A stretch of 64,000 nucleotides of DNA from Elusimicrobiota bacterium (GCA_044221725.1 JBGAON010000002.1:32001-96000); one strand, 5' to 3'; positions 1 to 64,000 are shown, counted from the first letter of the stretch. The notes: generated by a model not told the origin, from the letters alone. Numbers and translations: made by a program.

Positions 1-105
1 GGTATGCCGCGTTTTATTTCTTCTTGGCTCGAAAGAGCTCAAAACAAGTCAGCAGGGACCAAATCGAGAGCTGACAAAGGATCCGCGACATGGCCGACGG
101 AATAA
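1..105 (+). CDS. C-terminal end of a probable phage replication initiator protein (5' partial)
   Basis: Frame 1 reads GMPRFISSWLERAQNK...WPTE*. The RFIxSWLxRxQ pattern resembles the C-termini of phage replication proteins, and it overlaps the helicase start. Confidence 0.5.
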   Translation, partial: GMPRFISSWLERAQNKSAGTKSRADKGSATWPTE

Positions 106-926
106 ACGAGCAAGTGAGTGAGTTGTTAAAAGCGGAAGAACGTCTTGCGCAATACGCAGGGCCGGATCGGGTCATCCATCACACTGAATTTCCACGCGAG
201 GAACAGCAGAAGGAACATTTTTACTCTGGTATCGGTGAGCTCGATGCCGAGGTTGAGGGATTTCAACGAGGTGAGCTGGTCACGATTTCTGGTTACACGG
301 GCCAAGGCAAAACAACATTGGCCGATACACTCGCGAAAAGGTTCATGGACACTGGAAACCCCGTCTTGTTCTTTTCATTTGAGGTTCAAATGACGGCCTT
401 TCTTGAGAAGTATCGCGAGTCGAAAGCGTCACCTCTTTACATTCCTCTTACACTCGAAACAATGAATTTACCCTGGATCCGTGATCGCGTGCTTGAAGCG
501 AAAGCAAAACATGGTTGCGAGGTTGTCGTAATTGATCACCTGCATTTCATAGTTGATATGGCCTTCAGGCAAAACATGTCTCTCAATATCGGTGCCTGTA
601 TGCGTTATCTCAAAAAAGAAGTGGCCTCGATGTTAAATGTCCTTGTCATTCTTCTGGCTCATACGGCACAACCTACTGATAACGGTGAAGAATTACACCT
701 TGGAAAGATTCGTGATTCTTCCTTCATCGCGCAGGAGAGCGATATGGTTTTAATGATCATGCGATTAGCCGATCGCCCACCTGGAAACCAAAAGCTGATT
801 GCTCCTTCATTTTCCCAAAATCGATCTCGTTTAATGATTGAGAAAGCACGAAGAACCGGTGCATTCAAAAAGCGAATAACACTTGTTAAGCGCGGGCATT
901 GGTTTGAAGAGGAGCTGCCTACATGA
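90..926 (+). CDS. DnaB-like (SF4) helicase ATPase domain protein
   Basis: Walker A GYTGQGKT, FSFE, VVIDHLH, and IRDSSFIAQESD (equivalent to DnaB LRxSGxIEQDAD). Confidence 0.85.
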   Translation: MADGINEQVSELLKAEERLAQYAGPDRVIHHTEFPREEQQKEHFYSGIGELDAEVEGFQRGELVTISGYTGQGKTTLADTLAKRFMDTGNPVLFFSFEVQMTAFLEKYRESKASPLYIPLTLETMNLPWIRDRVLEAKAKHGCEVVVIDHLHFIVDMAFRQNMSLNIGACMRYLKKEVASMLNVLVILLAHTAQPTDNGEELHLGKIRDSSFIAQESDMVLMIMRLADRPPGNQKLIAPSFSQNRSRLMIEKARRTGAFKKRITLVKRGHWFEEELPT

Positions 927-1567
927 TCGATGGACGTGATTTCGTCATTTCTCATCTGTACGAAACGTTTCATAACCGTCCTGGTTGGCTGGCGGAAGTG
1001 ATCAAGCTCGACATACTTGATAAGGGTGAATTGGAAGATTTGGAGCGGCTTGCCGAATACCGAGACTCGGTAGAAATTGAAATAGAAAAGTGGTGTCGAA
1101 GTCTTCCAGCTTTTTACCAGATTGATGCGTTGGATTCTGATGACGAAAAATTATCTGAAGTTATGAGACGCCTTGCCGAGATTGAAGCGGCATTAGCCGA
1201 ATCTTGGCAACGGAACGATCACTATATTTTCAGGCAGGGAATTAGAGCCCGATCGAACTACAAACAATTGTGTGCTTATCGAGAAAAGCTACTACGGCGT
1301 GTTCATCATAAAGAGCCAGTGGCATTTCGATTGTCCGAAAGTCGATTGGAGCAGGCCCGTCAGGTCCCATTAGAAAAGCTGGTTCAGCCAAACGCCAGAG
1401 GGTATGTGAATTGTCTTTGGCACGAGGACGAGAATCCATCGATGTTGGTCAAAAACGGATATGCATGGTGTTTTGCTTGCTGCACTTGGGCTGATTCGAT
1501 CAAGTGGATACAACAAGAAAGAGGTCTCTCATTTGGAGAGGCCGTTTCGTGGTTAACTGCTATATGA
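923..1567 (+). CDS. CHC2 zinc-finger protein (primase zinc-binding domain, no TOPRIM seen)
   Basis: CLWHEDENPS...WCFAC...DSIKWIQQERGLSFGEAV at the C-terminus. Confidence 0.8.
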   Translation: MIDGRDFVISHLYETFHNRPGWLAEVIKLDILDKGELEDLERLAEYRDSVEIEIEKWCRSLPAFYQIDALDSDDEKLSEVMRRLAEIEAALAESWQRNDHYIFRQGIRARSNYKQLCAYREKLLRRVHHKEPVAFRLSESRLEQARQVPLEKLVQPNARGYVNCLWHEDENPSMLVKNGYAWCFACCTWADSIKWIQQERGLSFGEAVSWLTAI

Positions 1568-2133
1568 CCGATATGTCTCTGCCATTATTTCAGAAGTATT
1601 CAACCGTAGTTGCCGACCCCCCGTGGCAATTTCGGCGGCAACCGCGTTCAGTCAGTCCTGGATATAAGCTCCTGACTTTGGACGAAATAAAAAGAATCCC
1701 ACTAAAAGATATTTCCAAAGAAAACTCTCATCTGTATCTATGGATTCCAAATGCGTTTATCAAAGAAGGTGTGGAAGTAATGCAGGCATGGGGATTTGAA
1801 TATAAGACCGTAATCACTTGGGCAAAACACCAAATTGGGGTCGGTAATCATTTCAGAAATTCCACCGAGCAAATTCTCTTTGGAGTGCGTGGGCGTCTTC
1901 CATTGTTGCGCCGTGATTTGCGGACCTGGTTCTTAGCTGACCGCCGCCAACACAGTCGCAAGCCCGACGAATTTTATCGACTGGTGGAATCAGCCTCGCC
2001 GGCGCCGCGGATCGATATTTTTTCGCGTGAAAAGCGAGAGGGATGGGACCAATGGGGAGACCAAATTAATTTTTTCAATCAACAAATACAGGAGGCAGAC
2101 CATGTCGGAACAAAAACCACTACTAACAGCTAA
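1564..2133 (+). CDS. MT-A70 family adenine methyltransferase
   Basis: ADPPW, LYLW, WGFEYKT and HSRKP motifs. ATG at 1564 overlaps the previous stop (ATGA). Confidence 0.88.
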   Translation: MTDMSLPLFQKYSTVVADPPWQFRRQPRSVSPGYKLLTLDEIKRIPLKDISKENSHLYLWIPNAFIKEGVEVMQAWGFEYKTVITWAKHQIGVGNHFRNSTEQILFGVRGRLPLLRRDLRTWFLADRRQHSRKPDEFYRLVESASPAPRIDIFSREKREGWDQWGDQINFFNQQIQEADHVGTKTTTNS

Positions 2134-2296
2134 GCAAGCAGCAGTATTTTTGGGTGTATCGATTTTCACTCTGTACGGATGGACCAGCGCCGGGAAAATT
2201 CCTCACAGGAAAGTTGGGAGCCTCCTGCGGTTCGACGAAAACGAGCTCGTTCAGTGGACGAAGTTGCACGGCCAACTGGCAGTAAAAATAGCTTGA
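2102..2296 (+). CDS. Excisionase-like helix-turn-helix protein
   Basis: LLTAKQAAVFLGVS..TLY.W...GKIPH.KVGSLLRF; GGAGG RBS before ATG 2102. Confidence 0.85.
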   Translation: MSEQKPLLTAKQAAVFLGVSIFTLYGWTSAGKIPHRKVGSLLRFDENELVQWTKLHGQLAVKIA

Positions 2297-2305
2297 TCGA
2301 TCGAG

Positions 2306-2325
2306 ATGATCTGATCAATGATCGG
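2306..2325 (-). repeat. Inverted copy of the 20-bp tandem motif (candidate integrase arm-type site)
   Basis: Reverse complement CCGATCATTGATCAGATCAT matches 12675-12694 at 16/20. Confidence 0.45.
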
Positions 2326-2372
2326 TAGGTTTAGCTGTGTTTATTTAAGTCTATCGATTGTGAGGTGAATTT

Positions 2373-3485
2373 ATGGCTATTAGGTTGATCGATTCGCAAA
2401 AGAAAAAATATCGGATTTCTTTCTGGTATCGAAAACGGCATTACGCCAAGGTGGTCTGTGGTAATAGAGGAATCGCCGCAGACTTGGAGGCTCGAATGAG
2501 AACCGCGCTTGCAGAAAATCGTTACTTTCCTGAACGGAAAATTAGAGAGATGTCATTCAAGGATGTTGCGAAAAAGTTTTTGGCTGAATGCCGAACATTT
2601 GAGCGGTCCAAACATAAAGTGCGAATTTATATAGCAGGGTGTCTAAAAGAGTTTGGAGTCATGAAAATGAATGAAATCCGCTCGCAAGATGTCGCGAGCT
2701 TTCGAGATGAACTTGGTAAGCGAATGAGTCCCGTTTCTGTAAACCACTATCACCGTGTTCTGAGAAGGTTATTCAACTGGGCAAAAGAAGAACATTTGTT
2801 CTTAGGTGAGAATCCTGCGTCCGGTAAAAGGGTCCCGTTGGCAAATGAGCGTCCGTTTTGGCGATCTGAATTTTTATCGGAAGAAGAGCTGCAGAAAATT
2901 CTTGAAGTGGCAGATGAAAAAATAAAACCAATTATCCTTTGCGCGGCATTGACGGGGATGCGTTTAAATGAAATCAAGCGAATGAAAGGACAGGATGTTG
3001 ATTTAGATCGGTGCGTGATTCGGATTCCAGAGAGTAAAAATGGGGAATCTGGATGGGTTCCAATCCCTGATACGCTTTATTCGGCCATTGCTCCCGTTAT
3101 CAAAAATAGCTCTGCGGCAGAAAACCAAGTATTCAACTTCACAAATTTCGAGCGAATGTGGAAACGAGCTCGGTTGAATGCAGGAATTAAGATGCGATTC
3201 CATACCCTTAGGCACACTTACGGCTCGCATTTAATGATGAAAACGGGAAATCAGGGGGCAGTGCAATCACTGCTCCGACACAAATCCCCTGCTATGACGG
3301 CCCGCTATGCACACTTGGCACCAAGCTTTTTGAGGCAAGCAGCGCTTACTCTCGACAAAATGTTTCCGTCAAAAGGTCCTGCGTTGAACAACGGGGCAGC
3401 TGAGGCCGCAACCATTTCAACCGAGGAGTTATCTGATTCAGGAGGGCACTTAATTTTAGACACAAAAGAAAATAAAAATGAGTAA
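2373..3485 (+). CDS. Tyrosine recombinase / phage integrase
   Basis: TGMRLNE (R), ESKNG (K), FHTLRH (HxxR), LLRHKS..MTARYAH (H, Y). Confidence 0.93.
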   Translation: MAIRLIDSQKKKYRISFWYRKRHYAKVVCGNRGIAADLEARMRTALAENRYFPERKIREMSFKDVAKKFLAECRTFERSKHKVRIYIAGCLKEFGVMKMNEIRSQDVASFRDELGKRMSPVSVNHYHRVLRRLFNWAKEEHLFLGENPASGKRVPLANERPFWRSEFLSEEELQKILEVADEKIKPIILCAALTGMRLNEIKRMKGQDVDLDRCVIRIPESKNGESGWVPIPDTLYSAIAPVIKNSSAAENQVFNFTNFERMWKRARLNAGIKMRFHTLRHTYGSHLMMKTGNQGAVQSLLRHKSPAMTARYAHLAPSFLRQAALTLDKMFPSKGPALNNGAAEAATISTEELSDSGGHLILDTKENKNE

Positions 3486-3496
3486 CGGAGGAAATT

Positions 3497-4036
3497 ATGA
3501 TCATAGCTGCAGATGTTGGGTGTGAAAAATGTAACTCAAAAATAACGCATTTGAAGGATATTCAAATCGAGCAATTTGATTCGGTCCGGCTTTCGATTTG
3601 TGAATGCCTAGATTATTTTAATGCAGAGCTGAGCACCAAGGATCCGCGAGAGAAGGAAATCGAAATGCTACTGCGCGGAGAAGGTATTGCAAGAGAACGA
3701 ATTCCAGACGTTATTTTTAAGATTGGGCTTGTGATGACTGATGATGGATTGGGATTTGGCGACCTTACACTACATATTGGTATTGGAACAATAGAGCCGG
3801 TGTGGAATGCCTTGATTCAGAGATGGCCTCTACCAGAGTTTCCAGACGAAAATCCAGAAAACATCCAATCTGATTGCAAGGTCGATTTGGATTTATTGAT
3901 GTTGGAAGTATTTAGAAATCAAAAGAAAAAATATTTAAAAAATGAAGATATCAACCGGATGTTTCGGTGGCCATTAAAATTATTGGCTGCGGCGGGAAGA
4001 ATCCATCTTGGCAAGGAATGCTGGCGTCTCAAATAG
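3497..4036 (+). CDS. Hypothetical protein with N-terminal Cys motifs
   Basis: GGAGG RBS; CEKC and CEC; lies between int and terL. Confidence 0.65.
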   Translation: MIIAADVGCEKCNSKITHLKDIQIEQFDSVRLSICECLDYFNAELSTKDPREKEIEMLLRGEGIARERIPDVIFKIGLVMTDDGLGFGDLTLHIGIGTIEPVWNALIQRWPLPEFPDENPENIQSDCKVDLDLLMLEVFRNQKKKYLKNEDINRMFRWPLKLLAAAGRIHLGKECWRLK

Positions 4037-4040
4037 TTCT

Positions 4041-5495
4041 ATGGCCGCTGGAAAAATCGAAGAGCTACCGGATTTAAGTGCATTCCAAAATAAGATCAGA
4101 AATGATCCAGCTTTCTTCTTACGTGAATGTTTGGGCCTCCATCCATGGGAAATGGAAATAAAAATCATCGAATCAGTTCGGGACAACCCCAAAACTCTTG
4201 TAGCGGGCTGCGTATCTTCCGGAAAAACCCATGCAACCGCTGGGTTGGTGTTTTGGTGGCTCATGGCTTATGCGCCAATGGCACGTATATTTTGTCTCGC
4301 CCCAACTGAACGCCAACTCAAAATTAACCTCTGGCGTGAAATTCCACGGATGCACAGCGCGTCCAAAGTCAAATTAGGCGGAGAAATGATGCCGCTCTCT
4401 CTCCAGTACCGACTCGGCGATGACTGGTACGCGTTGGGGTTTAGCCCACAGGATGAAATGGGTGTGTTCGGAATTCACGGCCCTCATGATTTGATTGTCA
4501 TTGATGATGCTCAGGGCTTGAAACAGGAAATTTGGGAGGCATTGGAGAATGCCATGGCCGGGGGCACCACACGGCTCCTGGCATCATGCAATCCCGTCGT
4601 GACCAGCGGCGAAATTTACGAGGCCATGACATCGAAGCGAGGAAAATACAATGTCATCCGAATTCCCGCAGGAATCACACCCAATGTTAAAGAAGGAAAA
4701 ATAATTATTCCTGGAATGATTACTAAGGAAACCGTTGACCGCTGGATTCAGGAATATGGAGAGGATTCTGATTTTGTCAGAACGAAAGTGAAAGCCCTTC
4801 TTCCAAAACAGGAACCAGACACGCTTATTCCATTGGATTGGATCGAGGCAGCAATGGAGCGGGAGATCGAAGTTTCAAACGAGTATCCGATTTTGGGAGT
4901 TGATGTCGCTCGATTTGGTGACGATAGAACAGTAATTTTCCCAGTCCACGGGCTTAAAGCAATTGATCCAGTCATACTTCAAGGCGCCGATACCATGGCA
5001 GTGGCAGGAAGAGTCAAATTTGAAATGGAAAACCATAAAGCTGGTGCAGCATTTGTTGATGTCATTGGAATTGGGTCTGGGGTGTGTGATCGGTTAGCGG
5101 AGCAAGGCGTGGTTGTTTATCCTGTGAATGTCGCATCCAAAGCGCGGAACGAAAAGAAGTTCGTTAATTTACGTAGTGAAGTATGGTGGGCTGCACGAGA
5201 AGCATTGGACCCCAAAAACCAAAACATCTATTCCTTGCCCAATAACAAGCACTTGATGGCGGAATTGGCGGCATCCAAGTTTATGGTCGATTCTTCTGGT
5301 CGCATTCGGGTTGAACCCAAAGATGAGATGAAAAAGCGCCTCGGTCACTCACCTGACTTGGCTGATGCGTTCTGCTTGGCGATGTATGGCCGGTTCGTTT
5401 TACAGCTTCAGGCGTATTACGCTTCGGACCTTGAGGATGGAGATTCTTTTATTGATTTGGATGGAGTGTCACCGTCCTCAATTGTTTTTTCTTAG
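4041..5495 (+). CDS. Phage terminase large subunit
   Basis: Walker A SSGKT, Walker B IVIDDA, nuclease motifs GVDVARFGDD and SPDLADA. The start could also be 4008. Confidence 0.9.
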   Translation: MAAGKIEELPDLSAFQNKIRNDPAFFLRECLGLHPWEMEIKIIESVRDNPKTLVAGCVSSGKTHATAGLVFWWLMAYAPMARIFCLAPTERQLKINLWREIPRMHSASKVKLGGEMMPLSLQYRLGDDWYALGFSPQDEMGVFGIHGPHDLIVIDDAQGLKQEIWEALENAMAGGTTRLLASCNPVVTSGEIYEAMTSKRGKYNVIRIPAGITPNVKEGKIIIPGMITKETVDRWIQEYGEDSDFVRTKVKALLPKQEPDTLIPLDWIEAAMEREIEVSNEYPILGVDVARFGDDRTVIFPVHGLKAIDPVILQGADTMAVAGRVKFEMENHKAGAAFVDVIGIGSGVCDRLAEQGVVVYPVNVASKARNEKKFVNLRSEVWWAAREALDPKNQNIYSLPNNKHLMAELAASKFMVDSSGRIRVEPKDEMKKRLGHSPDLADAFCLAMYGRFVLQLQAYYASDLEDGDSFIDLDGVSPSSIVFS

Positions 5496-5498
5496 ACG

Positions 5499-5517
5499 GG
5501 TAGCTCTCGAAGCTACC
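5499..5517 (+). repeat. tRNA-fMet-like fragment / inverted repeat at the phage-cargo junction
   Basis: GGTAGCTCTCGAAGCT vs tRNA GGTAGCTCGCGAGGCT (14/16). Also reads as a GGTAGC-N7-GCTACC inverted repeat. Confidence 0.4.
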
Positions 5518-5711
5518 ACGCAAACAAGTAGAGTCTTCCAGAAACAATTGGAATTTAGCGACTTTGAGAATTTAACAGAATCCTGTTACAAGGATGTGTT
5601 CGTTTTTCTGATCAACTCTCGAACATTGATAACCTTGGGTAATTCATACTTTCAATTCTAAAATCCAGGATAACTCTTGATTGTGATGTGGTTTCCTGCA
5701 AAAATAACCCA

Positions 5712-5969
5712 ATGAAGAAATGGATTCCCTTATTCTTGTTCTTGGTGTTCGCGCATGACATCGCCATCGATGCCTTCGACGCTGATTGCCAAGATAAAGC
5801 GGGAGCTGTGTGTCACACTTGCGTTTGTCAGACCCACTTCGTCAATCCAGTTATTGGCACTCAGCAAAAACTATCGGTTTCAACTGAGTACGCTCCTGCT
5901 CCCGAACCTATTTTAGCCTTCAAAGATTTCTCCAAGTCTCTTTTCCGCCCTCCTAAAGCTCTCGCCTAA
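5712..5969 (+). CDS. Secreted Cys-rich leader protein (DUF2946/CzcI-like) with C-terminal FRPP
   Basis: Signal-like N-terminus, CHTCVC motif, ends SLFRPPKALA; directly upstream of the efflux operon. Confidence 0.7.
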   Translation: MKKWIPLFLFLVFAHDIAIDAFDADCQDKAGAVCHTCVCQTHFVNPVIGTQQKLSVSTEYAPAPEPILAFKDFSKSLFRPPKALA

Positions 5970-6060
5970 TCGACCGTCACGGCGGTCCATCCCAACAATA
6001 GTTTGAAATTCAGCCCATCGATATTTGTCGATGGAGAAGTGTTTTATCTTAGGAGTTTCC

Positions 6061-7326
6061 ATGCGAAATCTATTTGCACGTCATGTCATATTTTTTCTGT
6101 CGTTGTTTTTGTTCATAGTTACGTTTATTAGTGCAGCCGAGCCGGTTTACACGATTCCCCAAGTGGTATCGATGGCTCTGAAAGAGAACCCTCTTCTTAT
6201 TTCTGAGTCGGCGCGTGTAGAGGAGAAACGATTGGCTGGAAGCCAATCAAGAAACTGGTCTGGCCCGTCTGTGGAGGTGGCCGCCGGTCAGCGTAAAGAC
6301 GAAAGCAATTCCGGATCCCGTTTCGAGGCGGCTATTTCCCAACCATTGCCGTTGTCAGGAAAGCAGGGCCTTCGTGGTCGTTTGCTTGATTTGGAATCCG
6401 AGTCTTGGAAAGCCCAGCGAGCCGCATCGGAGGCGATGATCACCTTGAACGTCGTTCGCCTTTCCTTTGAATATGCGATCAACCGGCGTCTGGCGAATTT
6501 TGTCGTTATGCGTCAAAAGCGGTTTTCACTCATCAAGTCCTATATGGAAGGCCGCGTGTTTCCATCTCCTCAAAAGAAAGCAGAAAGCCGCATTGTCCAA
6601 AATCGCATGAATACCCTCCTGTCTGCAGCGTTGCAATCCCAGGCAAGTTATCGAGCCTCATTTGAAGACCTTCGCGTCTACGCCCCCATGGAATCGGGAA
6701 TCTATCCTGAAATAAATATTCCATGGTATGCAGGGTCAAAAAATCTCGACGCTTCCGATGGATTGGAAAAAGCTCTCAAGAATAATCCCGATCTCCGTTT
6801 AAGAGAATTATCGGTCAAAAGCACTGAGATAGAAAAAGCACTGGCCTCAAAAGAACGATGGCCGGACACTGCATTAATCGCCTCCTATGAAGAAGGAAAA
6901 GCAACGGAGAAGGAAACAAACACGGGGGTAGGGATCGGGCTTGAATTCCCCTATTGGAATGGAAACCGGTCTGGATTAAAAAGCTTAGAGAAAAAGAAGA
7001 TTGCAGAACAAGGATTACGTGATCTTCAGGAGCGGCAAATAAAAGCTGATTTGCCTCGGGCGCTGATTGAGTTCGAGGCCGCTCGAAGCGCAGTAAAAGA
7101 ATACCCCGAATCGTTACTCAATGAAATCGAAACGAATCTCCGTGGGTCGGAGGAAGGATTTCGAAAAGGCCAGGTGGATCTTCTGACATTTTTGGAATTA
7201 GACGATTCCTCGGCTGAAACCTATCGCCACATCCTTGAAGCACAGATGAATTATGTGACGAAAGCAACAGAGCTTTTACGCTTAACCGGTGAGCAAGACA
7301 TCCTCGCCCGCCTTGAGTCCTTGTAA
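6061..7326 (+). CDS. TolC-family outer membrane efflux protein (CzcC-like)
   Basis: Signal peptide, AL..NP repeats, FRKGQVDLLTFLE; AGGAG RBS before ATG 6061. Confidence 0.85.
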   Translation: MRNLFARHVIFFLSLFLFIVTFISAAEPVYTIPQVVSMALKENPLLISESARVEEKRLAGSQSRNWSGPSVEVAAGQRKDESNSGSRFEAAISQPLPLSGKQGLRGRLLDLESESWKAQRAASEAMITLNVVRLSFEYAINRRLANFVVMRQKRFSLIKSYMEGRVFPSPQKKAESRIVQNRMNTLLSAALQSQASYRASFEDLRVYAPMESGIYPEINIPWYAGSKNLDASDGLEKALKNNPDLRLRELSVKSTEIEKALASKERWPDTALIASYEEGKATEKETNTGVGIGLEFPYWNGNRSGLKSLEKKKIAEQGLRDLQERQIKADLPRALIEFEAARSAVKEYPESLLNEIETNLRGSEEGFRKGQVDLLTFLELDDSSAETYRHILEAQMNYVTKATELLRLTGEQDILARLESL

Positions 7327-7336
7327 GGAGACCCAA

Positions 7337-10300
7337 ATGAAAACACGAATTTTGGAATGGACGTTAAAAAATAGAATCGGAGTTACATTGTTTTTTGCGT
7401 TGGGAGCGGGAATTGGTCTTTATGCTCTCACCACGTTACCGGTAGATGCAGTGCCAGACATTACACCAGTGCAAGTCATGGTGAACACAAAAACCAAAGC
7501 GCTCGATCCTGAGCAAGCCGAGAAAACCGTTTCCTTCCCTATCGAAACTGAGATGAGTGGGATTGCGCACGTCAAAGAAGTCCGATCTCTTTCTAAGTAT
7601 GGGCTTTCTCAGGTCGTCATAAATTTTGAGGACGGCACAAATATTTACTGGGCGAGACAGCAAGTATCGGAACGGCTTCAAAGCGTTCAGGGTGAGTTGC
7701 CTGAAGGGTTATCGCCAGAGTTGGCTCCGATAACAACGGGACTGGGAGAAGTGGTGATGTATGTGGTTCAAGCAAAACCTGGGACCATTTTGGCGGAAAA
7801 GCCGGAAAAAGAACGGCTCCTATATCTCCGAACCATTCAGGATTTCGTTATTGCTCCTACCCTTAAAAGATCGGTTAAGAACGTGGCAGAAGTAGATTCA
7901 ACCGGTGGGTATAAAAAGGAAATTCACATCGAGATTTTCCCGAAAAAATTGGAAACACATGGCTTGAGCATTGAACAAGTGGTTGAACGCCTGGAAGGAC
8001 TTGGCGAGAATTTTGGAGGAGGTTACATTCAGCCTGGTGGTAAACAAGTGATTGTACGAACGTCAGGACGGCTCCATGATTTGAAAAGTATTGGCACTCT
8101 TTCCGTTAAATTAGACGTGAGCGGCAGGCCTATTCCACTTTCGAGCGTGGCGGAAATTCGTGAGGATTATTCTCAGCGAATGGGCGGCGCGACGTATGAC
8201 GGTAAAGAAACGGTCTTGGGAACCGTGCTGATGTTAAGCGGCGCAAACTCAAGACAAGTGGCGATAGATACCGAGCAAGCACTTAAGGATGTCGCTCTGC
8301 CTGCCGACGTAGAGACGAAGCTTCTCTACAGTCGAAGTTATCTCGTTAACGCGACCCTAAAAACCGTGGCGAAGAATTTGGCGGAAGGTGCCGCTCTTGT
8401 GATCGTGATTCTCCTTTTAATTTTGGGGAATTTCCGAGCGGCGGTGTTTGTGTCTTTGGCCATTCCATTGTCGATGTTATTTGGCGTGATAGGAATGAAA
8501 TGGTTGGGAATCTCAGCGAGTCTTATGAGTTTAGGTGCTGTAGATTTTGGACTTCTCGTGGATGGCGCAGTGGTCATGATTGAAAACGCTCTTCGTCGTT
8601 TGGAAGAGCATCAAGGGCCGCTTGATCATGAAAAGAGATTCAAACTGATTCTGGACTCGGCTTCCGAGGTGATCAAGCCAGTTGGTCTTGGCCTTCTCAT
8701 TATCATGCTTGTATATGTTCCGATCCTTTCGTTGGAAGGAATCGAAGGGAAGCTTTATCATCCGATGGCCGTCACGGTGCTGATGGCGCTCGGTGCATCG
8801 CTTCTCGTTGCCGTATTCCTCATGCCGGTTCTCGCTTACTTTTTCTTGCGTCCTCCCAAAGGCGGCGGAAAGGAAGAGAAATTTGTTTATCGATCCTTAA
8901 AAAACCTCTATCAGCCCGTTTTGGATCAGAGTTTGGCTCGGCCTTGGCTGGCATTAGTCCCTTCGATAATTCTTATCGTTGTTGCACTATTTATCTTTCA
9001 ACGACTGGGAGGAGATTTCATGCCGCCGCTTGATGAAGGCGACATGGTTATCAATCTAACGAGAGAGTCGGATATTGGTGTTGACGCATCTCTTGAAATG
9101 CAAGGAAAGAGTGATGCCGTGATCAAACAATTCAGCGAGGTAGAGCACGTTTTCTCGCGCATCGGAACGCCAGAATCAGCGACCGATCCGATGGGTGTAC
9201 ATCTTGCGGATACGTTCGTGATTCTTAAGAAGAACCATTCTCTATGGAAGAAAAATTCCGATGGAAAAGTTCGATCGAAAAAAGAACTTTACGATGCCAT
9301 TAAAGATGCGTTGGAAAAAGAAATCACTGGTCAAGATGTGAATGAAAACCAACCAATCGAAATGCGATTCAGTGAAATTATGGAAGGAAGCCGAGCGGAT
9401 GTCACATTAAGGATCTATGGGAAAGATCTTCCTGTCCTCCTTGGGTTGCTTGAGAAGTCGATCTCCATCCTCAAAGATGTTCCTGGAACAGAAGCAGTCG
9501 AGATGGACGCTTTGACGGCGCTCCGAAAAAGTCCTGTGTTAAGTGCTGAGCCGAATTACACGGCTATTGCTCGATATGGACTTGATGTTCATCATGTGAA
9601 CCGGCTCTTGGAAGCCGCGATGGGTGGAAAGGAAGTGGGAAGCTTCTACGAGCATCAATGGCGGTTTCCTATCGTTCTCCGAGTTGAAGAGGAAAGCCGT
9701 GAGAATATTGAAACCATTAAGTCTCTTCCAGTTGGATTGCCGGATGGAGGCACCATTCCGCTTCACAAAGTAGCCAACTTTGAACGGACGGAGGAAGTAA
9801 CCACCATCGCTCACGATTACTCACAGCGGTATGCCGCAGTGGCCGTGTTTCTTTCGGGGCGGGACATTCAAAGTTATGTAAAGGAAGCACGTAAGGTAAT
9901 TGGAGATAAATTGGATCTTCCCGAAGGGTACAGCATCAGTTGGGGTGGTCAATTTAAAAATCTCGAACGTGCTCGAAAACGCTTGGCTCTTATTGTGCCG
10001 CTGGTATTAATTGGGATACTTGTCATTCTCTGGCGTGCGTTCGGAAGTTTTTCACAGGCGATGCTAGTTTACACTGCTGTTCCGCTCGCGATGACTGGCG
10101 GCGTTTTCGCATTGGCGATGAGAGGCATTCCCTTGAGTGTTTCGGCATCCGTTGGATTTATCGCTCTAATGGGGATTGCGATTTTAAATAGCATGGTGCT
10201 TGTCAGCTTTTTCAATCAACTCCGATTAAAGGGTATGACCGCGCATCAATCCGCTAGAGAGGGAGCGTTAACACGATTGCGGCCTGTGGCGATGACGGCG

Positions 10301-10471
10301 CTTGTCGCCAGCCTTGGGTTTGTGCCGATGGCTTTGAATACCGGCATCGGTGCCGAAGTTCAACGCCCGTTGGCAACGGTTGTAATTGGCGGACTTGTAA
10401 CATCAACTTTGTTGACACTCATTCTAGTCCCTGCGCTTTATAAATTGTTTGGAGGAAAACAGCATGAATAA
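7337..10471 (+). CDS. CusA/CzcA heavy-metal RND efflux permease
   Basis: PVDAVPDIT, SLGAVDFGLLVDGAVVMIEN, RLRPVAMTALVASLGFVPMA. Confidence 0.95.
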   Translation: MKTRILEWTLKNRIGVTLFFALGAGIGLYALTTLPVDAVPDITPVQVMVNTKTKALDPEQAEKTVSFPIETEMSGIAHVKEVRSLSKYGLSQVVINFEDGTNIYWARQQVSERLQSVQGELPEGLSPELAPITTGLGEVVMYVVQAKPGTILAEKPEKERLLYLRTIQDFVIAPTLKRSVKNVAEVDSTGGYKKEIHIEIFPKKLETHGLSIEQVVERLEGLGENFGGGYIQPGGKQVIVRTSGRLHDLKSIGTLSVKLDVSGRPIPLSSVAEIREDYSQRMGGATYDGKETVLGTVLMLSGANSRQVAIDTEQALKDVALPADVETKLLYSRSYLVNATLKTVAKNLAEGAALVIVILLLILGNFRAAVFVSLAIPLSMLFGVIGMKWLGISASLMSLGAVDFGLLVDGAVVMIENALRRLEEHQGPLDHEKRFKLILDSASEVIKPVGLGLLIIMLVYVPILSLEGIEGKLYHPMAVTVLMALGASLLVAVFLMPVLAYFFLRPPKGGGKEEKFVYRSLKNLYQPVLDQSLARPWLALVPSIILIVVALFIFQRLGGDFMPPLDEGDMVINLTRESDIGVDASLEMQGKSDAVIKQFSEVEHVFSRIGTPESATDPMGVHLADTFVILKKNHSLWKKNSDGKVRSKKELYDAIKDALEKEITGQDVNENQPIEMRFSEIMEGSRADVTLRIYGKDLPVLLGLLEKSISILKDVPGTEAVEMDALTALRKSPVLSAEPNYTAIARYGLDVHHVNRLLEAAMGGKEVGSFYEHQWRFPIVLRVEEESRENIETIKSLPVGLPDGGTIPLHKVANFERTEEVTTIAHDYSQRYAAVAVFLSGRDIQSYVKEARKVIGDKLDLPEGYSISWGGQFKNLERARKRLALIVPLVLIGILVILWRAFGSFSQAMLVYTAVPLAMTGGVFALAMRGIPLSVSASVGFIALMGIAILNSMVLVSFFNQLRLKGMTAHQSAREGALTRLRPVAMTALVASLGFVPMALNTGIGAEVQRPLATVVIGGLVTSTLLTLILVPALYKLFGGKQHE

Positions 10472-10889
10472 TTGGATTCTTTATGCAGTAGGAGCCGCCG
10501 TTCTTTATGGGCTCCATCAAGTCTTCACAAAATTAGCATCACCCCACATCGGCGATGGTGTTGGAGGTTTTATTGTGGAGGCGACGGCGGCACTTACTAT
10601 TGCCGTTTATTTAATTGGGCTAAAGCTTGCTGGGAAGTGGGATCAGGGAATTTCAACACAAGGAATTGCATATTCGGCGTTGACCGGCCTTTGCGTTGGG
10701 GTCGGGACCATTTTCTTTTTCCTGCTTTTTCAAAAGGGCGGGCCGTTGTCCGCAGTTCCCATGGTTCTGGCCGGAGGAGCAGCGATCATGGCCATTATCG
10801 GTATTGTCTTTTTTAAAGAACCAGTTAGCATGTTTCGGGTTGCCGGAATTGGTTTTGCCGTGGTTGGTTTGGTTCTTTTACGTTATTAA
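10464..10889 (+). CDS. EamA/DMT-family small transporter
   Basis: About 140 aa, five hydrophobic segments, FFKEPVS...GI motif. Confidence 0.75.
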   Translation: MNNWILYAVGAAVLYGLHQVFTKLASPHIGDGVGGFIVEATAALTIAVYLIGLKLAGKWDQGISTQGIAYSALTGLCVGVGTIFFFLLFQKGGPLSAVPMVLAGGAAIMAIIGIVFFKEPVSMFRVAGIGFAVVGLVLLRY

Positions 10890-10894
10890 ATCCG

Positions 10895-11125
10895 ATGGAT
10901 AATCTCACTCTTTTTGGCCTATTCGCGGTTTCATCCATGCTTATATGTTATGCGCTTGAGAAGCGCAGTCCATGGTTTATCCTGGGATTCGCCGTTGCCT
11001 GTGCGTTGGGGTCGATTTATGGATTTCTTCAGGGGGCCTGGCCGTTTGGAGTCGTAGAAGCGATATGGTCGGTCGTTGCAATGAAACGATGGTGGTCGAC
11101 TAAGAGGACTGGTACTGATCAGTAA
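10895..11125 (+). CDS. Small membrane protein of unknown function
   Basis: 76 aa hydrophobic ORF (GAWPFGVVEAIW). Its stop codon lies inside the junction motif. Confidence 0.7.
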   Translation: MDNLTLFGLFAVSSMLICYALEKRSPWFILGFAVACALGSIYGFLQGAWPFGVVEAIWSVVAMKRWWSTKRTGTDQ

Positions 11126-11236
11126 TCCGATTATTGTCGAAATACGGTACTGAAATTCCCATCGAAAACCTCTCGAATTTCGCTACAACCAATGCGTGGG
11201 GTAAATCAGCTCGGTAGCACTCAAAGTCACTAAGCT
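11115..11236 (+). repeat. Degenerate copy of the tRNA-fMet upstream region, promoter and 5' half
   Basis: 11117-11236 aligns without gaps to 12677-12796 at offset 1560, about 76/120 identical by hand count, with the first 14 nt exact. Confidence 0.75.
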
Positions 11237-11250
11237 ATTATTTTATCGCG

Positions 11251-11709
11251 CTAGCAGCATCCGCTGCCGGACTTAATCGGTATCGCACCAGCCTTAGGTT
11301 GCCCACACGCCTCTTTGGCCAAGCAATCAGTATGTTTGTACCCAAGTTGCAGAACGACTTCTGCCTCCGTCACCTTGGCTCCAGTTACCGGATATTGGGA
11401 AATAACACCGCGCTCATACTCTACTTCGAGCGGAAGCTGATCCACTGGGATGATGCTCTCGGATAGCTTAAGGATTTTGCCGAGCTTGGCAGAGGAGAGT
11501 CTGTGATCGACGTCGGAACCGAGCCAAGTTTGAAGAACGCATGCCGTAGTCGATCGAGCCTTTCCGCCGCAATCGATAAACGTTTTCGTCACTTGCCCAA
11601 CTTCGGTTACATGGAATGATTCGGGGACACTTGTGCCATCGTTGAGTTGAATCCGTAACGCTCGATCTGGAATTTCTGAAAGGAGTATCTTCAATTCATT
11701 TAATTGCAT
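11251..11709 (-). CDS. DUF6428-like protein (ars/metal-associated)
   Basis: FHVTEVG...FIDCGG, KHTDCLAKEAC, C-terminal GCC. Confidence 0.8.
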   Translation of the reverse strand: MQLNELKILLSEIPDRALRIQLNDGTSVPESFHVTEVGQVTKTFIDCGGKARSTTACVLQTWLGSDVDHRLSSAKLGKILKLSESIIPVDQLPLEVEYERGVISQYPVTGAKVTEAEVVLQLGYKHTDCLAKEACGQPKAGAIPIKSGSGCC

Positions 11710-11711
11710 GG

Positions 11712-12170
11712 TTATTTGCCTCCCACCGGAACTCCGCTACTGATCATCTTGATGAATTCGATGACCTTCGCCTCAATTTCCTTGCGCACTCCGATTGTGC
11801 GGGTCAATTTTTCCTCGTGAGTTCCTTGGAAGCTCGATGGGTCCGCAAAACTCCAATGGATGCGTTTCGTGACCCCTGGGAATATAGGGCATCGCTCGGC
11901 GCTTGTTTCATCGCATACCGTGATGACATAGTGAAGCATCCTGCCTTCCTTAAACAAATCAAACACCCTTTTGGTTGGGTTCTTAGAAATATCGATCCCT
12001 ATATCGGCCATGGCCTCGATAGCGAGAGGATTTAGCTTACCTGGCTCAAGGCCAGCGCTTTCCACTTCAAAATCATCACCGCCAAATTTCTTAAGTAGCG
12101 CCTCTGCCATTTGGCTTCGCGCAGAGTTGTGAATACAGACAAACAGAACCTTCGTTTTCTTTTTTTGCAT
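11712..12170 (-). CDS. arsC: Arsenate reductase, LMW-PTPase family
   Basis: FVCIHNSARSQMAE, ITVCD...CPIFPG, HWSFADP; GGAGGAG RBS before ATG 12170. Confidence 0.9.
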   Translation of the reverse strand: MQKKKTKVLFVCIHNSARSQMAEALLKKFGGDDFEVESAGLEPGKLNPLAIEAMADIGIDISKNPTKRVFDLFKEGRMLHYVITVCDETSAERCPIFPGVTKRIHWSFADPSSFQGTHEEKLTRTIGVRKEIEAKVIEFIKMISSGVPVGGK

Positions 12171-12204
12171 AGCTCCTCCTAAATTAACCGCCATCGACAC
12201 CGTC

Positions 12205-12224
12205 ATATTCGCTTACACAGATAT
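12205..12224. promoter_or_regulatory. Second, imperfect ArsR-type operator upstream of arsC
   Basis: ATATTCG-N6-CAGATAT resembles the box at 12589-12608. Confidence 0.5.
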
Positions 12225-12242
12225 ACTCATCAAAAAAAGGGG

Positions 12243-12590
12243 TTAGCAGCATCCGAACTTCCGGCAATCCAAACCTTTTAAAATCTTTTTGTCCTTCGCG
12301 AAGATCGGCGCATCTTCCAAACAGTCGCCGATGCAGGCCAACAGACCCTTATGAAAGGTTCCAGTGGGTTTGGCCAATGAGTAGTAAATCCATTGGCCTT
12401 CCCGCGTGGTTTCAACCAGTCCGTGCCGGCGTAGATAGGCCAGGTGACGTGAAATTTTAGGCTGGGGTGCCTTAATGACGGACATGATGTCGCAGACACA
12501 AAGCTGGCCGTTTGAGAGTAGACTCAAAATACGGAGGCGAGTCTCATCAGCGAAAGCTTTTAGAAGGTTGTTTGGGGAATCGTTGCTCAT
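12243..12590 (-). CDS. arsR: ArsR/SmtB family metalloregulator
   Basis: ADETRLRIL, LCVCD, QPKISRHLAYLR, C-terminal C...GCC. Confidence 0.92.
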   Translation of the reverse strand: MSNDSPNNLLKAFADETRLRILSLLSNGQLCVCDIMSVIKAPQPKISRHLAYLRRHGLVETTREGQWIYYSLAKPTGTFHKGLLACIGDCLEDAPIFAKDKKILKGLDCRKFGCC

Positions 12591-12608
12591 ATTCGTTTAG
12601 GCGAATAT
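12589..12608. promoter_or_regulatory. ArsR-type operator
   Basis: Palindrome ATATTCG-N6-CGAATAT overlapping the arsR start codon. Confidence 0.7.
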
Positions 12609-12674
12609 ACAAATCCAACATTAAAGAGGCAAGATCGGTTATTTGGCTACCATTAGCTGCTTTTCGAGGCATTC

Positions 12675-12694
12675 CCGATCAGTAATCCGATCAG
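12675..12694 (+). repeat. 20-bp tandem motif CCGATCAG-TAAT-CCGATCAG
   Basis: Direct repeat of an 8-mer; related copies at 11115, 18108 and, inverted, at 2306. Confidence 0.7.
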
Positions 12695-12720
12695 TCGCAA
12701 AATCACCTTCGAAAAACCTC

Positions 12721-12749
12721 CTCGAAAGTGACTCAAAATAAATTACAAT
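12721..12749 (+). promoter_or_regulatory. Probable sigma70 promoter of the tRNA
   Basis: CTCGAA-N17-TACAAT, 5 nt before the tRNA 5' end. Confidence 0.5.
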
Positions 12750-12754
12750 CAGTC

Positions 12755-12831
<77 letters not shown>

Positions 12832-12842
12832 TTTCCAAAAGG

Positions 12843-13010
12843 GTCCTGCCCGAGCCTGGCGGTAACAGAAAGTACCGATCACATGGGTTACACTATTTTC
12901 GCAGCGAAGGGATACGGTAGCGGCTCGAACCTTCTGCTCGTTTCATCAAAGTAGCCCAGATCATACTCCATAAAGCTGACCAACCAGATTCTGTCCCGAA
13001 CTTCGGGTGC
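12843..13010 (-). mobile_element. IS481-family remnant (transposase C-terminus plus degenerate end)
   Basis: EVRDRIWLVSFMEYDLGYFD...EPLPYPF resembles IS481 transposase tails. The minus strand then reads TGTAACCCATGT...TGTTACC, like IS481 end repeats. Confidence 0.7.
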
Positions 13011-13125
13011 GGACGTTGTGTATTGAACTCTTCGATATGTTCTCTCGAAACCTCGAAGGAGTTTGCCGTTGACGTTGTATCCAACCCGACTCTTATCCGA
13101 CATAAGAGCTGGTATAATTAGCCCA

Positions 13126-13713
13126 ATGGAGAAAATAAAAGATTCCTATTCACGATCACCCAAAAAAGAGAAAGCGGCTTCGCCTCTCTCCAAAGTTGTG
13201 GTCGATAACCATAATCGGTTCCTTTCTTATCTCGCCAGCCGCGTTGAAAGCCGAGAAGCTGCAGAAGAAATCCTTCAGGCCGCTTACCTAAAAGGGCTCG
13301 AACGAGAGGGAACGTTAAAAGATACCGAAAAGATCACAGCTTGGTTTTTCCGTGTTCTTAAGAACGCTTTGACCGATTCCTATCGCCACAAAGCGGCAGA
13401 GAAGCGCGCCATAGAAAGGTACGGGTCCGGAACGGAACGAAATCAAATCCAAAGAGACCACGATCTAGAGAAAAATGTTTGCAAATGTATAAACCGAGTC
13501 ATGAAAACATTGAAACCGGAATACGCAGATGTACTTCAGAAAGCCGAAGTAGAAGATAAAAGCATAAAAGACCTCGCCTTCAAATCAGGAACATCACCCA
13601 CCAATATCAGTGTCCGATTACATCGTGCTCGTGCCAGCCTTAAAGAAAAGGTCCTTGAGACTTGCGGCGCCTGCGTGGACCACGGCTGCCTCAACTGCAC
13701 CTGTAAACACTAG
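13126..13713 (+). CDS. ECF sigma factor with Cys-rich C-terminus
   Basis: AEEILQ, WFFRVLKN, VRLHRARASLK; CKC and CGACVDHGCLNCTC. Confidence 0.88.
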   Translation: MEKIKDSYSRSPKKEKAASPLSKVVVDNHNRFLSYLASRVESREAAEEILQAAYLKGLEREGTLKDTEKITAWFFRVLKNALTDSYRHKAAEKRAIERYGSGTERNQIQRDHDLEKNVCKCINRVMKTLKPEYADVLQKAEVEDKSIKDLAFKSGTSPTNISVRLHRARASLKEKVLETCGACVDHGCLNCTCKH

Positions 13714-13714
13714 C

Positions 13715-13740
13715 TGTAAGGTTTTTGAATCTCATACGTC
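13715..13740 (+). promoter_or_regulatory. Candidate ECF-type promoter for copA
   Basis: TGTAAG-N16-CGTC immediately after the sigma gene. Confidence 0.55.
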
Positions 13741-13781
13741 TCTATTGGTGAAAGGCCAAAAAGGGCCGCCAAGGAGAATAT

Positions 13782-15998
13782 ATGAACCACAGTGAAACAA
13801 TCGAAAGACACGTAGTAAAAGAGGATCCCCGGTACGGTTCGTGCTGCGGATCACATCACCATAAGGAGAGCTCTGAATTGTTCGGAAACAAAGGAGCAAT
13901 CTATACCTGCCCAATGCATCCGGAGGTCCGCCAGAACGGTCCTGGTTCATGCCCAAAATGCGGCATGGCCCTGGAACCGCTGGACGGGACGACCTCAACC
14001 GCCGATGAAAGCTCCAATTCAGAATACCGAAGCATGTTGCACCGCTTCTGGGCAAGCCTCGTGCTGACGGTCCCTGTTATTGTGACAGCGATGGCTGAGA
14101 TGATTCCGCGCTTTGAGCATGTCGCGTCTTCAACGGGTGTTTCCTGGTTACAAATGGCGCTGACAACACCCGTGGTCTTGTGGTGCGGCTTGCCGTTTTT
14201 TCAACGAGGTTGGAGTTCGATTAAAAACCGAAGCCTAAACATGTTCACACTAATCGCCTTGGGTATTTCCACAGCTTTCGGGTTTAGCGTTGCGGCTATA
14301 TTTTTTCCAAACGTGTTTCCAGAATCCCTCCATGTGCACGGACGAGTTCCAGTTTATTTTGAGGCGGCAGCAGTCATCACGACACTTGTTCTTCTTGGAC
14401 AAGTCCTCGAGCTTCGTGCGCGAAGCAATACAAGCAGTGCGATTAAGGCTTTGCTGCAACTTGCACCCACGACAGCCCGCGTGGTGCGGAATGATAAAGA
14501 AGAGGATATTGATCTAGCCCATATTCAAGTTGGAGACGTATTGCGTGTTCGGCCCGGTGAGAAAGTGCCGGCGGACGGAAAAATCTCTGACGGCCAAAGC
14601 TTCGTCGATGAATCGATGTTGACCGGCGAATCAATACCAGTTGAAAAGAAATCTGGTGACAAAATCACTGGTGGAACGATTAATCAGACTGGCTCTTTTC
14701 TGATGCGAGCGGAGCGCGTTGGGAATGAAACTCTTCTGGCACAAATCGTGAAAATGGTTTCAGAAGCGCAGAGAACAAAAGCTCCTATTCAGCATCTAGC
14801 GGATGTTGTTTCTGGTTATTTTGTACCGATCGTGATCTTGGTGGCCGTCATCACCGCAGTGGTATGGGCGATGTTTGGGCCCGAACCCCGACTTGCTTAT
14901 GCATTAGTAAATGCGATTGCTGTTGTGATTATCGCGTGCCCATGTGCGTTGGGTCTCGCAACTCCGATTTCAATTATGGTCGGCACCGGCCGCGGTGCAC
15001 AGGCCGGCATCCTGATCAAGAACGCAGAGGCGTTGGAAAGACTTGAGAAGGTGAATACGCTCGTTGTCGATAAAACGGGAACGTTAACGGAAGGAAAACC
15101 AAGACTCGTATCTATTGAACCAAATTCTCCGTTCAGTGAGTCGGAGCTGTTGAAACTAACAGCCAGTGTTGAGCAAGGGAGCGAACATCCGTTGGCCCGC
15201 GCCATCGTTCAGGCGGCCAGAGAACGGACCGTGACACTGGCACCAGTATCGGGATTCCATTCTGTGACTGGAAAGGGCGTCATGGGCGAAGTGGAGAGCC
15301 GAAAAGTTCACATCGGAAGCGGAATCCTGTCTCACGTAGCCAATCGGAGCAATGCACAAAAGATTGCATCACTACGAAAGCAGGGACAAACAGTTATCGG
15401 TGTCGCGGTCGATGGAAAATTTGCTGGCCTTATCGGTGTCGCCGACAAGATCAAAGAATCCACTTTCGAGGCATTAGACACATTACGGAAATCGGATATT
15501 CGCATCATGATGCTAACGGGTGATAACCGCGCAACAGCGGAAGCCGTCGCTCACCAAATCGGTATCAGTGAAATTGAAGCCGAAGTGCTTCCGCAAGACA
15601 AAGCGAGTGTCATCAAGAAGCTGCAATCTCAAGGCCGAGTGGTGGCGATGGCTGGTGATGGTGTTAACGACGCTCCGGCGTTGGCTCAGGCTGATGTTGG
15701 AATTGCGATGGGTTCGGGAACTGACGTCGCTATTCAAAGCGCAGATGTCACGTTGGTTAAGGGTGATTTGCGTGGCATTGCCCGTGCACGGAAATTAAGC
15801 GAAGCGACAATGAGGAGCATAAGACAGAACTTATTCTTCGCTTTTATCTACAACGTTTTAGGTGTTCCTGTGGCGGCGGGTGTGCTTTATCCGTTTACGG
15901 GTCTGTTGCTCAGCCCGATGATAGCAGCCGCCGCTATGACTTTTAGCTCTGTCTCTGTAATCGCAAACGCACTGCGGCTGCGCAAAATTTCACTTTAA
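13782..15998 (+). CDS. copA: Copper-translocating P1B-type ATPase
   Basis: [40 protein letters not shown] and MxxSS motifs. Confidence 0.95.
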
Positions 15999-16010
15999 GG
16001 AAGAACAATC

Positions 16011-17309
16011 ATGAAAAAATTGTTTGCTCAAGTTATCGCTTTAGGTCTCACAAGCTCAATCGTCTATGGACAAGACCATAGCGAACATCACCAGCACCAA
16101 GGTCATGAGATGGGAAGCATATCCATGAGCGGCATGTACGGGTCTTATCCAATGACGAGAGAGGCATCCGGCACCGCCTGGGTTCCGGATTCAAGTCCTC
16201 ATGAAGGTTTACACTACATGGCTGGTCCATGGATGTTGATGCTTCATGGATTTGCAACTCAGGTTTACGACCACCAAGGAGGACCACGAGGCGATAACAA
16301 GAATTTCTTAGAGAGCATGTTTATGATGATGGCACAGCGGGAACTTGGTCCCGGCACGCTTGGATTTCGCACCATGCTTTCATTGGACCCAGCCATGGGA
16401 GAGAATGGCTATCCGTTGCTCTTTCAGACGGGTGAAACGGCTGATGGCGAGCATCATCTTATCGACCGACAGCATCCGCATGATCTGTTTATGGAACTCG
16501 CCCTTTCGTACAATTTGAAGTTAAGCGATACGAATTCAGTTTTCGTTTACGGCGGGTTGCCCGGTGAACCCGCATTGGGTCCAGCAACCTTTATGCACCG
16601 CTTCTCTGGGCTAGACAACCCAGAAGCACCAATCACGCATCATTGGTTGGATTCGACTCACATTACCTTCGGCGTGTTGACGCTGGGTTACGTGTATGAC
16701 AAAGCAAAATTAGAGGTCTCAGGTTTTAAGGGACGGGAACCAGATGAGAACCGGTGGAACATAGAATCGCCACGGATCGACTCTTATTCATACCGCTTCA
16801 CCTGGAATCCCTATCGCGATTGGTCAGGGCAAGTGAGCTACGGAAACATACATAGCCCGGAACAACTGGAGCCAGACGTTGATACGGAGAGGGTCACCGC
16901 ATCGATCGCCTATAACCGGTCCTTCGGAAAAAATAATTGGCAGACCACTGCGGCGTGGGGTCAGAACAAGAATGAAGACCATCATTTCGAAGCGCATTCC
17001 GAACGACTTGATGCCTATTTGGTGGAGTCCGCGCTGTCAGTCAACCGAAAACACACGTTTTTCGGCCGAGCCGAGACGGCGGAGAAGAACGAACTCTTTA
17101 ACGAAGAAGAGCCGCGTGCTGGAAATGTTTACGACGTAGGAAAGCTAAGCCTGGGATATATCTACGATTTTCTGAACCTTAGCTTTGGCGAGATCGGCGT
17201 CGGTGGCCTTGGAAGTGTTTACAGCGTGCCATCCGCAATTCGAGACGTGTACGGCGACTCGCCCACCTCTTACATGTTGTTTGTACGAGCGAAATTGGGA
17301 GCTGGATAA
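16011..17309 (+). CDS. His/Met-rich secreted protein, probable outer-membrane beta-barrel
   Basis: Signal peptide, HSEHHQHQGHEM, amphipathic strand pattern; 12 nt after copA. Confidence 0.7.
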   Translation: MKKLFAQVIALGLTSSIVYGQDHSEHHQHQGHEMGSISMSGMYGSYPMTREASGTAWVPDSSPHEGLHYMAGPWMLMLHGFATQVYDHQGGPRGDNKNFLESMFMMMAQRELGPGTLGFRTMLSLDPAMGENGYPLLFQTGETADGEHHLIDRQHPHDLFMELALSYNLKLSDTNSVFVYGGLPGEPALGPATFMHRFSGLDNPEAPITHHWLDSTHITFGVLTLGYVYDKAKLEVSGFKGREPDENRWNIESPRIDSYSYRFTWNPYRDWSGQVSYGNIHSPEQLEPDVDTERVTASIAYNRSFGKNNWQTTAAWGQNKNEDHHFEAHSERLDAYLVESALSVNRKHTFFGRAETAEKNELFNEEEPRAGNVYDVGKLSLGYIYDFLNLSFGEIGVGGLGSVYSVPSAIRDVYGDSPTSYMLFVRAKLGAG

Positions 17310-17380
17310 ATTATCAATATGATCTCGGTCATAGTTGTGGTTGGCGAGTAGTGGTAACTATAGAGTAAAGGGAGAAATCC

Positions 17381-17707
17381 ATGGAAAGGAAACTAATCGG
17401 ATTCGCGATCCTCTTCGGCGCAGTAATGTATGCGATTCCTGTTCAAGCCTGTCCGTCGTCGGAATGTTTCGAGCAGGCAAGCAAGCCGAGTTGCTGCGAT
17501 GCCGTTCGCGATTCCAATTCCGCTACCATTCCCGGCCTACTGCCGGACACCTTATCCCTAAGAAATATCGCCCCTCCGGTTCAGGTCGATTTTATCAAGC
17601 CGCCACTAATCACTACTCGCGTGCGTCGCGACTTCGATTTACTTAATTCTTTTTTTTTGGAACGCCAGCACTATACGAGTAGGAGTCCGCCCACAACTCC
17701 TGCATGA
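17381..17707 (+). CDS. Secreted Cys-rich leader protein with C-terminal RSPP
   Basis: GGAG RBS, signal peptide, CPSSEC and CC, ends TSRSPPTTPA. Confidence 0.65.
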   Translation: MERKLIGFAILFGAVMYAIPVQACPSSECFEQASKPSCCDAVRDSNSATIPGLLPDTLSLRNIAPPVQVDFIKPPLITTRVRRDFDLLNSFFLERQHYTSRSPPTTPA

Positions 17708-17770
17708 GTACTGTGTCACTTGCAGAAAATGAAATGGATCGAAACCCACGACTTATAAAGGAGAATTGAT

Positions 17771-18028
17771 ATGAAAAAGTTTATGCTTGTCACTCTTGGG
17801 TCCGCAATGTTGATCGCGGCTCCCGTGTTTGCGGACACCATGACTCATAGTAACGGCATGTGCAAAAAGCACTGCAACCTCATGGACTTGGAGGAAAAGG
17901 TTAAGACGTTAAAGTCCCACGCCTCGACCGCGGATAAAATCGCCACAAAAGAGCATCTCCAAAAGGACATTGAGGCGTATGAAAAGAAGCTACAAGAGAT
18001 AAAGAAAGAGCTGGACGCAACGAAATAA
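17771..18028 (+). CDS. Small periplasmic helical protein, possible metal binder
   Basis: AAGGAG RBS, signal peptide, MTH..MCKKHC followed by a coiled-coil-like segment. Confidence 0.7.
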   Translation: MKKFMLVTLGSAMLIAAPVFADTMTHSNGMCKKHCNLMDLEEKVKTLKSHASTADKIATKEHLQKDIEAYEKKLQEIKKELDATK

Positions 18029-18040
18029 GAGTATTGACTA

Positions 18041-18078
18041 AGCCGGGCATTGGGGGGCATCCCTGGTGCCCGGTTTTT
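18041..18078 (+). terminator. Rho-independent terminator
   Basis: GCCGGGCATTGGGG / CCCTGGTGCCCGGT stem followed by a T-tract. Confidence 0.8.
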
Positions 18079-18107
18079 GTTGCCCTTCGTTCACGTTAGG
18101 TATGAAG

Positions 18108-18127
18108 CCGATTAATAATCCGATCAA
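18108..18127 (+). repeat. Copy of the 20-bp tandem motif at the island's right edge
   Basis: CCGATTAATAATCCGATCAA, 17/20 to 12675-12694. Confidence 0.6.
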
Positions 18128-18386
18128 TGTGGTTACCATTCAGTCGTTTTGAATAGCGGTACCTGTTCGGTTTTTAAACGACGAGCAGTGTGAGCTTTGT
18201 TTCAAAGTTCTCAAGCGGCTTGAAGCTGCCGGAATTTTGCGTCAAATTGTTTCCAAGAAAACATCGAAGTGCTTGATCAGTTGAGAGGGAAAGCACGCCA
18301 TGGTGTTCAAGGCGCCCGTTATCAAGAGACCGTTTCTGGAGACGAGATATTTCGGCAAAGCGGTGATATCTGTAATGTCCAGCGAA

Positions 18387-19280
18387 CTATTGACCACGAG
18401 CAGAAGCCCCACGATTCGACAAAGGAACGTGGGGTTTTTTTTGTCGTTGGGCGGTGACCTTTGTGAATTCAGCGCCGAAATAAAGGATTTGCGCGGAATA
18501 GTACAACCACAAAAGCAAAACGAGCACGGACCCTGCTGTTCCGTACGATGATCCGACAGTTCCTTTGCCAAGATAAATCCCGAGAACGGATTTCCCAATG
18601 GTGAACAGCACCGAAGTGAACACCGCGCCTTCCCATACATCGCTCCACCGCACGTGTGTGTTCGGCAGAAGCTTAAAGATCGCAGCAAACAAAAAAGTAA
18701 TCACGGTGAGCGACACGAGCATATTGATCGCTTGCAGAAGCCATTCGGGGAGAGGCAAAAGGTAGCCGAAATAGCGTCCCATTGTGGCGAGTAGGGTACT
18801 AATGACCAACGAAACCAAAAGTAAAAAGCCGATTCCGAGGACCATGCCGAAAGAAAGCAGTTTATCTTTGACCACGTTCATAAAACCCGAAACCTGCGGG
18901 GCGTTCCAAATTTTGTTCAGCGTGAATTGAAGGTCGTCCATAACGGCGGAAGCCCCGAGCAGCAATGTGCCAAAACCGATGATGGTTGCGAGCGTGCCCG
19001 ACGCCGGTTTTTTTGCCGCTTGCAGCATGCTTTGAATGTCGCGCGCAGTTTGGTCGCCCATAGTGGCACGGAGTTCGTTGAAAATGCGGTCTCTCGTTTC
19101 GCTCATGCCAAAAACGAGCCCGGCGATGGCGATCGTGAGCAGCAAGAGTGGCGCCAGCGAGAAAGCCGTGTAATAAGCCAGCGATGCGCCGAGGCGCGTG
19201 CCGCCGTCGTTTTTCCATTCATTGAATGTCTCTTTCAGCAAGGTGAAGATGTTCGAGGCATAGGAGCGCAAGGTCCGCAT
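18387..19280 (-). CDS. YihY/BrkB family membrane protein
   Basis: ASLAYYTAFSLAPLL, LNKIW, SSYGTAGS, WLYYSAQILYFGAE. Confidence 0.9.
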   Translation of the reverse strand: MRTLRSYASNIFTLLKETFNEWKNDGGTRLGASLAYYTAFSLAPLLLLTIAIAGLVFGMSETRDRIFNELRATMGDQTARDIQSMLQAAKKPASGTLATIIGFGTLLLGASAVMDDLQFTLNKIWNAPQVSGFMNVVKDKLLSFGMVLGIGFLLLVSLVISTLLATMGRYFGYLLPLPEWLLQAINMLVSLTVITFLFAAIFKLLPNTHVRWSDVWEGAVFTSVLFTIGKSVLGIYLGKGTVGSSYGTAGSVLVLLLWLYYSAQILYFGAEFTKVTAQRQKKPHVPLSNRGASARGQ

Positions 19281-19371
19281 ACGTCAGCTACGAACGAAAA
19301 TGAACAAAAGTTTCGTTCGTAAAATAATTGTTCGATGCCGACGTTCGACGATCAATCGAACGAGGTTCGCG

Positions 19372-21930
19372 TCACTCGTAGCCGTATTTTCGAATAAATC
19401 GCCTTTTTACTGCTTGTACGGTTACGAGATAGCCGATCACAATAAAGAATATGGCGACGAGCAAGGACGCCGGCGGAACAACAAATCCAAATGGTTTCGC
19501 AAGCGGAGTGAACGGCAACAGAAGTGCGATCGACACAATGATGAACGTGGTCAGCAAAAGAAATTTGCTTGGTGGGCTTTCGACAAACGGAATTTTGCTG
19601 TTTCGGATGACATGAATCACTGTGGTCTGTGTGAGCAACGACTCAAGGAACCAGCCGGTATGGAACAACGCCGGCGAGGCGCGAAATACCCAAATGAGCG
19701 TGCCAAACGTGAGGAAATCGAACGCCGAACTAATAGGGCCGAACACAATCATGAAATTTTTTATCGAAGAGACGTTCCAGCGTCGCGGCCGCGATAAATA
19801 CGTGGTTTCAACGTTGTCCGTGGGAATTCCAACCTGGGAAATATCGTAAAGGAAGTTGTTCAGCAAAATTTGGATGGGCAGCATCGGAAGGAAGGGCAAG
19901 AACAAACTCGCTCCCGTCATGCTGAACATGTTGCCGAAGTTCGAGCTCGCGCCCATGCGGATGTATTTGATGATGTTGCCGAACGTTTTTCGTCCTTCCA
20001 CGACGCCGTCTTCGAGCACCATCAAACTTTTCTTGAGCAAGATAATGTCGGCGGATTCTTTGGCGATGTCGACAGCATTATTGACCGAGATGCCAACGTC
20101 GGCTGCTTTCAGCGATGGTGCGTCGTTGATGCCATCGCCGAGATAGCCAACCACGTGGCCGTTTTTTCGTAGCAGATCGATAATCATTTCTTTTTGGAGC
20201 GGCGCGAGCCGCGCGAACACCGTGGTGGATTCAATGTGCTGTTTCAGTTCATCGACTGACATTTTTTCAACCATGTCACCGGTCAAAAGACCTTTGATGT
20301 TGAGCCCCACATCGCCGCAGATCTTTTTTGTGACGAGTTCGTTGTCGCCGGTCAATACTTTTACTTCGATGCCCCGCCGGTGCAGTACCTCGATTGCGCG
20401 ACGCGTTGAGTGTTTCGGCGGATCAAGAAACGCCAAGTATCCTTTGAGAATCAGATTGTTCTCGTCATCACGCGAATACGCGGATTGCGACGTTTCCATG
20501 TCTTTGTAGGCGACAGCGAGCACGCGAAAGCCGTCGGCGCTGAGTTTGTCGTATTCTTCTTTTAAGTCGGCGACGACGATGCTTTCGAGATCGAGCAGAT
20601 CGCCTTCCAGTTCGTAACGGTTGCAGCGTTTAAAAATTTCCTCGGGCGCGCCTTTCGTGATCATGCGGTGTTTGCCTTCGTAATCCACCACGACCGACAT
20701 CACACGCCGCGAAAAATCGAACGGGATTTCGTCCACCTTGGAATACTTCTTCACGACGAGTTTTTCGTGCTTGAGAATGGCGATGTCGAGCAAGTTGCGC
20801 AAGCCGGTTTGGTAAAAACTGTTCATGTAGGCGAGCATCAGCACGCCTTTGTCTTCGCGGCGCAAAATATCGCAATGGTGTTCCAAAACGATTTTGTCTT
20901 TTGTGAGCGTGCCGGTTTTGTCCGTGCACAAAATGTCCATCGCGCCAAAGTTCTGAATCGAGTTCAGTCGTTTTACGATGACTTGCTTCTTTGCCATTGC
21001 GATCGCGCCTTTCGAGAGATTCATAGCGACGAGCATCGGCAACATTTCCGGCGTGAGGCCGACGGCGACCGCCAACGAGAACAGAATCGCTTCGAGCGCG
21101 CTGGACTTGGACAGAAGGTTGATCACGAAAATCGAAACGGCCATGACGAGCATGAACCGAATCATAAGCCATGTGAATTTTTGAATGCCTTCATCGAAAC
21201 TTGTGGTGCTGCGTTGGCGCGCCAGTTTACGTGACACCTCTCCGAATTTCGTCGAGACGCCGGTGTTAAGAACAATCGCGAGCCCCGTGCCGCTCACAAC
21301 CGAGGACCCCATGAACGCCAGATTGCGCGCGTCGAGCGATGTCGCGCCTTCGGTGGGTGGAACCGCAAATTTTTCCTGAGGCATCGATTCGCCCGTGAGA
21401 GCCGATTGATTCACGAACACGTCTTTGCAGGATAAGAATCGGATATCGGCGGGCACGATGTCGCCGGCCGCGAGCTCAATAATATCGCCGGGCACGATTT
21501 CGCGGATTTTTATTTCCCTCTTTTTGTCGGAACGCAGCACCGTCGCCGTGGCGCGAACCATTTCGCTGAGCTTTTCGGCTTCTCGGTCCGCTCGAAATTC
21601 CTGAATGAACGAAAGCACCACGCTGGCCGCCGCCATGGCGGCAACAATCACGGCGCTGAGTTTTTCTCCGAAAAACATGGAGAATGCCGAGATGATGAGC
21701 AATACCAAAACGAGCGGATTCAGAATTTTCATGATGAGTTGCATGAGAGCCGTACGTTTCTTTTTGCGCGCAGGTTCGTTTAAGCCGAATGTTTGTCGAC
21801 GGCGCAGAGCTTCCGCGTCGGTGAGTCCTTTTTCGGACGATCGAAGCTCATGAAAAAGAATTTCGATTGTGCAATGGTGTGTGTCGCACTTCCATTGTTG
21901 CGAGGAGCCCGTTAAAAAGAATGTTTCCAT
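19372..21930 (-). CDS. mgtA: Magnesium-translocating P-type ATPase
   Basis: VGLTPEMLPM, IQNFGAMDILCTDKTGT, SSNFGNMFS, FHTGWFLES. Confidence 0.93.
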   Translation of the reverse strand: METFFLTGSSQQWKCDTHHCTIEILFHELRSSEKGLTDAEALRRRQTFGLNEPARKKKRTALMQLIMKILNPLVLVLLIISAFSMFFGEKLSAVIVAAMAAASVVLSFIQEFRADREAEKLSEMVRATATVLRSDKKREIKIREIVPGDIIELAAGDIVPADIRFLSCKDVFVNQSALTGESMPQEKFAVPPTEGATSLDARNLAFMGSSVVSGTGLAIVLNTGVSTKFGEVSRKLARQRSTTSFDEGIQKFTWLMIRFMLVMAVSIFVINLLSKSSALEAILFSLAVAVGLTPEMLPMLVAMNLSKGAIAMAKKQVIVKRLNSIQNFGAMDILCTDKTGTLTKDKIVLEHHCDILRREDKGVLMLAYMNSFYQTGLRNLLDIAILKHEKLVVKKYSKVDEIPFDFSRRVMSVVVDYEGKHRMITKGAPEEIFKRCNRYELEGDLLDLESIVVADLKEEYDKLSADGFRVLAVAYKDMETSQSAYSRDDENNLILKGYLAFLDPPKHSTRRAIEVLHRRGIEVKVLTGDNELVTKKICGDVGLNIKGLLTGDMVEKMSVDELKQHIESTTVFARLAPLQKEMIIDLLRKNGHVVGYLGDGINDAPSLKAADVGISVNNAVDIAKESADIILLKKSLMVLEDGVVEGRKTFGNIIKYIRMGASSNFGNMFSMTGASLFLPFLPMLPIQILLNNFLYDISQVGIPTDNVETTYLSRPRRWNVSSIKNFMIVFGPISSAFDFLTFGTLIWVFRASPALFHTGWFLESLLTQTTVIHVIRNSKIPFVESPPSKFLLLTTFIIVSIALLLPFTPLAKPFGFVVPPASLLVAIFFIVIGYLVTVQAVKRRFIRKYGYE

Positions 21931-22064
21931 AGGGGATTTATATTTCTTTTCGAGACAAAAAACCGATAAACATTTATAATTCTCGGCCCTTCTGCACCGG
22001 AAAAATCGGCTTTGCAGGGCAAGCCTCCGCCTAACAATTTATCTTCAATGGGGAAAATAAATTC

Positions 22065-24479
22065 ATGACACTCTTCGAACCTCTTTTCAGTGAGCAGTAC
22101 GCGCTGTACGAAAAAGTAGCTCTTGTCGCTAACGTTGTGGTCGCTCTCGCTGGTTTGGTGTATGCCCTGCTTCTTATGGGACAAGTAAAGAAAGCCGATC
22201 AAGGCACGCCGCGCATGCAAGAGATTGCTCAGGCCGTGCGCGAAGGGGCCAACGCTTACTTGTATCGTCAGTTCCGCGTCGTCGGCATTTTGATTGTTTT
22301 TATTACTGTTTTTCTTTACATGGCCGCGCGCATTTCGCACGTCGATTTGTCCATCGCTTGGGGACGCGCGCTCTCGTTCTTGGTCGGTTCGATTTTCTCA
22401 GCGCTTGTGGGTTTTGTTGGAATGCGGCTCGCCACAATCGGCAACTTGCGCGTAGCGGCGGCGGCGCCGAAAGGTTTCGGTGGGGCGCTTCAGCTGGGGT
22501 ACCGCACGGGCACGATTACCGGCATGCTCACCGATGGACTGGGCCTTCTCGGTGGATCGATCATCTTCCTTATATATGGTGAACATGCGTATGAGGCTTT
22601 GATTGGATTCGGATTTGGCGGCACGTTGCTCGCGCTTTTCATGCGCGTCGGTGGCGGAATTTACACGAAGGCGGCCGATGTGGGCGCTGATCTTGTCGGG
22701 AAATTGGAAAAGGGAATTCCCGAAGACGATCCACGAAACGCGGCGACCATTGCCGATAACGTTGGCGACAACGTCGGTGATTGCGCCGGAATGGCTGCGG
22801 ATATCTTTGAAAGCTACGAAGTGACGATTGTGGCAGCGATGATTCTCGGTTTGGCCAGCTTCGGCCACAAAGGGGTTATTTTTCCGTTGCTCGTGCGAGC
22901 GATCGGTGTGATCGCGAGTATTATTTCAACCTACAGCGTGCGGGCGGGGGAGAAGGGCAGTGTTGGTGAAGCCATGAGCAGTGTGAATCGGGGCTTCGTG
23001 ATCGGGTCGGTGCTTAGTATTGTCGGGTTTGTTGTTCTCGGATTTTTCTACCTTCGTTTCGATAGCATTTACATGACGATGTATCCGCAGGCGCTGGCGG
23101 GGTTTCCGGGCGGTGTTGATAGCTTGCCGTTTTGGGCGAATCTCGGTTTTCCGGGTCTTGATATGCGTCCCGCCTGGACCTGCTTGATCGGAATTATTTT
23201 GGCGGTAGCCCTCAACAAATGCACCGAGTATTACACGGGCACCGAATACGCCCCAGTGAAGTCGCTCGTGAAATCGTGCGAAACCGGCCACGCGACAAAC
23301 ATTATTCAGGGTTTGGCTGTCGGCTACGAGAGTTCGGTTGCCGCCGTGATTGTCATTTCGGGCGCGATCTTGACGAGTGTTCTTGTGTACGGTGGAACGA
23401 ATCCAACCTTTATCGCGTACGGCGTTGCGATGTGCGGCATCGGAATGCTGACGTTGACCGGTAACACAATTTCCATGGATGTTTTTGGTCCGGTCGCGGA
23501 CAACGCGAACGGCATCGGCGAAATGGGTTACGATAAAAAAGAAATGGGCGAAGCGAAGTACAAAGAAGCGCGGCAAATTCTGGCGGACTTGGACGCGGTT
23601 GGTAATACCACAAAGGCAATTACAAAAGGTATCGCGATTGGTTCCGCGGTGATCGCGGCCGTGTCGTTGTTTAACAGTTTTATTGTTTCGGTGGGATCCG
23701 GTGGGCAGGGCGAAACGGCAAAAATTTCCGGCGATGTGTTCAATGGAGTGGCGTCTCATCTCACGTTGTCCGATCCAACGTTGTTTATCGGTCTTCTGAT
23801 TGGTGGTTCCATTCCATTTCTGTTTAGCTCGATGACAATTCGCGCGGTGGGCCGCGCCGCCTTCCTCATTGTGCACGAATGCCGCATTCAATTTCGTGAC
23901 AAAGAGATCTGGGCCGGCACAAAGAAGCCGGATTACGGTCGCGTGGTGGACATTTGTACAACCGAAGCGCAGAAAGAATTGGTGGGTCCCGGCTTGTTGG
24001 CACTTTTGGTTCCGGCGATGATTGGCTTTACGCTTGGCACGATCGCCTTGGCGGGTTTCCTCGCGGGAATGATTGTGTCGGGACAATTGATCGCTGTGTT
24101 CATGGCCAATTCGGGTGGTGCCTGGGACAACGCAAAGAAGATGGTGGAAGACGAACCCGCAAACGCGGAAGCAAATACCGGCAAAGGCAGCGAGAAACAC
24201 AAAGCGGCGATTACCGGTGATACCGTGGGGGATCCCTTAAAAGACACGGCCGGGCCTGCTGTAAACCCGCTCATCAAAGTGATGAACATGGTGAGTTTGC
24301 TCATCATCGGCCTCATCTTGCCTTACGACCACAAGTTCGTGGAACAACTGAAAGCCTACAACGTCGATGTGCCGACGAAAGAGCACGGTGTGTTCTTCTT
24401 CTTTATTATTTTTGTGTGCGCGGCCGGCTTAGCCTGGGCCGTTTGGCAATCCAAGCGCGAACAAAAACACAATCACTAA
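22065..24479 (+). CDS. hppA: Membrane-bound cation-pumping pyrophosphatase
   Basis: DVGADLVGKLE, DNVGDNVGD, GNTTKAITKG, GDTVGDPLKD. Confidence 0.93.
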   Translation: MTLFEPLFSEQYALYEKVALVANVVVALAGLVYALLLMGQVKKADQGTPRMQEIAQAVREGANAYLYRQFRVVGILIVFITVFLYMAARISHVDLSIAWGRALSFLVGSIFSALVGFVGMRLATIGNLRVAAAAPKGFGGALQLGYRTGTITGMLTDGLGLLGGSIIFLIYGEHAYEALIGFGFGGTLLALFMRVGGGIYTKAADVGADLVGKLEKGIPEDDPRNAATIADNVGDNVGDCAGMAADIFESYEVTIVAAMILGLASFGHKGVIFPLLVRAIGVIASIISTYSVRAGEKGSVGEAMSSVNRGFVIGSVLSIVGFVVLGFFYLRFDSIYMTMYPQALAGFPGGVDSLPFWANLGFPGLDMRPAWTCLIGIILAVALNKCTEYYTGTEYAPVKSLVKSCETGHATNIIQGLAVGYESSVAAVIVISGAILTSVLVYGGTNPTFIAYGVAMCGIGMLTLTGNTISMDVFGPVADNANGIGEMGYDKKEMGEAKYKEARQILADLDAVGNTTKAITKGIAIGSAVIAAVSLFNSFIVSVGSGGQGETAKISGDVFNGVASHLTLSDPTLFIGLLIGGSIPFLFSSMTIRAVGRAAFLIVHECRIQFRDKEIWAGTKKPDYGRVVDICTTEAQKELVGPGLLALLVPAMIGFTLGTIALAGFLAGMIVSGQLIAVFMANSGGAWDNAKKMVEDEPANAEANTGKGSEKHKAAITGDTVGDPLKDTAGPAVNPLIKVMNMVSLLIIGLILPYDHKFVEQLKAYNVDVPTKEHGVFFFFIIFVCAAGLAWAVWQSKREQKHNH

Positions 24480-24485
24480 TTGCCG

Positions 24486-26279
24486 TCATCCTGGTACGTT
24501 GTTGGATTTCATGCCGACGATGCACCTTTTTGACAGTGCCAGGATAATTGTGATCGCACAGATCATCAGTATCACTGTGAAAAATGCGTTTAAGTATCCG
24601 ACAAAGGCTTTGCCGGGTTGTTGGGCGAGCGGTAAGAAGTTTGTGAAAATATTTTGCCAGGCTGCCGATAGCGTTGTGATCGCGACAAAAATCATCGGTA
24701 CGAACGTCACCCACGCGTATTGCCGCTTGCCGAGATTTATGATCACCATTGTTCCAACGCATAGCGCAATGACCGCCAACAGTTGATTGGCAACGCCAAA
24801 CATGGGCCAAATGGTGGAAATACTTCCCGTTAGAATAAAATACGACCACGCTCCCACCACTGCTGCACTCGAGATGATCGCGCCCGGCAGCCAGTCGGTC
24901 CGCTCAAACGGTTTGTAAATCTTCCCGAGAAACTCCTGCGCAATGAACCGGGCGACGCGCGTGCCGGTGTCGATCGTTGTGAGAATAAACAGCGCTTCGA
25001 ACATGATCGCGAAGTGATACCAATAGGACATTAAATTCTTCATGCCCGGAAGCGCCGAGAATACTTGCGCCATTCCAACCGCAAGAGAAACGGCGCCTCC
25101 TGTTCGGCCGGCGACTTGTTCGCCCACTTCGGCGGCCAGCATCGAAAGATTTACGGGTTCCATTCCGAGCGCTGCAAATTTTGCCGCGGGCACATTGATG
25201 GCAAAATAATCCGATGGATGAAGCGCCGACGCCGCGATGAGTGCCGTGATGCCGACCAATCCTTCCATGAGCATCGCGCCGTAGGCAATCGGGCGAATGT
25301 CCATTTCATTGTTGATCATCTTTGGCGTTGTGCCCGATGACACGAGAGCATGGAAACCGGAAATGGCGCCGCACGCGATCGTGATGAACACGAACGGGAA
25401 AAGTTTTCCGGGAATAATCGGACCGCCGCCCGCCACAAACGAACTAAACATGGGTTGGTGCAGCGGCGGGTTTACCCAGAGGAGACCCAAAATCAAAAAT
25501 GCGATCGTTCCGATTTTCATGTACGAGCTTAAGTAATCGCGCGGACACAACAGCATCCAAACCGGAAGAATGGACGCAACAAAACCGTAGGCGGCGATGG
25601 CGAGTGTGACGCCGGTGGGCGTCAGCTTCAGATAAGGTTCCAAAAACGATCCTTGCACGTGTTTGCCGAACACAACCGCAAGAAGCATGCCGATCACGCC
25701 AATGATCGTTGCCTCCGCAATTTTTCCAACTCGAAACCGGTACATATAGAGCCCCATGAAAAACGCGAGCGGAATTGAACAGGCGATCGTGAAAACGCCC
25801 CACGAGCTTTCGTTTAGAGCGTTCACCACCGCCACGCCGAGACCCGCGAGCGCCACAACGATAATGAACAGGACGGCGATGGCGGTCGTAATTCCGGCCA
25901 CCGGTCCCAATTCTTGGCGAGCGATTTCGGCGAGCGATTTGCCGTTGCGCCTTGTGGAAGCGGTTAAAATAATGAAATCCTGTACGGCGCCGGCGAGCAC
26001 GACGCCAATCAAAATCCATAGAAATCCGGGAAGAAAACCAAATTGGGCCGCGAGGACCGGTCCGATCAATGGGCCCGCACCGGTAATTGCTGCGAAATGA
26101 TGACCAAAAAGAACCCATTTGTTGGTTGGATGATAATTTTCGCCGTCGTTCAGTGCGTGAGCCGGTGTGACGCGCGTGGGGTCCAGTGCAACGACCTTCG
26201 AAGCGAGGAACGCGCTGTAATAGCGGTACGCAATCGCTAACACGCACAACGTTCCAATCATTAAAGGGAGGGCATTCAT
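24486..26279 (-). CDS. cstA: Carbon starvation protein A
   Basis: [38 protein letters not shown]. Confidence 0.95.
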
Positions 26280-26391
26280 TGGCCGCGGATTCTAGCAGGG
26301 AATTCAAAATCTGTCTCATCCCTCGGAACTTCAAAAGCTATTCGGTCGTTTTGAGCTATAATTCCAGCATTCATAATAAGGAGATACGCTC

Positions 26392-27054
26392 ATGGAAACG
26401 ACTGTCGCAAACAAGGCCATACAACTCGGTGATGTTGCCCCCGACTTCGAGCAGGATTCAACGGAAGGGAAAATTAAATTTCACGAGTGGGCCGGCAACA
26501 ATTGGGTGATTCTGTTCTCTCATCCAAAGGACTACACTCCGGTATGCACCACCGAGCTTGGTGCGGTGGCGAAACTAAAATCCGAATTTGACAAGCGCGG
26601 CGTCAAAGCCATTGGCCTTAGCGTTGATCCATTGGTCGATCACAAGGGGTGGACCAAAGACATTGAAGAAACGCAGAATTGCAAAATGAATTTTCCGCTG
26701 CTTGCCGATGGCGATCGGAAAGTGTCGAGCTTGTACGGAATGATTCATCCGAACGCGAACGAGACGTTCACCGTACGATCGGTATACATCATCGATCCAA
26801 ACAAGAAGGTTCGCCTCATGATTACTTATCCGGCCAGCACCGGAAGAAACTTTAATGAGATTCTCAGAGTGATTGATTCGCTTCAACTGACCGACAAACA
26901 CAAGGTGGCAACGCCCGCCAACTGGAAGGAAGGCGAAGATGTCATTATTTCGCCGGCCGTCAAAGAGGAAGCCGAAATCAATAAGCTTTTCCCAAACGGA
27001 TACAAAGCCGTTAAGCCGTATCTGCGCTTCACTCCGCAACCGAACAAGAATTGA
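26392..27054 (+). CDS. 1-Cys peroxiredoxin (Prx6)
   Basis: FSHPKDYTPVCTTELG, YPASTGRNF. Confidence 0.93.
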   Translation: METTVANKAIQLGDVAPDFEQDSTEGKIKFHEWAGNNWVILFSHPKDYTPVCTTELGAVAKLKSEFDKRGVKAIGLSVDPLVDHKGWTKDIEETQNCKMNFPLLADGDRKVSSLYGMIHPNANETFTVRSVYIIDPNKKVRLMITYPASTGRNFNEILRVIDSLQLTDKHKVATPANWKEGEDVIISPAVKEEAEINKLFPNGYKAVKPYLRFTPQPNKN

Positions 27055-28532
27055 CGCGCTCAAGCGGCGTTCTTCTCCATCTGTCCTCTTTGCCGGGTTC
27101 GCACGGGGTTGGCGATCTCGGCAGAGAGGCTTTTCGTTTTATTCGTTTCCTCGAAGAAGCTGGACAGACCTGGTGGCAAATGTTTCCGCTGGGCCCGCCC
27201 GGAATGAGCAATTCTCCGTACCAAGTCCTATCGGCGTTTGCCGGCAATCCACTGTTCATTGATCTCGAAAGTTTGGCCCGCGATGGATTGCTTCCCGCCT
27301 CGGACATGCCCAGAAAAGGCCATTTTGCAAACGACCGCACCGATTACGACCAAGCGTGGCGTTACAAAAAGAAAATTCTTCGAAAGGCATTTTGGGTTTT
27401 CGAAAACCAACGCGGGTCGTTTTACTCCGCGTTTCGAAGTTTTTGCTACGAACAGCGCGATTGGCTCGATGATTATGCTCTCTATTGCGCCATTAAACAA
27501 AAGCACCGCGGCGCCGCATGGTACAAGTGGGACGCTCCGCTCCGAAATCGACAACCGAAAGCGTTGCGCGAAGCAGCGGCACAGTTGGCGATTGCCGTGC
27601 GGTATCATCAGTTTTTGCAGTTTTTGTTTTCACGACAGTGGCACCGACTGCGCAAAGAATGTCACCGCCGCGGCGTAAAGCTTTTGGGGGATATTCCGAT
27701 TTTTGTGGCGCATGACAGCGCCGACGTCTGGGCGAATCCGGAGCTTTTCTGGCTCGATAAGAAAGGAAATCTCACCTGCGTTTCTGGTGTGCCTCCGGAT
27801 TATTTCAGTCGCACCGGCCAGCGGTGGGGGAACCCGCTTTACCGATGGGATGCACTGAAAAAATCTGGATACGATTGGTGGATCCGCCGTTTTCGGCAAG
27901 TCTTTAACTTCTTTGATGCGACACGGCTCGATCATTTCATCGGCTTTCATAACTACTGGTGCATTCCGGCATCGGCGCGCACCGCGCAAAACGGAGAATG
28001 GGTTCGCGCTCCAGGCGAGGATTTTTTCGCCAAAGTAGAGCGCGCGCTGGGACGGGTGGCCATTTTCGCCGAAGACTTGGGTGTCGTTACGCCCGGCGTG
28101 AGCGCGTTGCGCGAAAAATTCCGTTTTCCAGGAATGAAAGTGTTGCACTTTGCGTTTTCGTCCGATGCGTCGAATCCTTTCTTGCCCCACAATTTCGGCC
28201 GCAATTCGGTTGTCTACACTGGCACGCACGACAACGACACAACACGCGGCTGGTTTAAATTGTTAACGGCACCCGAACGGCAGCGCGTGCTCGATTACGT
28301 CGAATCAAACGGACGGGAGATTCACTGGGATTTGATTCGGCTTGCGTTTGGCTCGGTCGCCGAGACCGCGATTATTCCGCTTCAGGATTTGTTCGGGCTC
28401 GGATCCGCGGCGCGGATGAACACCCCTGGTACGACCACCGGCAATTGGGAGTGGCGGCTCGATCACAGAAAATTAAACGACCGGTTGGCCACGCGGCTGC
28501 GAAAGCTAACGGAGACGTATGGACGTTCGTAA
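27051..28532 (+). CDS. malQ: 4-alpha-glucanotransferase (GH77)
   Basis: SGVLLH, GVPPDYFS, RLDHF, AEDLG, YTGTHDNDT. Confidence 0.95.
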   Translation: MTRSSGVLLHLSSLPGSHGVGDLGREAFRFIRFLEEAGQTWWQMFPLGPPGMSNSPYQVLSAFAGNPLFIDLESLARDGLLPASDMPRKGHFANDRTDYDQAWRYKKKILRKAFWVFENQRGSFYSAFRSFCYEQRDWLDDYALYCAIKQKHRGAAWYKWDAPLRNRQPKALREAAAQLAIAVRYHQFLQFLFSRQWHRLRKECHRRGVKLLGDIPIFVAHDSADVWANPELFWLDKKGNLTCVSGVPPDYFSRTGQRWGNPLYRWDALKKSGYDWWIRRFRQVFNFFDATRLDHFIGFHNYWCIPASARTAQNGEWVRAPGEDFFAKVERALGRVAIFAEDLGVVTPGVSALREKFRFPGMKVLHFAFSSDASNPFLPHNFGRNSVVYTGTHDNDTTRGWFKLLTAPERQRVLDYVESNGREIHWDLIRLAFGSVAETAIIPLQDLFGLGSAARMNTPGTTTGNWEWRLDHRKLNDRLATRLRKLTETYGRS

Positions 28533-30234
28533 CCGTCATATCACGATTGAAAACGTTCAGCCGTCCGTGGATGGCGGAAAGTATCCCGTGAAAAAAATAG
28601 TCGGAGAAGTTTGCGTCGTATCGGCCGATGTTTTCCGCGACGGACACGATCCGTTGGTCGTGCAGCTTTGCTGGCGCCACGAACAGGACCCCACGTGGAG
28701 CGAGACGTTCATGTCGGACGACGGAAATGACGGTTGGACCGCAAACTTCCGCGTCGAAAAAGTCGGTCGTTACCAATTTAGCGTTCGAGCCTGGAGCGAC
28801 GCGGGTGGCAAGCGCGTGGACGAAGAAAAACTTGCCGCTCCTTATGAAATTGTGGTGGACGAGCCGGTCGCACGCTTTGGCGCTTGGTACGAAATGTTTG
28901 TCCGGTCGCAGGGAACCGAACCCGGAAAAAGCGGAACTTTTCGCGACGCCGAAAAACGTCTTTCGGATATCAAAGCGATGGGATTTGACGTGGTGTATCT
29001 TCCGCCAATTCATCCGATTGGTCGCACGGCACGCAAAGGCCCGAACGATAGTTTGAACGTTGGATCGAACGATCCCGGCTCCCCTTGGGCGATCGGCAAC
29101 GAAAACGGCGGACACACGGCGATTGAGCCCGCGATTGGCACTCTGCAGGATTTTGATCGCTTTGTTGCGGCGGCGCAATCAATGAGCATTTCGGTCGCGA
29201 TTGACTTTGCTCCTCACTGCTCGCCGGATCATCCGTGGGTGACCGAGCATCCGGAATGGTTTTATCACCGGCCGGACGGAAGTATTCAGTGCGCCGAAAA
29301 TCCTCCGTACCGCTACGACGATATCTACCCGCTGAACTTTGACTGCGATGAGCACGAGAAACTTTATGATGCACTGCTCCATGTTTTTCTTTTTTGGATT
29401 GGCCACGGCGTACGAATATTTCGTGTTGATAATCCGCATACAAAGCCAGTCGTTTTTTGGGAATGGGTGATTCGCGAAGTGAAGCGCCGCACCCCCGAGA
29501 CAATTTTTCTTGCCGAGGCGTTCACGCGTCCAAAGATGATGAAAATGTTATCGAAGGCCGGTTTTTCGCAGTCCTACACCTACTTCATTTGGCGTAACAG
29601 CAAGCGCGAACTGGCGGAATACATTGAAGAATTGGCGGACCCGAAAATGTCCTGCTATTTTCGGCCGAATTTTTTTGTGACCACTCCTGACGTTTTGCCG
29701 CCGTATTTGCAAAATGCCGATGCCGCCGTGTTCAAAAGTCGTTTGGCGTTGGCGGCACTCTTATCGCCGACGTACGGGATTGTTAACGGATACGAACTCG
29801 TCGAGAACGTTGGGTTACCCGGAAAACAAGAATACGCCGACTCGGAAAAATTTGAAATCAAGGTGCGGGATTGGAATAAGGCGGGCAACATCAAACAAAC
29901 GGTTTCAATGTTAAACCGCATTCGTCGAGAGAACGTTGCGCTGCAGTTGATGGAGAATGTGACGGTGCTTCCTTCCAGTGGGAACGAGGTTCTTGTGGCG
30001 CTCAAGACCGCGCCGGATCGTTCGAATACGCTGATTGTCGCCGTAAGTTTGGATCCGCACGCCGTCCGAGAAACGTCGTTCGAAATTCCTATGGATAAAA
30101 TTGGCTTCTCATGGGAAGCTCAATTTGAGGTTCACGAGCTCGTGAGTGGATCGACGGTGACATGGACGAAAAATGTCCATTTGCGGATGGATCCGAGCAC
30201 CGAACCTTTTCAAATTTTTCGCATCAAACGGTAA
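28519..30234 (+). CDS. glgE: Alpha-1,4-glucan:maltose-1-phosphate maltosyltransferase (shortened)
   Basis: YLPPIHPIG, FRVDNPHTKP, FLAEAFTRP, RPNFF. Confidence 0.88.
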   Translation: MDVRNRHITIENVQPSVDGGKYPVKKIVGEVCVVSADVFRDGHDPLVVQLCWRHEQDPTWSETFMSDDGNDGWTANFRVEKVGRYQFSVRAWSDAGGKRVDEEKLAAPYEIVVDEPVARFGAWYEMFVRSQGTEPGKSGTFRDAEKRLSDIKAMGFDVVYLPPIHPIGRTARKGPNDSLNVGSNDPGSPWAIGNENGGHTAIEPAIGTLQDFDRFVAAAQSMSISVAIDFAPHCSPDHPWVTEHPEWFYHRPDGSIQCAENPPYRYDDIYPLNFDCDEHEKLYDALLHVFLFWIGHGVRIFRVDNPHTKPVVFWEWVIREVKRRTPETIFLAEAFTRPKMMKMLSKAGFSQSYTYFIWRNSKRELAEYIEELADPKMSCYFRPNFFVTTPDVLPPYLQNADAAVFKSRLALAALLSPTYGIVNGYELVENVGLPGKQEYADSEKFEIKVRDWNKAGNIKQTVSMLNRIRRENVALQLMENVTVLPSSGNEVLVALKTAPDRSNTLIVAVSLDPHAVRETSFEIPMDKIGFSWEAQFEVHELVSGSTVTWTKNVHLRMDPSTEPFQIFRIKR

Positions 30235-30245
30235 CCAACGTCCCA

Positions 30246-32672
30246 ATGGAAAAGTACATTTGCATCCACGGTCACTTCTACCAGCCCCCGCGCGAAAACC
30301 CGTGGCTTGAATCGATCGAACTGCAAGATTCAGCCTATCCCTATCACGATTGGAACGAGCGCATCACGGCCGAATGTTATGGCCCGAACGGAACTTCCCG
30401 TATATTGGACGACGACAAGCGCATTGTGAAGATCATGAACAACTATTCGTTGATCAATTTTAATTTCGGTCCCACGCTGCTCAGTTGGATGGAGGAAAAT
30501 GCGCCGCACGCGTACCGGGCGATTTTTGAGGCGGATCAGTTGAGCGTAAAGCGATTTTCCGGACACGGTTCGGCGATTGCGCAAGTGTACAACCACATGA
30601 TCATGCCGCTCGCCAACGCTCGGGACAAATTTACGCAGGTGTTTTGGGGGATCCGTGATTTTGAATTTCGTTTTGGTCGCAAGCCCGAGGGAATGTGGCT
30701 CGCGGAAACGGCGGTCGATTTGGAGAGTCTCGAAATTCTCGCGGACCTCGGAATTACGTACACGATTCTCGCCCCGCATCAAGCCAAGCGCGTGCGCAAA
30801 ATAGGCGACAACCAATGGGACGATGTATCGAATGCGTCGATTGATCCAAAAAATCCCTACAAACTCAATTTTTCGTCCGGCAAAAGTATCGCGCTCTTTT
30901 TTTACGATGGGCCTATCTCGCGGTCGGTCGCGTTCGAGCGGTTGTTGGAAAAAGGCGAGTACTTGGTTGATCGTCTGATGACCGGTTTTTCTGAAAACGG
31001 AAATGGACAACAACTCGTCCACATCGCGACCGACGGGGAAACCTACGGCCATCACCACCGGTTTGGTGATATGGCGCTGGCGTTTGCGTTGAATCAAATC
31101 GAATCACGCGGGGTCGCGAAACTCACAAATTACGGAGAATTTCTCGCAAAATTTCCACCGGCGTTCGAAGTCGAAATCTTTGAAAATACCTCGTGGAGCT
31201 GTGTGCACGGCGTTGAGCGGTGGCGCAGCAACTGCGGCTGCAACATGGGCGGGCGTCCCGAGTGGAATCAGGTCTGGCGCAAGCCGCTGCGCGAAGCGCT
31301 TGATTGGTTGCGTGACACCACGGTGCCGCTGTTTGAGAAAAAGGCCGGGGAGTTGATGAAAGACCCCTGGATGGCGCGCAACGACTACATCGAACTTCTT
31401 TTTGATCGTTCAAGCGAAGAAGTGGACGATTTTTTTGGGCGACATGCGACGAGAGATTTGAGCGCCGCCGAGAAAATCCAAGGGCTGAAACTGCTCGAGA
31501 TGCAACGACAGGCGATGCTCATGTACACGAGCTGCGGTTGGTTCTTCGATGAAATTTCCGGAATTGAAGCCGTCCAAGTGCTGCAATACGCGGCGCGCGC
31601 GCTGCAGTTGGCCGAAGAACTTTTTGGTGAATCGCTGGAGACAGAGTTTTTGCGCCGCTTGGAATTTGCACCGAGCAACATTCCGGATTTGAAAAACGGC
31701 CGCGTCGTGTACAACCGGTACGTAAAGCCTTCCGCGATGGACCTTGCAAAGGTGGGCGCCCATTACGCGATAAGCTCCCTCTTCTCGAATGGAATCGATG
31801 AAACGAAAACCTATTGTTACACGATTGACTACGAAGAATTTAAAAATTTCGTGGCCGGCAAGGCGCGTCTTGTGCTCGGCGTCATCAACGTTACCTCCGA
31901 AGTGACGAAGGAATCCGATCGGTTTGACTTTGCGATCCTTCATCTCGGTGATCACAATCTGAACGGCGGTGTTATCCGGCACGACGGTGCGGACGCTTTC
32001 AATAAGATGTCTGAAAGTATCGTGGCCGCTTTCAAACGCGCGGATTTCGGAGAGACGATTCGTATCATGGACAAATATTTCGGTGGCTCGACGTATTCGC
32101 TAAAGACGTTGTTCCGCGACGAGCAACGCAAAATCGTAAGTTCCATTTTAGAAACGACGCTCGCGGACTCGGAAGCTGTTCTGCGGCAGATTTATGAGAA
32201 CAACGCACCGCTTATGCGATTTTTGGCCGACATGGCGGCGCCGTTACCAAAGGCGTTGCAGGCCGCCGCCGAGTTCACCATCAACATGAGTCTCAAGCAC
32301 GCGTTGGAGAGCGACGAATTGGACGTCGAAAAGATTTCGGCATTGCTCGTCGAAGCAAAAGAGGCGCGCGTTCCGCTCGATGCCCCCGGCTTGGCCTACG
32401 TTTTACAGAACAACCTGCTGCGGCTTGTGGATCAATTGTGGGCCGATCCCGACGATGGAGCGCTTGTTACGCAACTGGACGAGCTCGTTGGGGTGGTGCT
32501 GTCTCTCCCGTTTGATGTGAATTTGTGGAGTGTTCAAAACAACTATTACGAATTTTTGCAGCGCATTTTCCCGAACGTTCAGGCGGGCGCAGAGAAAGGG
32601 GATGAATCTTACAGCGACTGGTTAAAAGCGTTTCGGTCGCTCGGAGAAAAATTGAAGGTGAAAGTCGTTTAG
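30246..32672 (+). CDS. GH57-like / DUF3536 glycoside hydrolase
   Basis: HGHFYQPPRENPW, GMWLAET, ATDGETYGHH, MYTSCGWFF. Confidence 0.9.
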   Translation: MEKYICIHGHFYQPPRENPWLESIELQDSAYPYHDWNERITAECYGPNGTSRILDDDKRIVKIMNNYSLINFNFGPTLLSWMEENAPHAYRAIFEADQLSVKRFSGHGSAIAQVYNHMIMPLANARDKFTQVFWGIRDFEFRFGRKPEGMWLAETAVDLESLEILADLGITYTILAPHQAKRVRKIGDNQWDDVSNASIDPKNPYKLNFSSGKSIALFFYDGPISRSVAFERLLEKGEYLVDRLMTGFSENGNGQQLVHIATDGETYGHHHRFGDMALAFALNQIESRGVAKLTNYGEFLAKFPPAFEVEIFENTSWSCVHGVERWRSNCGCNMGGRPEWNQVWRKPLREALDWLRDTTVPLFEKKAGELMKDPWMARNDYIELLFDRSSEEVDDFFGRHATRDLSAAEKIQGLKLLEMQRQAMLMYTSCGWFFDEISGIEAVQVLQYAARALQLAEELFGESLETEFLRRLEFAPSNIPDLKNGRVVYNRYVKPSAMDLAKVGAHYAISSLFSNGIDETKTYCYTIDYEEFKNFVAGKARLVLGVINVTSEVTKESDRFDFAILHLGDHNLNGGVIRHDGADAFNKMSESIVAAFKRADFGETIRIMDKYFGGSTYSLKTLFRDEQRKIVSSILETTLADSEAVLRQIYENNAPLMRFLADMAAPLPKALQAAAEFTINMSLKHALESDELDVEKISALLVEAKEARVPLDAPGLAYVLQNNLLRLVDQLWADPDDGALVTQLDELVGVVLSLPFDVNLWSVQNNYYEFLQRIFPNVQAGAEKGDESYSDWLKAFRSLGEKLKVKVV

Positions 32673-34396
32673 TTCGTGGCTTCGAACAACGTGCCTTGAG
32701 TCGCCAGCTTCGTTTTGTCGCGCAAAAGTTTTTCGAACACCACGGGGGGCAACGGTTGGCTAAAAAGGAACCCCTGCATTTGATCGCACTTAAGACCGCG
32801 CAAATAATTTAATTGGCCTTCGGTTTCCACGCCTTCTGCCAACACGTTCAAATTCAATCCGTGTCCCAACCCAATGACGGCGTCCGCGATCGCTGCATCG
32901 TTCGCATCGGACGTTAAATCTCGCACGAACGACTGGTCCATCTTTAACGTGTTGACCGGCAAACGCTTCAGATAGTTCAGAGACGAATAACCCGTGCCAA
33001 AGTCATCGATTGAAAAGCCGACGCCCATCGCTTTCAGTTCGTGCGGAATGTTCATTGCCTGGCCGTAAAGGTCCATGAGAATGCTTTCGGTGAGTTCAAG
33101 CTCCAGGCATTCCGGTGGGAGTCCGGTCTCTTTCAAAATTCGTCGGACCGTTTCGATGATGTTTGATTGGCGCATTTGCTTGGCGGACACGTTCACGCCC
33201 ACTTTGATAGCCGGGTAACCACGATCCATCCACAGTTTGTTCTGGTGGCACGCCATGCGCATCACCTGTTCGCCGATCGGGATGATGAGGCCCGAGTCCT
33301 CGGCCCAGCGCATGAACGTGGCGGGCGGGATAAGCCCCAGCTCGGGATGATCCCAGCGCACAAGCGCTTCCATTCCAACAATCTGACCGTTGGCGATATT
33401 AATTTGCGGCTGGTAATGCACGACGAACTCGTTTTTTTCAAGCGCGCGGCGCAGCCCATTGTCGAGCGCCAGTTGCTGGTACACCTCGGTTTTCATCGTT
33501 TCATCGAAAATTTGGAAACTGTTTCGCCCATGGCGTTTCGCGCGGTACATAGCGGTGTCGGCGTTTTTAAGAAGTGTTTCGGAGTCTTCTCCGTCGTTTG
33601 GAAAAACGCTGATGCCGATGGATGCGGTCGTGAACAATTCCTTATCACCAAAACGGAACGCCGGCCGCAGCGTTGCTAAAATTTTCTCGGTGAGTGCCAC
33701 GACTTCTGCAATGTTTTTTACGCCGGGCAACAGCAGCATGAACTCATCGCCGCCGAGTCGCGCTACCACGTCGGTTGCGCGCAGGCATTCGCGCAGGCGA
33801 TGTGCGACACCCACGAGCAGCCGATCTCCCATATCGTGGCCCAATGTGTCATTGATCACTTTGACGCGGTCAAGATCGAGAAATAAAACAGCCAACAATT
33901 CTTTGTGGCGCTTCGCCCGCGCAAGGGCGCGCGTTAATTCTTCGCGGAACAACACCCGGTTCGGTAGGTCGGTGAGCGCGTCATAAAACGCCATGTGCCG
34001 AATGGTTTCTTCGGCGCGTTTTATTTTTGTGATGTCCGTGAAGACTCCGATGTAGTGCGTAATTTCGTTATGCTTTCGGACCGCGGTCAACGAAAGCCAC
34101 TCGGTATAGATCTGGCCATTTTTGCGGCGATTGATTATTTCGCCTTGCCAATGGCCGGTTTTGGAAATGGAATTCCACATCTTTGCGTAAAAGGGAGGTT
34201 TGTGTTCTCCGGACCGCAGCAAGCGAGGATTCTTGCCAAGCACTTCGGAAGCGGAATAACCGGTTGTTTTCGTAAACGTCTCGTTAACGCTGACAATATT
34301 GTGATCAGCATCGGTGATGACCACGCCTTCACGCATGTGATCAATCACTTCTTTGGCGGACAAATTCGGCTGCGAGGCTGTTCCGTTTTCGGCCAT
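32669..34396 (-). CDS. PAS-GGDEF-EAL c-di-GMP enzyme
   Basis: PAS domain, GGDEF, EAL and DDFGTGYSS motifs intact. Confidence 0.95.
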   Translation of the reverse strand: MAENGTASQPNLSAKEVIDHMREGVVITDADHNIVSVNETFTKTTGYSASEVLGKNPRLLRSGEHKPPFYAKMWNSISKTGHWQGEIINRRKNGQIYTEWLSLTAVRKHNEITHYIGVFTDITKIKRAEETIRHMAFYDALTDLPNRVLFREELTRALARAKRHKELLAVLFLDLDRVKVINDTLGHDMGDRLLVGVAHRLRECLRATDVVARLGGDEFMLLLPGVKNIAEVVALTEKILATLRPAFRFGDKELFTTASIGISVFPNDGEDSETLLKNADTAMYRAKRHGRNSFQIFDETMKTEVYQQLALDNGLRRALEKNEFVVHYQPQINIANGQIVGMEALVRWDHPELGLIPPATFMRWAEDSGLIIPIGEQVMRMACHQNKLWMDRGYPAIKVGVNVSAKQMRQSNIIETVRRILKETGLPPECLELELTESILMDLYGQAMNIPHELKAMGVGFSIDDFGTGYSSLNYLKRLPVNTLKMDQSFVRDLTSDANDAAIADAVIGLGHGLNLNVLAEGVETEGQLNYLRGLKCDQMQGFLFSQPLPPVVFEKLLRDKTKLATQGTLFEATN

Positions 34397-34521
34397 GGGG
34401 CCGAATTTACCAAATTCCGACGGGAAAGAAAGTGCATGGAACTTTTATGCAAACACAAGAGTTAGAGCCGTTTGAAACATTTTTGATATAAAGGAATTCC
34501 TTAACCTCAAAAATCCCGAAC

Positions 34522-35817
34522 ATGAAACAGTCACACACAACTCTTCGAATTGCGGCCGTTTTGGCAATTCTTTTTTCTGGCTCGCTTTTGCGCGCCGAAC
34601 CAACGAACCGTTCTCTGACGTTTGAAGACTGTTACCGGCTTGCGGTCAAGCAAAGCGAACGGTTGCTGCAAGCCGAAGAAGACATTAAGCAAGCGCTCGC
34701 ACGCCGCAAACAAGCGCTCGGCGCTGTATTGCCGTATCTTCAATGGGGAACGCAAACAATTTGGCAGGATACCTCGGGTTCGGGCAACGACGGTAGCGGC
34801 GTCGCCAGCACGTTAACGAAAGGCCGCCGTACCGAATCAAAATTTACCGCCGAACAGCCGATCTTTCAGGGATTCAAAGAATTTTCGGCGATGTCCGCTT
34901 ACAAAGCACAATCCCGTCGCAACGAAGCGCTTCTCATGCAACAGTCTGTTAATTTGTATCTGAACGTGGCCGAAGCTTTCTACCGCGTGGTTCAGCTGGA
35001 ACAATTTATTGCGGATACCCGAACATCAATTTCGCTTACCGAAGATCGCGTGAAGGAATTGCGCGGCCGAATCCGCCTCGGCAAGTCGCGCGATAGCGAG
35101 GTGCTTAGTTCGGAGTCTCAACTGAGCATTCTCAGAGCGCAAGAAGCGCGAGCCTTGGGCGATGTGATCGCCGCGCGCGACGTGTTGGGCTTTTTCATCG
35201 GGCAAGACGCGCGCTCGTTAAACTTTGTGGACAACCAATCGTATCCTCCTCCGGTCGAATCCGAACAAAAGGCGCTGCAATTGGGCGTTAACCGGTCCGA
35301 TGTGCGAGCGGCCAAAGAAGACGTAGAGGCCAAAAAATACGGCATTCGTGTTGCGAAAAGCGGTTACTACCCGAAAGCCGGACTTGTTGGGAATTATTAC
35401 ACATGGCGCCCGGGTTTCCAGTCAGAAATTGATTGGGACGTCGCGTTCAATTTGGCGGTACCGCTGTTTCAAGGCGGCGAAGTGAAAGGTTTGGCGGAAG
35501 AAGCGAAATCCATTTACAAGCAATCGGAACTTGAATTGAGCCGCACGATGCGGTTTGCGGAGTCGGAGATCCGCCAAGCGCAAGCAGCGCTCGTCTCTTC
35601 AATTAACGAAACGAACGCGCTGCAAGATTCGTACGAGAAGTCGCGGCGCAGCTACGAAGGACAGCGACAAGACTACCGTTTGGGGGCCGTGAACAACTTG
35701 GATGTGCTCCAGGCCCTGAACGCGATGCAGCAAACGAAAGCCAATTACAATTCGTCCTATCTCCAGACGAAACTCAACTATCTAAAACTCAAGGGCGTAA
35801 CAGAGGATATCCCATGA
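34522..35817 (+). CDS. TolC-family outer membrane protein
   Basis: Signal peptide, QPIFQG and VPLFQGG repeats, YRLGAVNNLDVLQA. Confidence 0.88.
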   Translation: MKQSHTTLRIAAVLAILFSGSLLRAEPTNRSLTFEDCYRLAVKQSERLLQAEEDIKQALARRKQALGAVLPYLQWGTQTIWQDTSGSGNDGSGVASTLTKGRRTESKFTAEQPIFQGFKEFSAMSAYKAQSRRNEALLMQQSVNLYLNVAEAFYRVVQLEQFIADTRTSISLTEDRVKELRGRIRLGKSRDSEVLSSESQLSILRAQEARALGDVIAARDVLGFFIGQDARSLNFVDNQSYPPPVESEQKALQLGVNRSDVRAAKEDVEAKKYGIRVAKSGYYPKAGLVGNYYTWRPGFQSEIDWDVAFNLAVPLFQGGEVKGLAEEAKSIYKQSELELSRTMRFAESEIRQAQAALVSSINETNALQDSYEKSRRSYEGQRQDYRLGAVNNLDVLQALNAMQQTKANYNSSYLQTKLNYLKLKGVTEDIP

Positions 35818-38800
35818 AGTTGTCCGATATTTCGATTAAGAACCCCGTTTTTGCATGGATGTTGATGGCCGGACTCATTTTGTTCGGCCTCATCGGCTTT
35901 AAGCAGATGGGGATCAGTCAATTGCCCGACGTCGACTTCCCGTTCGTTACGGTGACGGTCACGTGGGAAGGGGCCTCGCCGGAAGTTATGGAGACGGAGG
36001 TCACTGACGTCATTGAAGACGCCGTGATGCAGGTTCAGGGTGTGAAAGAAGTTTCGTCGGCGTCCCGTCAGGGCTCCGCGCAGGTATCAATTGAGTTTGA
36101 ACTCGGTCGCGACATCGACGCGGCGCTTCAGGAAGTGCAAACGAAAATTTCGCAAGCGCAACAGAACCTCCCAAAGAACATCGATCCGCCAATTTATTTA
36201 AAGACAAACCCTGAAGATCAACCCATTATGTGGGTTGCCCTCTCCGGCAGTCGTCCGCTCACGGACATCATGCGCTACGCAAAAGATCACTTAAAAGATG
36301 ATTTCACGACGGTGCCTGGGGTGGGCGACGTTATCTTCGGCGGTTATGTGGAGCCGAACCTTCGTGTTTGGTTGGACGCCGACAAAATGCAGTCGCGTGA
36401 GCTTACCGTGGACGACGTTATGAACGCGATTCGGGACCAGCACGCGGAAGTTCCGGCCGGTTACATTGATACGGGCAAACAGGAATACAACGTGCGCGTA
36501 ATGGGAGAAGCGAGCAGCGTTCCTGATTTTGAAAAGATCATTATCCCAGGTCGCGCGGGTCAACCGTTGTGGCGACGTTTCACGATCAAAGACATTGCTC
36601 AAATTGAAGATGGTTTAGCCGACATCCGTCGTATTTCGCGCGTCAACGGCGAAGCGGCTATTGGACTGGGCATAAAAAAGCAGCGCGGGTCGAACGCCGT
36701 ATCGGTTGCGCGCGCTGTGCGAACGAAGGTGGCAGAAATCCAAAAGCGGTTGCCCGAGGGAATGAAACTCGGTATCAATTTCGACGCCACGAAATTTATT
36801 GAAGATTCGGTCCACGAACTCAATTTCAACCTTATCTTGGCCGCTGTTTTAACATCGATCGTGTGTTGGTTGTTCTTGGGTTCGTTTAGTTCTGCTTTGA
36901 ACATTATTCTTGCGATTCCGGTCTCGATCCTTGGAACGTTTATTTTCCTGAGTTTTCTTGGCTACACGCTGAACACGTTTACGCTGCTGGGGCTTACGCT
37001 CGTTATCGGAATCGTGGTCGACGACGCCATCATGGTGCTCGAAAATATTGTGCGGCACCGGGAGATGGGGGCGTCGCGTGTCAAAGCCTCCATTACCGGC
37101 GCGCGCGAAATCACATCGGCCGCCATCGCCGCAACGATTGCGATTCTCGCGATCTTTATTCCGGTCGTGTTCATGAAAGGCATCGTGGGTGCTTTCTTCC
37201 TTCAATACGGTGTCACAATTTCCGTCGCGGTGGCACTGTCACTGTTGGAAGCTCTCACGCTCGCCCCGATGCGGACCTCTCAGTTTTTGAGTGTTGGTCA
37301 CAACAACGTCGTGAGCCGCTCGATGGACAAAGTGATGTCCGCTTCGACGAAATGGTACGAACGTGTGTTGACGTGGTGCTTGAATCATCGCTGGATCGTG
37401 GTGGGCTTAGCGACGTTCGTTTTCTTTGCATCCATGTTTCTCGTGAAGTTCATTAAGAAAGAATTTGTGCCGCCGCAGGATCAAAGCAACATGTTCATTC
37501 AGATCAAGACACCGATTGGCACGTCAATCCAGACCACGGATCAAGTGTTCCGGGAAGCGGAAAAATTTGTGTCGTCGCGTGGCGAAGTGGAACGCTATTA
37601 CGCGGCCATCGGCGGATTCGGTGGTGGCGAAGTGAACACCGGAATTATGTTTGTGACTTTAAAGCTTCCAAAGAATCGTCCGCCGGACCCCGAAAGCAAA
37701 AAAGTTTTGAGTCAGCAGCAGCTCATGCCGGTGTTTCGAAACAATCTCAGCAAACTCCCGGGTATCGAAAAAGTATTTATCCAAGATCTTTCGTTGTCGG
37801 GATTTGCGTCGCAACGTGGCTTTCCCGTTGAGTTTACGCTGCTGGGCGCGGACTTCGACAAGATGGGTGAACTCAGCCAAGTGATGATCGACCGCATGGT
37901 GAAATCCGGTTATATGGTGGATGCGGACTCTGACTACTTGTTGGGACAACCGGAAGTGCGTGTGATTCCGGACCGCGACAAGGCCGCCGCGCGCGGGGTG
38001 AACATCGCAACCATTGGCAACACGATCAACGCCATGGTCGGTGGTGTTCGTATCGGAAAATATTCGAAAGAAGGCCGCCGTTACGATATTCGTCTTCGTT
38101 TGATCAACGAAGATCGGAAGACGCCTCAGGATATTTCGAAAATTTGGGTCCGCAACATTCACGGTGAAGTGATTCGGCTTTCCGAGGTGGTGAAATTAAA
38201 CGAGAAGAAAACGTTGCTGTCGATCACGCGCAAGAATCGTGAGCGCGCAATTAACATCTTTTCAAACGTGGTGCCTGGGAAATCGCAGGATGAAGCCCTC
38301 AACAAAGTGCAAGAAATAGCGAAAGACGTTTTGCCCGAAGGTTATCGCATCAAATTTTCAGGTAGCGCTCAGACGTTTAAAGAATCGGGAATTATTCTTA
38401 TTGTGGCGTTGCTGCTCGGGATTATTGTGGCCTACATGGTTCTTGCGAGCCAGTACAACAGCTTCATTCACCCGATTGTCGTGTTGCTCGCGTTGCCGTT
38501 CAGTTTTACCGGTGCTTTTTTAGCGTTATGGATGGGGCGAGCGTCGCTGAATTTGTACAGCATGATTGGATTGTTGCTGCTCATGGGTATCGTGAAAAAG
38601 AATTCCATTTTGCTGGTGGACTTTACGAACGAACGCCGCAAATACGGTCTGAGCGTAAAAGATGCTCTTTTGGAAGCGTGCCCAATTCGTCTTCGTCCGA
38701 TCATCATGACGTCGATATCGACCGTGGTGGCGGCTCTTCCGCCGGCGTTGGCGCTGGGGCCGGGGGCCGAGTCTCGCATCCCCATGGCGCTCGTGATCAT

Positions 38801-38948
38801 CGGTGGTGTTAGCGTGTCGACTTTTCTCACATTGTTCGTCGTTCCGTGTGCGTACAGTTTGATGTCGCGTCTTGAAAATCATAAGCACGACCGCGATCTC
38901 AAAGAGGCGCTGCGCGAGCTTGGCGAAATTTCCTCCGAAGAAAAATGA
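35814..38948 (+). CDS. AcrB/AcrD/AcrF-family RND permease
   Basis: PDVDFP, GIVVDDAIMVLENI, GIVKKNSILLVDF, RLRPIIMT. Confidence 0.95.
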   Translation: MKLSDISIKNPVFAWMLMAGLILFGLIGFKQMGISQLPDVDFPFVTVTVTWEGASPEVMETEVTDVIEDAVMQVQGVKEVSSASRQGSAQVSIEFELGRDIDAALQEVQTKISQAQQNLPKNIDPPIYLKTNPEDQPIMWVALSGSRPLTDIMRYAKDHLKDDFTTVPGVGDVIFGGYVEPNLRVWLDADKMQSRELTVDDVMNAIRDQHAEVPAGYIDTGKQEYNVRVMGEASSVPDFEKIIIPGRAGQPLWRRFTIKDIAQIEDGLADIRRISRVNGEAAIGLGIKKQRGSNAVSVARAVRTKVAEIQKRLPEGMKLGINFDATKFIEDSVHELNFNLILAAVLTSIVCWLFLGSFSSALNIILAIPVSILGTFIFLSFLGYTLNTFTLLGLTLVIGIVVDDAIMVLENIVRHREMGASRVKASITGAREITSAAIAATIAILAIFIPVVFMKGIVGAFFLQYGVTISVAVALSLLEALTLAPMRTSQFLSVGHNNVVSRSMDKVMSASTKWYERVLTWCLNHRWIVVGLATFVFFASMFLVKFIKKEFVPPQDQSNMFIQIKTPIGTSIQTTDQVFREAEKFVSSRGEVERYYAAIGGFGGGEVNTGIMFVTLKLPKNRPPDPESKKVLSQQQLMPVFRNNLSKLPGIEKVFIQDLSLSGFASQRGFPVEFTLLGADFDKMGELSQVMIDRMVKSGYMVDADSDYLLGQPEVRVIPDRDKAAARGVNIATIGNTINAMVGGVRIGKYSKEGRRYDIRLRLINEDRKTPQDISKIWVRNIHGEVIRLSEVVKLNEKKTLLSITRKNRERAINIFSNVVPGKSQDEALNKVQEIAKDVLPEGYRIKFSGSAQTFKESGIILIVALLLGIIVAYMVLASQYNSFIHPIVVLLALPFSFTGAFLALWMGRASLNLYSMIGLLLLMGIVKKNSILLVDFTNERRKYGLSVKDALLEACPIRLRPIIMTSISTVVAALPPALALGPGAESRIPMALVIIGGVSVSTFLTLFVVPCAYSLMSRLENHKHDRDLKEALRELGEISSEEK

Positions 38949-38975
38949 GGCTGTCCGTCAATTCGTCGCCCTGGA

Positions 38976-39794
38976 ATGTCGTCATCCAGGGCCCACGATG
39001 ACGAATCGCACGTGAAGGTTCTTCAGTTCACCGACACGCATTTGTTCGCGACGCCGGATAAGAAGCTGTGCGGAATGAACACCGACGCGTCGTTGCGCGC
39101 CGTGTTGGACCTTTCGCACGAGCTTAACGAAAGGCCGGATTTCATTTTGGCGACCGGCGATTTGTCGCAGGATGTGACCGAAGCCTCCTACAAACGATTC
39201 CTCGAGTATTTTGATGCGTTGAGGGTTCCGGTTTTTTGTTTGCCAGGCAACCACGATTCCACGGCCCGCATGAACAAAATTCTCGATAGCGACAATGTGC
39301 AAATTGTCCGGCAAATTCTCGCCGACGAATGGCAAGTGTTGCTGCTTGATTCTACGGTGCCCGGAAAAAACGGCGGTCACCTTAGAAAAGAAGAGCTTTG
39401 CTTTCTTGATCAGTGCCTATCCGTCCACGACGATAAGCCAACGCTCGTCTGCCTGCATCATAATTTGTTGCCCACCGAAACGCGGTGGTTGGACACGATG
39501 ACCGTGAACAACGCGTCCGAGTTTTTTGAGGTGCTTGATCGTCACGAAAATGCGGTGGCCGTATTGACCGGGCATATTCACCAAGATCTCGTTGCGAGAC
39601 GAAAGAACATACGGATCATTGGCACGCCGTCCACGTGCATTCAGTTTGCGGCGAAGACGCCGACGTTCACGCTCGATACGCAAACACCAGGTTACCGGCG
39701 GCTCGACCTCGGCTCGCGCGGAACAATCCAAACCGACGTCGTGCGACTCAAGAAATTTGAATTCACTCCGGAATACAGCTCAAAGGGTTACTGA
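38976..39794 (+). CDS. cpdA: 3',5'-cyclic AMP phosphodiesterase
   Basis: DTH, TGDLSQD, PGNHD, GHIHQ, PSTCIQF. Confidence 0.88.
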   Translation: MSSSRAHDDESHVKVLQFTDTHLFATPDKKLCGMNTDASLRAVLDLSHELNERPDFILATGDLSQDVTEASYKRFLEYFDALRVPVFCLPGNHDSTARMNKILDSDNVQIVRQILADEWQVLLLDSTVPGKNGGHLRKEELCFLDQCLSVHDDKPTLVCLHHNLLPTETRWLDTMTVNNASEFFEVLDRHENAVAVLTGHIHQDLVARRKNIRIIGTPSTCIQFAAKTPTFTLDTQTPGYRRLDLGSRGTIQTDVVRLKKFEFTPEYSSKGY

Positions 39795-39795
39795 T

Positions 39796-40071
39796 GTGAC
39801 GGTCACGAAACATCTGTTGGTAAAAGGTCACGTGCAAGGGGTTGGGTACCGAATGTCCATGCTGTACGCTGCGAACCGATTTGGACTTGTCGGGTGGGTG
39901 CGCAACACGCGCAACGGGGACGTGGAGGCCGTTGTGCAGGGCGAAGAATCCGATGTTGAAGAGTTTATTGATTGGGCGCACCAAGGCCCGGGTCTCGCAC
40001 GCGTTGATAACGTGGACGTGTCGGACGACAATGGCCAGTTTTCGCAATTTGAAATAAAGGACACCGTTTGA
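39796..40071 (+). CDS. acyP: Acylphosphatase
   Basis: GHVQGVGYR, GWVRN; GTG start inferred. Confidence 0.9.
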   Translation: MTVTKHLLVKGHVQGVGYRMSMLYAANRFGLVGWVRNTRNGDVEAVVQGEESDVEEFIDWAHQGPGLARVDNVDVSDDNGQFSQFEIKDTV

Positions 40072-40592
40072 AAATTCGCGGGGAATTGCACCTCGGTGAT
40101 TATTCGGGAAAAGTCATTCTCGCAGCAAAGCCCGAAGAAAAGTTGGACCATCTCGCTTTGAAATTGGCAGCGTTTGCGATGTTCTTGCCGCGTGGGCCGG
40201 TTGTGGAACCGTCAACGGATCATCCGGGCTTGATGGGTCTCGATATTCGCCCCGACGTTTGCACCTTCAACGACGCCGGCGAGATAAATGTTTGGATCGA
40301 ATGTGGCGAAGTGTCGTTGAACAAACTCGATAAGCTGGCGCGCCGTTTACCGGAAACAAGGATCATTGTCCTGAAATCCGAACAGCGGCAGGCGACGCAA
40401 CAGCGTCAGCGTCTGAACGATGAAATTAAGCACGGAGCCCGCGTCGAAATTTGGACGTGGCGTGAAAACGAGTTCCAACCCTGGTTGCGCGCAATGGAAG
40501 ATAAAACCGAATTGTTCGGCGAAGCGCACGAAAAATCGTTCAACCTCGTCGTGAACGGAGTGCCGTATGCGGTCGATCTTATCTCGGTCTAG
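40068..40592 (+). CDS. YaeQ-family protein
   Basis: E...H...KL.A, PD...WIECG PD-(D/E)xK-like pattern. Confidence 0.7.
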   Translation: MKIRGELHLGDYSGKVILAAKPEEKLDHLALKLAAFAMFLPRGPVVEPSTDHPGLMGLDIRPDVCTFNDAGEINVWIECGEVSLNKLDKLARRLPETRIIVLKSEQRQATQQRQRLNDEIKHGARVEIWTWRENEFQPWLRAMEDKTELFGEAHEKSFNLVVNGVPYAVDLISV

Positions 40593-40637
40593 TTTTTCTA
40601 TGATTTCATTTGAGCATGTAAGAATCGGAGGTTCGTT

Positions 40638-41420
40638 ATGAAACGGTTTTTTTTATTGAATTTTTTGTTGGCGCCGGCGATTTGTGGGGCGGCCATTCAC
40701 ACCGAAAAGGTGTCGTACAAACAAGGCAATGCGACGCTGGTGGGATACTTGGCGTACGATGACGCGGTGAAAGACAAGCGGCCCGGCGTTTTGGTGATTC
40801 ACGAATGGTGGGGTTTGAACGACACCACGAAGCAACACACAGAAGAGATTGCGAAGCTCGGTTATGTGGCGTTTGCGCCGGACATTTATGGCGATGGTAA
40901 GACGACCAGCGATCCGGCCGAAGCAGCGAAGATTTCCGGAATCTACAAAAGCGATCGCGGGCTCATGCGGGGGCGCGCGAACGCGGGACTCAAGGTTTTG
41001 AGAAGTCAGCCGCTGGTGGACGGGAAAAAATTGGCCGCCATTGGGTTTTGTTTTGGCGGCACGACCGCGCTTGAGTTGGCGCGCGCTGGAGCCGATACGA
41101 AAGGCACGGTTTGTTTCCATGGCGGGCTCGATACGCCGAACACCGCGGATGCGAAGAATATTCATGGGAAAGTTCTCGTGCTCACCGGCGGCGACGATAA
41201 TTATGTGCCGATCGAACAAATAAAAACCTTTGAAGAAGAAATGCGGAACGCGAAGGTGGACTGGCAAGTGTTCGCGTACGGTGGCGCCGTTCACGGGTTT
41301 ACAAACCCAAGCGCGGGCACCGACAACTCCAAAGGCTACGCCTATAACGCAAAGGTGACGCAGCGCGCGTGGGAAGCCATGACGTCGTTTTTTAATGAAA
41401 TCTTCTCCAGCCCCCGCTAA
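40638..41420 (+). CDS. Dienelactone hydrolase family protein, secreted
   Basis: HEWWGLN, GFCFGG, AVHGFTNP. Confidence 0.92.
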   Translation: MKRFFLLNFLLAPAICGAAIHTEKVSYKQGNATLVGYLAYDDAVKDKRPGVLVIHEWWGLNDTTKQHTEEIAKLGYVAFAPDIYGDGKTTSDPAEAAKISGIYKSDRGLMRGRANAGLKVLRSQPLVDGKKLAAIGFCFGGTTALELARAGADTKGTVCFHGGLDTPNTADAKNIHGKVLVLTGGDDNYVPIEQIKTFEEEMRNAKVDWQVFAYGGAVHGFTNPSAGTDNSKGYAYNAKVTQRAWEAMTSFFNEIFSSPR

Positions 41421-43341
41421 ACCAAAAGATTTTGCGGGTCTGCGCGTCGGCGCGTTCGAAAGCCGCATGCAGGCCGAGATGACGCGGCTCATTGAAAACC
41501 TGCACGGCGTGCCTTTCGTGGCACCTTCCGTGCGTGAGGTTCCACTCGAAGAGAACAAAGAAGCGTTTCAATTCTGGGACGAACTGAAAGCCGGCCGTGT
41601 TCAAATGATTATTCTCATGACCGGCGTGGGCACAAAAACATTGATCCGCGCTCTGTCCACCAAAGCGCCCACCGCTGACGTTGCTAAAGCGTTTGAGAAG
41701 ACTATTCTTGTCGCGCGCGGCCCGAAGCCATCGAAAGCGCTTGCTGAGTTTGGCTTGTCTCCGACCATTCGAGTTCCAGAGCCCAACACGTGGCGTGACG
41801 TTCTGCGCACGTTGGATGCAACGCGCGATATCACCGGTTTCACGGTCGCTGTTCAAGAATACGGCGAGCCGAATCGAATTTTCTTGGCCGAGCTTGCGGC
41901 CCGCGGAGCGCGCGTGCTGCAAGTTCCGGTCTACCGCGCCGAGTTGCCCGAAGATGCCACACCGCTGCGCGAACAGGTCGAACGCATTGTCCGAGGTGAC
42001 ATTGACGTTCTTCTTTTTACGAACGCCACTCAGGTCGAACACGCGATGGCCATGGCGCGGCAGATTGGGAAAGCCCAAGAATTTCGCGATGCGTTTTACC
42101 GCACGGCCGTTCTGTCTGTTGGTCCTTCGTGTTCGGATATGTTGCGATCGTACGGGCTTCCCGTCGATGCAGAACCGGAGCGACCCATGATGGGTGCGCT
42201 CGTTGCGAAAGCCTCGGAGGTGTCTGCCCAAATTCTCGAAGGCAAGAAAAATGTTTCGGTGATTGTTCCAGCCCGATCAAGTGGTCTTTCAAAACCCGGA
42301 GACGTGCTTCACGAATCGTTGTTGCTCAAAGCCTGCCGCCGAGAAAAAACAGAGCGCACGCCGATTTGGCTCATGCGGCAAGCGGGCCGCTACATGAAGG
42401 AGTACCGCGAGCTGCGCGCAAAAATTTCGTTTTTGGACCTCTGTAAAAATTCGGATTTGGCCGCCGAAGTCACCGTGGACGCCGCGCACCGTCTGGGCGT
42501 CGATGCCGCGATAATTTTTTCAGATCTTCTGCCGATTGTTGAGCCGCTTGGGTTTCGGTTGTCGTACGGCACCGATCAGGGGCCGGTGATTGCGAATCCG
42601 GTGAAAACGGCCGCGGACGTGCAGCGCGTGCAAACACCGGACATTGAGAACACCATGGATTTCGTTTTCAAAGCGATTCGCAAAACACGGCACGCTCTTA
42701 AGCCCGACATTCCTTTGATCGGTTTCGCTGGGGCACCGTTCACGGTCGCGTCGTACCTTATTGAAGGCAAAGGATCCAAGAATTTCGTTGATACGAAACG
42801 GTTCATGGTCGAAGAGAACGCCGCTTGGAACAGCTTGCTCACAAAAATTACCGACGCGACAATTTTGTATTTAAACGCGCAAATCGCCGCTGGTGCGCAA
42901 CTCGTTCAGTTGTTTGATAGTTGGGTTGGATGCTTGGCGCCCGAAGATTTTCGGCAACACGTGTTGCCGCACACGCGTCGACTCGTGAAAAACATAACAC
43001 CGGGCGCGCCGGTCATTACGTTCGGCACGCAGACCGCGGGACTTCTGCCGTTGTTCAAAGAGGTCGGCGGGGACGTTGTGGGGGTTGATTGGCGCATTGA
43101 GCTGGACGCCGCGTGGGAAACGCTCGGGGGGTCGGCGGACGTTGCTATCATGGGAAATTTCGATCCGACAATTTTGTTCTCAAATATCGCCGAGATTCGT
43201 TCGAAAGCGAAACGAATTCTCAATCAAGCGGCCGAGCGTCCCGGTCATATTTTTAACCTTGGCCATGGAATTCTTCCTGGCACGCCGATCGAAAACGTGC
43301 ACGCGCTGATCGCTGCGGTTAAAGAATCAAACGCCCAATGA
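41395..43341 (+). CDS. hemE: Fused uroporphyrinogen-III synthase / uroporphyrinogen decarboxylase (HemD-HemE)
   Basis: N-half has ARGPKP, VPVYR and FTNATQV (HemD). C-half has PIWLMRQAGRY, IIFSDLL and IFNLGHGI (HemE). Confidence 0.92.
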   Translation: MKSSPAPAKPKDFAGLRVGAFESRMQAEMTRLIENLHGVPFVAPSVREVPLEENKEAFQFWDELKAGRVQMIILMTGVGTKTLIRALSTKAPTADVAKAFEKTILVARGPKPSKALAEFGLSPTIRVPEPNTWRDVLRTLDATRDITGFTVAVQEYGEPNRIFLAELAARGARVLQVPVYRAELPEDATPLREQVERIVRGDIDVLLFTNATQVEHAMAMARQIGKAQEFRDAFYRTAVLSVGPSCSDMLRSYGLPVDAEPERPMMGALVAKASEVSAQILEGKKNVSVIVPARSSGLSKPGDVLHESLLLKACRREKTERTPIWLMRQAGRYMKEYRELRAKISFLDLCKNSDLAAEVTVDAAHRLGVDAAIIFSDLLPIVEPLGFRLSYGTDQGPVIANPVKTAADVQRVQTPDIENTMDFVFKAIRKTRHALKPDIPLIGFAGAPFTVASYLIEGKGSKNFVDTKRFMVEENAAWNSLLTKITDATILYLNAQIAAGAQLVQLFDSWVGCLAPEDFRQHVLPHTRRLVKNITPGAPVITFGTQTAGLLPLFKEVGGDVVGVDWRIELDAAWETLGGSADVAIMGNFDPTILFSNIAEIRSKAKRILNQAAERPGHIFNLGHGILPGTPIENVHALIAAVKESNAQ

Positions 43342-44711
43342 ACATTTCGCTCGACTTGTTGCGCAAGTACAACGTGCAGGGACCCCGCTACACGTCTTAT
43401 CCGCCGGCGCCGTCGTGGTCGGATGCCATTGGCCCGCGCGAATACCAGCAAGCCATTGCGGATAGCAATAACACTCCGCGGCCGGTGCCGCTGTCGCTTT
43501 ATTTCCATTTGCCGTTTTGCGAAAAGCTTTGTTATTTCTGTGGGTGCACGACGGTCATTACGGGGCGGGATCGGCGCAAGGAAGATCCGTATCTCCAATC
43601 CATTTTTAAAGAAATTGATTGGCTGGGGGACCGTGTTTCAAAGGACCGCGCCGTGGTTCAATTGCATCTTGGCGGTGGAACGCCGACATACAGCTCGGGC
43701 GAAAATCTATCGCAATTGATGGCGCGTGTGCGAAACAAATTTACGCTGGATTCCTCTGCTGAGCTCGGTATTGAAGTCGATCCACGCGTGACCACGGCGG
43801 ATCACTTAAACGCGCTTCGCATGAACGGATTTAACCGTCTCTCTATGGGTGTGCAAGATTTTGATCCACGGGTTCAGAAAGCGATCAATCGCGTGCAGTC
43901 GTTTGACGCAACGCGCCTATTGGTAGCGACCGCACGGTCGATCGGTTTTCAGAGTATCAATATGGATTTGATTTACGGCTTGCCTCACCAAACGGTGGCG
44001 TCGTTCGATGAAACAATCAAAAAGATTTTGGAAATTGGACCGGACCGGCTTGCAATTTATTCGTACGCCCACGTGCCGTGGATGAAAAGACATCAGGAAG
44101 TGATTGCGAAATATTTGCCGGTGGAAAAGGAAAAGTTTGAGATTTTCCTGCGGGCGATGAAACGCTTCACGGAGGCTGGTTTTGATTATATCGGCATGGA
44201 TCATTTCGCGCGACCCGCCGATGAGTTGTCGGTGGCGCGAGCGAACCGGACGTTGTGGCGAAATTTCCAGGGCTATACCACCAAAGCGGGCACGGATTTG
44301 TTTGGGCTTGGCATGAGCGCGATCGGCAATGTGAACGGTGGTTTCTTTCAAAACGCGCGTGAGCTCGTTGCCTATGAAAACGCGGTTGATGCGGGCGGCC
44401 CGGCGACGGTGCGCGGATTTAAATTATCAAAGGACGACGCGGTGCGCTCGCGCGTGATTCAAAATTTGCTGTGTCACGCGGTCGTCGTGAAATCCGAAAT
44501 CGAAAAACAATTCGACATCAAATTCGACTCCTATTTTGCCGAGGCGCTCGGAAGGTTGGCGCCGCTCGCGGCCGATGGTTTGGTAAAAGTCACGGCACAA
44601 GAAATTCGACCCACGGAAATCGGCCGTGTTTTTCTGCGCAATCTCGCTATGCCGTTTGACGCGTATCTTCCGAAGGAAGGCGAGAAAAAAGTTTTTTCAA
44701 GAACGGTATGA
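43338..44711 (+). CDS. hemN: Oxygen-independent coproporphyrinogen III oxidase
   Basis: GPRYTSYP, HLPFCEKLCYFCGC, RNFQGYT. Confidence 0.95.
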   Translation: MNISLDLLRKYNVQGPRYTSYPPAPSWSDAIGPREYQQAIADSNNTPRPVPLSLYFHLPFCEKLCYFCGCTTVITGRDRRKEDPYLQSIFKEIDWLGDRVSKDRAVVQLHLGGGTPTYSSGENLSQLMARVRNKFTLDSSAELGIEVDPRVTTADHLNALRMNGFNRLSMGVQDFDPRVQKAINRVQSFDATRLLVATARSIGFQSINMDLIYGLPHQTVASFDETIKKILEIGPDRLAIYSYAHVPWMKRHQEVIAKYLPVEKEKFEIFLRAMKRFTEAGFDYIGMDHFARPADELSVARANRTLWRNFQGYTTKAGTDLFGLGMSAIGNVNGGFFQNARELVAYENAVDAGGPATVRGFKLSKDDAVRSRVIQNLLCHAVVVKSEIEKQFDIKFDSYFAEALGRLAPLAADGLVKVTAQEIRPTEIGRVFLRNLAMPFDAYLPKEGEKKVFSRTV

Positions 44712-45397
44712 GAATTCATCGAGAGAGACATCGCACGGATCGTGTTGGATGGTTGCGCGCCGCCGTGCTCGGAGCGAACGACGGGATTGTTTCGACGGCG
44801 AGTTTGCTATTGGGCGTAGCCGCGTCCAACGCGTCCCATAGAAATGTGCTTGTGGCCGGTGTCGCGGCGCTTGTGGCAGGGGCGATGTCGATGGCGGCGG
44901 GCGAATACGTTTCTGTTTATTCGCAGGCGGACACCGAGCGTGCCGATCGCGATCGCGAAAAGCGCGAATTGAAAGAAAATCCGGAGGGCGAACTTCAAGA
45001 ATTGACGGGAATTTACATCGAGCGCGGGCTGGACGAAGCGCTCGCTAAGAAAGTCGCCGTGCAGCTGACGGAACGCAACGCGCTCAGAGCCCATTTGCGC
45101 GATGAGCTCGGCATTACCGAAGCGCTGAGCGCGCGGCCGCTTCAGGCGGCCGTCACATCCGCCATCAGTTTTGCATTGGGAGCGATGTTGCCGTTGGCCG
45201 TGGCGTCTTTGGCGAGCGTCGAATCGTTTACTGTTTTGGTCGGTGGCACATCGTTATTGTTTCTTTCGGTTCTCGGAGGCTTGGCCGCACGTGTTGGAGG
45301 CGCCAGCGTTATCAAGGGCGCGTTGCGCGTCACCTTCTGGAGTACGCTGGCGATGGCGCTCACCACTTTCGTCGGCAAGATGTTCGGCGTTAGCTAA
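44708..45397 (+). CDS. VIT1/CCC1 family iron/manganese transporter
   Basis: WLRAAVLGANDG, SMAAGEYVSV. Confidence 0.93.
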   Translation: MRIHRERHRTDRVGWLRAAVLGANDGIVSTASLLLGVAASNASHRNVLVAGVAALVAGAMSMAAGEYVSVYSQADTERADRDREKRELKENPEGELQELTGIYIERGLDEALAKKVAVQLTERNALRAHLRDELGITEALSARPLQAAVTSAISFALGAMLPLAVASLASVESFTVLVGGTSLLFLSVLGGLAARVGGASVIKGALRVTFWSTLAMALTTFVGKMFGVS

Positions 45398-46722
45398 GCC
45401 GAGATTTTAGCGGCCAACGCGAGCGCGGCGTTCACGACGTCTCCCACCGAAATTCCACCTCGATAGTTTCCAACAAAAGAAAGTCCCGGATAATTTTGTT
45501 CGGCTTCCTTTAGTTTTCGAAGTCGTTCGGCGTGCCCAATGGTGTATTGAGGAATTGCCTCCGCGTGGCGCGTCAGGCGCGCGAACACCGGTTCGCCGGT
45601 CAACTTCATTGTGGGGCGCAGGTTTTCAAGCGCACGTCGTTTAAGTTCATCATCCGACAAGCGCAGCAACGATGCATTCGCATCACCGCCCATGAACACG
45701 GTCCACAAAACATGATCGTCGGGCGCACGTTCCGGAAAAAGATTCGAGCTCCACAAACAACCGAGGATGTCGGAATTTTCGGTGGGGGCCACAAGATAGC
45801 CAAATCCTTCTTTTGGCGAACCAATTTGGTTTTTCCGAAAACCAAAATGAAGCACGGCAACCGGTGCGTAGCGGATTTCTCGAAGCGCCTCGGCCGCTGC
45901 AGGAGACAGTGGATGAACGATGCGAGCCGATTCTTTGGCCGGGGCTGCGAGGATCACGTGCGTGGCCGAAAGCGTGTGGGAAGAACCAGAAACCTCCCAG
46001 CCCGTTTTTGTCGGCCGCAGGTCGGAAACGGAAAAATTTGTGCGCAGTTCGTTGCCGATTCGTGCGGCCATTTCTTTTGTCAACGTTTCAATACCCTGGC
46101 GAAACGAAACCAGGCCGCGGGGGGTCGCGCGACTGGCTTTCGGTTTGCCCGAGCGAAGCATTCCTTTCAGCAGGCTCCCAAAATTTTTTTCCCATTCATG
46201 TAGCTTTGGGAACGCGCTCCATGCCGAAAGTTTGGAGACGTCGCCGGCCCACACACCTGAAACAAAAGGAGCAATAAGTCTATCGGTCACTTCTTCACCG
46301 AGTCGTCGTTTCGCGAACGCGAGCAACGTTTCCTCGTGATTGGACTCGTCAAACGGCACGAACGGTTCTCTGAGCAGTCGCAGTTTGCCGCGCAACGTGA
46401 GCAGCGAACTGGTGAACAGCATTAGCGGCGATAACGGCACGGCGTGCAGAGCGCCATTGTGAAGGACGTAACGCGGCGTGCGAGGGCTCTTGATGAGCAG
46501 TTGGGATTCGAGTCCGAGCGTGTGAACCAAATTGATCAAGTTCGGCGTCGATTGAATTGTGTTTGGCCCAAACTCAAGGAAAAAACCGTGGTCCTGTTCG
46601 GTACGAACAGCGCCGCCGGCCCGGTCCGATTTCTCAAGAACCGTTACCGAAACGCCCGTTTCTTTTAATGCGACAGCGGCTGTGAGGCCAGCCAAACCGC
46701 TGCCGATAATGACCACCTTCAT
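45394..46722 (-). CDS. hemY: Protoporphyrinogen oxidase (HemY type)
   Basis: MKVVIIGSGLAGL FAD motif, EFGPN, AIPQY. True start is 46722, not 47106. Confidence 0.92.
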   Translation of the reverse strand: MKVVIIGSGLAGLTAAVALKETGVSVTVLEKSDRAGGAVRTEQDHGFFLEFGPNTIQSTPNLINLVHTLGLESQLLIKSPRTPRYVLHNGALHAVPLSPLMLFTSSLLTLRGKLRLLREPFVPFDESNHEETLLAFAKRRLGEEVTDRLIAPFVSGVWAGDVSKLSAWSAFPKLHEWEKNFGSLLKGMLRSGKPKASRATPRGLVSFRQGIETLTKEMAARIGNELRTNFSVSDLRPTKTGWEVSGSSHTLSATHVILAAPAKESARIVHPLSPAAAEALREIRYAPVAVLHFGFRKNQIGSPKEGFGYLVAPTENSDILGCLWSSNLFPERAPDDHVLWTVFMGGDANASLLRLSDDELKRRALENLRPTMKLTGEPVFARLTRHAEAIPQYTIGHAERLRKLKEAEQNYPGLSFVGNYRGGISVGDVVNAALALAAKISA

Positions 46723-46765
46723 ATTCCCATCATTCAATATAAATTTGATATTAACCACCCCTGAC

Positions 46766-47827
46766 ATGAAAACAATAATTGTCACGGGCGGCGCTGGTTT
46801 TATTGGTTCGAACTTTGTGCGGCTTGCGTTAAAGAAAACGCAAGATCGTGTGGTCGTTGTCGATAAACTCACGTACGCCGGCAATCTCGCCAGTTTGAAA
46901 GATGTTTCATCGGGACCGCGCTTCAAGTTTGTTGAAGCGGACATTGCGGATGCAACCGCGATGAAAAATCTCTTCCGCGACGTGGAACCGACCGCCCTGA
47001 TTAATTTCGCTGCCGAGACCCATGTTGATCGATCCATTGACGGCCCGCACGCGTTTATTAACACAAATCTCATGGGCACGTTTGTGCTGCTCGAGGCGGC
47101 CCGCAAATATTTCGGAACCGCTTCCGATGAATGCAGGAAAGATTTTCGTTTCCTCCATGTCTCGACCGACGAAGTTTACGGATCGCTCGGCAAAACAGGA
47201 CTTTTCACCGAAGAAACGACTTACGAACCAAATTCTCCATACTCGGCGTCCAAGGCGGGCGCGGATCATTTGGTGCGCGCCTATTTCGCGACGTACGGTT
47301 TGCCCGCGTTCGTGACAAATTGCTCAAACAATTACGGTCCCTTTCAATTTCCCGAAAAACTAATTCCTCTCACGATCATGAACGCGCTCGAACAAAAACC
47401 GTTACCGATTTATGGCGACGGTGGCAACGTCCGTGATTGGCTGTTCGTCGAAGATCATTGCGAAGCGCTGATGCTCGCGCTTGCCAAGGGGAAGCCCGGC
47501 GAGAAATACAACATTGGTGGAAGCGCCGAACGCACGAACCTCCAGGTTGTCGACAAAATTTGCGCGCTGCTCGACAAATTTCAGCCGTTGGGGGCCAAAC
47601 GCAGCTACAAAGATTTAAAGACGTTCGTTCAAGACCGGCCGGGCCACGACCGGCGGTACGCGATCGATGCATCAAAGTTTCGCAGGGAGACCGGTTGGAA
47701 GCCTTCGCACGATTTTGATTCCGGACTCGAACAAACCGTTCGCTGGTACATGGAAAACAAAACATGGTGCGAAACGGTTCAATCCGGAAAATATCGTCGG
47801 GAACGATTGGGGCTCGCGAAATCATGA
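46766..47827 (+). CDS. rfbB: dTDP-glucose 4,6-dehydratase
   Basis: [32 protein letters not shown]. Confidence 0.95.
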
Positions 47828-48699
47828 AAGGCATAATTCTTGCGGGGGGCGCTGGTACACGGCTTTATCCGCTCACGCGGGCGGTCAGTAAACAGTTGGT
47901 GCCCATATACGATAAGCCAATGATTTATTACCCCTTATCGATTTTGATGCTCGCGGGCATTCGTGACATTTTAGTGATCACAACGCCGCACGAACAAGAC
48001 GGTTTTCGTCGTTTGTTATCGGACGGCAGTTGGTTGGGGCTGCGGATTCAATACGCGACGCAGGCAAAGCCGCGCGGCATTGCCGATGCTTTTCTTGTTG
48101 GTCAACATTTTATTGGCAACGACCGCGTCGCGCTGATACTCGGCGATAATATTTTCTATGGCCACGGATTGCCGAAACAACTTCGCACGGCGGCGGCCCG
48201 CAAAAGTGGTGCCACCGTTTTTGGTTATCAAGTGAGCGATCCCGAGCGTTACGGCGTTGTCACCTTCAACGCGAAAGACAAAGCGGTCAAAATTGAAGAG
48301 AAACCGAAAAATCCAACGTCGTCCTTCGCGGTGACGGGACTTTATTTTTATGACAACGATGTGGTGAAGATTGCGAAAAATCTGAAGCCGTCCAAGCGCG
48401 GCGAACTCGAAATTACCGACGTGAACGATGCCTATTTAAAACGCGGGCGACTTCACGTTGAAAAGCTCGGGCGCGGGATCGCGTGGCTCGACACCGGAAC
48501 GCACGCCTCGCTGCTCCAGGCAAGCAATTTCATTGAAACCATTCAGTCGCGTCAGGGGCTCATTGTTTCGTGCGTCGAAGAAATTGCCTTTAAACTCGGC
48601 AACATCAGCGCGGACAAATTGCGCGAACTCGCGAAGGTAATGGAATCGAACGGGTACGGACAGTATCTCATGCGTGTGGCCAACGGGACGATTCTCTAA
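47824..48699 (+). CDS. rfbA: Glucose-1-phosphate thymidylyltransferase
   Basis: [28 protein letters not shown]. Confidence 0.95.
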
Positions 48700-48700
48700 C

Positions 48701-49264
48701 ATGAAATTTGTGCCCACCGATCTTCCGGGCGTGATGATCATCGAACCGGTCGTTTTTCGAGATGATCGCGGCTTTTTCTTTGAGAATTATCATAAAAAAA
48801 GATTTGTTGAAGCCGGGATCACGTTGCCGTTCGTTCAAGACAATATTTCCAGGTCCACAAAAGGAACGCTGCGCGGTTTGCATTTGCAATTGCGGCAGCC
48901 TCAGGGAAAATTGATCCGCGCAATTGCCGGTGAAATTTTTGATGTGGCAGTCGACGTGCGCGTTGGTTCTCCCACGTTTAAGAAATGGGTATCGGTGAGA
49001 CTCTCAGCGGACAATTTCAAAATGATCTATGTGCCGCCCGGTTTTGCGCACGGGTTTTACACGCTCAGCGACGTGGCGGACGTTGGGTACAAATGCACCG
49101 ACTTTTACGATGGCCCCGGCGAGGGCGGTATCGCTTGGAATGATCCTGAAATTGGCATTGATTGGCCGAACATGTCGCCGCTTCTTTCTGCAAAAGACCA
49201 AAAGTGGCCGAAAATTAAAGACGCCATCGAACAGCTCTCCGGTTACCCTGCCTATCGAACATGA
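48701..49264 (+). CDS. rfbC: dTDP-4-dehydrorhamnose 3,5-epimerase
   Basis: DDRGFF, GTLRGLH, GFAHGF. Confidence 0.95.
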   Translation: MKFVPTDLPGVMIIEPVVFRDDRGFFFENYHKKRFVEAGITLPFVQDNISRSTKGTLRGLHLQLRQPQGKLIRAIAGEIFDVAVDVRVGSPTFKKWVSVRLSADNFKMIYVPPGFAHGFYTLSDVADVGYKCTDFYDGPGEGGIAWNDPEIGIDWPNMSPLLSAKDQKWPKIKDAIEQLSGYPAYRT

Positions 49265-50136
49265 AAATCTTGTTAACGGGCGCCTCGGGCCAGTTGGGGC
49301 GCGCGCTTCAGGCTCAAGGCGCGGTTCACAACGGTTATCAGTTCGTTTCGTTTTCACATTCCCAGCTCGATATTGCATCGCTCGCATCGGTAAAAAAATG
49401 TGTCGAGAAAGTGGCGCCCGATGTGGTTATAAACTGCGCCGCCTACAATTTTGTTGATCAAGCCGAAGATGATCGCGATGCGGCGTTTGCGGTCAATGAG
49501 AGGGGCCCCGAAAATCTCGCCAAAACGACCGCCGCGCTAAAAATTCCGCTTGTCCATGTTTCCACGGACTTTGTGTTCGACGGACAAAAGAAATCACCGT
49601 TTGTCGAAAGCGATGCGCCGCATCCGCTTGGGGTTTACGCGCAAAGCAAACTGGCCGGCGAGAAGGCGGTTTTGCAACACAATTCGGCAAGTTACGTCGT
49701 GCGAACCGCTTGGGTGTATCTGATGGGAGGGAGGAATTTTTTGGCCACGCTTCCAACACTTACCGAAAAAAACGATTTAAAAATCGTAAGCGATCAATTC
49801 GGTTCGCCGACCTATGCCCCGCATCTCGCACGAAGAATTCTCGATTTGTTGGACCAACGGGCAGCGTTTGGGCTTTATCACATGGCCGGACGGGGGGGCG
49901 CGTCACGCTTTCAATTTGCCGTCAAATTTTTTGATCTCATGAACATTAACAAAGTCATCGTGCCGATCTCGGCAACGCTTTTCCCGCAAAAAGCGCGCCG
50001 GCCCGATTATTCGGTTCTCGATACGGAACGCGGTGAAATCTTTCGATTGCCCAGTTGGGAACAGGGGGTGACGGATTTTGTTAAGGATCTAAAGAAGCAA
50101 TCGCGGGAACAGGGAGTTTCTTACCATGGAATGTGA
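49261..50136 (+). CDS. rfbD: dTDP-4-dehydrorhamnose reductase
   Basis: TGASGQLG, STDFVFDG, YAQSK, DQFGSPT. Confidence 0.93.
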   Translation: MKILLTGASGQLGRALQAQGAVHNGYQFVSFSHSQLDIASLASVKKCVEKVAPDVVINCAAYNFVDQAEDDRDAAFAVNERGPENLAKTTAALKIPLVHVSTDFVFDGQKKSPFVESDAPHPLGVYAQSKLAGEKAVLQHNSASYVVRTAWVYLMGGRNFLATLPTLTEKNDLKIVSDQFGSPTYAPHLARRILDLLDQRAAFGLYHMAGRGGASRFQFAVKFFDLMNINKVIVPISATLFPQKARRPDYSVLDTERGEIFRLPSWEQGVTDFVKDLKKQSREQGVSYHGM

Positions 50137-50551
50137 ATTTCCAAAAATAAACGCGTCGGGTGACGACATGCGCGACATTCTTATGTCGGCCAAAAATATC
50201 GCGGTGGTTGGCATCTCGCCGAAAGAAGATCGGCCCAGCCATCGAATCGCTCGGTATTTGATGGATCAAGGGTACCGTGTGTTCGGTGTGAATCCCGGTA
50301 TCAGCGAGCTTTTTGGCCAAAAGGTTTACAAGTCGGTGTTGGATATTCCGGAGCCAATTGATGTTGTGGATATTTTTCGTTCCGCCGATGCCGTGCCAGA
50401 GATTGTGGAAGAAGCCATTCAGAAAAAGGCCAAAGTTATTTGGATGCAGCTCGGAATTGTGAACAACGCAGCGGCCGATCGTGCGCGCGCAGCGGGACTG
50501 AAAGTTGTGATGAACACATGCATTTCGGTGGCTCATTCCATGTATCTATGA
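50126..50551 (+). CDS. CoA-binding protein (YccU-like)
   Basis: IAVVGIS...RPS, DVVDIFR, WMQLG. Confidence 0.88.
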   Translation: MECEFPKINASGDDMRDILMSAKNIAVVGISPKEDRPSHRIARYLMDQGYRVFGVNPGISELFGQKVYKSVLDIPEPIDVVDIFRSADAVPEIVEEAIQKKAKVIWMQLGIVNNAAADRARAAGLKVVMNTCISVAHSMYL

Positions 50552-51771
50552 AATGGTATTCAACGCTTCATTCGTCGGCGTCGTTGGAGCGCGCGCTGCG
50601 CGCGGCGGCACGCGACGTCAAGGCGCGGCTAAATTCGCCACGCGCCGATCTCGGACTGTTGTTTATCTCGGCCGGATACCGCGCGGACGCTGTTGATTTG
50701 TGGCCGGTCCTCAAGGAAGAATTGCAGGTCAAACACTTGCTCGGGTGCACGGGCGGCGGCGTCATTGGCGGTGGCAAAGAAGTGGAAGAGCAATCCGCTG
50801 TGAGTTTGTCGGCGGCAATTCTGCCCGACGTTGAGATCACGCCGTTCGTGGTTCAGCAGGAAATGATGCCAACGCCAGACGTCGGTCCGAAAGCGTGGCG
50901 CGATCTTGTAAAAACCTCTCCTGACAAATCCCCCAGCTTTTTGATTCTTTCCGATCCGTTTTCGCTCGATGCGGATGCGCTCGTGGCCGGCCTTGATTTC
51001 GCATTTCCGAACGCTGTTAAAGTGGGCGGGCTCGCGTCGGGTGGAATGAGTCCCAATGAAAATCTTTTGTTGTCCGATGAGAAAATTCTGTCAAAAGGCG
51101 CCGTGGGGGTCGCGCTGTCCGGTGATGTGTTTGTCGAAGCGGTTGTCGCCCAAGGCTGTCGTCCCATTGGCGAACCGCTCAAAGTCACGGAATCCGACGG
51201 AAACATATTGATCAGCGTGGATAACAAATCGCCGCTCACCTATATTCAAGAGCTCTACGAGCGTTTGGAACCGAAGGATCAGGAATTGATTCAGACGTCG
51301 CTTTTTTTGGGCCTGCTCATGGATCCGTTCAACGCGTCGCCCAAACAAGGAGATTTCTTGATTCGCAACATTATCGGCTTGGATCAGAAAAAGGGAATCT
51401 TTGCGATCGGCGCGGGGCTTCGACCCGGTCAGACGGTGCAGTTCCATCTGCGCGACGCGAGCACATCGCGCGATGACATGAACATGATGCTCGCGAAATC
51501 GCAATCGGCGCAGCTTCGCACGATGGCGTCGGGGAATCCGTCGGAATCGGCGGCGATACTTTTTTCCTGTTTGGGTCGGGGCAAACGACTCTACGGGGAA
51601 CCGAATCACGATTCGTCTTTGTTGAAGTCCGTAATGGGAGATATTCCGGTCGGCGGTTTCTTCTGCAACGGAGAGATTGGTCCCGTCGGCGGTAAAACGT
51701 ATTTGCATGGTTACACAAGTTCAATCGCTGTTTTCTCACCGAAAAAAACCACGAACAAACATTCGTCGTAG
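50548..51771 (+). CDS. FIST domain protein
   Basis: GCTGGGVIG, GGLASG, QGCRPIG, FSCLGRG, GFFCNGEIGP. Confidence 0.9.
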   Translation: MKWYSTLHSSASLERALRAAARDVKARLNSPRADLGLLFISAGYRADAVDLWPVLKEELQVKHLLGCTGGGVIGGGKEVEEQSAVSLSAAILPDVEITPFVVQQEMMPTPDVGPKAWRDLVKTSPDKSPSFLILSDPFSLDADALVAGLDFAFPNAVKVGGLASGGMSPNENLLLSDEKILSKGAVGVALSGDVFVEAVVAQGCRPIGEPLKVTESDGNILISVDNKSPLTYIQELYERLEPKDQELIQTSLFLGLLMDPFNASPKQGDFLIRNIIGLDQKKGIFAIGAGLRPGQTVQFHLRDASTSRDDMNMMLAKSQSAQLRTMASGNPSESAAILFSCLGRGKRLYGEPNHDSSLLKSVMGDIPVGGFFCNGEIGPVGGKTYLHGYTSSIAVFSPKKTTNKHSS

Positions 51772-51801
51772 GCGTAAAACAGCAAAAGGAGAAGAGGTTT
51801 C

Positions 51802-53355
51802 ATGAACCGTAACGTTCGTTTTGCGCTTTATGTCGCAGTGCTCGCCAGTTTTTCCTCCGCTGTCTTATTGGGGGAACAAAGTTGGATCGATAAATTCATT
51901 CCGAAAAAAGAACCGCAAGTCGTAAGCGGTGCCGCCCAGAAACCGCTGGTTGAACCACCGGCCAACGTTCTTGCGTTGCAAGATGCGTTCGCGAAAGTGG
52001 CGGACGCTGTAAAGCCCGCGGTCGTGAATATCTCTGCGGTCTCCATCGCTCGCGTTCAAGACGAGCAAATGCCCGAATTTTATTATGGCGATCCGGACGA
52101 CCTGTTTCGTCAATTCTTTGGCGGGCAAGGCCAATCCCCGCAGCGTCCCCGTTCGCGGGAATTCCGTCGAGAAGGAACGGGCTCGGGCGTTATCATTGAT
52201 CCCGACGGTTACATTCTTACCAACAACCATGTCGTGCAAGACGCTGATCAATTGACGGTGACTCTGTCGAACGAGAAACAATACAAAGGGAAAGTGGTGG
52301 GTACCGACGCGCGCACAGATTTGGCCGTCATCCGAATCAAAGGTCCGAGCGCTTTTCCGTTTGTGCCGCTCGCCGACTCATCGAAGACGCGCATCGGCGA
52401 TTGGGTGCTCGCGTTCGGTTCGCCGTTTGGACTGGAACAGACGGTAACCTCCGGCATTATTTCGGCGATTCGCCAGTCGCTCAGCATCGAAGGAAAAACT
52501 TTCCGAAATTTGCTTCAGACCGACGCGGCGATCAACCGCGGCAACTCTGGCGGTGCGCTCGTGAATATTCGTGGCGAGCTCGTGGGTATCAACACGGCGA
52601 TCTACGCGCCGACGGGTGTTTTCTCAGGCATTGGCTTTGCCATTCCGGTGAACGACGCGAAGGTCGTGCTCAAGCAGTTGATTGAAAAAGGTTTCGTGGA
52701 GCGCAGTTGGATGGGCGTTGAAATCGCGCCCCTCGACGATGTGATCGCCGGCCAATTCGGTTTGGGTTCCACGGACGGAGCGCTTGTGAATCACGTTGTT
52801 GATGGTTCACCGGCCGCCAAGGCGGGGATCGAGCGCGGGGATGTCATCATTGAATTCGCCGGTAAGAAAGTTATGACGGTGCAAGGACTTCAAGACGCGG
52901 TAAGCGCGACGCCTCCGGGAAAATCCGTTCCGGTAAAGATCATGCGAGATGGTCAAACAAAGTTTTTAAATCTGAAAACCGAGACCATGCCAAAAAATGC
53001 AGGAACGCCGCAGGAAGAATCGGAAGATCAGCCGGCGAAGCCGTCGGGTGGCACCGTAAGTTGGCTCGGCGCGTCATTCAACGACTTAACGCCCGCCACA
53101 AAGCAGCGGTATGGGCTAAAAGGCGACGGCACGCCAATCCACGGCGTGGTAATCACCGATGTTCCAGCGAACAGCTTGGCGGCGGATGCGGGGCTTCGAG
53201 AAGGCGACGTGTTGCGCTCGGTCAATCGAACCGAGCTTCAATCCACGAACCACCTCAAGAACCTGAAGTCAAAACTCGACGCAAAGAAAGGCCTCGTGTT
53301 TGACGTGGTTCGCCAGGGCCGTTCGTTCTACCTTAGTTACAAAAGTCTGCAGTAA
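51802..53355 (+). CDS. degP: Do/DegP family serine protease with two PDZ domains
   Basis: TNNHV, DLAV, INRGNSGGAL catalytic triad motifs. Confidence 0.92.
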   Translation: MNRNVRFALYVAVLASFSSAVLLGEQSWIDKFIPKKEPQVVSGAAQKPLVEPPANVLALQDAFAKVADAVKPAVVNISAVSIARVQDEQMPEFYYGDPDDLFRQFFGGQGQSPQRPRSREFRREGTGSGVIIDPDGYILTNNHVVQDADQLTVTLSNEKQYKGKVVGTDARTDLAVIRIKGPSAFPFVPLADSSKTRIGDWVLAFGSPFGLEQTVTSGIISAIRQSLSIEGKTFRNLLQTDAAINRGNSGGALVNIRGELVGINTAIYAPTGVFSGIGFAIPVNDAKVVLKQLIEKGFVERSWMGVEIAPLDDVIAGQFGLGSTDGALVNHVVDGSPAAKAGIERGDVIIEFAGKKVMTVQGLQDAVSATPPGKSVPVKIMRDGQTKFLNLKTETMPKNAGTPQEESEDQPAKPSGGTVSWLGASFNDLTPATKQRYGLKGDGTPIHGVVITDVPANSLAADAGLREGDVLRSVNRTELQSTNHLKNLKSKLDAKKGLVFDVVRQGRSFYLSYKSLQ

Positions 53356-55053
53356 TTAACGGTTCGCGGGGCCTTTGTGCGTGAGAGCGCCTTCGCAGGC
53401 GGGGCCGACCAGTTGAGCGTACTTCCACAGCGCGCCCGCATTATAAACAGGTTTGCGCGGTTTCCATTTCTTAAGCCGTTTCTTAATTTCGGCCGCCGAC
53501 AAACGTACGTTTAATTTTCCTTTGATCGCATCGATCTCGATGATGTCGCCGTTGCGAACAGCCGCTATTGGGCCTCCCACTTGCGCTTCGGGTCCAACGT
53601 GGCCAATCATAAGACCGCGTGTTGCGCCGCTGAAACGTCCGTCGGTCAAAAGCGCGCAGTCGTAACCCAATCCTTGTCCGACGATCGCGGCCGTCACGCC
53701 CAACATTTCTCGCATGCCGGGGCCGCCTTTCGGTCCTTCGTAGCGGATGATCACGCAATCGCCGCGTTTGATTTTGTTGGCTTTGACCGCCGCGAACGCT
53801 GCATCTTCACCGTCGAACACTTTCGCTGGGCCAACGTGCACGCGCTTTTTGACACCGGCCACTTTGATGACCGCGCCTTCCGGAGCAAGATTGCCGCGCA
53901 GAATGACAAGGCCGCCAGTTTTGTCGAGCGCCTTATTGATGGGCAAGATAACGTCCTGGCCTTCTTTGAGCGTGACACCAGCCAAATTTTCTTTGATCGT
54001 CTTGCCGGTCACGGTCATGCAATCACCGTGCAGAAGCCCCGCGTCGAGCAAGACTTTCAGGATCGCCGGCACACCGCCCGCGTTGTACACGTCTTGCATC
54101 ACGTAGCGTCCGCCGGGTTTTAAGTCCGCAATCACCGGTGTGCGGTGGGAAATCTTTTGGATTTCTTCAAACGTAAGCTTGAGCCCCGCTTCGTTTGCTA
54201 GGGATGGTAGATGGAGCGCCGCATTCGTGGATCCGCCGGTAGCCGCCACAATGGTCACCGCGTTTTCGAGTGCTTTTTTCGTGACGATGTCGCGGGGACG
54301 AATACCTTTGCGAAGCAAGTTCATTGCCGCTTCGCCGCACTTTGTCGCGAACCGGTCGCGTTCCAAGTTTTCGGCGGGGGGGGCGCTCGAGAATGGAAGG
54401 GCCAAGCCAATTGCTTCGGCGACACACGCCATGGTGTTCGCCGTAAATTGCCCGCCGCAGGAACCTGCGCCTGGGCAAGCGGAACATTCCATTTCCAAAA
54501 GTTCTTTGTCGCTCATGTTGCCGGCCGCGTGCGCTCCGACGGCTTCGTACACATCTTGGATTGTCACGTCGTGACCTTGGTACTGGCCCGGTTTGATGGT
54601 TCCACCATAAAGGAAAACGGCTGGAACATTGAGGCGCAGCATAGCCATCATCATGCCGGGCAAAGATTTGTCGCAGCCGGCGAGCGCCACGAGCGCATCG
54701 TAGCAGTGCGCGCGCATCATAAGCTCGACCGAGTCCGCGATGACCTCGCGGCTGATCAATGATGCCTTCATCCCTTCGTGTCCCATCGCGATTCCGTCCG
54801 AAACCGCAATTGTTACGAATTCGCGCGGCGTGCCGCCCGCGTTAATAACGCCCAGTTTTGCGGCGGAGGCTTGGCGGTTCAGCGTCAAGTTGCACGGCGT
54901 CGCTTCGTTCCATGAACTGGCAACACCAACGAACGGACGTTTTAAATCTTCATCGCCCAATCCCATTGCGCGCAAGAATGCACGGTGCGGAGCGCGTTCG
55001 GCACCTTCGGTGACAGTTTTTGAATGTTTTTTGAGGCTTAAGTCGGTCGACAT
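53356..55053 (-). CDS. ilvD: Dihydroxy-acid dehydratase
   Basis: PCN, GCDKS, CGGQFTANTM, GPKGGPGMREM, TDGRFSG; AAGGAG RBS before ATG 55053. Confidence 0.96.
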   Translation of the reverse strand: MSTDLSLKKHSKTVTEGAERAPHRAFLRAMGLGDEDLKRPFVGVASSWNEATPCNLTLNRQASAAKLGVINAGGTPREFVTIAVSDGIAMGHEGMKASLISREVIADSVELMMRAHCYDALVALAGCDKSLPGMMMAMLRLNVPAVFLYGGTIKPGQYQGHDVTIQDVYEAVGAHAAGNMSDKELLEMECSACPGAGSCGGQFTANTMACVAEAIGLALPFSSAPPAENLERDRFATKCGEAAMNLLRKGIRPRDIVTKKALENAVTIVAATGGSTNAALHLPSLANEAGLKLTFEEIQKISHRTPVIADLKPGGRYVMQDVYNAGGVPAILKVLLDAGLLHGDCMTVTGKTIKENLAGVTLKEGQDVILPINKALDKTGGLVILRGNLAPEGAVIKVAGVKKRVHVGPAKVFDGEDAAFAAVKANKIKRGDCVIIRYEGPKGGPGMREMLGVTAAIVGQGLGYDCALLTDGRFSGATRGLMIGHVGPEAQVGGPIAAVRNGDIIEIDAIKGKLNVRLSAAEIKKRLKKWKPRKPVYNAGALWKYAQLVGPACEGALTHKGPANR

Positions 55054-55135
55054 GAATTTCTCCTTAAATGATCGTGACACGTAAATGATAGTTTTTTGCT
55101 AAAAAGAATGTCTCATTTTAAAGTCGGAGGACCCA

Positions 55136-55327
55136 ATGCCGAAAAAGCAGCCCGCGAAGAAAAAACTTGAGAAGAAAGCGCCGAAAGTTAAGAAGGTGAG
55201 GAAAAAGGCAGACTTGGACTTGGATGATGAGGACGATGTTGATGACGATTACGAAGGAGATGTCGGCGAAGAAGTGGATGAAGTAGGGGCCGAACCGGTT
55301 TATTCAAAAGAAGATGACGAATTGTAG
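55136..55327 (+). CDS. Small low-complexity protein (Lys-rich N-half, acidic C-half)
   Basis: GGAGG RBS; 63-aa ORF heading the downstream operon. Confidence 0.65.
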   Translation: MPKKQPAKKKLEKKAPKVKKVRKKADLDLDDEDDVDDDYEGDVGEEVDEVGAEPVYSKEDDEL

Positions 55328-55345
55328 TTTGTTGCCACGCGCGTT

Positions 55346-56296
55346 GTGGCAACCATAGTTGTTACGGGCGCCGCGGGGTTCATTGGAATGTGGACCTGCG
55401 AAGCGCTTCTGAAGCAAGGGCATCGTGTTGTCGGTATCGACAACTTTAATTCCTATTACGATGTGAATTTGAAACGCGCGCGCGCGAAGCGGTTGGCCAA
55501 GAAAGTAAAAATTTCGGAGATTGATATCGCCAACCACGACGCGGTGAACGCGTTTTTTAAATCAAATCCCGCCGATAAAGTGGTGCACCTGGCCGGCCAA
55601 GCCGGTGTTCGCTATTCGCTTGAGAATCCGTATATCTATGAGCAGTCGAACAGTATGGGCACGCTGAACATCCTCGAGGCGTGTCACCGAAACAACATCA
55701 AATCGTTGGTGCTGGCTTCTTCCTCGTCAGTGTACGGCGGCAATACGAAAATTCCGTTTTCGGTTAGCGATGCGGTGGATACGCCGGTGTCGTTGTACGC
55801 GGCCACAAAACGCTACAACGAATTGTTGGCGTACACCTACCATCATTTGTACGGCATGCATTGCACGATCTTGCGATTCTTCACGGTGTACGGACCGTGG
55901 GGGCGGCCGGACATGGCGTATTTCACGTTCACAAAGTCAATTCTCGCGGGAGAAGAAATCCCCGTGTACAACAAAGGCAACATGAAGCGCGACTTCACGT
56001 ACGTGACGGACATTGTCGAAGGCGTATGCGCGGCCGTGGAAAAGGATTTTGAATACGAGATTTTCAATCTTGGGAATTCGCAGCCGGTAAATCTCGACAA
56101 TTTTGTGCGAACGATCGAAGGCGCGCTCGGCAAACAAGCGAAACGAAAAATGATGCCGATCCAGCCCGGTGATGTCCCGGAAACCTATGCGAACATTGAA
56201 CTGTCGCGCCGCAAGCTTGGCTTCGCACCGAAAGTAAAACTCGAAGACGGCATCCGCGAGTTTGTGAACTGGTACAAGACCTACTACCGGGTCTAA
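55346..56296 (+). CDS. NAD-dependent epimerase (UDP-glucuronate 4-epimerase-like)
   Basis: TGAAGFIG, QAGVRYS, YAATK, RFFTVYGPWGRPDMA. Confidence 0.9.
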   Translation: MATIVVTGAAGFIGMWTCEALLKQGHRVVGIDNFNSYYDVNLKRARAKRLAKKVKISEIDIANHDAVNAFFKSNPADKVVHLAGQAGVRYSLENPYIYEQSNSMGTLNILEACHRNNIKSLVLASSSSVYGGNTKIPFSVSDAVDTPVSLYAATKRYNELLAYTYHHLYGMHCTILRFFTVYGPWGRPDMAYFTFTKSILAGEEIPVYNKGNMKRDFTYVTDIVEGVCAAVEKDFEYEIFNLGNSQPVNLDNFVRTIEGALGKQAKRKMMPIQPGDVPETYANIELSRRKLGFAPKVKLEDGIREFVNWYKTYYRV

Positions 56297-56299
56297 CGC

Positions 56300-57706
56300 G
56301 TGACGATTTCCTTAAGTTTTTTCGGTGCGGCCGACGAGGTCACCGGCTCCCGCCACTTGCTCACCTGTAACAATCAGCGGATTCTGCTCGATTGCGGCTT
56401 GTTTCAAGGGCATCGCCGGGAAGCCATCGAAAAAAACAAATCGTTTCCGTTTGACGCAAAAAAAATATCGACGGTTTTGTTGTCGCACGCGCACATCGAT
56501 CATTCGGGCGGCTTGCCGATGTTAACGAAAGCGGGTTTTAATAATCCCATCCATTCGACGTTACCCACCGCTGATTTGTGCCGTTTTATGTTGATTGATT
56601 CCGCGCATCTTCAGGAAGAGGACGCGAAATTTTTCAACAAGATTCATGCGGCCGACGGAGAAACGATCGAACCGTTGTACACTCAGGCGGATGCCGAGGC
56701 TGCGAACGCCCTTTTTAACCCCCATGGTTACAACGATATGTTTTCGCTTGGCGCGGGCGTCGGCGCACGGTTCTTAAACGCGGGACACGTGCTGGGTTCG
56801 GCGATGGTGCAATTGGAACTCGATACGCCGAAGGGGAAAAAGCGAGTTCTGTTCACCGGCGACCTGGGACGCCGGAAAGCCTTGTTGATGAATCCGCCGG
56901 AGATCCCGAATCCAACCGATATTTTGATCATCGAAAGTACGTACGGCGATCGAACTCATCCGCCGCTAACGAACATTGAGGAGACGTTCGCGACACTGAT
57001 TAAGCGCGCGATCGCCGAGCACGGGAAAATTTTAATTCCAAGTTTTGCGCTTGAGCGCACGCAAGAAATCGCTTTCATCTTGGAGCGGTTGCGCAAAACA
57101 AACCGCATTCCACCCATTCATATTTATGTGGATAGCCCGATGGCCGTGAACATCACCGAGATTTTCCAGAAACATTTGGATTGTTATTGTTTGGCGCCGG
57201 ATTTCCAACGCTACGCCGAGAAAGTAGGGGATCCGTTTGGTTTCGAAACGATCCGTTACGTCCGTACCGTGGAAGAATCAAAGAGCCTCAATAACGTGAA
57301 AGGGCCGCATATTATTATCTCGGCGTCCGGAATGTGCGAAGGCGGCCGCATCTTGCATCACCTGCGTAACAACATTGGACTCGACAACACAACCGTTTTG
57401 CTTGTCGGTTACCAAGCCCAAGGAACCTTGGGCCGGCGACTTCAAGAGGGCGCAAAAAAAGTAAGAATTTTCGGCCTGCAACACGACGTGCGCGCGCGCA
57501 TCGAAACGATGCACAATTTCTCGGCGCATGCCGATCAAGACGATTTAATTTGGTTTATCAAAGGGATGGATCCGCGGCCGCAGCAAATTTTTCTCGTGCA
57601 CGGTGACGACGAAGACCGAAAGGCGTTCGCGGGAAAATTGAAATCGTTGGGCATCGACCGCGTGCAGACACCGATGTTCGGGCAGCAATTTCCGCTTTTC
57701 CAATGA
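56300..57706 (+). CDS. MBL-fold beta-CASP ribonuclease
   Basis: SHAHIDHSG, AGHVLGS, ESTYG, FSAHAD. Confidence 0.9.
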   Translation: MTISLSFFGAADEVTGSRHLLTCNNQRILLDCGLFQGHRREAIEKNKSFPFDAKKISTVLLSHAHIDHSGGLPMLTKAGFNNPIHSTLPTADLCRFMLIDSAHLQEEDAKFFNKIHAADGETIEPLYTQADAEAANALFNPHGYNDMFSLGAGVGARFLNAGHVLGSAMVQLELDTPKGKKRVLFTGDLGRRKALLMNPPEIPNPTDILIIESTYGDRTHPPLTNIEETFATLIKRAIAEHGKILIPSFALERTQEIAFILERLRKTNRIPPIHIYVDSPMAVNITEIFQKHLDCYCLAPDFQRYAEKVGDPFGFETIRYVRTVEESKSLNNVKGPHIIISASGMCEGGRILHHLRNNIGLDNTTVLLVGYQAQGTLGRRLQEGAKKVRIFGLQHDVRARIETMHNFSAHADQDDLIWFIKGMDPRPQQIFLVHGDDEDRKAFAGKLKSLGIDRVQTPMFGQQFPLFQ

Positions 57707-59529
57707 TTATCTTAGGAATCTCCGCTTTTTATCACGATAGCGCCGCCTGTATCCTCAAGGACGGCGAAATCCTGTTTGCCGCGCAAGAAGAGCGTTACAC
57801 GCGCATCAAACACGATCGTAATTTCCCGGTGAACGCGATCGCGCAGGGCTTGAAACAGACCGGACTCACCTTCAAAGACATCGACTACGTTTCCTATTAC
57901 GACAAGCCGCTCCTCACGTTCGAGCGCTTGTTTGAGACGTGGTTGGCGTTCGCGCCGCAGGGCTTGCGTGCGTTCATGACAGCCCTGCCGGTGTGGCTTA
58001 ACGAAAAACTGTTTCTCTCGAAAGAAATCGACAAGGGTTTGAGCAACGAATATTCAGGCCCGCTGCAATACATGCGTCATCACCAATCGCATGCGGCGTC
58101 CGCGTTTTATCCATCGCCGTTTCAAGAAGCGGCTGTGCTCACGATCGATGGCGTCGGCGAATGGAGCACAACGACGATCGGAATGGGGCACGATCATCGG
58201 CTGGAACTATTAAAGGAAATTCGTTTTCCGCATTCGCTCGGACTTCTCTACAGCGCGTTCACGTATTACCTCGGTTTTCGAGTGAATTCCGGTGAATACA
58301 AAGTGATGGGTTTGGCGCCGTACGGTACCCCGCGCTTCGCGGATTTGATTCATAAACACCTGATCGATCTGAAACCGGACGGATCGTTCTGGATGGACAT
58401 GAATTATTTTAATTATTGCCAGGGCCTGACGATGACGAACGAGAAATTTCATGATTTGTTTGGCGGCGCTCCGCGATCGCCGGAATCGCCGTTGTCGCAA
58501 CGTGAAATGGATTTGGCGGCGTCCGTGCAAAAGGTGTGCGAAGACGTGATGCTCGCGCTCGCGCGGCACGCTAAGAAAATTACCGGTTCTGATTATTTGA
58601 CGATGGCGGGTGGCTGCGCGCTCAATTGCGTGGCGAACGGACTCATCTCGAAAGAAAAAATCTTTAAACGCATTTTCATTCAGCCGGCGGCCGGAGATGC
58701 CGGTGGAAGTTTGGGGGCCGCGCTTTTGTCCTGGCACGAAGTGCTCGGTAACAAGCGCGTCGCGCTAGCGAACGATTCTCAGAAAGGAAGTTATCTTGGG
58801 CAGGCGTATAAAGACGATGAGATCACACCGTTTTTGAATCGGGCGAAGGCGCCTTACACGAAATTCAGCGATAGTGAATTCCCGGATCGTGTGGCCGATG
58901 AACTCGCGGCCGGGAAGGTGGTGGGATTTTTTCACGGCCGCATGGAGTTTGGTCCGCGCGCGCTCGGCGGTCGCAGCATTATTGGCGATCCGCGCCGCAC
59001 GGACATGCAGGCGAAAATGAATTTGAAAATCAAGTTTCGCGAGTCGTTCCGGCCGTTTGCACCGGTCGTGCTCGAAGAAAAAGCGACGGAATATTTCGAT
59101 TTGAAAGAAGAGAGCCCCTATATGTTGCTCGTGGCGCCGGTTCAAGAAACACACCGGAATCCGAACGCTCCCGCCGAATCAAAAGGAAAAACCGGAATTG
59201 AATTGCTTAATTTAAAGCGTTCGGATGTTCCGGCCATCACGCATGTGGATTACAGCGCGCGCGTACAGACGCTCACGAAAGAGCGAAACGGTATGTTCTA
59301 TTCGGTGGCCGAAGCGTTCAACAAGAAAACGGGATGCCCGGTCCTCATCAACACGAGTTTCAATATTCGTGGGGAACCGATCGTGAACACGCCCGAAGAT
59401 GCCTACCGCTGCTTTATGTACACGGACATGGATGTGCTTGTGCTCGGAAATTGCATTTTGCTGAAAGAAGAACAGCCGCCGATGCCCGGTGCCGACGAAT
59501 ACAAAAGGAAATTCACAAAGGCCGACTGA
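57703..59529 (+). CDS. NodU/CmcH-family O-carbamoyltransferase (SxtI-like)
   Basis: YHDSAA, HHQSHAASA, EFGPRALG, KFRESFRPFAP, NTSFN. Confidence 0.93.
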   Translation: MIILGISAFYHDSAACILKDGEILFAAQEERYTRIKHDRNFPVNAIAQGLKQTGLTFKDIDYVSYYDKPLLTFERLFETWLAFAPQGLRAFMTALPVWLNEKLFLSKEIDKGLSNEYSGPLQYMRHHQSHAASAFYPSPFQEAAVLTIDGVGEWSTTTIGMGHDHRLELLKEIRFPHSLGLLYSAFTYYLGFRVNSGEYKVMGLAPYGTPRFADLIHKHLIDLKPDGSFWMDMNYFNYCQGLTMTNEKFHDLFGGAPRSPESPLSQREMDLAASVQKVCEDVMLALARHAKKITGSDYLTMAGGCALNCVANGLISKEKIFKRIFIQPAAGDAGGSLGAALLSWHEVLGNKRVALANDSQKGSYLGQAYKDDEITPFLNRAKAPYTKFSDSEFPDRVADELAAGKVVGFFHGRMEFGPRALGGRSIIGDPRRTDMQAKMNLKIKFRESFRPFAPVVLEEKATEYFDLKEESPYMLLVAPVQETHRNPNAPAESKGKTGIELLNLKRSDVPAITHVDYSARVQTLTKERNGMFYSVAEAFNKKTGCPVLINTSFNIRGEPIVNTPEDAYRCFMYTDMDVLVLGNCILLKEEQPPMPGADEYKRKFTKAD

Positions 59530-59530
59530 C

Positions 59531-59941
59531 ATGACACCGAAAATTAACTGGCAACCGTCGAACACCGATATTCGGAAATTCGGAAAAACGGTTTTAATAG
59601 GCTTCTTAATCATTGGTGCGCTTTTCTTCTGGCGCGGGCGTCGTCCTGTGGCGGAGATCATGGTTGGCGTGTCGGCCGTTGTCGCGGTTCTTTCTTATGC
59701 GGTGCCCGCTCTTGCGAAGCCGTTTTACTTTGTGTGGATGGGTTTCGGATTCGTTATGGGTTCGATCATGTCGCGCGTTATCCTCGCGATTATTTTTTAC
59801 GCTATCATCTCGCCGGTCGCGCTCGTGTTTCGTCTCATCGGCCGCGATGAACTGAAAAGAAAAAAAACGTCATCCGCAACGACGTATTGGGAAGACCACC
59901 CAAAGATTACCGATCCTGAGTACTACGAACATTTGTTTTAA
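59531..59941 (+). CDS. SxtJ-family membrane protein
   Basis: IRKFG, WM.FG..MG.I, GRDEL, TYW; follows the carbamoyltransferase. Confidence 0.8.
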   Translation: MTPKINWQPSNTDIRKFGKTVLIGFLIIGALFFWRGRRPVAEIMVGVSAVVAVLSYAVPALAKPFYFVWMGFGFVMGSIMSRVILAIIFYAIISPVALVFRLIGRDELKRKKTSSATTYWEDHPKITDPEYYEHLF

Positions 59942-59950
59942 GGAGAATTT

Positions 59951-60109
59951 ATGGCTAACCGAACCACCTTGCTGGGCGAGTTTTGGTTGTTTCTTAAAAA
60001 CAACAAGAAATGGTGGCTTCTGCCGATTGTGATCGTCACGTTGTTGCTTGGCGCACTGATATTTTTCTCAAGCACGCCCGCGGCACCCTTTATCTATACG
60101 CTGTTTTAA
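59951..60109 (+). CDS. DUF5989 / SxtK-like small membrane protein (not in ORF track)
   Basis: Hand translation gives MANRTTLLGEFWLFLKNNKKWWLLPIV...APFIYTLF (52 aa); AGGAG RBS. Confidence 0.85.
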   Translation: MANRTTLLGEFWLFLKNNKKWWLLPIVIVTLLLGALIFFSSTPAAPFIYTLF

Positions 60110-60142
60110 TTGCACCGCGTTTTAAGCGTATTTTTATTTCCT

Positions 60143-60164
60143 AATGTAACGAAATCGTTACATT
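60143..60164. promoter_or_regulatory. Perfect palindromic operator candidate
   Basis: AATGTAACGA-AA-TCGTTACATT. Confidence 0.65.
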
Positions 60165-60227
60165 GTTATAGAGCAAATTAACTCCCGCTAAAGGGCGTTT
60201 TAAGCTGAGATTAATAGAATTTCTCCT

Positions 60228-63200
60228 ATGAAATTCGGCTCGGTGCGGCGCCACTTCTCTGCGTTCCTTTCTGTTGTTTATTTTTCCACGAATTGCGCAT
60301 TCGCAACGAACGCGGACCGCACAATGTGGGATGAACGTCGCGCTGTTACGGCAAGTTTGAGCCCGAATTTCCAGCCTCTCCGACCCAAATCGGCTGATTC
60401 GATCAGCGCATTCGGCTCCGTTCGAGAAGTTCTTCGGCCCACAAACAAACAACCAATCGCGACGGTGCTCCACATCCAAGATGTTCACATGAATCCCGAA
60501 GCGCAGCGCAATATTTCGGGTGCGATCCAGCTGCTGTCAAAGCAAAACAAAATAGGTGTTATCGCGCTCGAAGGCGCGTTCGCACCCATCGAACTGTCAC
60601 CCTTCCATAATTTTCCGCATCAACCGACGGTACGCGGCGTGGCCGATTATCTGCTGAAGGAAAGAAAAATATCCGGTGTCATGCACGCGATGCTCGGAAA
60701 AGACGGTGCTGTCGTGGGAATCGATGATGAGCCGCATTACCTCGCCAACGTCGCCGCCTACCGCGGATCAATTCCATTGAGAGCTGCCGTCAAACGAGAA
60801 ATTTGGGAGCGCAAGCAAGAGATCGCCATAAAGAAGTCACAAATTTTCAATTCGCAGCTGCTCGCATTTGACGCAAAGACCATGGCGTATCACGATAAGA
60901 AGCTTACGATGGCTGAATATCTGCCGCTGCTGGAAAGCAAATCCGACGAAGACGGACAGCTGAGAATATTTCTCGAAGCACTTCATCTCGAGTCGTCACG
61001 AATCCGAACGGTAAAAAACTATTCGAGATATATGAAGTTGGTCGAAAGCATCGACATCGAGAAGCTTCTCGGGGAAATAAAGTCTGCCGAAGATGCCGCG
61101 TACGCAGCGCTCGCACGAACGTCAGATGAGCGAAAATTGATTTGGGAAACACGGCGGTTGTGTTTGATCGAGAAACTAGTTGAGTTCGCGCTCACGCGGG
61201 ACGAGTGGGATGAATACAAGGCATTGGGGAGGGTAGGGTGGGGTAATAAAATCCCTTCCACTTCTGCTTTCGAAGATTTCTACCGCCAAGCGGAGCTTCG
61301 AGACACAGCAATGGCCAATAATCTTTTTCGTGTACTAAGTACCACGTGCAACGTGCCGCGTACGTCGTTCGCCGTTCTGGTCACCGGCGGTTTCCATTCT
61401 TCGGGAATTGATCAGCGCCTCGTGGATGCTGGCTACGAAGTCATCATTTTCATTCCGAAGATCACAACGATTGACACGGCGAACGGCAGCGCCTACTTAA
61501 GCGTGTTCAGTCAGCAAAAAACACCGCTCGATAAATTGTTCGATGGCGAAAAATTATTTCTGTCGCCGCCGCAGTGGAACAGATCAACGCTGGGCTTGTT
61601 CGCTGTTCTCGTGGCGGCCACGGCGGTTATTAACCATTTTGTCTCAGCAGAATTTTTAAACGGATGGCTCGGCCGAACTCTCGGCTCGTCCGACGTATCG
61701 CTCGCCCAAGTGGGACAGTCGACCGTACAAATTGTTCTCGGCGCAGTGGCTGTTGGCATCACAATCAATTTCCCAAATCCTTACTTGTCTCGGCTGGACG
61801 CACGCGTCATCGCAAAGCCGCCATTTTCTCCCGGTGCCTGGGCATTCTGGTTGCACATTGAAAATGTTTTCCGAGGAATCTTGAGAAAAATCGGGTTCGA
61901 CGTTCGGTATCGAGCGCGATTGACGGTTGCTCAAGCGGAAAAGCGGTTACCGATTTACGGTGCACTGGAAGTTCTTGTAGCGTTTGCTTTGTGGGCGGCG
62001 ACGCCGCTTCAACCATTGGATGTCGCTTACGTGATGGCGTTTGTTCATTTGTTTATGCACACGGTGTTCGGCGTGTTTGTCCCGAACAAAAATGGTTCGT
62101 TTGAAGCGTTGCATGTGCTGAATTTGCGAGGACCGCCAACGTCAAAAATCGGTCGCTTTTTGCTGGGCATTCTTTCAGCGAATCTTGTTGTGTTTTTTTC
62201 CGCGGTGCCCTCTGTACTTCTTTTTGAATCCAATACTTTTTTTAATTTCGCCTCCGCGTTGATCCCTCATCTGGTTCTTCATTCGCTTTTTAATTTTGCG
62301 CTTGTTCAGAGAACAATTGGGTCGAAATCTCATTTTCGTGCAGCGATTGTCTACGTGGTTTCGTTTAGCTGTCTATGGGCCACCGCGGTTTATGTTGCAT
62401 CGTTGGATCAAGGGATTGTCGGAGTGGTTCGCGACTTCAATATTGCTGACGAGAGTTACCTGATGTCGAGCATGGCGCTCGTCATGGCGCTTATTTTTGT
62501 TTTTCGAAAAGAAATACGCCTTCAAAGCGCAACGAGAGTTGAATACGTCCCTGCCCGTCGATTGTTGCGCGAATCCGTTTTGACCGCGTTGCCTGTGTTT
62601 CTCTCTGTTGGCGCGTTAACGGTGAAAATGGCAATAAATCCGATGCATCACATCAACGCCGCCCAGGCCGGAGAGTGGGGATTGTTTTTCTTTCTTGTTG
62701 GTGTTGCGTCGATTCTCCTCGCGCGGAAGCCAACCGAACGTGGTTGGTTAATTAACACCGTTGCGATCAATGGCGCCATTCTTGTTTGGTTTGCGCGAGA
62801 CGTGGCGAGAGCTGTCACGTCGCTCACCATCGGAGCCGGGTTTGGTTTGTGGTCTGTTGCGATCATTTCGTTGATTGTGGGAATCGCTTTTCTCGGAGTG
62901 AAATTTGCTCGGGCTCAAGCGACGATGGTGGCGTACGCCGCCCCGTTCGAGGCGGTCGTTCTTGTTCGTCCAGCAATCGCTCGGGCGCTATTAATTTTGT
63001 TGCCGGTATTGGATTGGACCGTGAAGCAGCTGATCGTCCATACGAGTGTGTTCATTGAGCAACATGGCGATCTCAATGTTCCGCGCGAGATACTCCCGAC
63101 ACAGATCGCGTGGTTTATTGTTTTCGGTCTGTCGTTTCTTTTTCGCGTTCCTCTGTCACTGATATTCGTCATGGCCGGCGCGCTTGGCAATGCGACCGAG

Positions 63201-64000
63201 ATCGCGCTGTGGGGTGGCGCCTTTAATCCGATTCTTTTGTTCGGAAAGTCCGTTAACGTGTCCGACTTGTTGATGTACGTGGGCATCGGACTCGTTGTGA
63301 AGGACGCCATCCAACTATTGGTTTTATTTTTTAGGTCTGATTTAACACCGTTTTTGCTCTCGACATTAAATCCGCGTGGCTCGATTCGAAAAAGATGGTT
63401 CGTTGCCGCGTTTCTGTTGCTTTCAATTCCTTATGTGGGGACCTATTTCGGAGTGATCCCGTTTTTGCATCCCACAATTAAACGTGAAATCGAATTGTCC
63501 AACGCGAACGGGTGGCCCGTTGTTCGCCGATCGATACTTCTGGATGTGTTCCATATGAAAGACCGGGCGGCGGATCGCCAGTCTTACTTCGAGGACGACG
63601 ACAAAAGGCGGTTTGCGCTGGCGACTCTCAATGACATCGCGGTCATTCAGAATTGGCGAGCGCATTGGACCTTGTCCGAAACGGGAAAAGAGTTCACGAT
63701 GATCATGAAGGACGTGCCGACGTTTTTTCAGTCCAGCGGAAACACGTTGGTCATCTACCTACGACAAATAGAATTTTTAAAAGGGGGCGACTTTCAGCCG
63801 CGCGTATTGACGGAAATGCCTTTGCTGTCTCCGGCCGATTTGGAATATTTGCGACCGCATATTTCGGCCACGTTTGAACAACGTTGGAGCCACGATCCGT
63901 CGTTGCGAACCGCGGATTTTAATTCGCTATCGATGTCGGCGGTGCTGGCTCTTGCGCGTGGAGGTTCCTCCGGCGCGCCGGCCATGCCCAGGATTGTGCG
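60228..64000 (+). CDS. Very large multi-pass membrane protein, 3' partial (not in ORF track)
   Basis: Hand translation shows no stop from ATG 60228 to the window end (>1250 aa). Signal-like N-terminus, HIQDVH..AQ.NI / LEGA / RD..M / TGGFH domain, then many hydrophobic helices. Confidence 0.88.
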   Translation, partial: MKFGSVRRHFSAFLSVVYFSTNCAFATNADRTMWDERRAVTASLSPNFQPLRPKSADSISAFGSVREVLRPTNKQPIATVLHIQDVHMNPEAQRNISGAIQLLSKQNKIGVIALEGAFAPIELSPFHNFPHQPTVRGVADYLLKERKISGVMHAMLGKDGAVVGIDDEPHYLANVAAYRGSIPLRAAVKREIWERKQEIAIKKSQIFNSQLLAFDAKTMAYHDKKLTMAEYLPLLESKSDEDGQLRIFLEALHLESSRIRTVKNYSRYMKLVESIDIEKLLGEIKSAEDAAYAALARTSDERKLIWETRRLCLIEKLVEFALTRDEWDEYKALGRVGWGNKIPSTSAFEDFYRQAELRDTAMANNLFRVLSTTCNVPRTSFAVLVTGGFHSSGIDQRLVDAGYEVIIFIPKITTIDTANGSAYLSVFSQQKTPLDKLFDGEKLFLSPPQWNRSTLGLFAVLVAATAVINHFVSAEFLNGWLGRTLGSSDVSLAQVGQSTVQIVLGAVAVGITINFPNPYLSRLDARVIAKPPFSPGAWAFWLHIENVFRGILRKIGFDVRYRARLTVAQAEKRLPIYGALEVLVAFALWAATPLQPLDVAYVMAFVHLFMHTVFGVFVPNKNGSFEALHVLNLRGPPTSKIGRFLLGILSANLVVFFSAVPSVLLFESNTFFNFASALIPHLVLHSLFNFALVQRTIGSKSHFRAAIVYVVSFSCLWATAVYVASLDQGIVGVVRDFNIADESYLMSSMALVMALIFVFRKEIRLQSATRVEYVPARRLLRESVLTALPVFLSVGALTVKMAINPMHHINAAQAGEWGLFFFLVGVASILLARKPTERGWLINTVAINGAILVWFARDVARAVTSLTIGAGFGLWSVAIISLIVGIAFLGVKFARAQATMVAYAAPFEAVVLVRPAIARALLILLPVLDWTVKQLIVHTSVFIEQHGDLNVPREILPTQIAWFIVFGLSFLFRVPLSLIFVMAGALGNATEIALWGGAFNPILLFGKSVNVSDLLMYVGIGLVVKDAIQLLVLFFRSDLTPFLLSTLNPRGSIRKRWFVAAFLLLSIPYVGTYFGVIPFLHPTIKREIELSNANGWPVVRRSILLDVFHMKDRAADRQSYFEDDDKRRFALATLNDIAVIQNWRAHWTLSETGKEFTMIMKDVPTFFQSSGNTLVIYLRQIEFLKGGDFQPRVLTEMPLLSPADLEYLRPHISATFEQRWSHDPSLRTADFNSLSMSAVLALARGGSSGAPAMPRIV

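Follow-up and report, generated by a model that had tools for sequence, protein, structure and literature searches.

Layout and gene content of the tRNA-fMet locus

The window analysed here is a stretch of 64,000 nucleotides from an Elusimicrobiota bacterium, corresponding to G000:C4:32001-96000 in a source genome (G000) that consists of 5 long contigs. Two full copies of tRNA-fMet mark this locus. One of them, at 12755-12831 (+), had been recognised in the first-pass annotation as an intact gene behind a motif at 12675, and it is indeed complete. The other copy lies at C4:26881-26957, 5.1 kb to the left of the window, and is served by a host promoter. The two copies are identical at 76/77 bases, the exception being nt 67, and their flanks are different on either side. 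They lie within a co-oriented direct repeat of 81 bp (C4:26880-26960; 12754-12834 in the window) that bounds the element between them. Upstream of the host-promoted copy are addA and two genes that we take to be AI-2E-like and VOC-like, and an arm-type repeat is present at C4:27120, 163 bp 3' of this tRNA gene. Because the host-promoted tRNA-fMet is situated left of the window, the phage module, which the first-pass annotation had listed ahead of the tRNA-like fragment at 5499, lies within the array. An Rfam search of window positions 1-24000 returned nothing besides tRNA-fMet.

The phage module is the right part (1-5495, +) of a satellite-like element of 10.5 kb, the left end of which is formed by the host-promoted tRNA-fMet and the downstream arm at C4:27120. 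Within the window it encodes a DnaB-like helicase (90-926), a primase Zn finger protein (923-1567), an MT-A70 methylase (1564-2133), an excisionase-like HTH protein (xis, 2102-2296; PF12728, phrog_66 excisionase), a tyrosine integrase of 370 aa with intact catalytic residues (int, 2373-3485; PF00589), an open reading frame (orf) at 3497-4036 and a terminase large subunit (4008-5495), all on the plus strand, with the excisionase gene adjoining the integrase gene. Further module genes specify a DUF4379 endonuclease-like protein, a MerR protein and a replication initiator. When 11 module proteins were scanned against PHROGs, integrase, excisionase, replication initiator, helicase, primase and terminase large subunit were recognised, and none was a structural protein (no capsid, no tail). 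The module thus combines genes for integration, excision, replication and packaging in the absence of virion structural genes, which is the gene set of PICI-like satellites and tycheposons, and its GC content is 0.455 as compared to 0.52 in the flanks. Between xis and int there is an inverted arm-type repeat (2307-2325, minus strand), found at the same position in G007, G071, G056, L114 and L117, which could possibly serve as an autoregulatory site. Two other candidate sites at the integrase gene were discarded: a 13-bp stretch within int (3406-3418) that matches the 3' end of the tRNA, of which an exact copy also occurs on C2 and which is absent in relatives, and a degenerate arm at the end of the gene, which has 6/19 mismatches and is no better than its counterparts in three relatives.

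To the right of this element are the metal gene blocks that had been described previously (czcC-czcA, arsR-arsC-DUF6428 and ECF sigma-copA), and all three are present. The cargo of the czc unit (5712-11125, +) consists of a small orf, a czcC-like OEP gene (6061-7326), a CusA/CzcA-type RND pump gene (czcA, 7337-10471), an EamA gene (10464-10889) and a small membrane orf (10895-11125), and includes neither czcB nor an integrase gene. The ars unit (11251-12590, minus strand) contains arsR (12243-12590), an arsC-like gene (11712-12206) and a DUF6428 gene (11251-11709), and has neither an efflux pump nor an integrase gene. Both units are, as previously noted, without an integrase of their own, and they are also free of transfer genes, as is typical of cis-mobilisable elements of the CIME type; they do not have the two direct att ends of a CIME, which the units of G032 and G002 described below do have. 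Next to the 3' end of the intact tRNA, an IS end and the C-terminus of a transposase are found (12835-13109, minus strand; the coding remnant at 12892-13109), in agreement with the earlier report of an IS remnant. This remnant is 65% alike over 37 aa to an annotated transposase, matches no Pfam or NCBIfam model, and presumably belongs to the IS481 family. It is followed by the copper cluster (13126-18028, +) with an ECF sigma factor gene, a P1B ATPase gene (copA, 13782-15998) and three unnamed orfs.

The motif copies at 11115, 12675 and 18108 that the first-pass annotation had listed were all retrieved, and they belong to different types of site. The most complete is that at 12675-12754 (+), where an intact upstream arm (12675-12693) and an element-borne promoter (-10 box ending at 12749) precede the full tRNA, whose core halves are nt 19-24 and 32-37. 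The same architecture of arm, promoter and full tRNA occurs in G002, G025, G032, G044, G061, G071 and G081. The junction at 11115-11228 (+) is a decayed version with an arm (11115-11133), a promoter-like stretch and tRNA nt 1-24 (11195-11218). As a copy of arm, promoter and tRNA nt 1-24, positions 11115-11216 score z 9.7 (0/500 shuffles reaching this value; z 6.7 without the arm), which upholds the degenerate tRNA 5' half with promoter proposed for this position. Here 18/24 tRNA bases are kept, similarity ends past nt 24 (14/42 matches thereafter), the right core half is present, the spacer has diverged, a gene ends about 25 bp past the core and there is no downstream arm; a counterpart of this junction exists in G007:C76. 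The left end of the ars unit accordingly has a decayed core and no arm. The arm at 18108 is equally real, and in this case neither a promoter nor the 5' portion of a tRNA follows it (z 0.45). It is a downstream-type arm with a conserved 30-bp flank (18108-18156, +), the usual place of which is about 160 bp past the tRNA 3' end. The 30 bases after it match the post-tRNA arms of the genus-mates G002 and G001 at 21-22/30 positions, as opposed to 4-11/30 for the other 10 arms. In the window this arm is separated from the tRNA by the transposase remnant and the copper genes, at 5.3 kb from the core. We therefore read the copper cluster, previously regarded as a further cassette, as an insertion between the tRNA and the downstream arm of that tRNA.

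What had been taken for a tRNA-like fragment at 5499 is an inverted site composed of an arm and a core. The core (5499-5517, minus strand) is a perfect 6-bp/7-bp/6-bp palindrome with a non-tRNA spacer, located 3 bp past the terminase stop codon, and its arm (5597-5615, minus strand) stands at the same distance as the arm at 12675. Since this site is inverted, the czc unit cannot excise between 5499 and 11115. Homologous inverted sites are present in G007 and G071. More generally, an arm with a non-tRNA core follows the integrase gene in direct orientation in 8 loci and in inverted orientation in 4 (G000, G007, G071 and G056), and simple tandem integration gives no account of the inverted arrangement.

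The integrase clade and its predicted attachment sites

The residues R197, K222, H277, R280 and Y312 of the integrase are invariant in 56 sequences. Its N-terminal domain is predicted to consist of three strands and a helix, and the model of the whole protein aligned with lambda Int (1z1b) over residues 1-328 (Z 19.3, rmsd 12.4, 310 aligned residues). When the N-domain alone was used in a fold search, lambda, Tn916 and HPI integrases gave Z-scores of 4.3, 3.7 and 3.6, with unrelated MurC chains scoring higher (5.4). The protein does not belong to the IntI family, since TIGR02249 reached only 61.6 bits against a cut-off of 265. About 30 proteins share at least 43% identity with it. In our sample of about 250 genomes of the class, one per species, the closest relatives (47-54% identity over the matched part, 251 genomes) are located at tRNA-fMet or at an arm and core site. 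An alignment search of genome contigs yielded 9 integrase loci, 8/9 of them Elusimicrobia by title, some of which overlap known loci and are not counted twice. A single-sequence scan of genome contigs with the integrase gave no match, and viral contigs contained distant integrases alone (4 loci, 25-26%). In the open-access literature we found no paper on this integrase clade or on Elusimicrobiota tRNA-fMet islands. The location of the closest relatives supports the earlier proposal that this clade targets tRNA-fMet, which we consider its probable site of integration.

The arm motif comprises two 7-bp direct repeats with a 12-bp period, 19 nt overall. With up to 2 mismatches allowed, this 19-nt sequence is found 4 times in the 23.6-kb island and 0 times in the other 2.8 Mb of the genome, so that it is not a common genomic repeat; using the 14 repeat positions alone with up to 1 mismatch, 4/15 genome matches fall inside the island, and a core-like sequence at arm distance accompanies 0/11 of the off-island matches. 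Across 34 stretches, a core-like 24-mer was present 91-99 bp downstream of the arm in 22/69 matches and in 0/69 at a shifted offset. Among the remaining arm matches, many follow a core at a distance of 110-220 bp or adjoin the start of the integrase gene. It should be noted here that sites were collected by mismatch counts to single window stretches, which may miss more diverged ones. The arm was found near all 10/10 integrases that share a motif in strands 2-3 and near 0/4 (3 distinct) that do not have it, these being related and not independent sequences; among such kin, the N-domain sequence covaries with the arm motif. The assignment of the 19-bp motif as the arm-type site of the 2373 integrase clade is therefore a supported prediction, in line with the first-pass annotation. 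The resulting att layout across relatives is a tandem arm about 95 bp before the tRNA-fMet core and another arm 110-220 bp after it.

The position of the crossover was approached through the cores and the ends of tRNA fragments. In 9 cores without both tRNA ends (one of which keeps the tRNA spacer, and two of which were found with a G000-seeded arm), nt 18-23 and 32 are invariant (9/9) and nt 24 and 33 match in 8/9, whereas nt 25-31 match the tRNA in just 2-5/9; there are 9 different spacers, 8 of them non-tRNA. Such conserved core halves around differing spacers point to selection rather than drift. Furthermore, 23 hand-picked tRNA 5' fragments, for 10 of which the reference tRNA was taken from a relative, fall into three classes: 12 end at nt 31-33, 7 form an anticodon class with ends at nt 37-42, and in 4 the similarity has decayed by nt 20-24. 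Based on these breakpoints and the variable 7-mer, the overlap is best placed at nt 25-31, the junction of the D-stem and the anticodon stem, which would correspond to 12779-12785 (+) in the window. The classical subsites (anticodon loop, T loop, T/acceptor junction) do not describe this position, as 12/23 fragments stop before the loop (nt 33-39) is complete. For arm-bearing sites, the fragment ends and the core conservation led us to reject both a crossover in the anticodon loop and an overlap centred on nt 24. A cut one third into the tRNA gene implies that an element may restore the tRNA by bringing its 5' or its 3' part, and both routes were observed, the 5' route in G025, G032 and L116 and the 3' route in G000 and G007. 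The varied 7-nt spacers between kept core halves hint at homology-tolerant recombination.

Integrase-less units in related genomes

In relatives, we found integrase-less units of 1.5-6 kb that supply a promoter and a tRNA 5' half, and such units leave a displaced 5' fragment on their upstream side. The cleanest example is a one-gene unit of 1.49 kb in G032, with the order arm, promoter, tRNA nt 1-33, arm, one Sel1 gene, arm, promoter and full tRNA, in which all three arms match at 14/14 positions. The clade integrase is absent from this genome (1 contig, 98% complete), where the best profile match reached 116 bits. By profile search it was not found in G002 either, in which four arms surround an integrase-less unit of 6.1 kb and two tRNA-bearing junctions occur. 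The cargo of small units at tRNA-fMet includes Sel1, Fic, RM systems, MarC/rhodanese and DsrE, and the integrase-less units of G002, G025 and G081 carry unrelated cargo. Three tRNA-proximal units (ars of G000, type I RM of G025, RM of G081) have no left arm, which may reflect design rather than loss. C-terminal stubs of integrase genes, which are decay remnants, occur in G076, G038, G042 and G025, and these stubs indicate that decay can yield small units. The perfect arms on the integrase-less units of G032 and G002 are, on the other hand, hard to square with pure decay.

No unit was found twice with identical ends in the sample of about 250 genomes. The Fic cargoes of G081 and G056 are about 70% alike and do not share ends, and G032 and G076 have common ends with different cargo. 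Nor were homologues of the czc and ars genes att-bounded: an arm was present at 0/7 loci with czc homologues (8-15 kb) and at 0/11 loci with ars homologues (flanks of about 1.5 kb). In G015 and G061, copA, czcC and czcA directly adjoin one another. An empty site with both flanks on a single contig was not found in G001, G003, G004, G006 or G009. The circular junctions suggested as a check were likewise not seen, the contigs of 4 runs on window 1-20000 having no circle or skip joint at 5505, 11220 or 18108, with three independent runs being patchy (depth 0-5) and contigs dropping rare forms, so that this negative does not speak against such junctions.

Formation of the array and its relation to known systems

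The initiator tRNA is thus a repeated docking site for a small phage-like element and for recombinase-free gene blocks, and the sequence evidence identifies the repeats as genuine att sites. We regard as the probable history of the locus a tandem accretion in which satellite-like elements and leftovers of the CIME type were added side by side, brought about by one clade of lambda-like tyrosine integrases. During integration the upstream arm may bring a promoter and nt 1-24, or the downstream arm the tRNA 3' part. The czc unit would have entered the tRNA first and the ars unit next, both restoring its 5' part; the decayed copy at 11115 and the intact copy at 12675 would stem from these events, and the decay of the former supports this course. 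The integrase-bearing satellite-like element would have entered at the host-promoter end, where the second full tRNA was presumably restored by the 3' route, and the IS-associated copper cluster, as a separate arrival, would have split off the downstream arm now at 18108. This differs from the one-way conveyor of four cassettes in the first-pass annotation, according to which each unit supplies a promoter and 5' half and displaces the old one. That idea fits the 11115/12675 pair and the clean example in G032, but not all four units. Neither deviating breakpoints or a fixed gene order, nor a common motif, nor another integrase target was found outright. In the accretion history, the czc and ars units would be CIME-like leftovers or captured chromosomal genes that could move solely when the clade integrase is present, most simply within the composite of 17.9 kb that the two tRNA copies delimit. 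To the clade integrase we would assign, as presumed activities, the binding of the arm, the cut at its exact position and any excision, and it might also act in trans on integrase-less units.

A more far-reaching reading, which we consider possible but rather unlikely, is an integron-like cassette system. Small units consisting of cargo, one arm, promoter, tRNA 5' part and core would move as circles, with the clade integrase acting in trans, tolerating mismatched 7-bp overlaps like IntDOT and allowing entry into any core in either orientation, and the arm and core site behind the integrase gene would resemble attI. The 9 spacers in 9 cores with kept halves, 8 of them non-tRNA, are what such a system would produce, as are the post-integrase sites in direct (8 loci) and inverted (4 loci) orientation, the one- to few-gene units with varied cargo at tRNA-fMet, and their presence in G032 and G002 without the clade integrase. 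IntDOT itself is described as recombining mismatched overlaps, with overlap identity setting the orientation (PMC2817482). This reading is weakened by the lack of any unit recurring with the same ends, by the armless ars and czc homologues and the contiguous copA-czcC-czcA of two genomes, and by the assignment of the integrase outside IntI; moreover, the tRNA-containing junctions mostly keep the tRNA spacer exactly, as homology-dependent recombination predicts. At the opposite extreme, the czc and ars boundaries in G000 could be inert scars of elements that became smaller through deletion, through IS activity and through recombination of one tRNA copy with another, with the integrase module or the whole 17.9-kb block as the only part that is still mobile. 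At the 11115 junction, 6/24 bases of the tRNA and 2 of the arm are indeed lost, the spacer is gone and no downstream arm is left, the inverted 5499 site precludes czc excision with 11115, and the 18108 arm is far from its core. Yet the 12675 site is intact, and the core at 5499 keeps a perfect palindrome, stands at a conserved distance from its arm and has homologues in other genomes, for which reason we think this improbable. Finally, the second tRNA copy would be an assembly artefact if a 17.9-kb extrachromosomal circle had been joined to the contig via the tRNA repeat. The stretch from the left tRNA to 12783 forms one contig of 17,856 bp in run X1, possibly the source sample. Both of its ends are tRNA sequence, and contigs built from short reads do not distinguish such a stretch from a circle. 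However, the depth of this stretch (24.1) equals that of the flank (25.7), the tRNA copies are distinguished by nt 67 and by the sequence on either side, the genome is in 5 long contigs, the left junction recurs in G007 and two tRNA-bearing junctions are present in G002, all of which makes an artefact very improbable. We therefore retain tandem accretion as the preferred history: the att array is real and well-defined, a variant of the familiar stacked genomic island, and its integron-like nature is unproven.

Several known systems resemble this array in part. Tn916 and Tn1549 have homology-tolerant heterobivalent integrases, and their overlap differs between sites. With integrons the array shares small recombinase-free units beside one recombinase and a possible integrase-proximal site; it differs in its non-IntI integrase, its duplex arm and core att sites, its tRNA anchor and its cargo operons with own promoters in both orientations. 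In Islander, 159/3919 islands have a 5' fragment, and the subsites are the anticodon loop, the T loop and the T/acceptor junction (PMC4383910). For Klebsiella islands upstream of arg2, a preprint describes an att that spans the acceptor 5' strand, D-stem and D-loop (10.1101/2020.11.02.365908), which means that early-cut, 5'-side islands have already been reported. The present array has in common with these islands a tyrosine integrase, a tRNA target, an element-restored gene and tandem arrays; compared to the Islander set, its overlap probably lies at nt 25-31, repair by the 5' and by the 3' route occurs within one clade, and many of its units are integrase-less and below Islander's limit of 2 kb. 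Tandem accretion with CIMEs has been described for the ICESt1/ICESt3 type (PMC5704250). As there, integrase-less att-bounded units and an intact element share one site in a tandem arrangement, and the internal att sites are chimeric. Unlike those CIMEs, the putative helper is phage-satellite-like rather than an ICE or IME, some units bring a promoter and tRNA 5' part, several are single-armed and an inverted orientation is seen at one internal site. Tycheposons and PICI-like satellites (10.1101/2020.12.28.424599) are likewise of about 10 kb and tRNA-targeted with integrase, excisionase, replication and terminase genes, and their islands, with metal and nutrient cargo, expand as successive integrations are followed by decay. 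The host and integrase clade are different here, the terminase large subunit occurs with an MT-A70 methylase, and growth appears to take place at both array ends. With IntDOT (PMC2817482), the sites share arms and core halves around a site-variable 7-bp overlap, on which orientation can depend; mismatch tolerance is suggested here by spacer diversity alone, the target is a tRNA and most tRNA junctions are spacer-exact.

The locus supplies the parts that are usually missing at tRNA-anchored cassette arrays, namely a cognate integrase and excisionase, an arm motif covarying with the N-domain and a mapped overlap. Whether small integrase-less units at tRNA genes are live cassettes or relics is thereby a directly testable question. 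Island finders that require an on-board integrase or a minimum of 2 kb miss islands of this kind. The probable cut position would allow members of one clade to restore an essential tRNA, present as a single copy, by way of its 5' or its 3' part, and if the spacer diversity reflects mismatch tolerance, the integrase would join a short list of such enzymes. With considerable reservation, one may envisage in the Elusimicrobiota a gene-capture system in which a satellite-borne, arm-dependent integrase cuts at the D-stem/anticodon-stem junction without full overlap identity, and would shuffle small, often single-armed cassettes that carry their own tRNA promoter and 5' part, with the arm and core behind the integrase gene as an attI-like site accepting them in either orientation.

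Cargo genes and arm sites of the source genome

In the window, czcA directly follows czcC with no membrane-fusion gene (6061-10471), and this arrangement recurs in all 7 homologous loci. The ars block (11251-12590) has no arsenite pump, and its homologue in genome G004 shows the same gene order but contains about 690 additional bases between arsC and arsR. Beyond the arm-type site at 18108, genes for YihY and an Mg-type P-ATPase (18387-21930) were observed in a region of intermediate GC content (0.506), and these may have been carried in by an older unit that has since lost its right end. Immediately after the downstream arm on contig C4 of the source genome (G000) lies a gene for a 987-aa protein (L001:13168-16131), which combines nine DUF4379 zinc fingers with endonuclease-like matches; a short homologous piece occupies the corresponding position in G002. 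A third perfect match to the arm motif (14/14 repeat positions) is located at G000:C4:396575; it has no core and is distant from the island.

Integrase variants

In alignment A2, Leu replaces the second catalytic His in the integrases of G025, G071 and G056, and these three enzymes also carry a 19-residue insertion ahead of the H-x-x-R motif. For the 440 bases of the xis-int junction (window 2260-2699), sequencing run X19 contains a variant with 20 differences; the terminase and czc pieces nearby are identical.

Altered tRNA-fMet genes and other elements at this site

In four relatives the tRNA-fMet gene is interrupted near nt 36 by inserts of 200-970 bp, some of which contain an ORF: G003 (G003:C113 4420-4619), G024 (G024:C10 350868-351520), G081 (L095:13525-13784) and G066 (loci L104, L105 and L106). 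These inserts may be anticodon-loop introns. At about 530-555 on G001:C35 (L022), a tRNA-fMet copy has roughly 13 extra nt inserted in its T arm; upstream of this copy the arm region is degraded, and downstream of it the arm is perfect.

Large serine recombinase genes were also observed with their ends just downstream of tRNA-fMet, one confirmed by Pfam in G032 (L092:10976-12664) and a putative one in G122 (L094:11803-13524) that has a similar N-terminus. Fic-family genes are frequent cargo at the tRNA-fMet junctions (L095, L100, L098, L109, L094 and L096). Small-unit arrays lacking the arm of the window integrase clade were found at tRNA-fMet in L028, L094 and L096. The array of G019 (L028; G019:C66 6338-12639) includes three tRNA-fMet 5' halves that end at nt 39-41, and the units of the G185 and G122 arrays are 1.6-1.75 kb long. 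From this it follows that two or more types of integrase stack units at tRNA-fMet.
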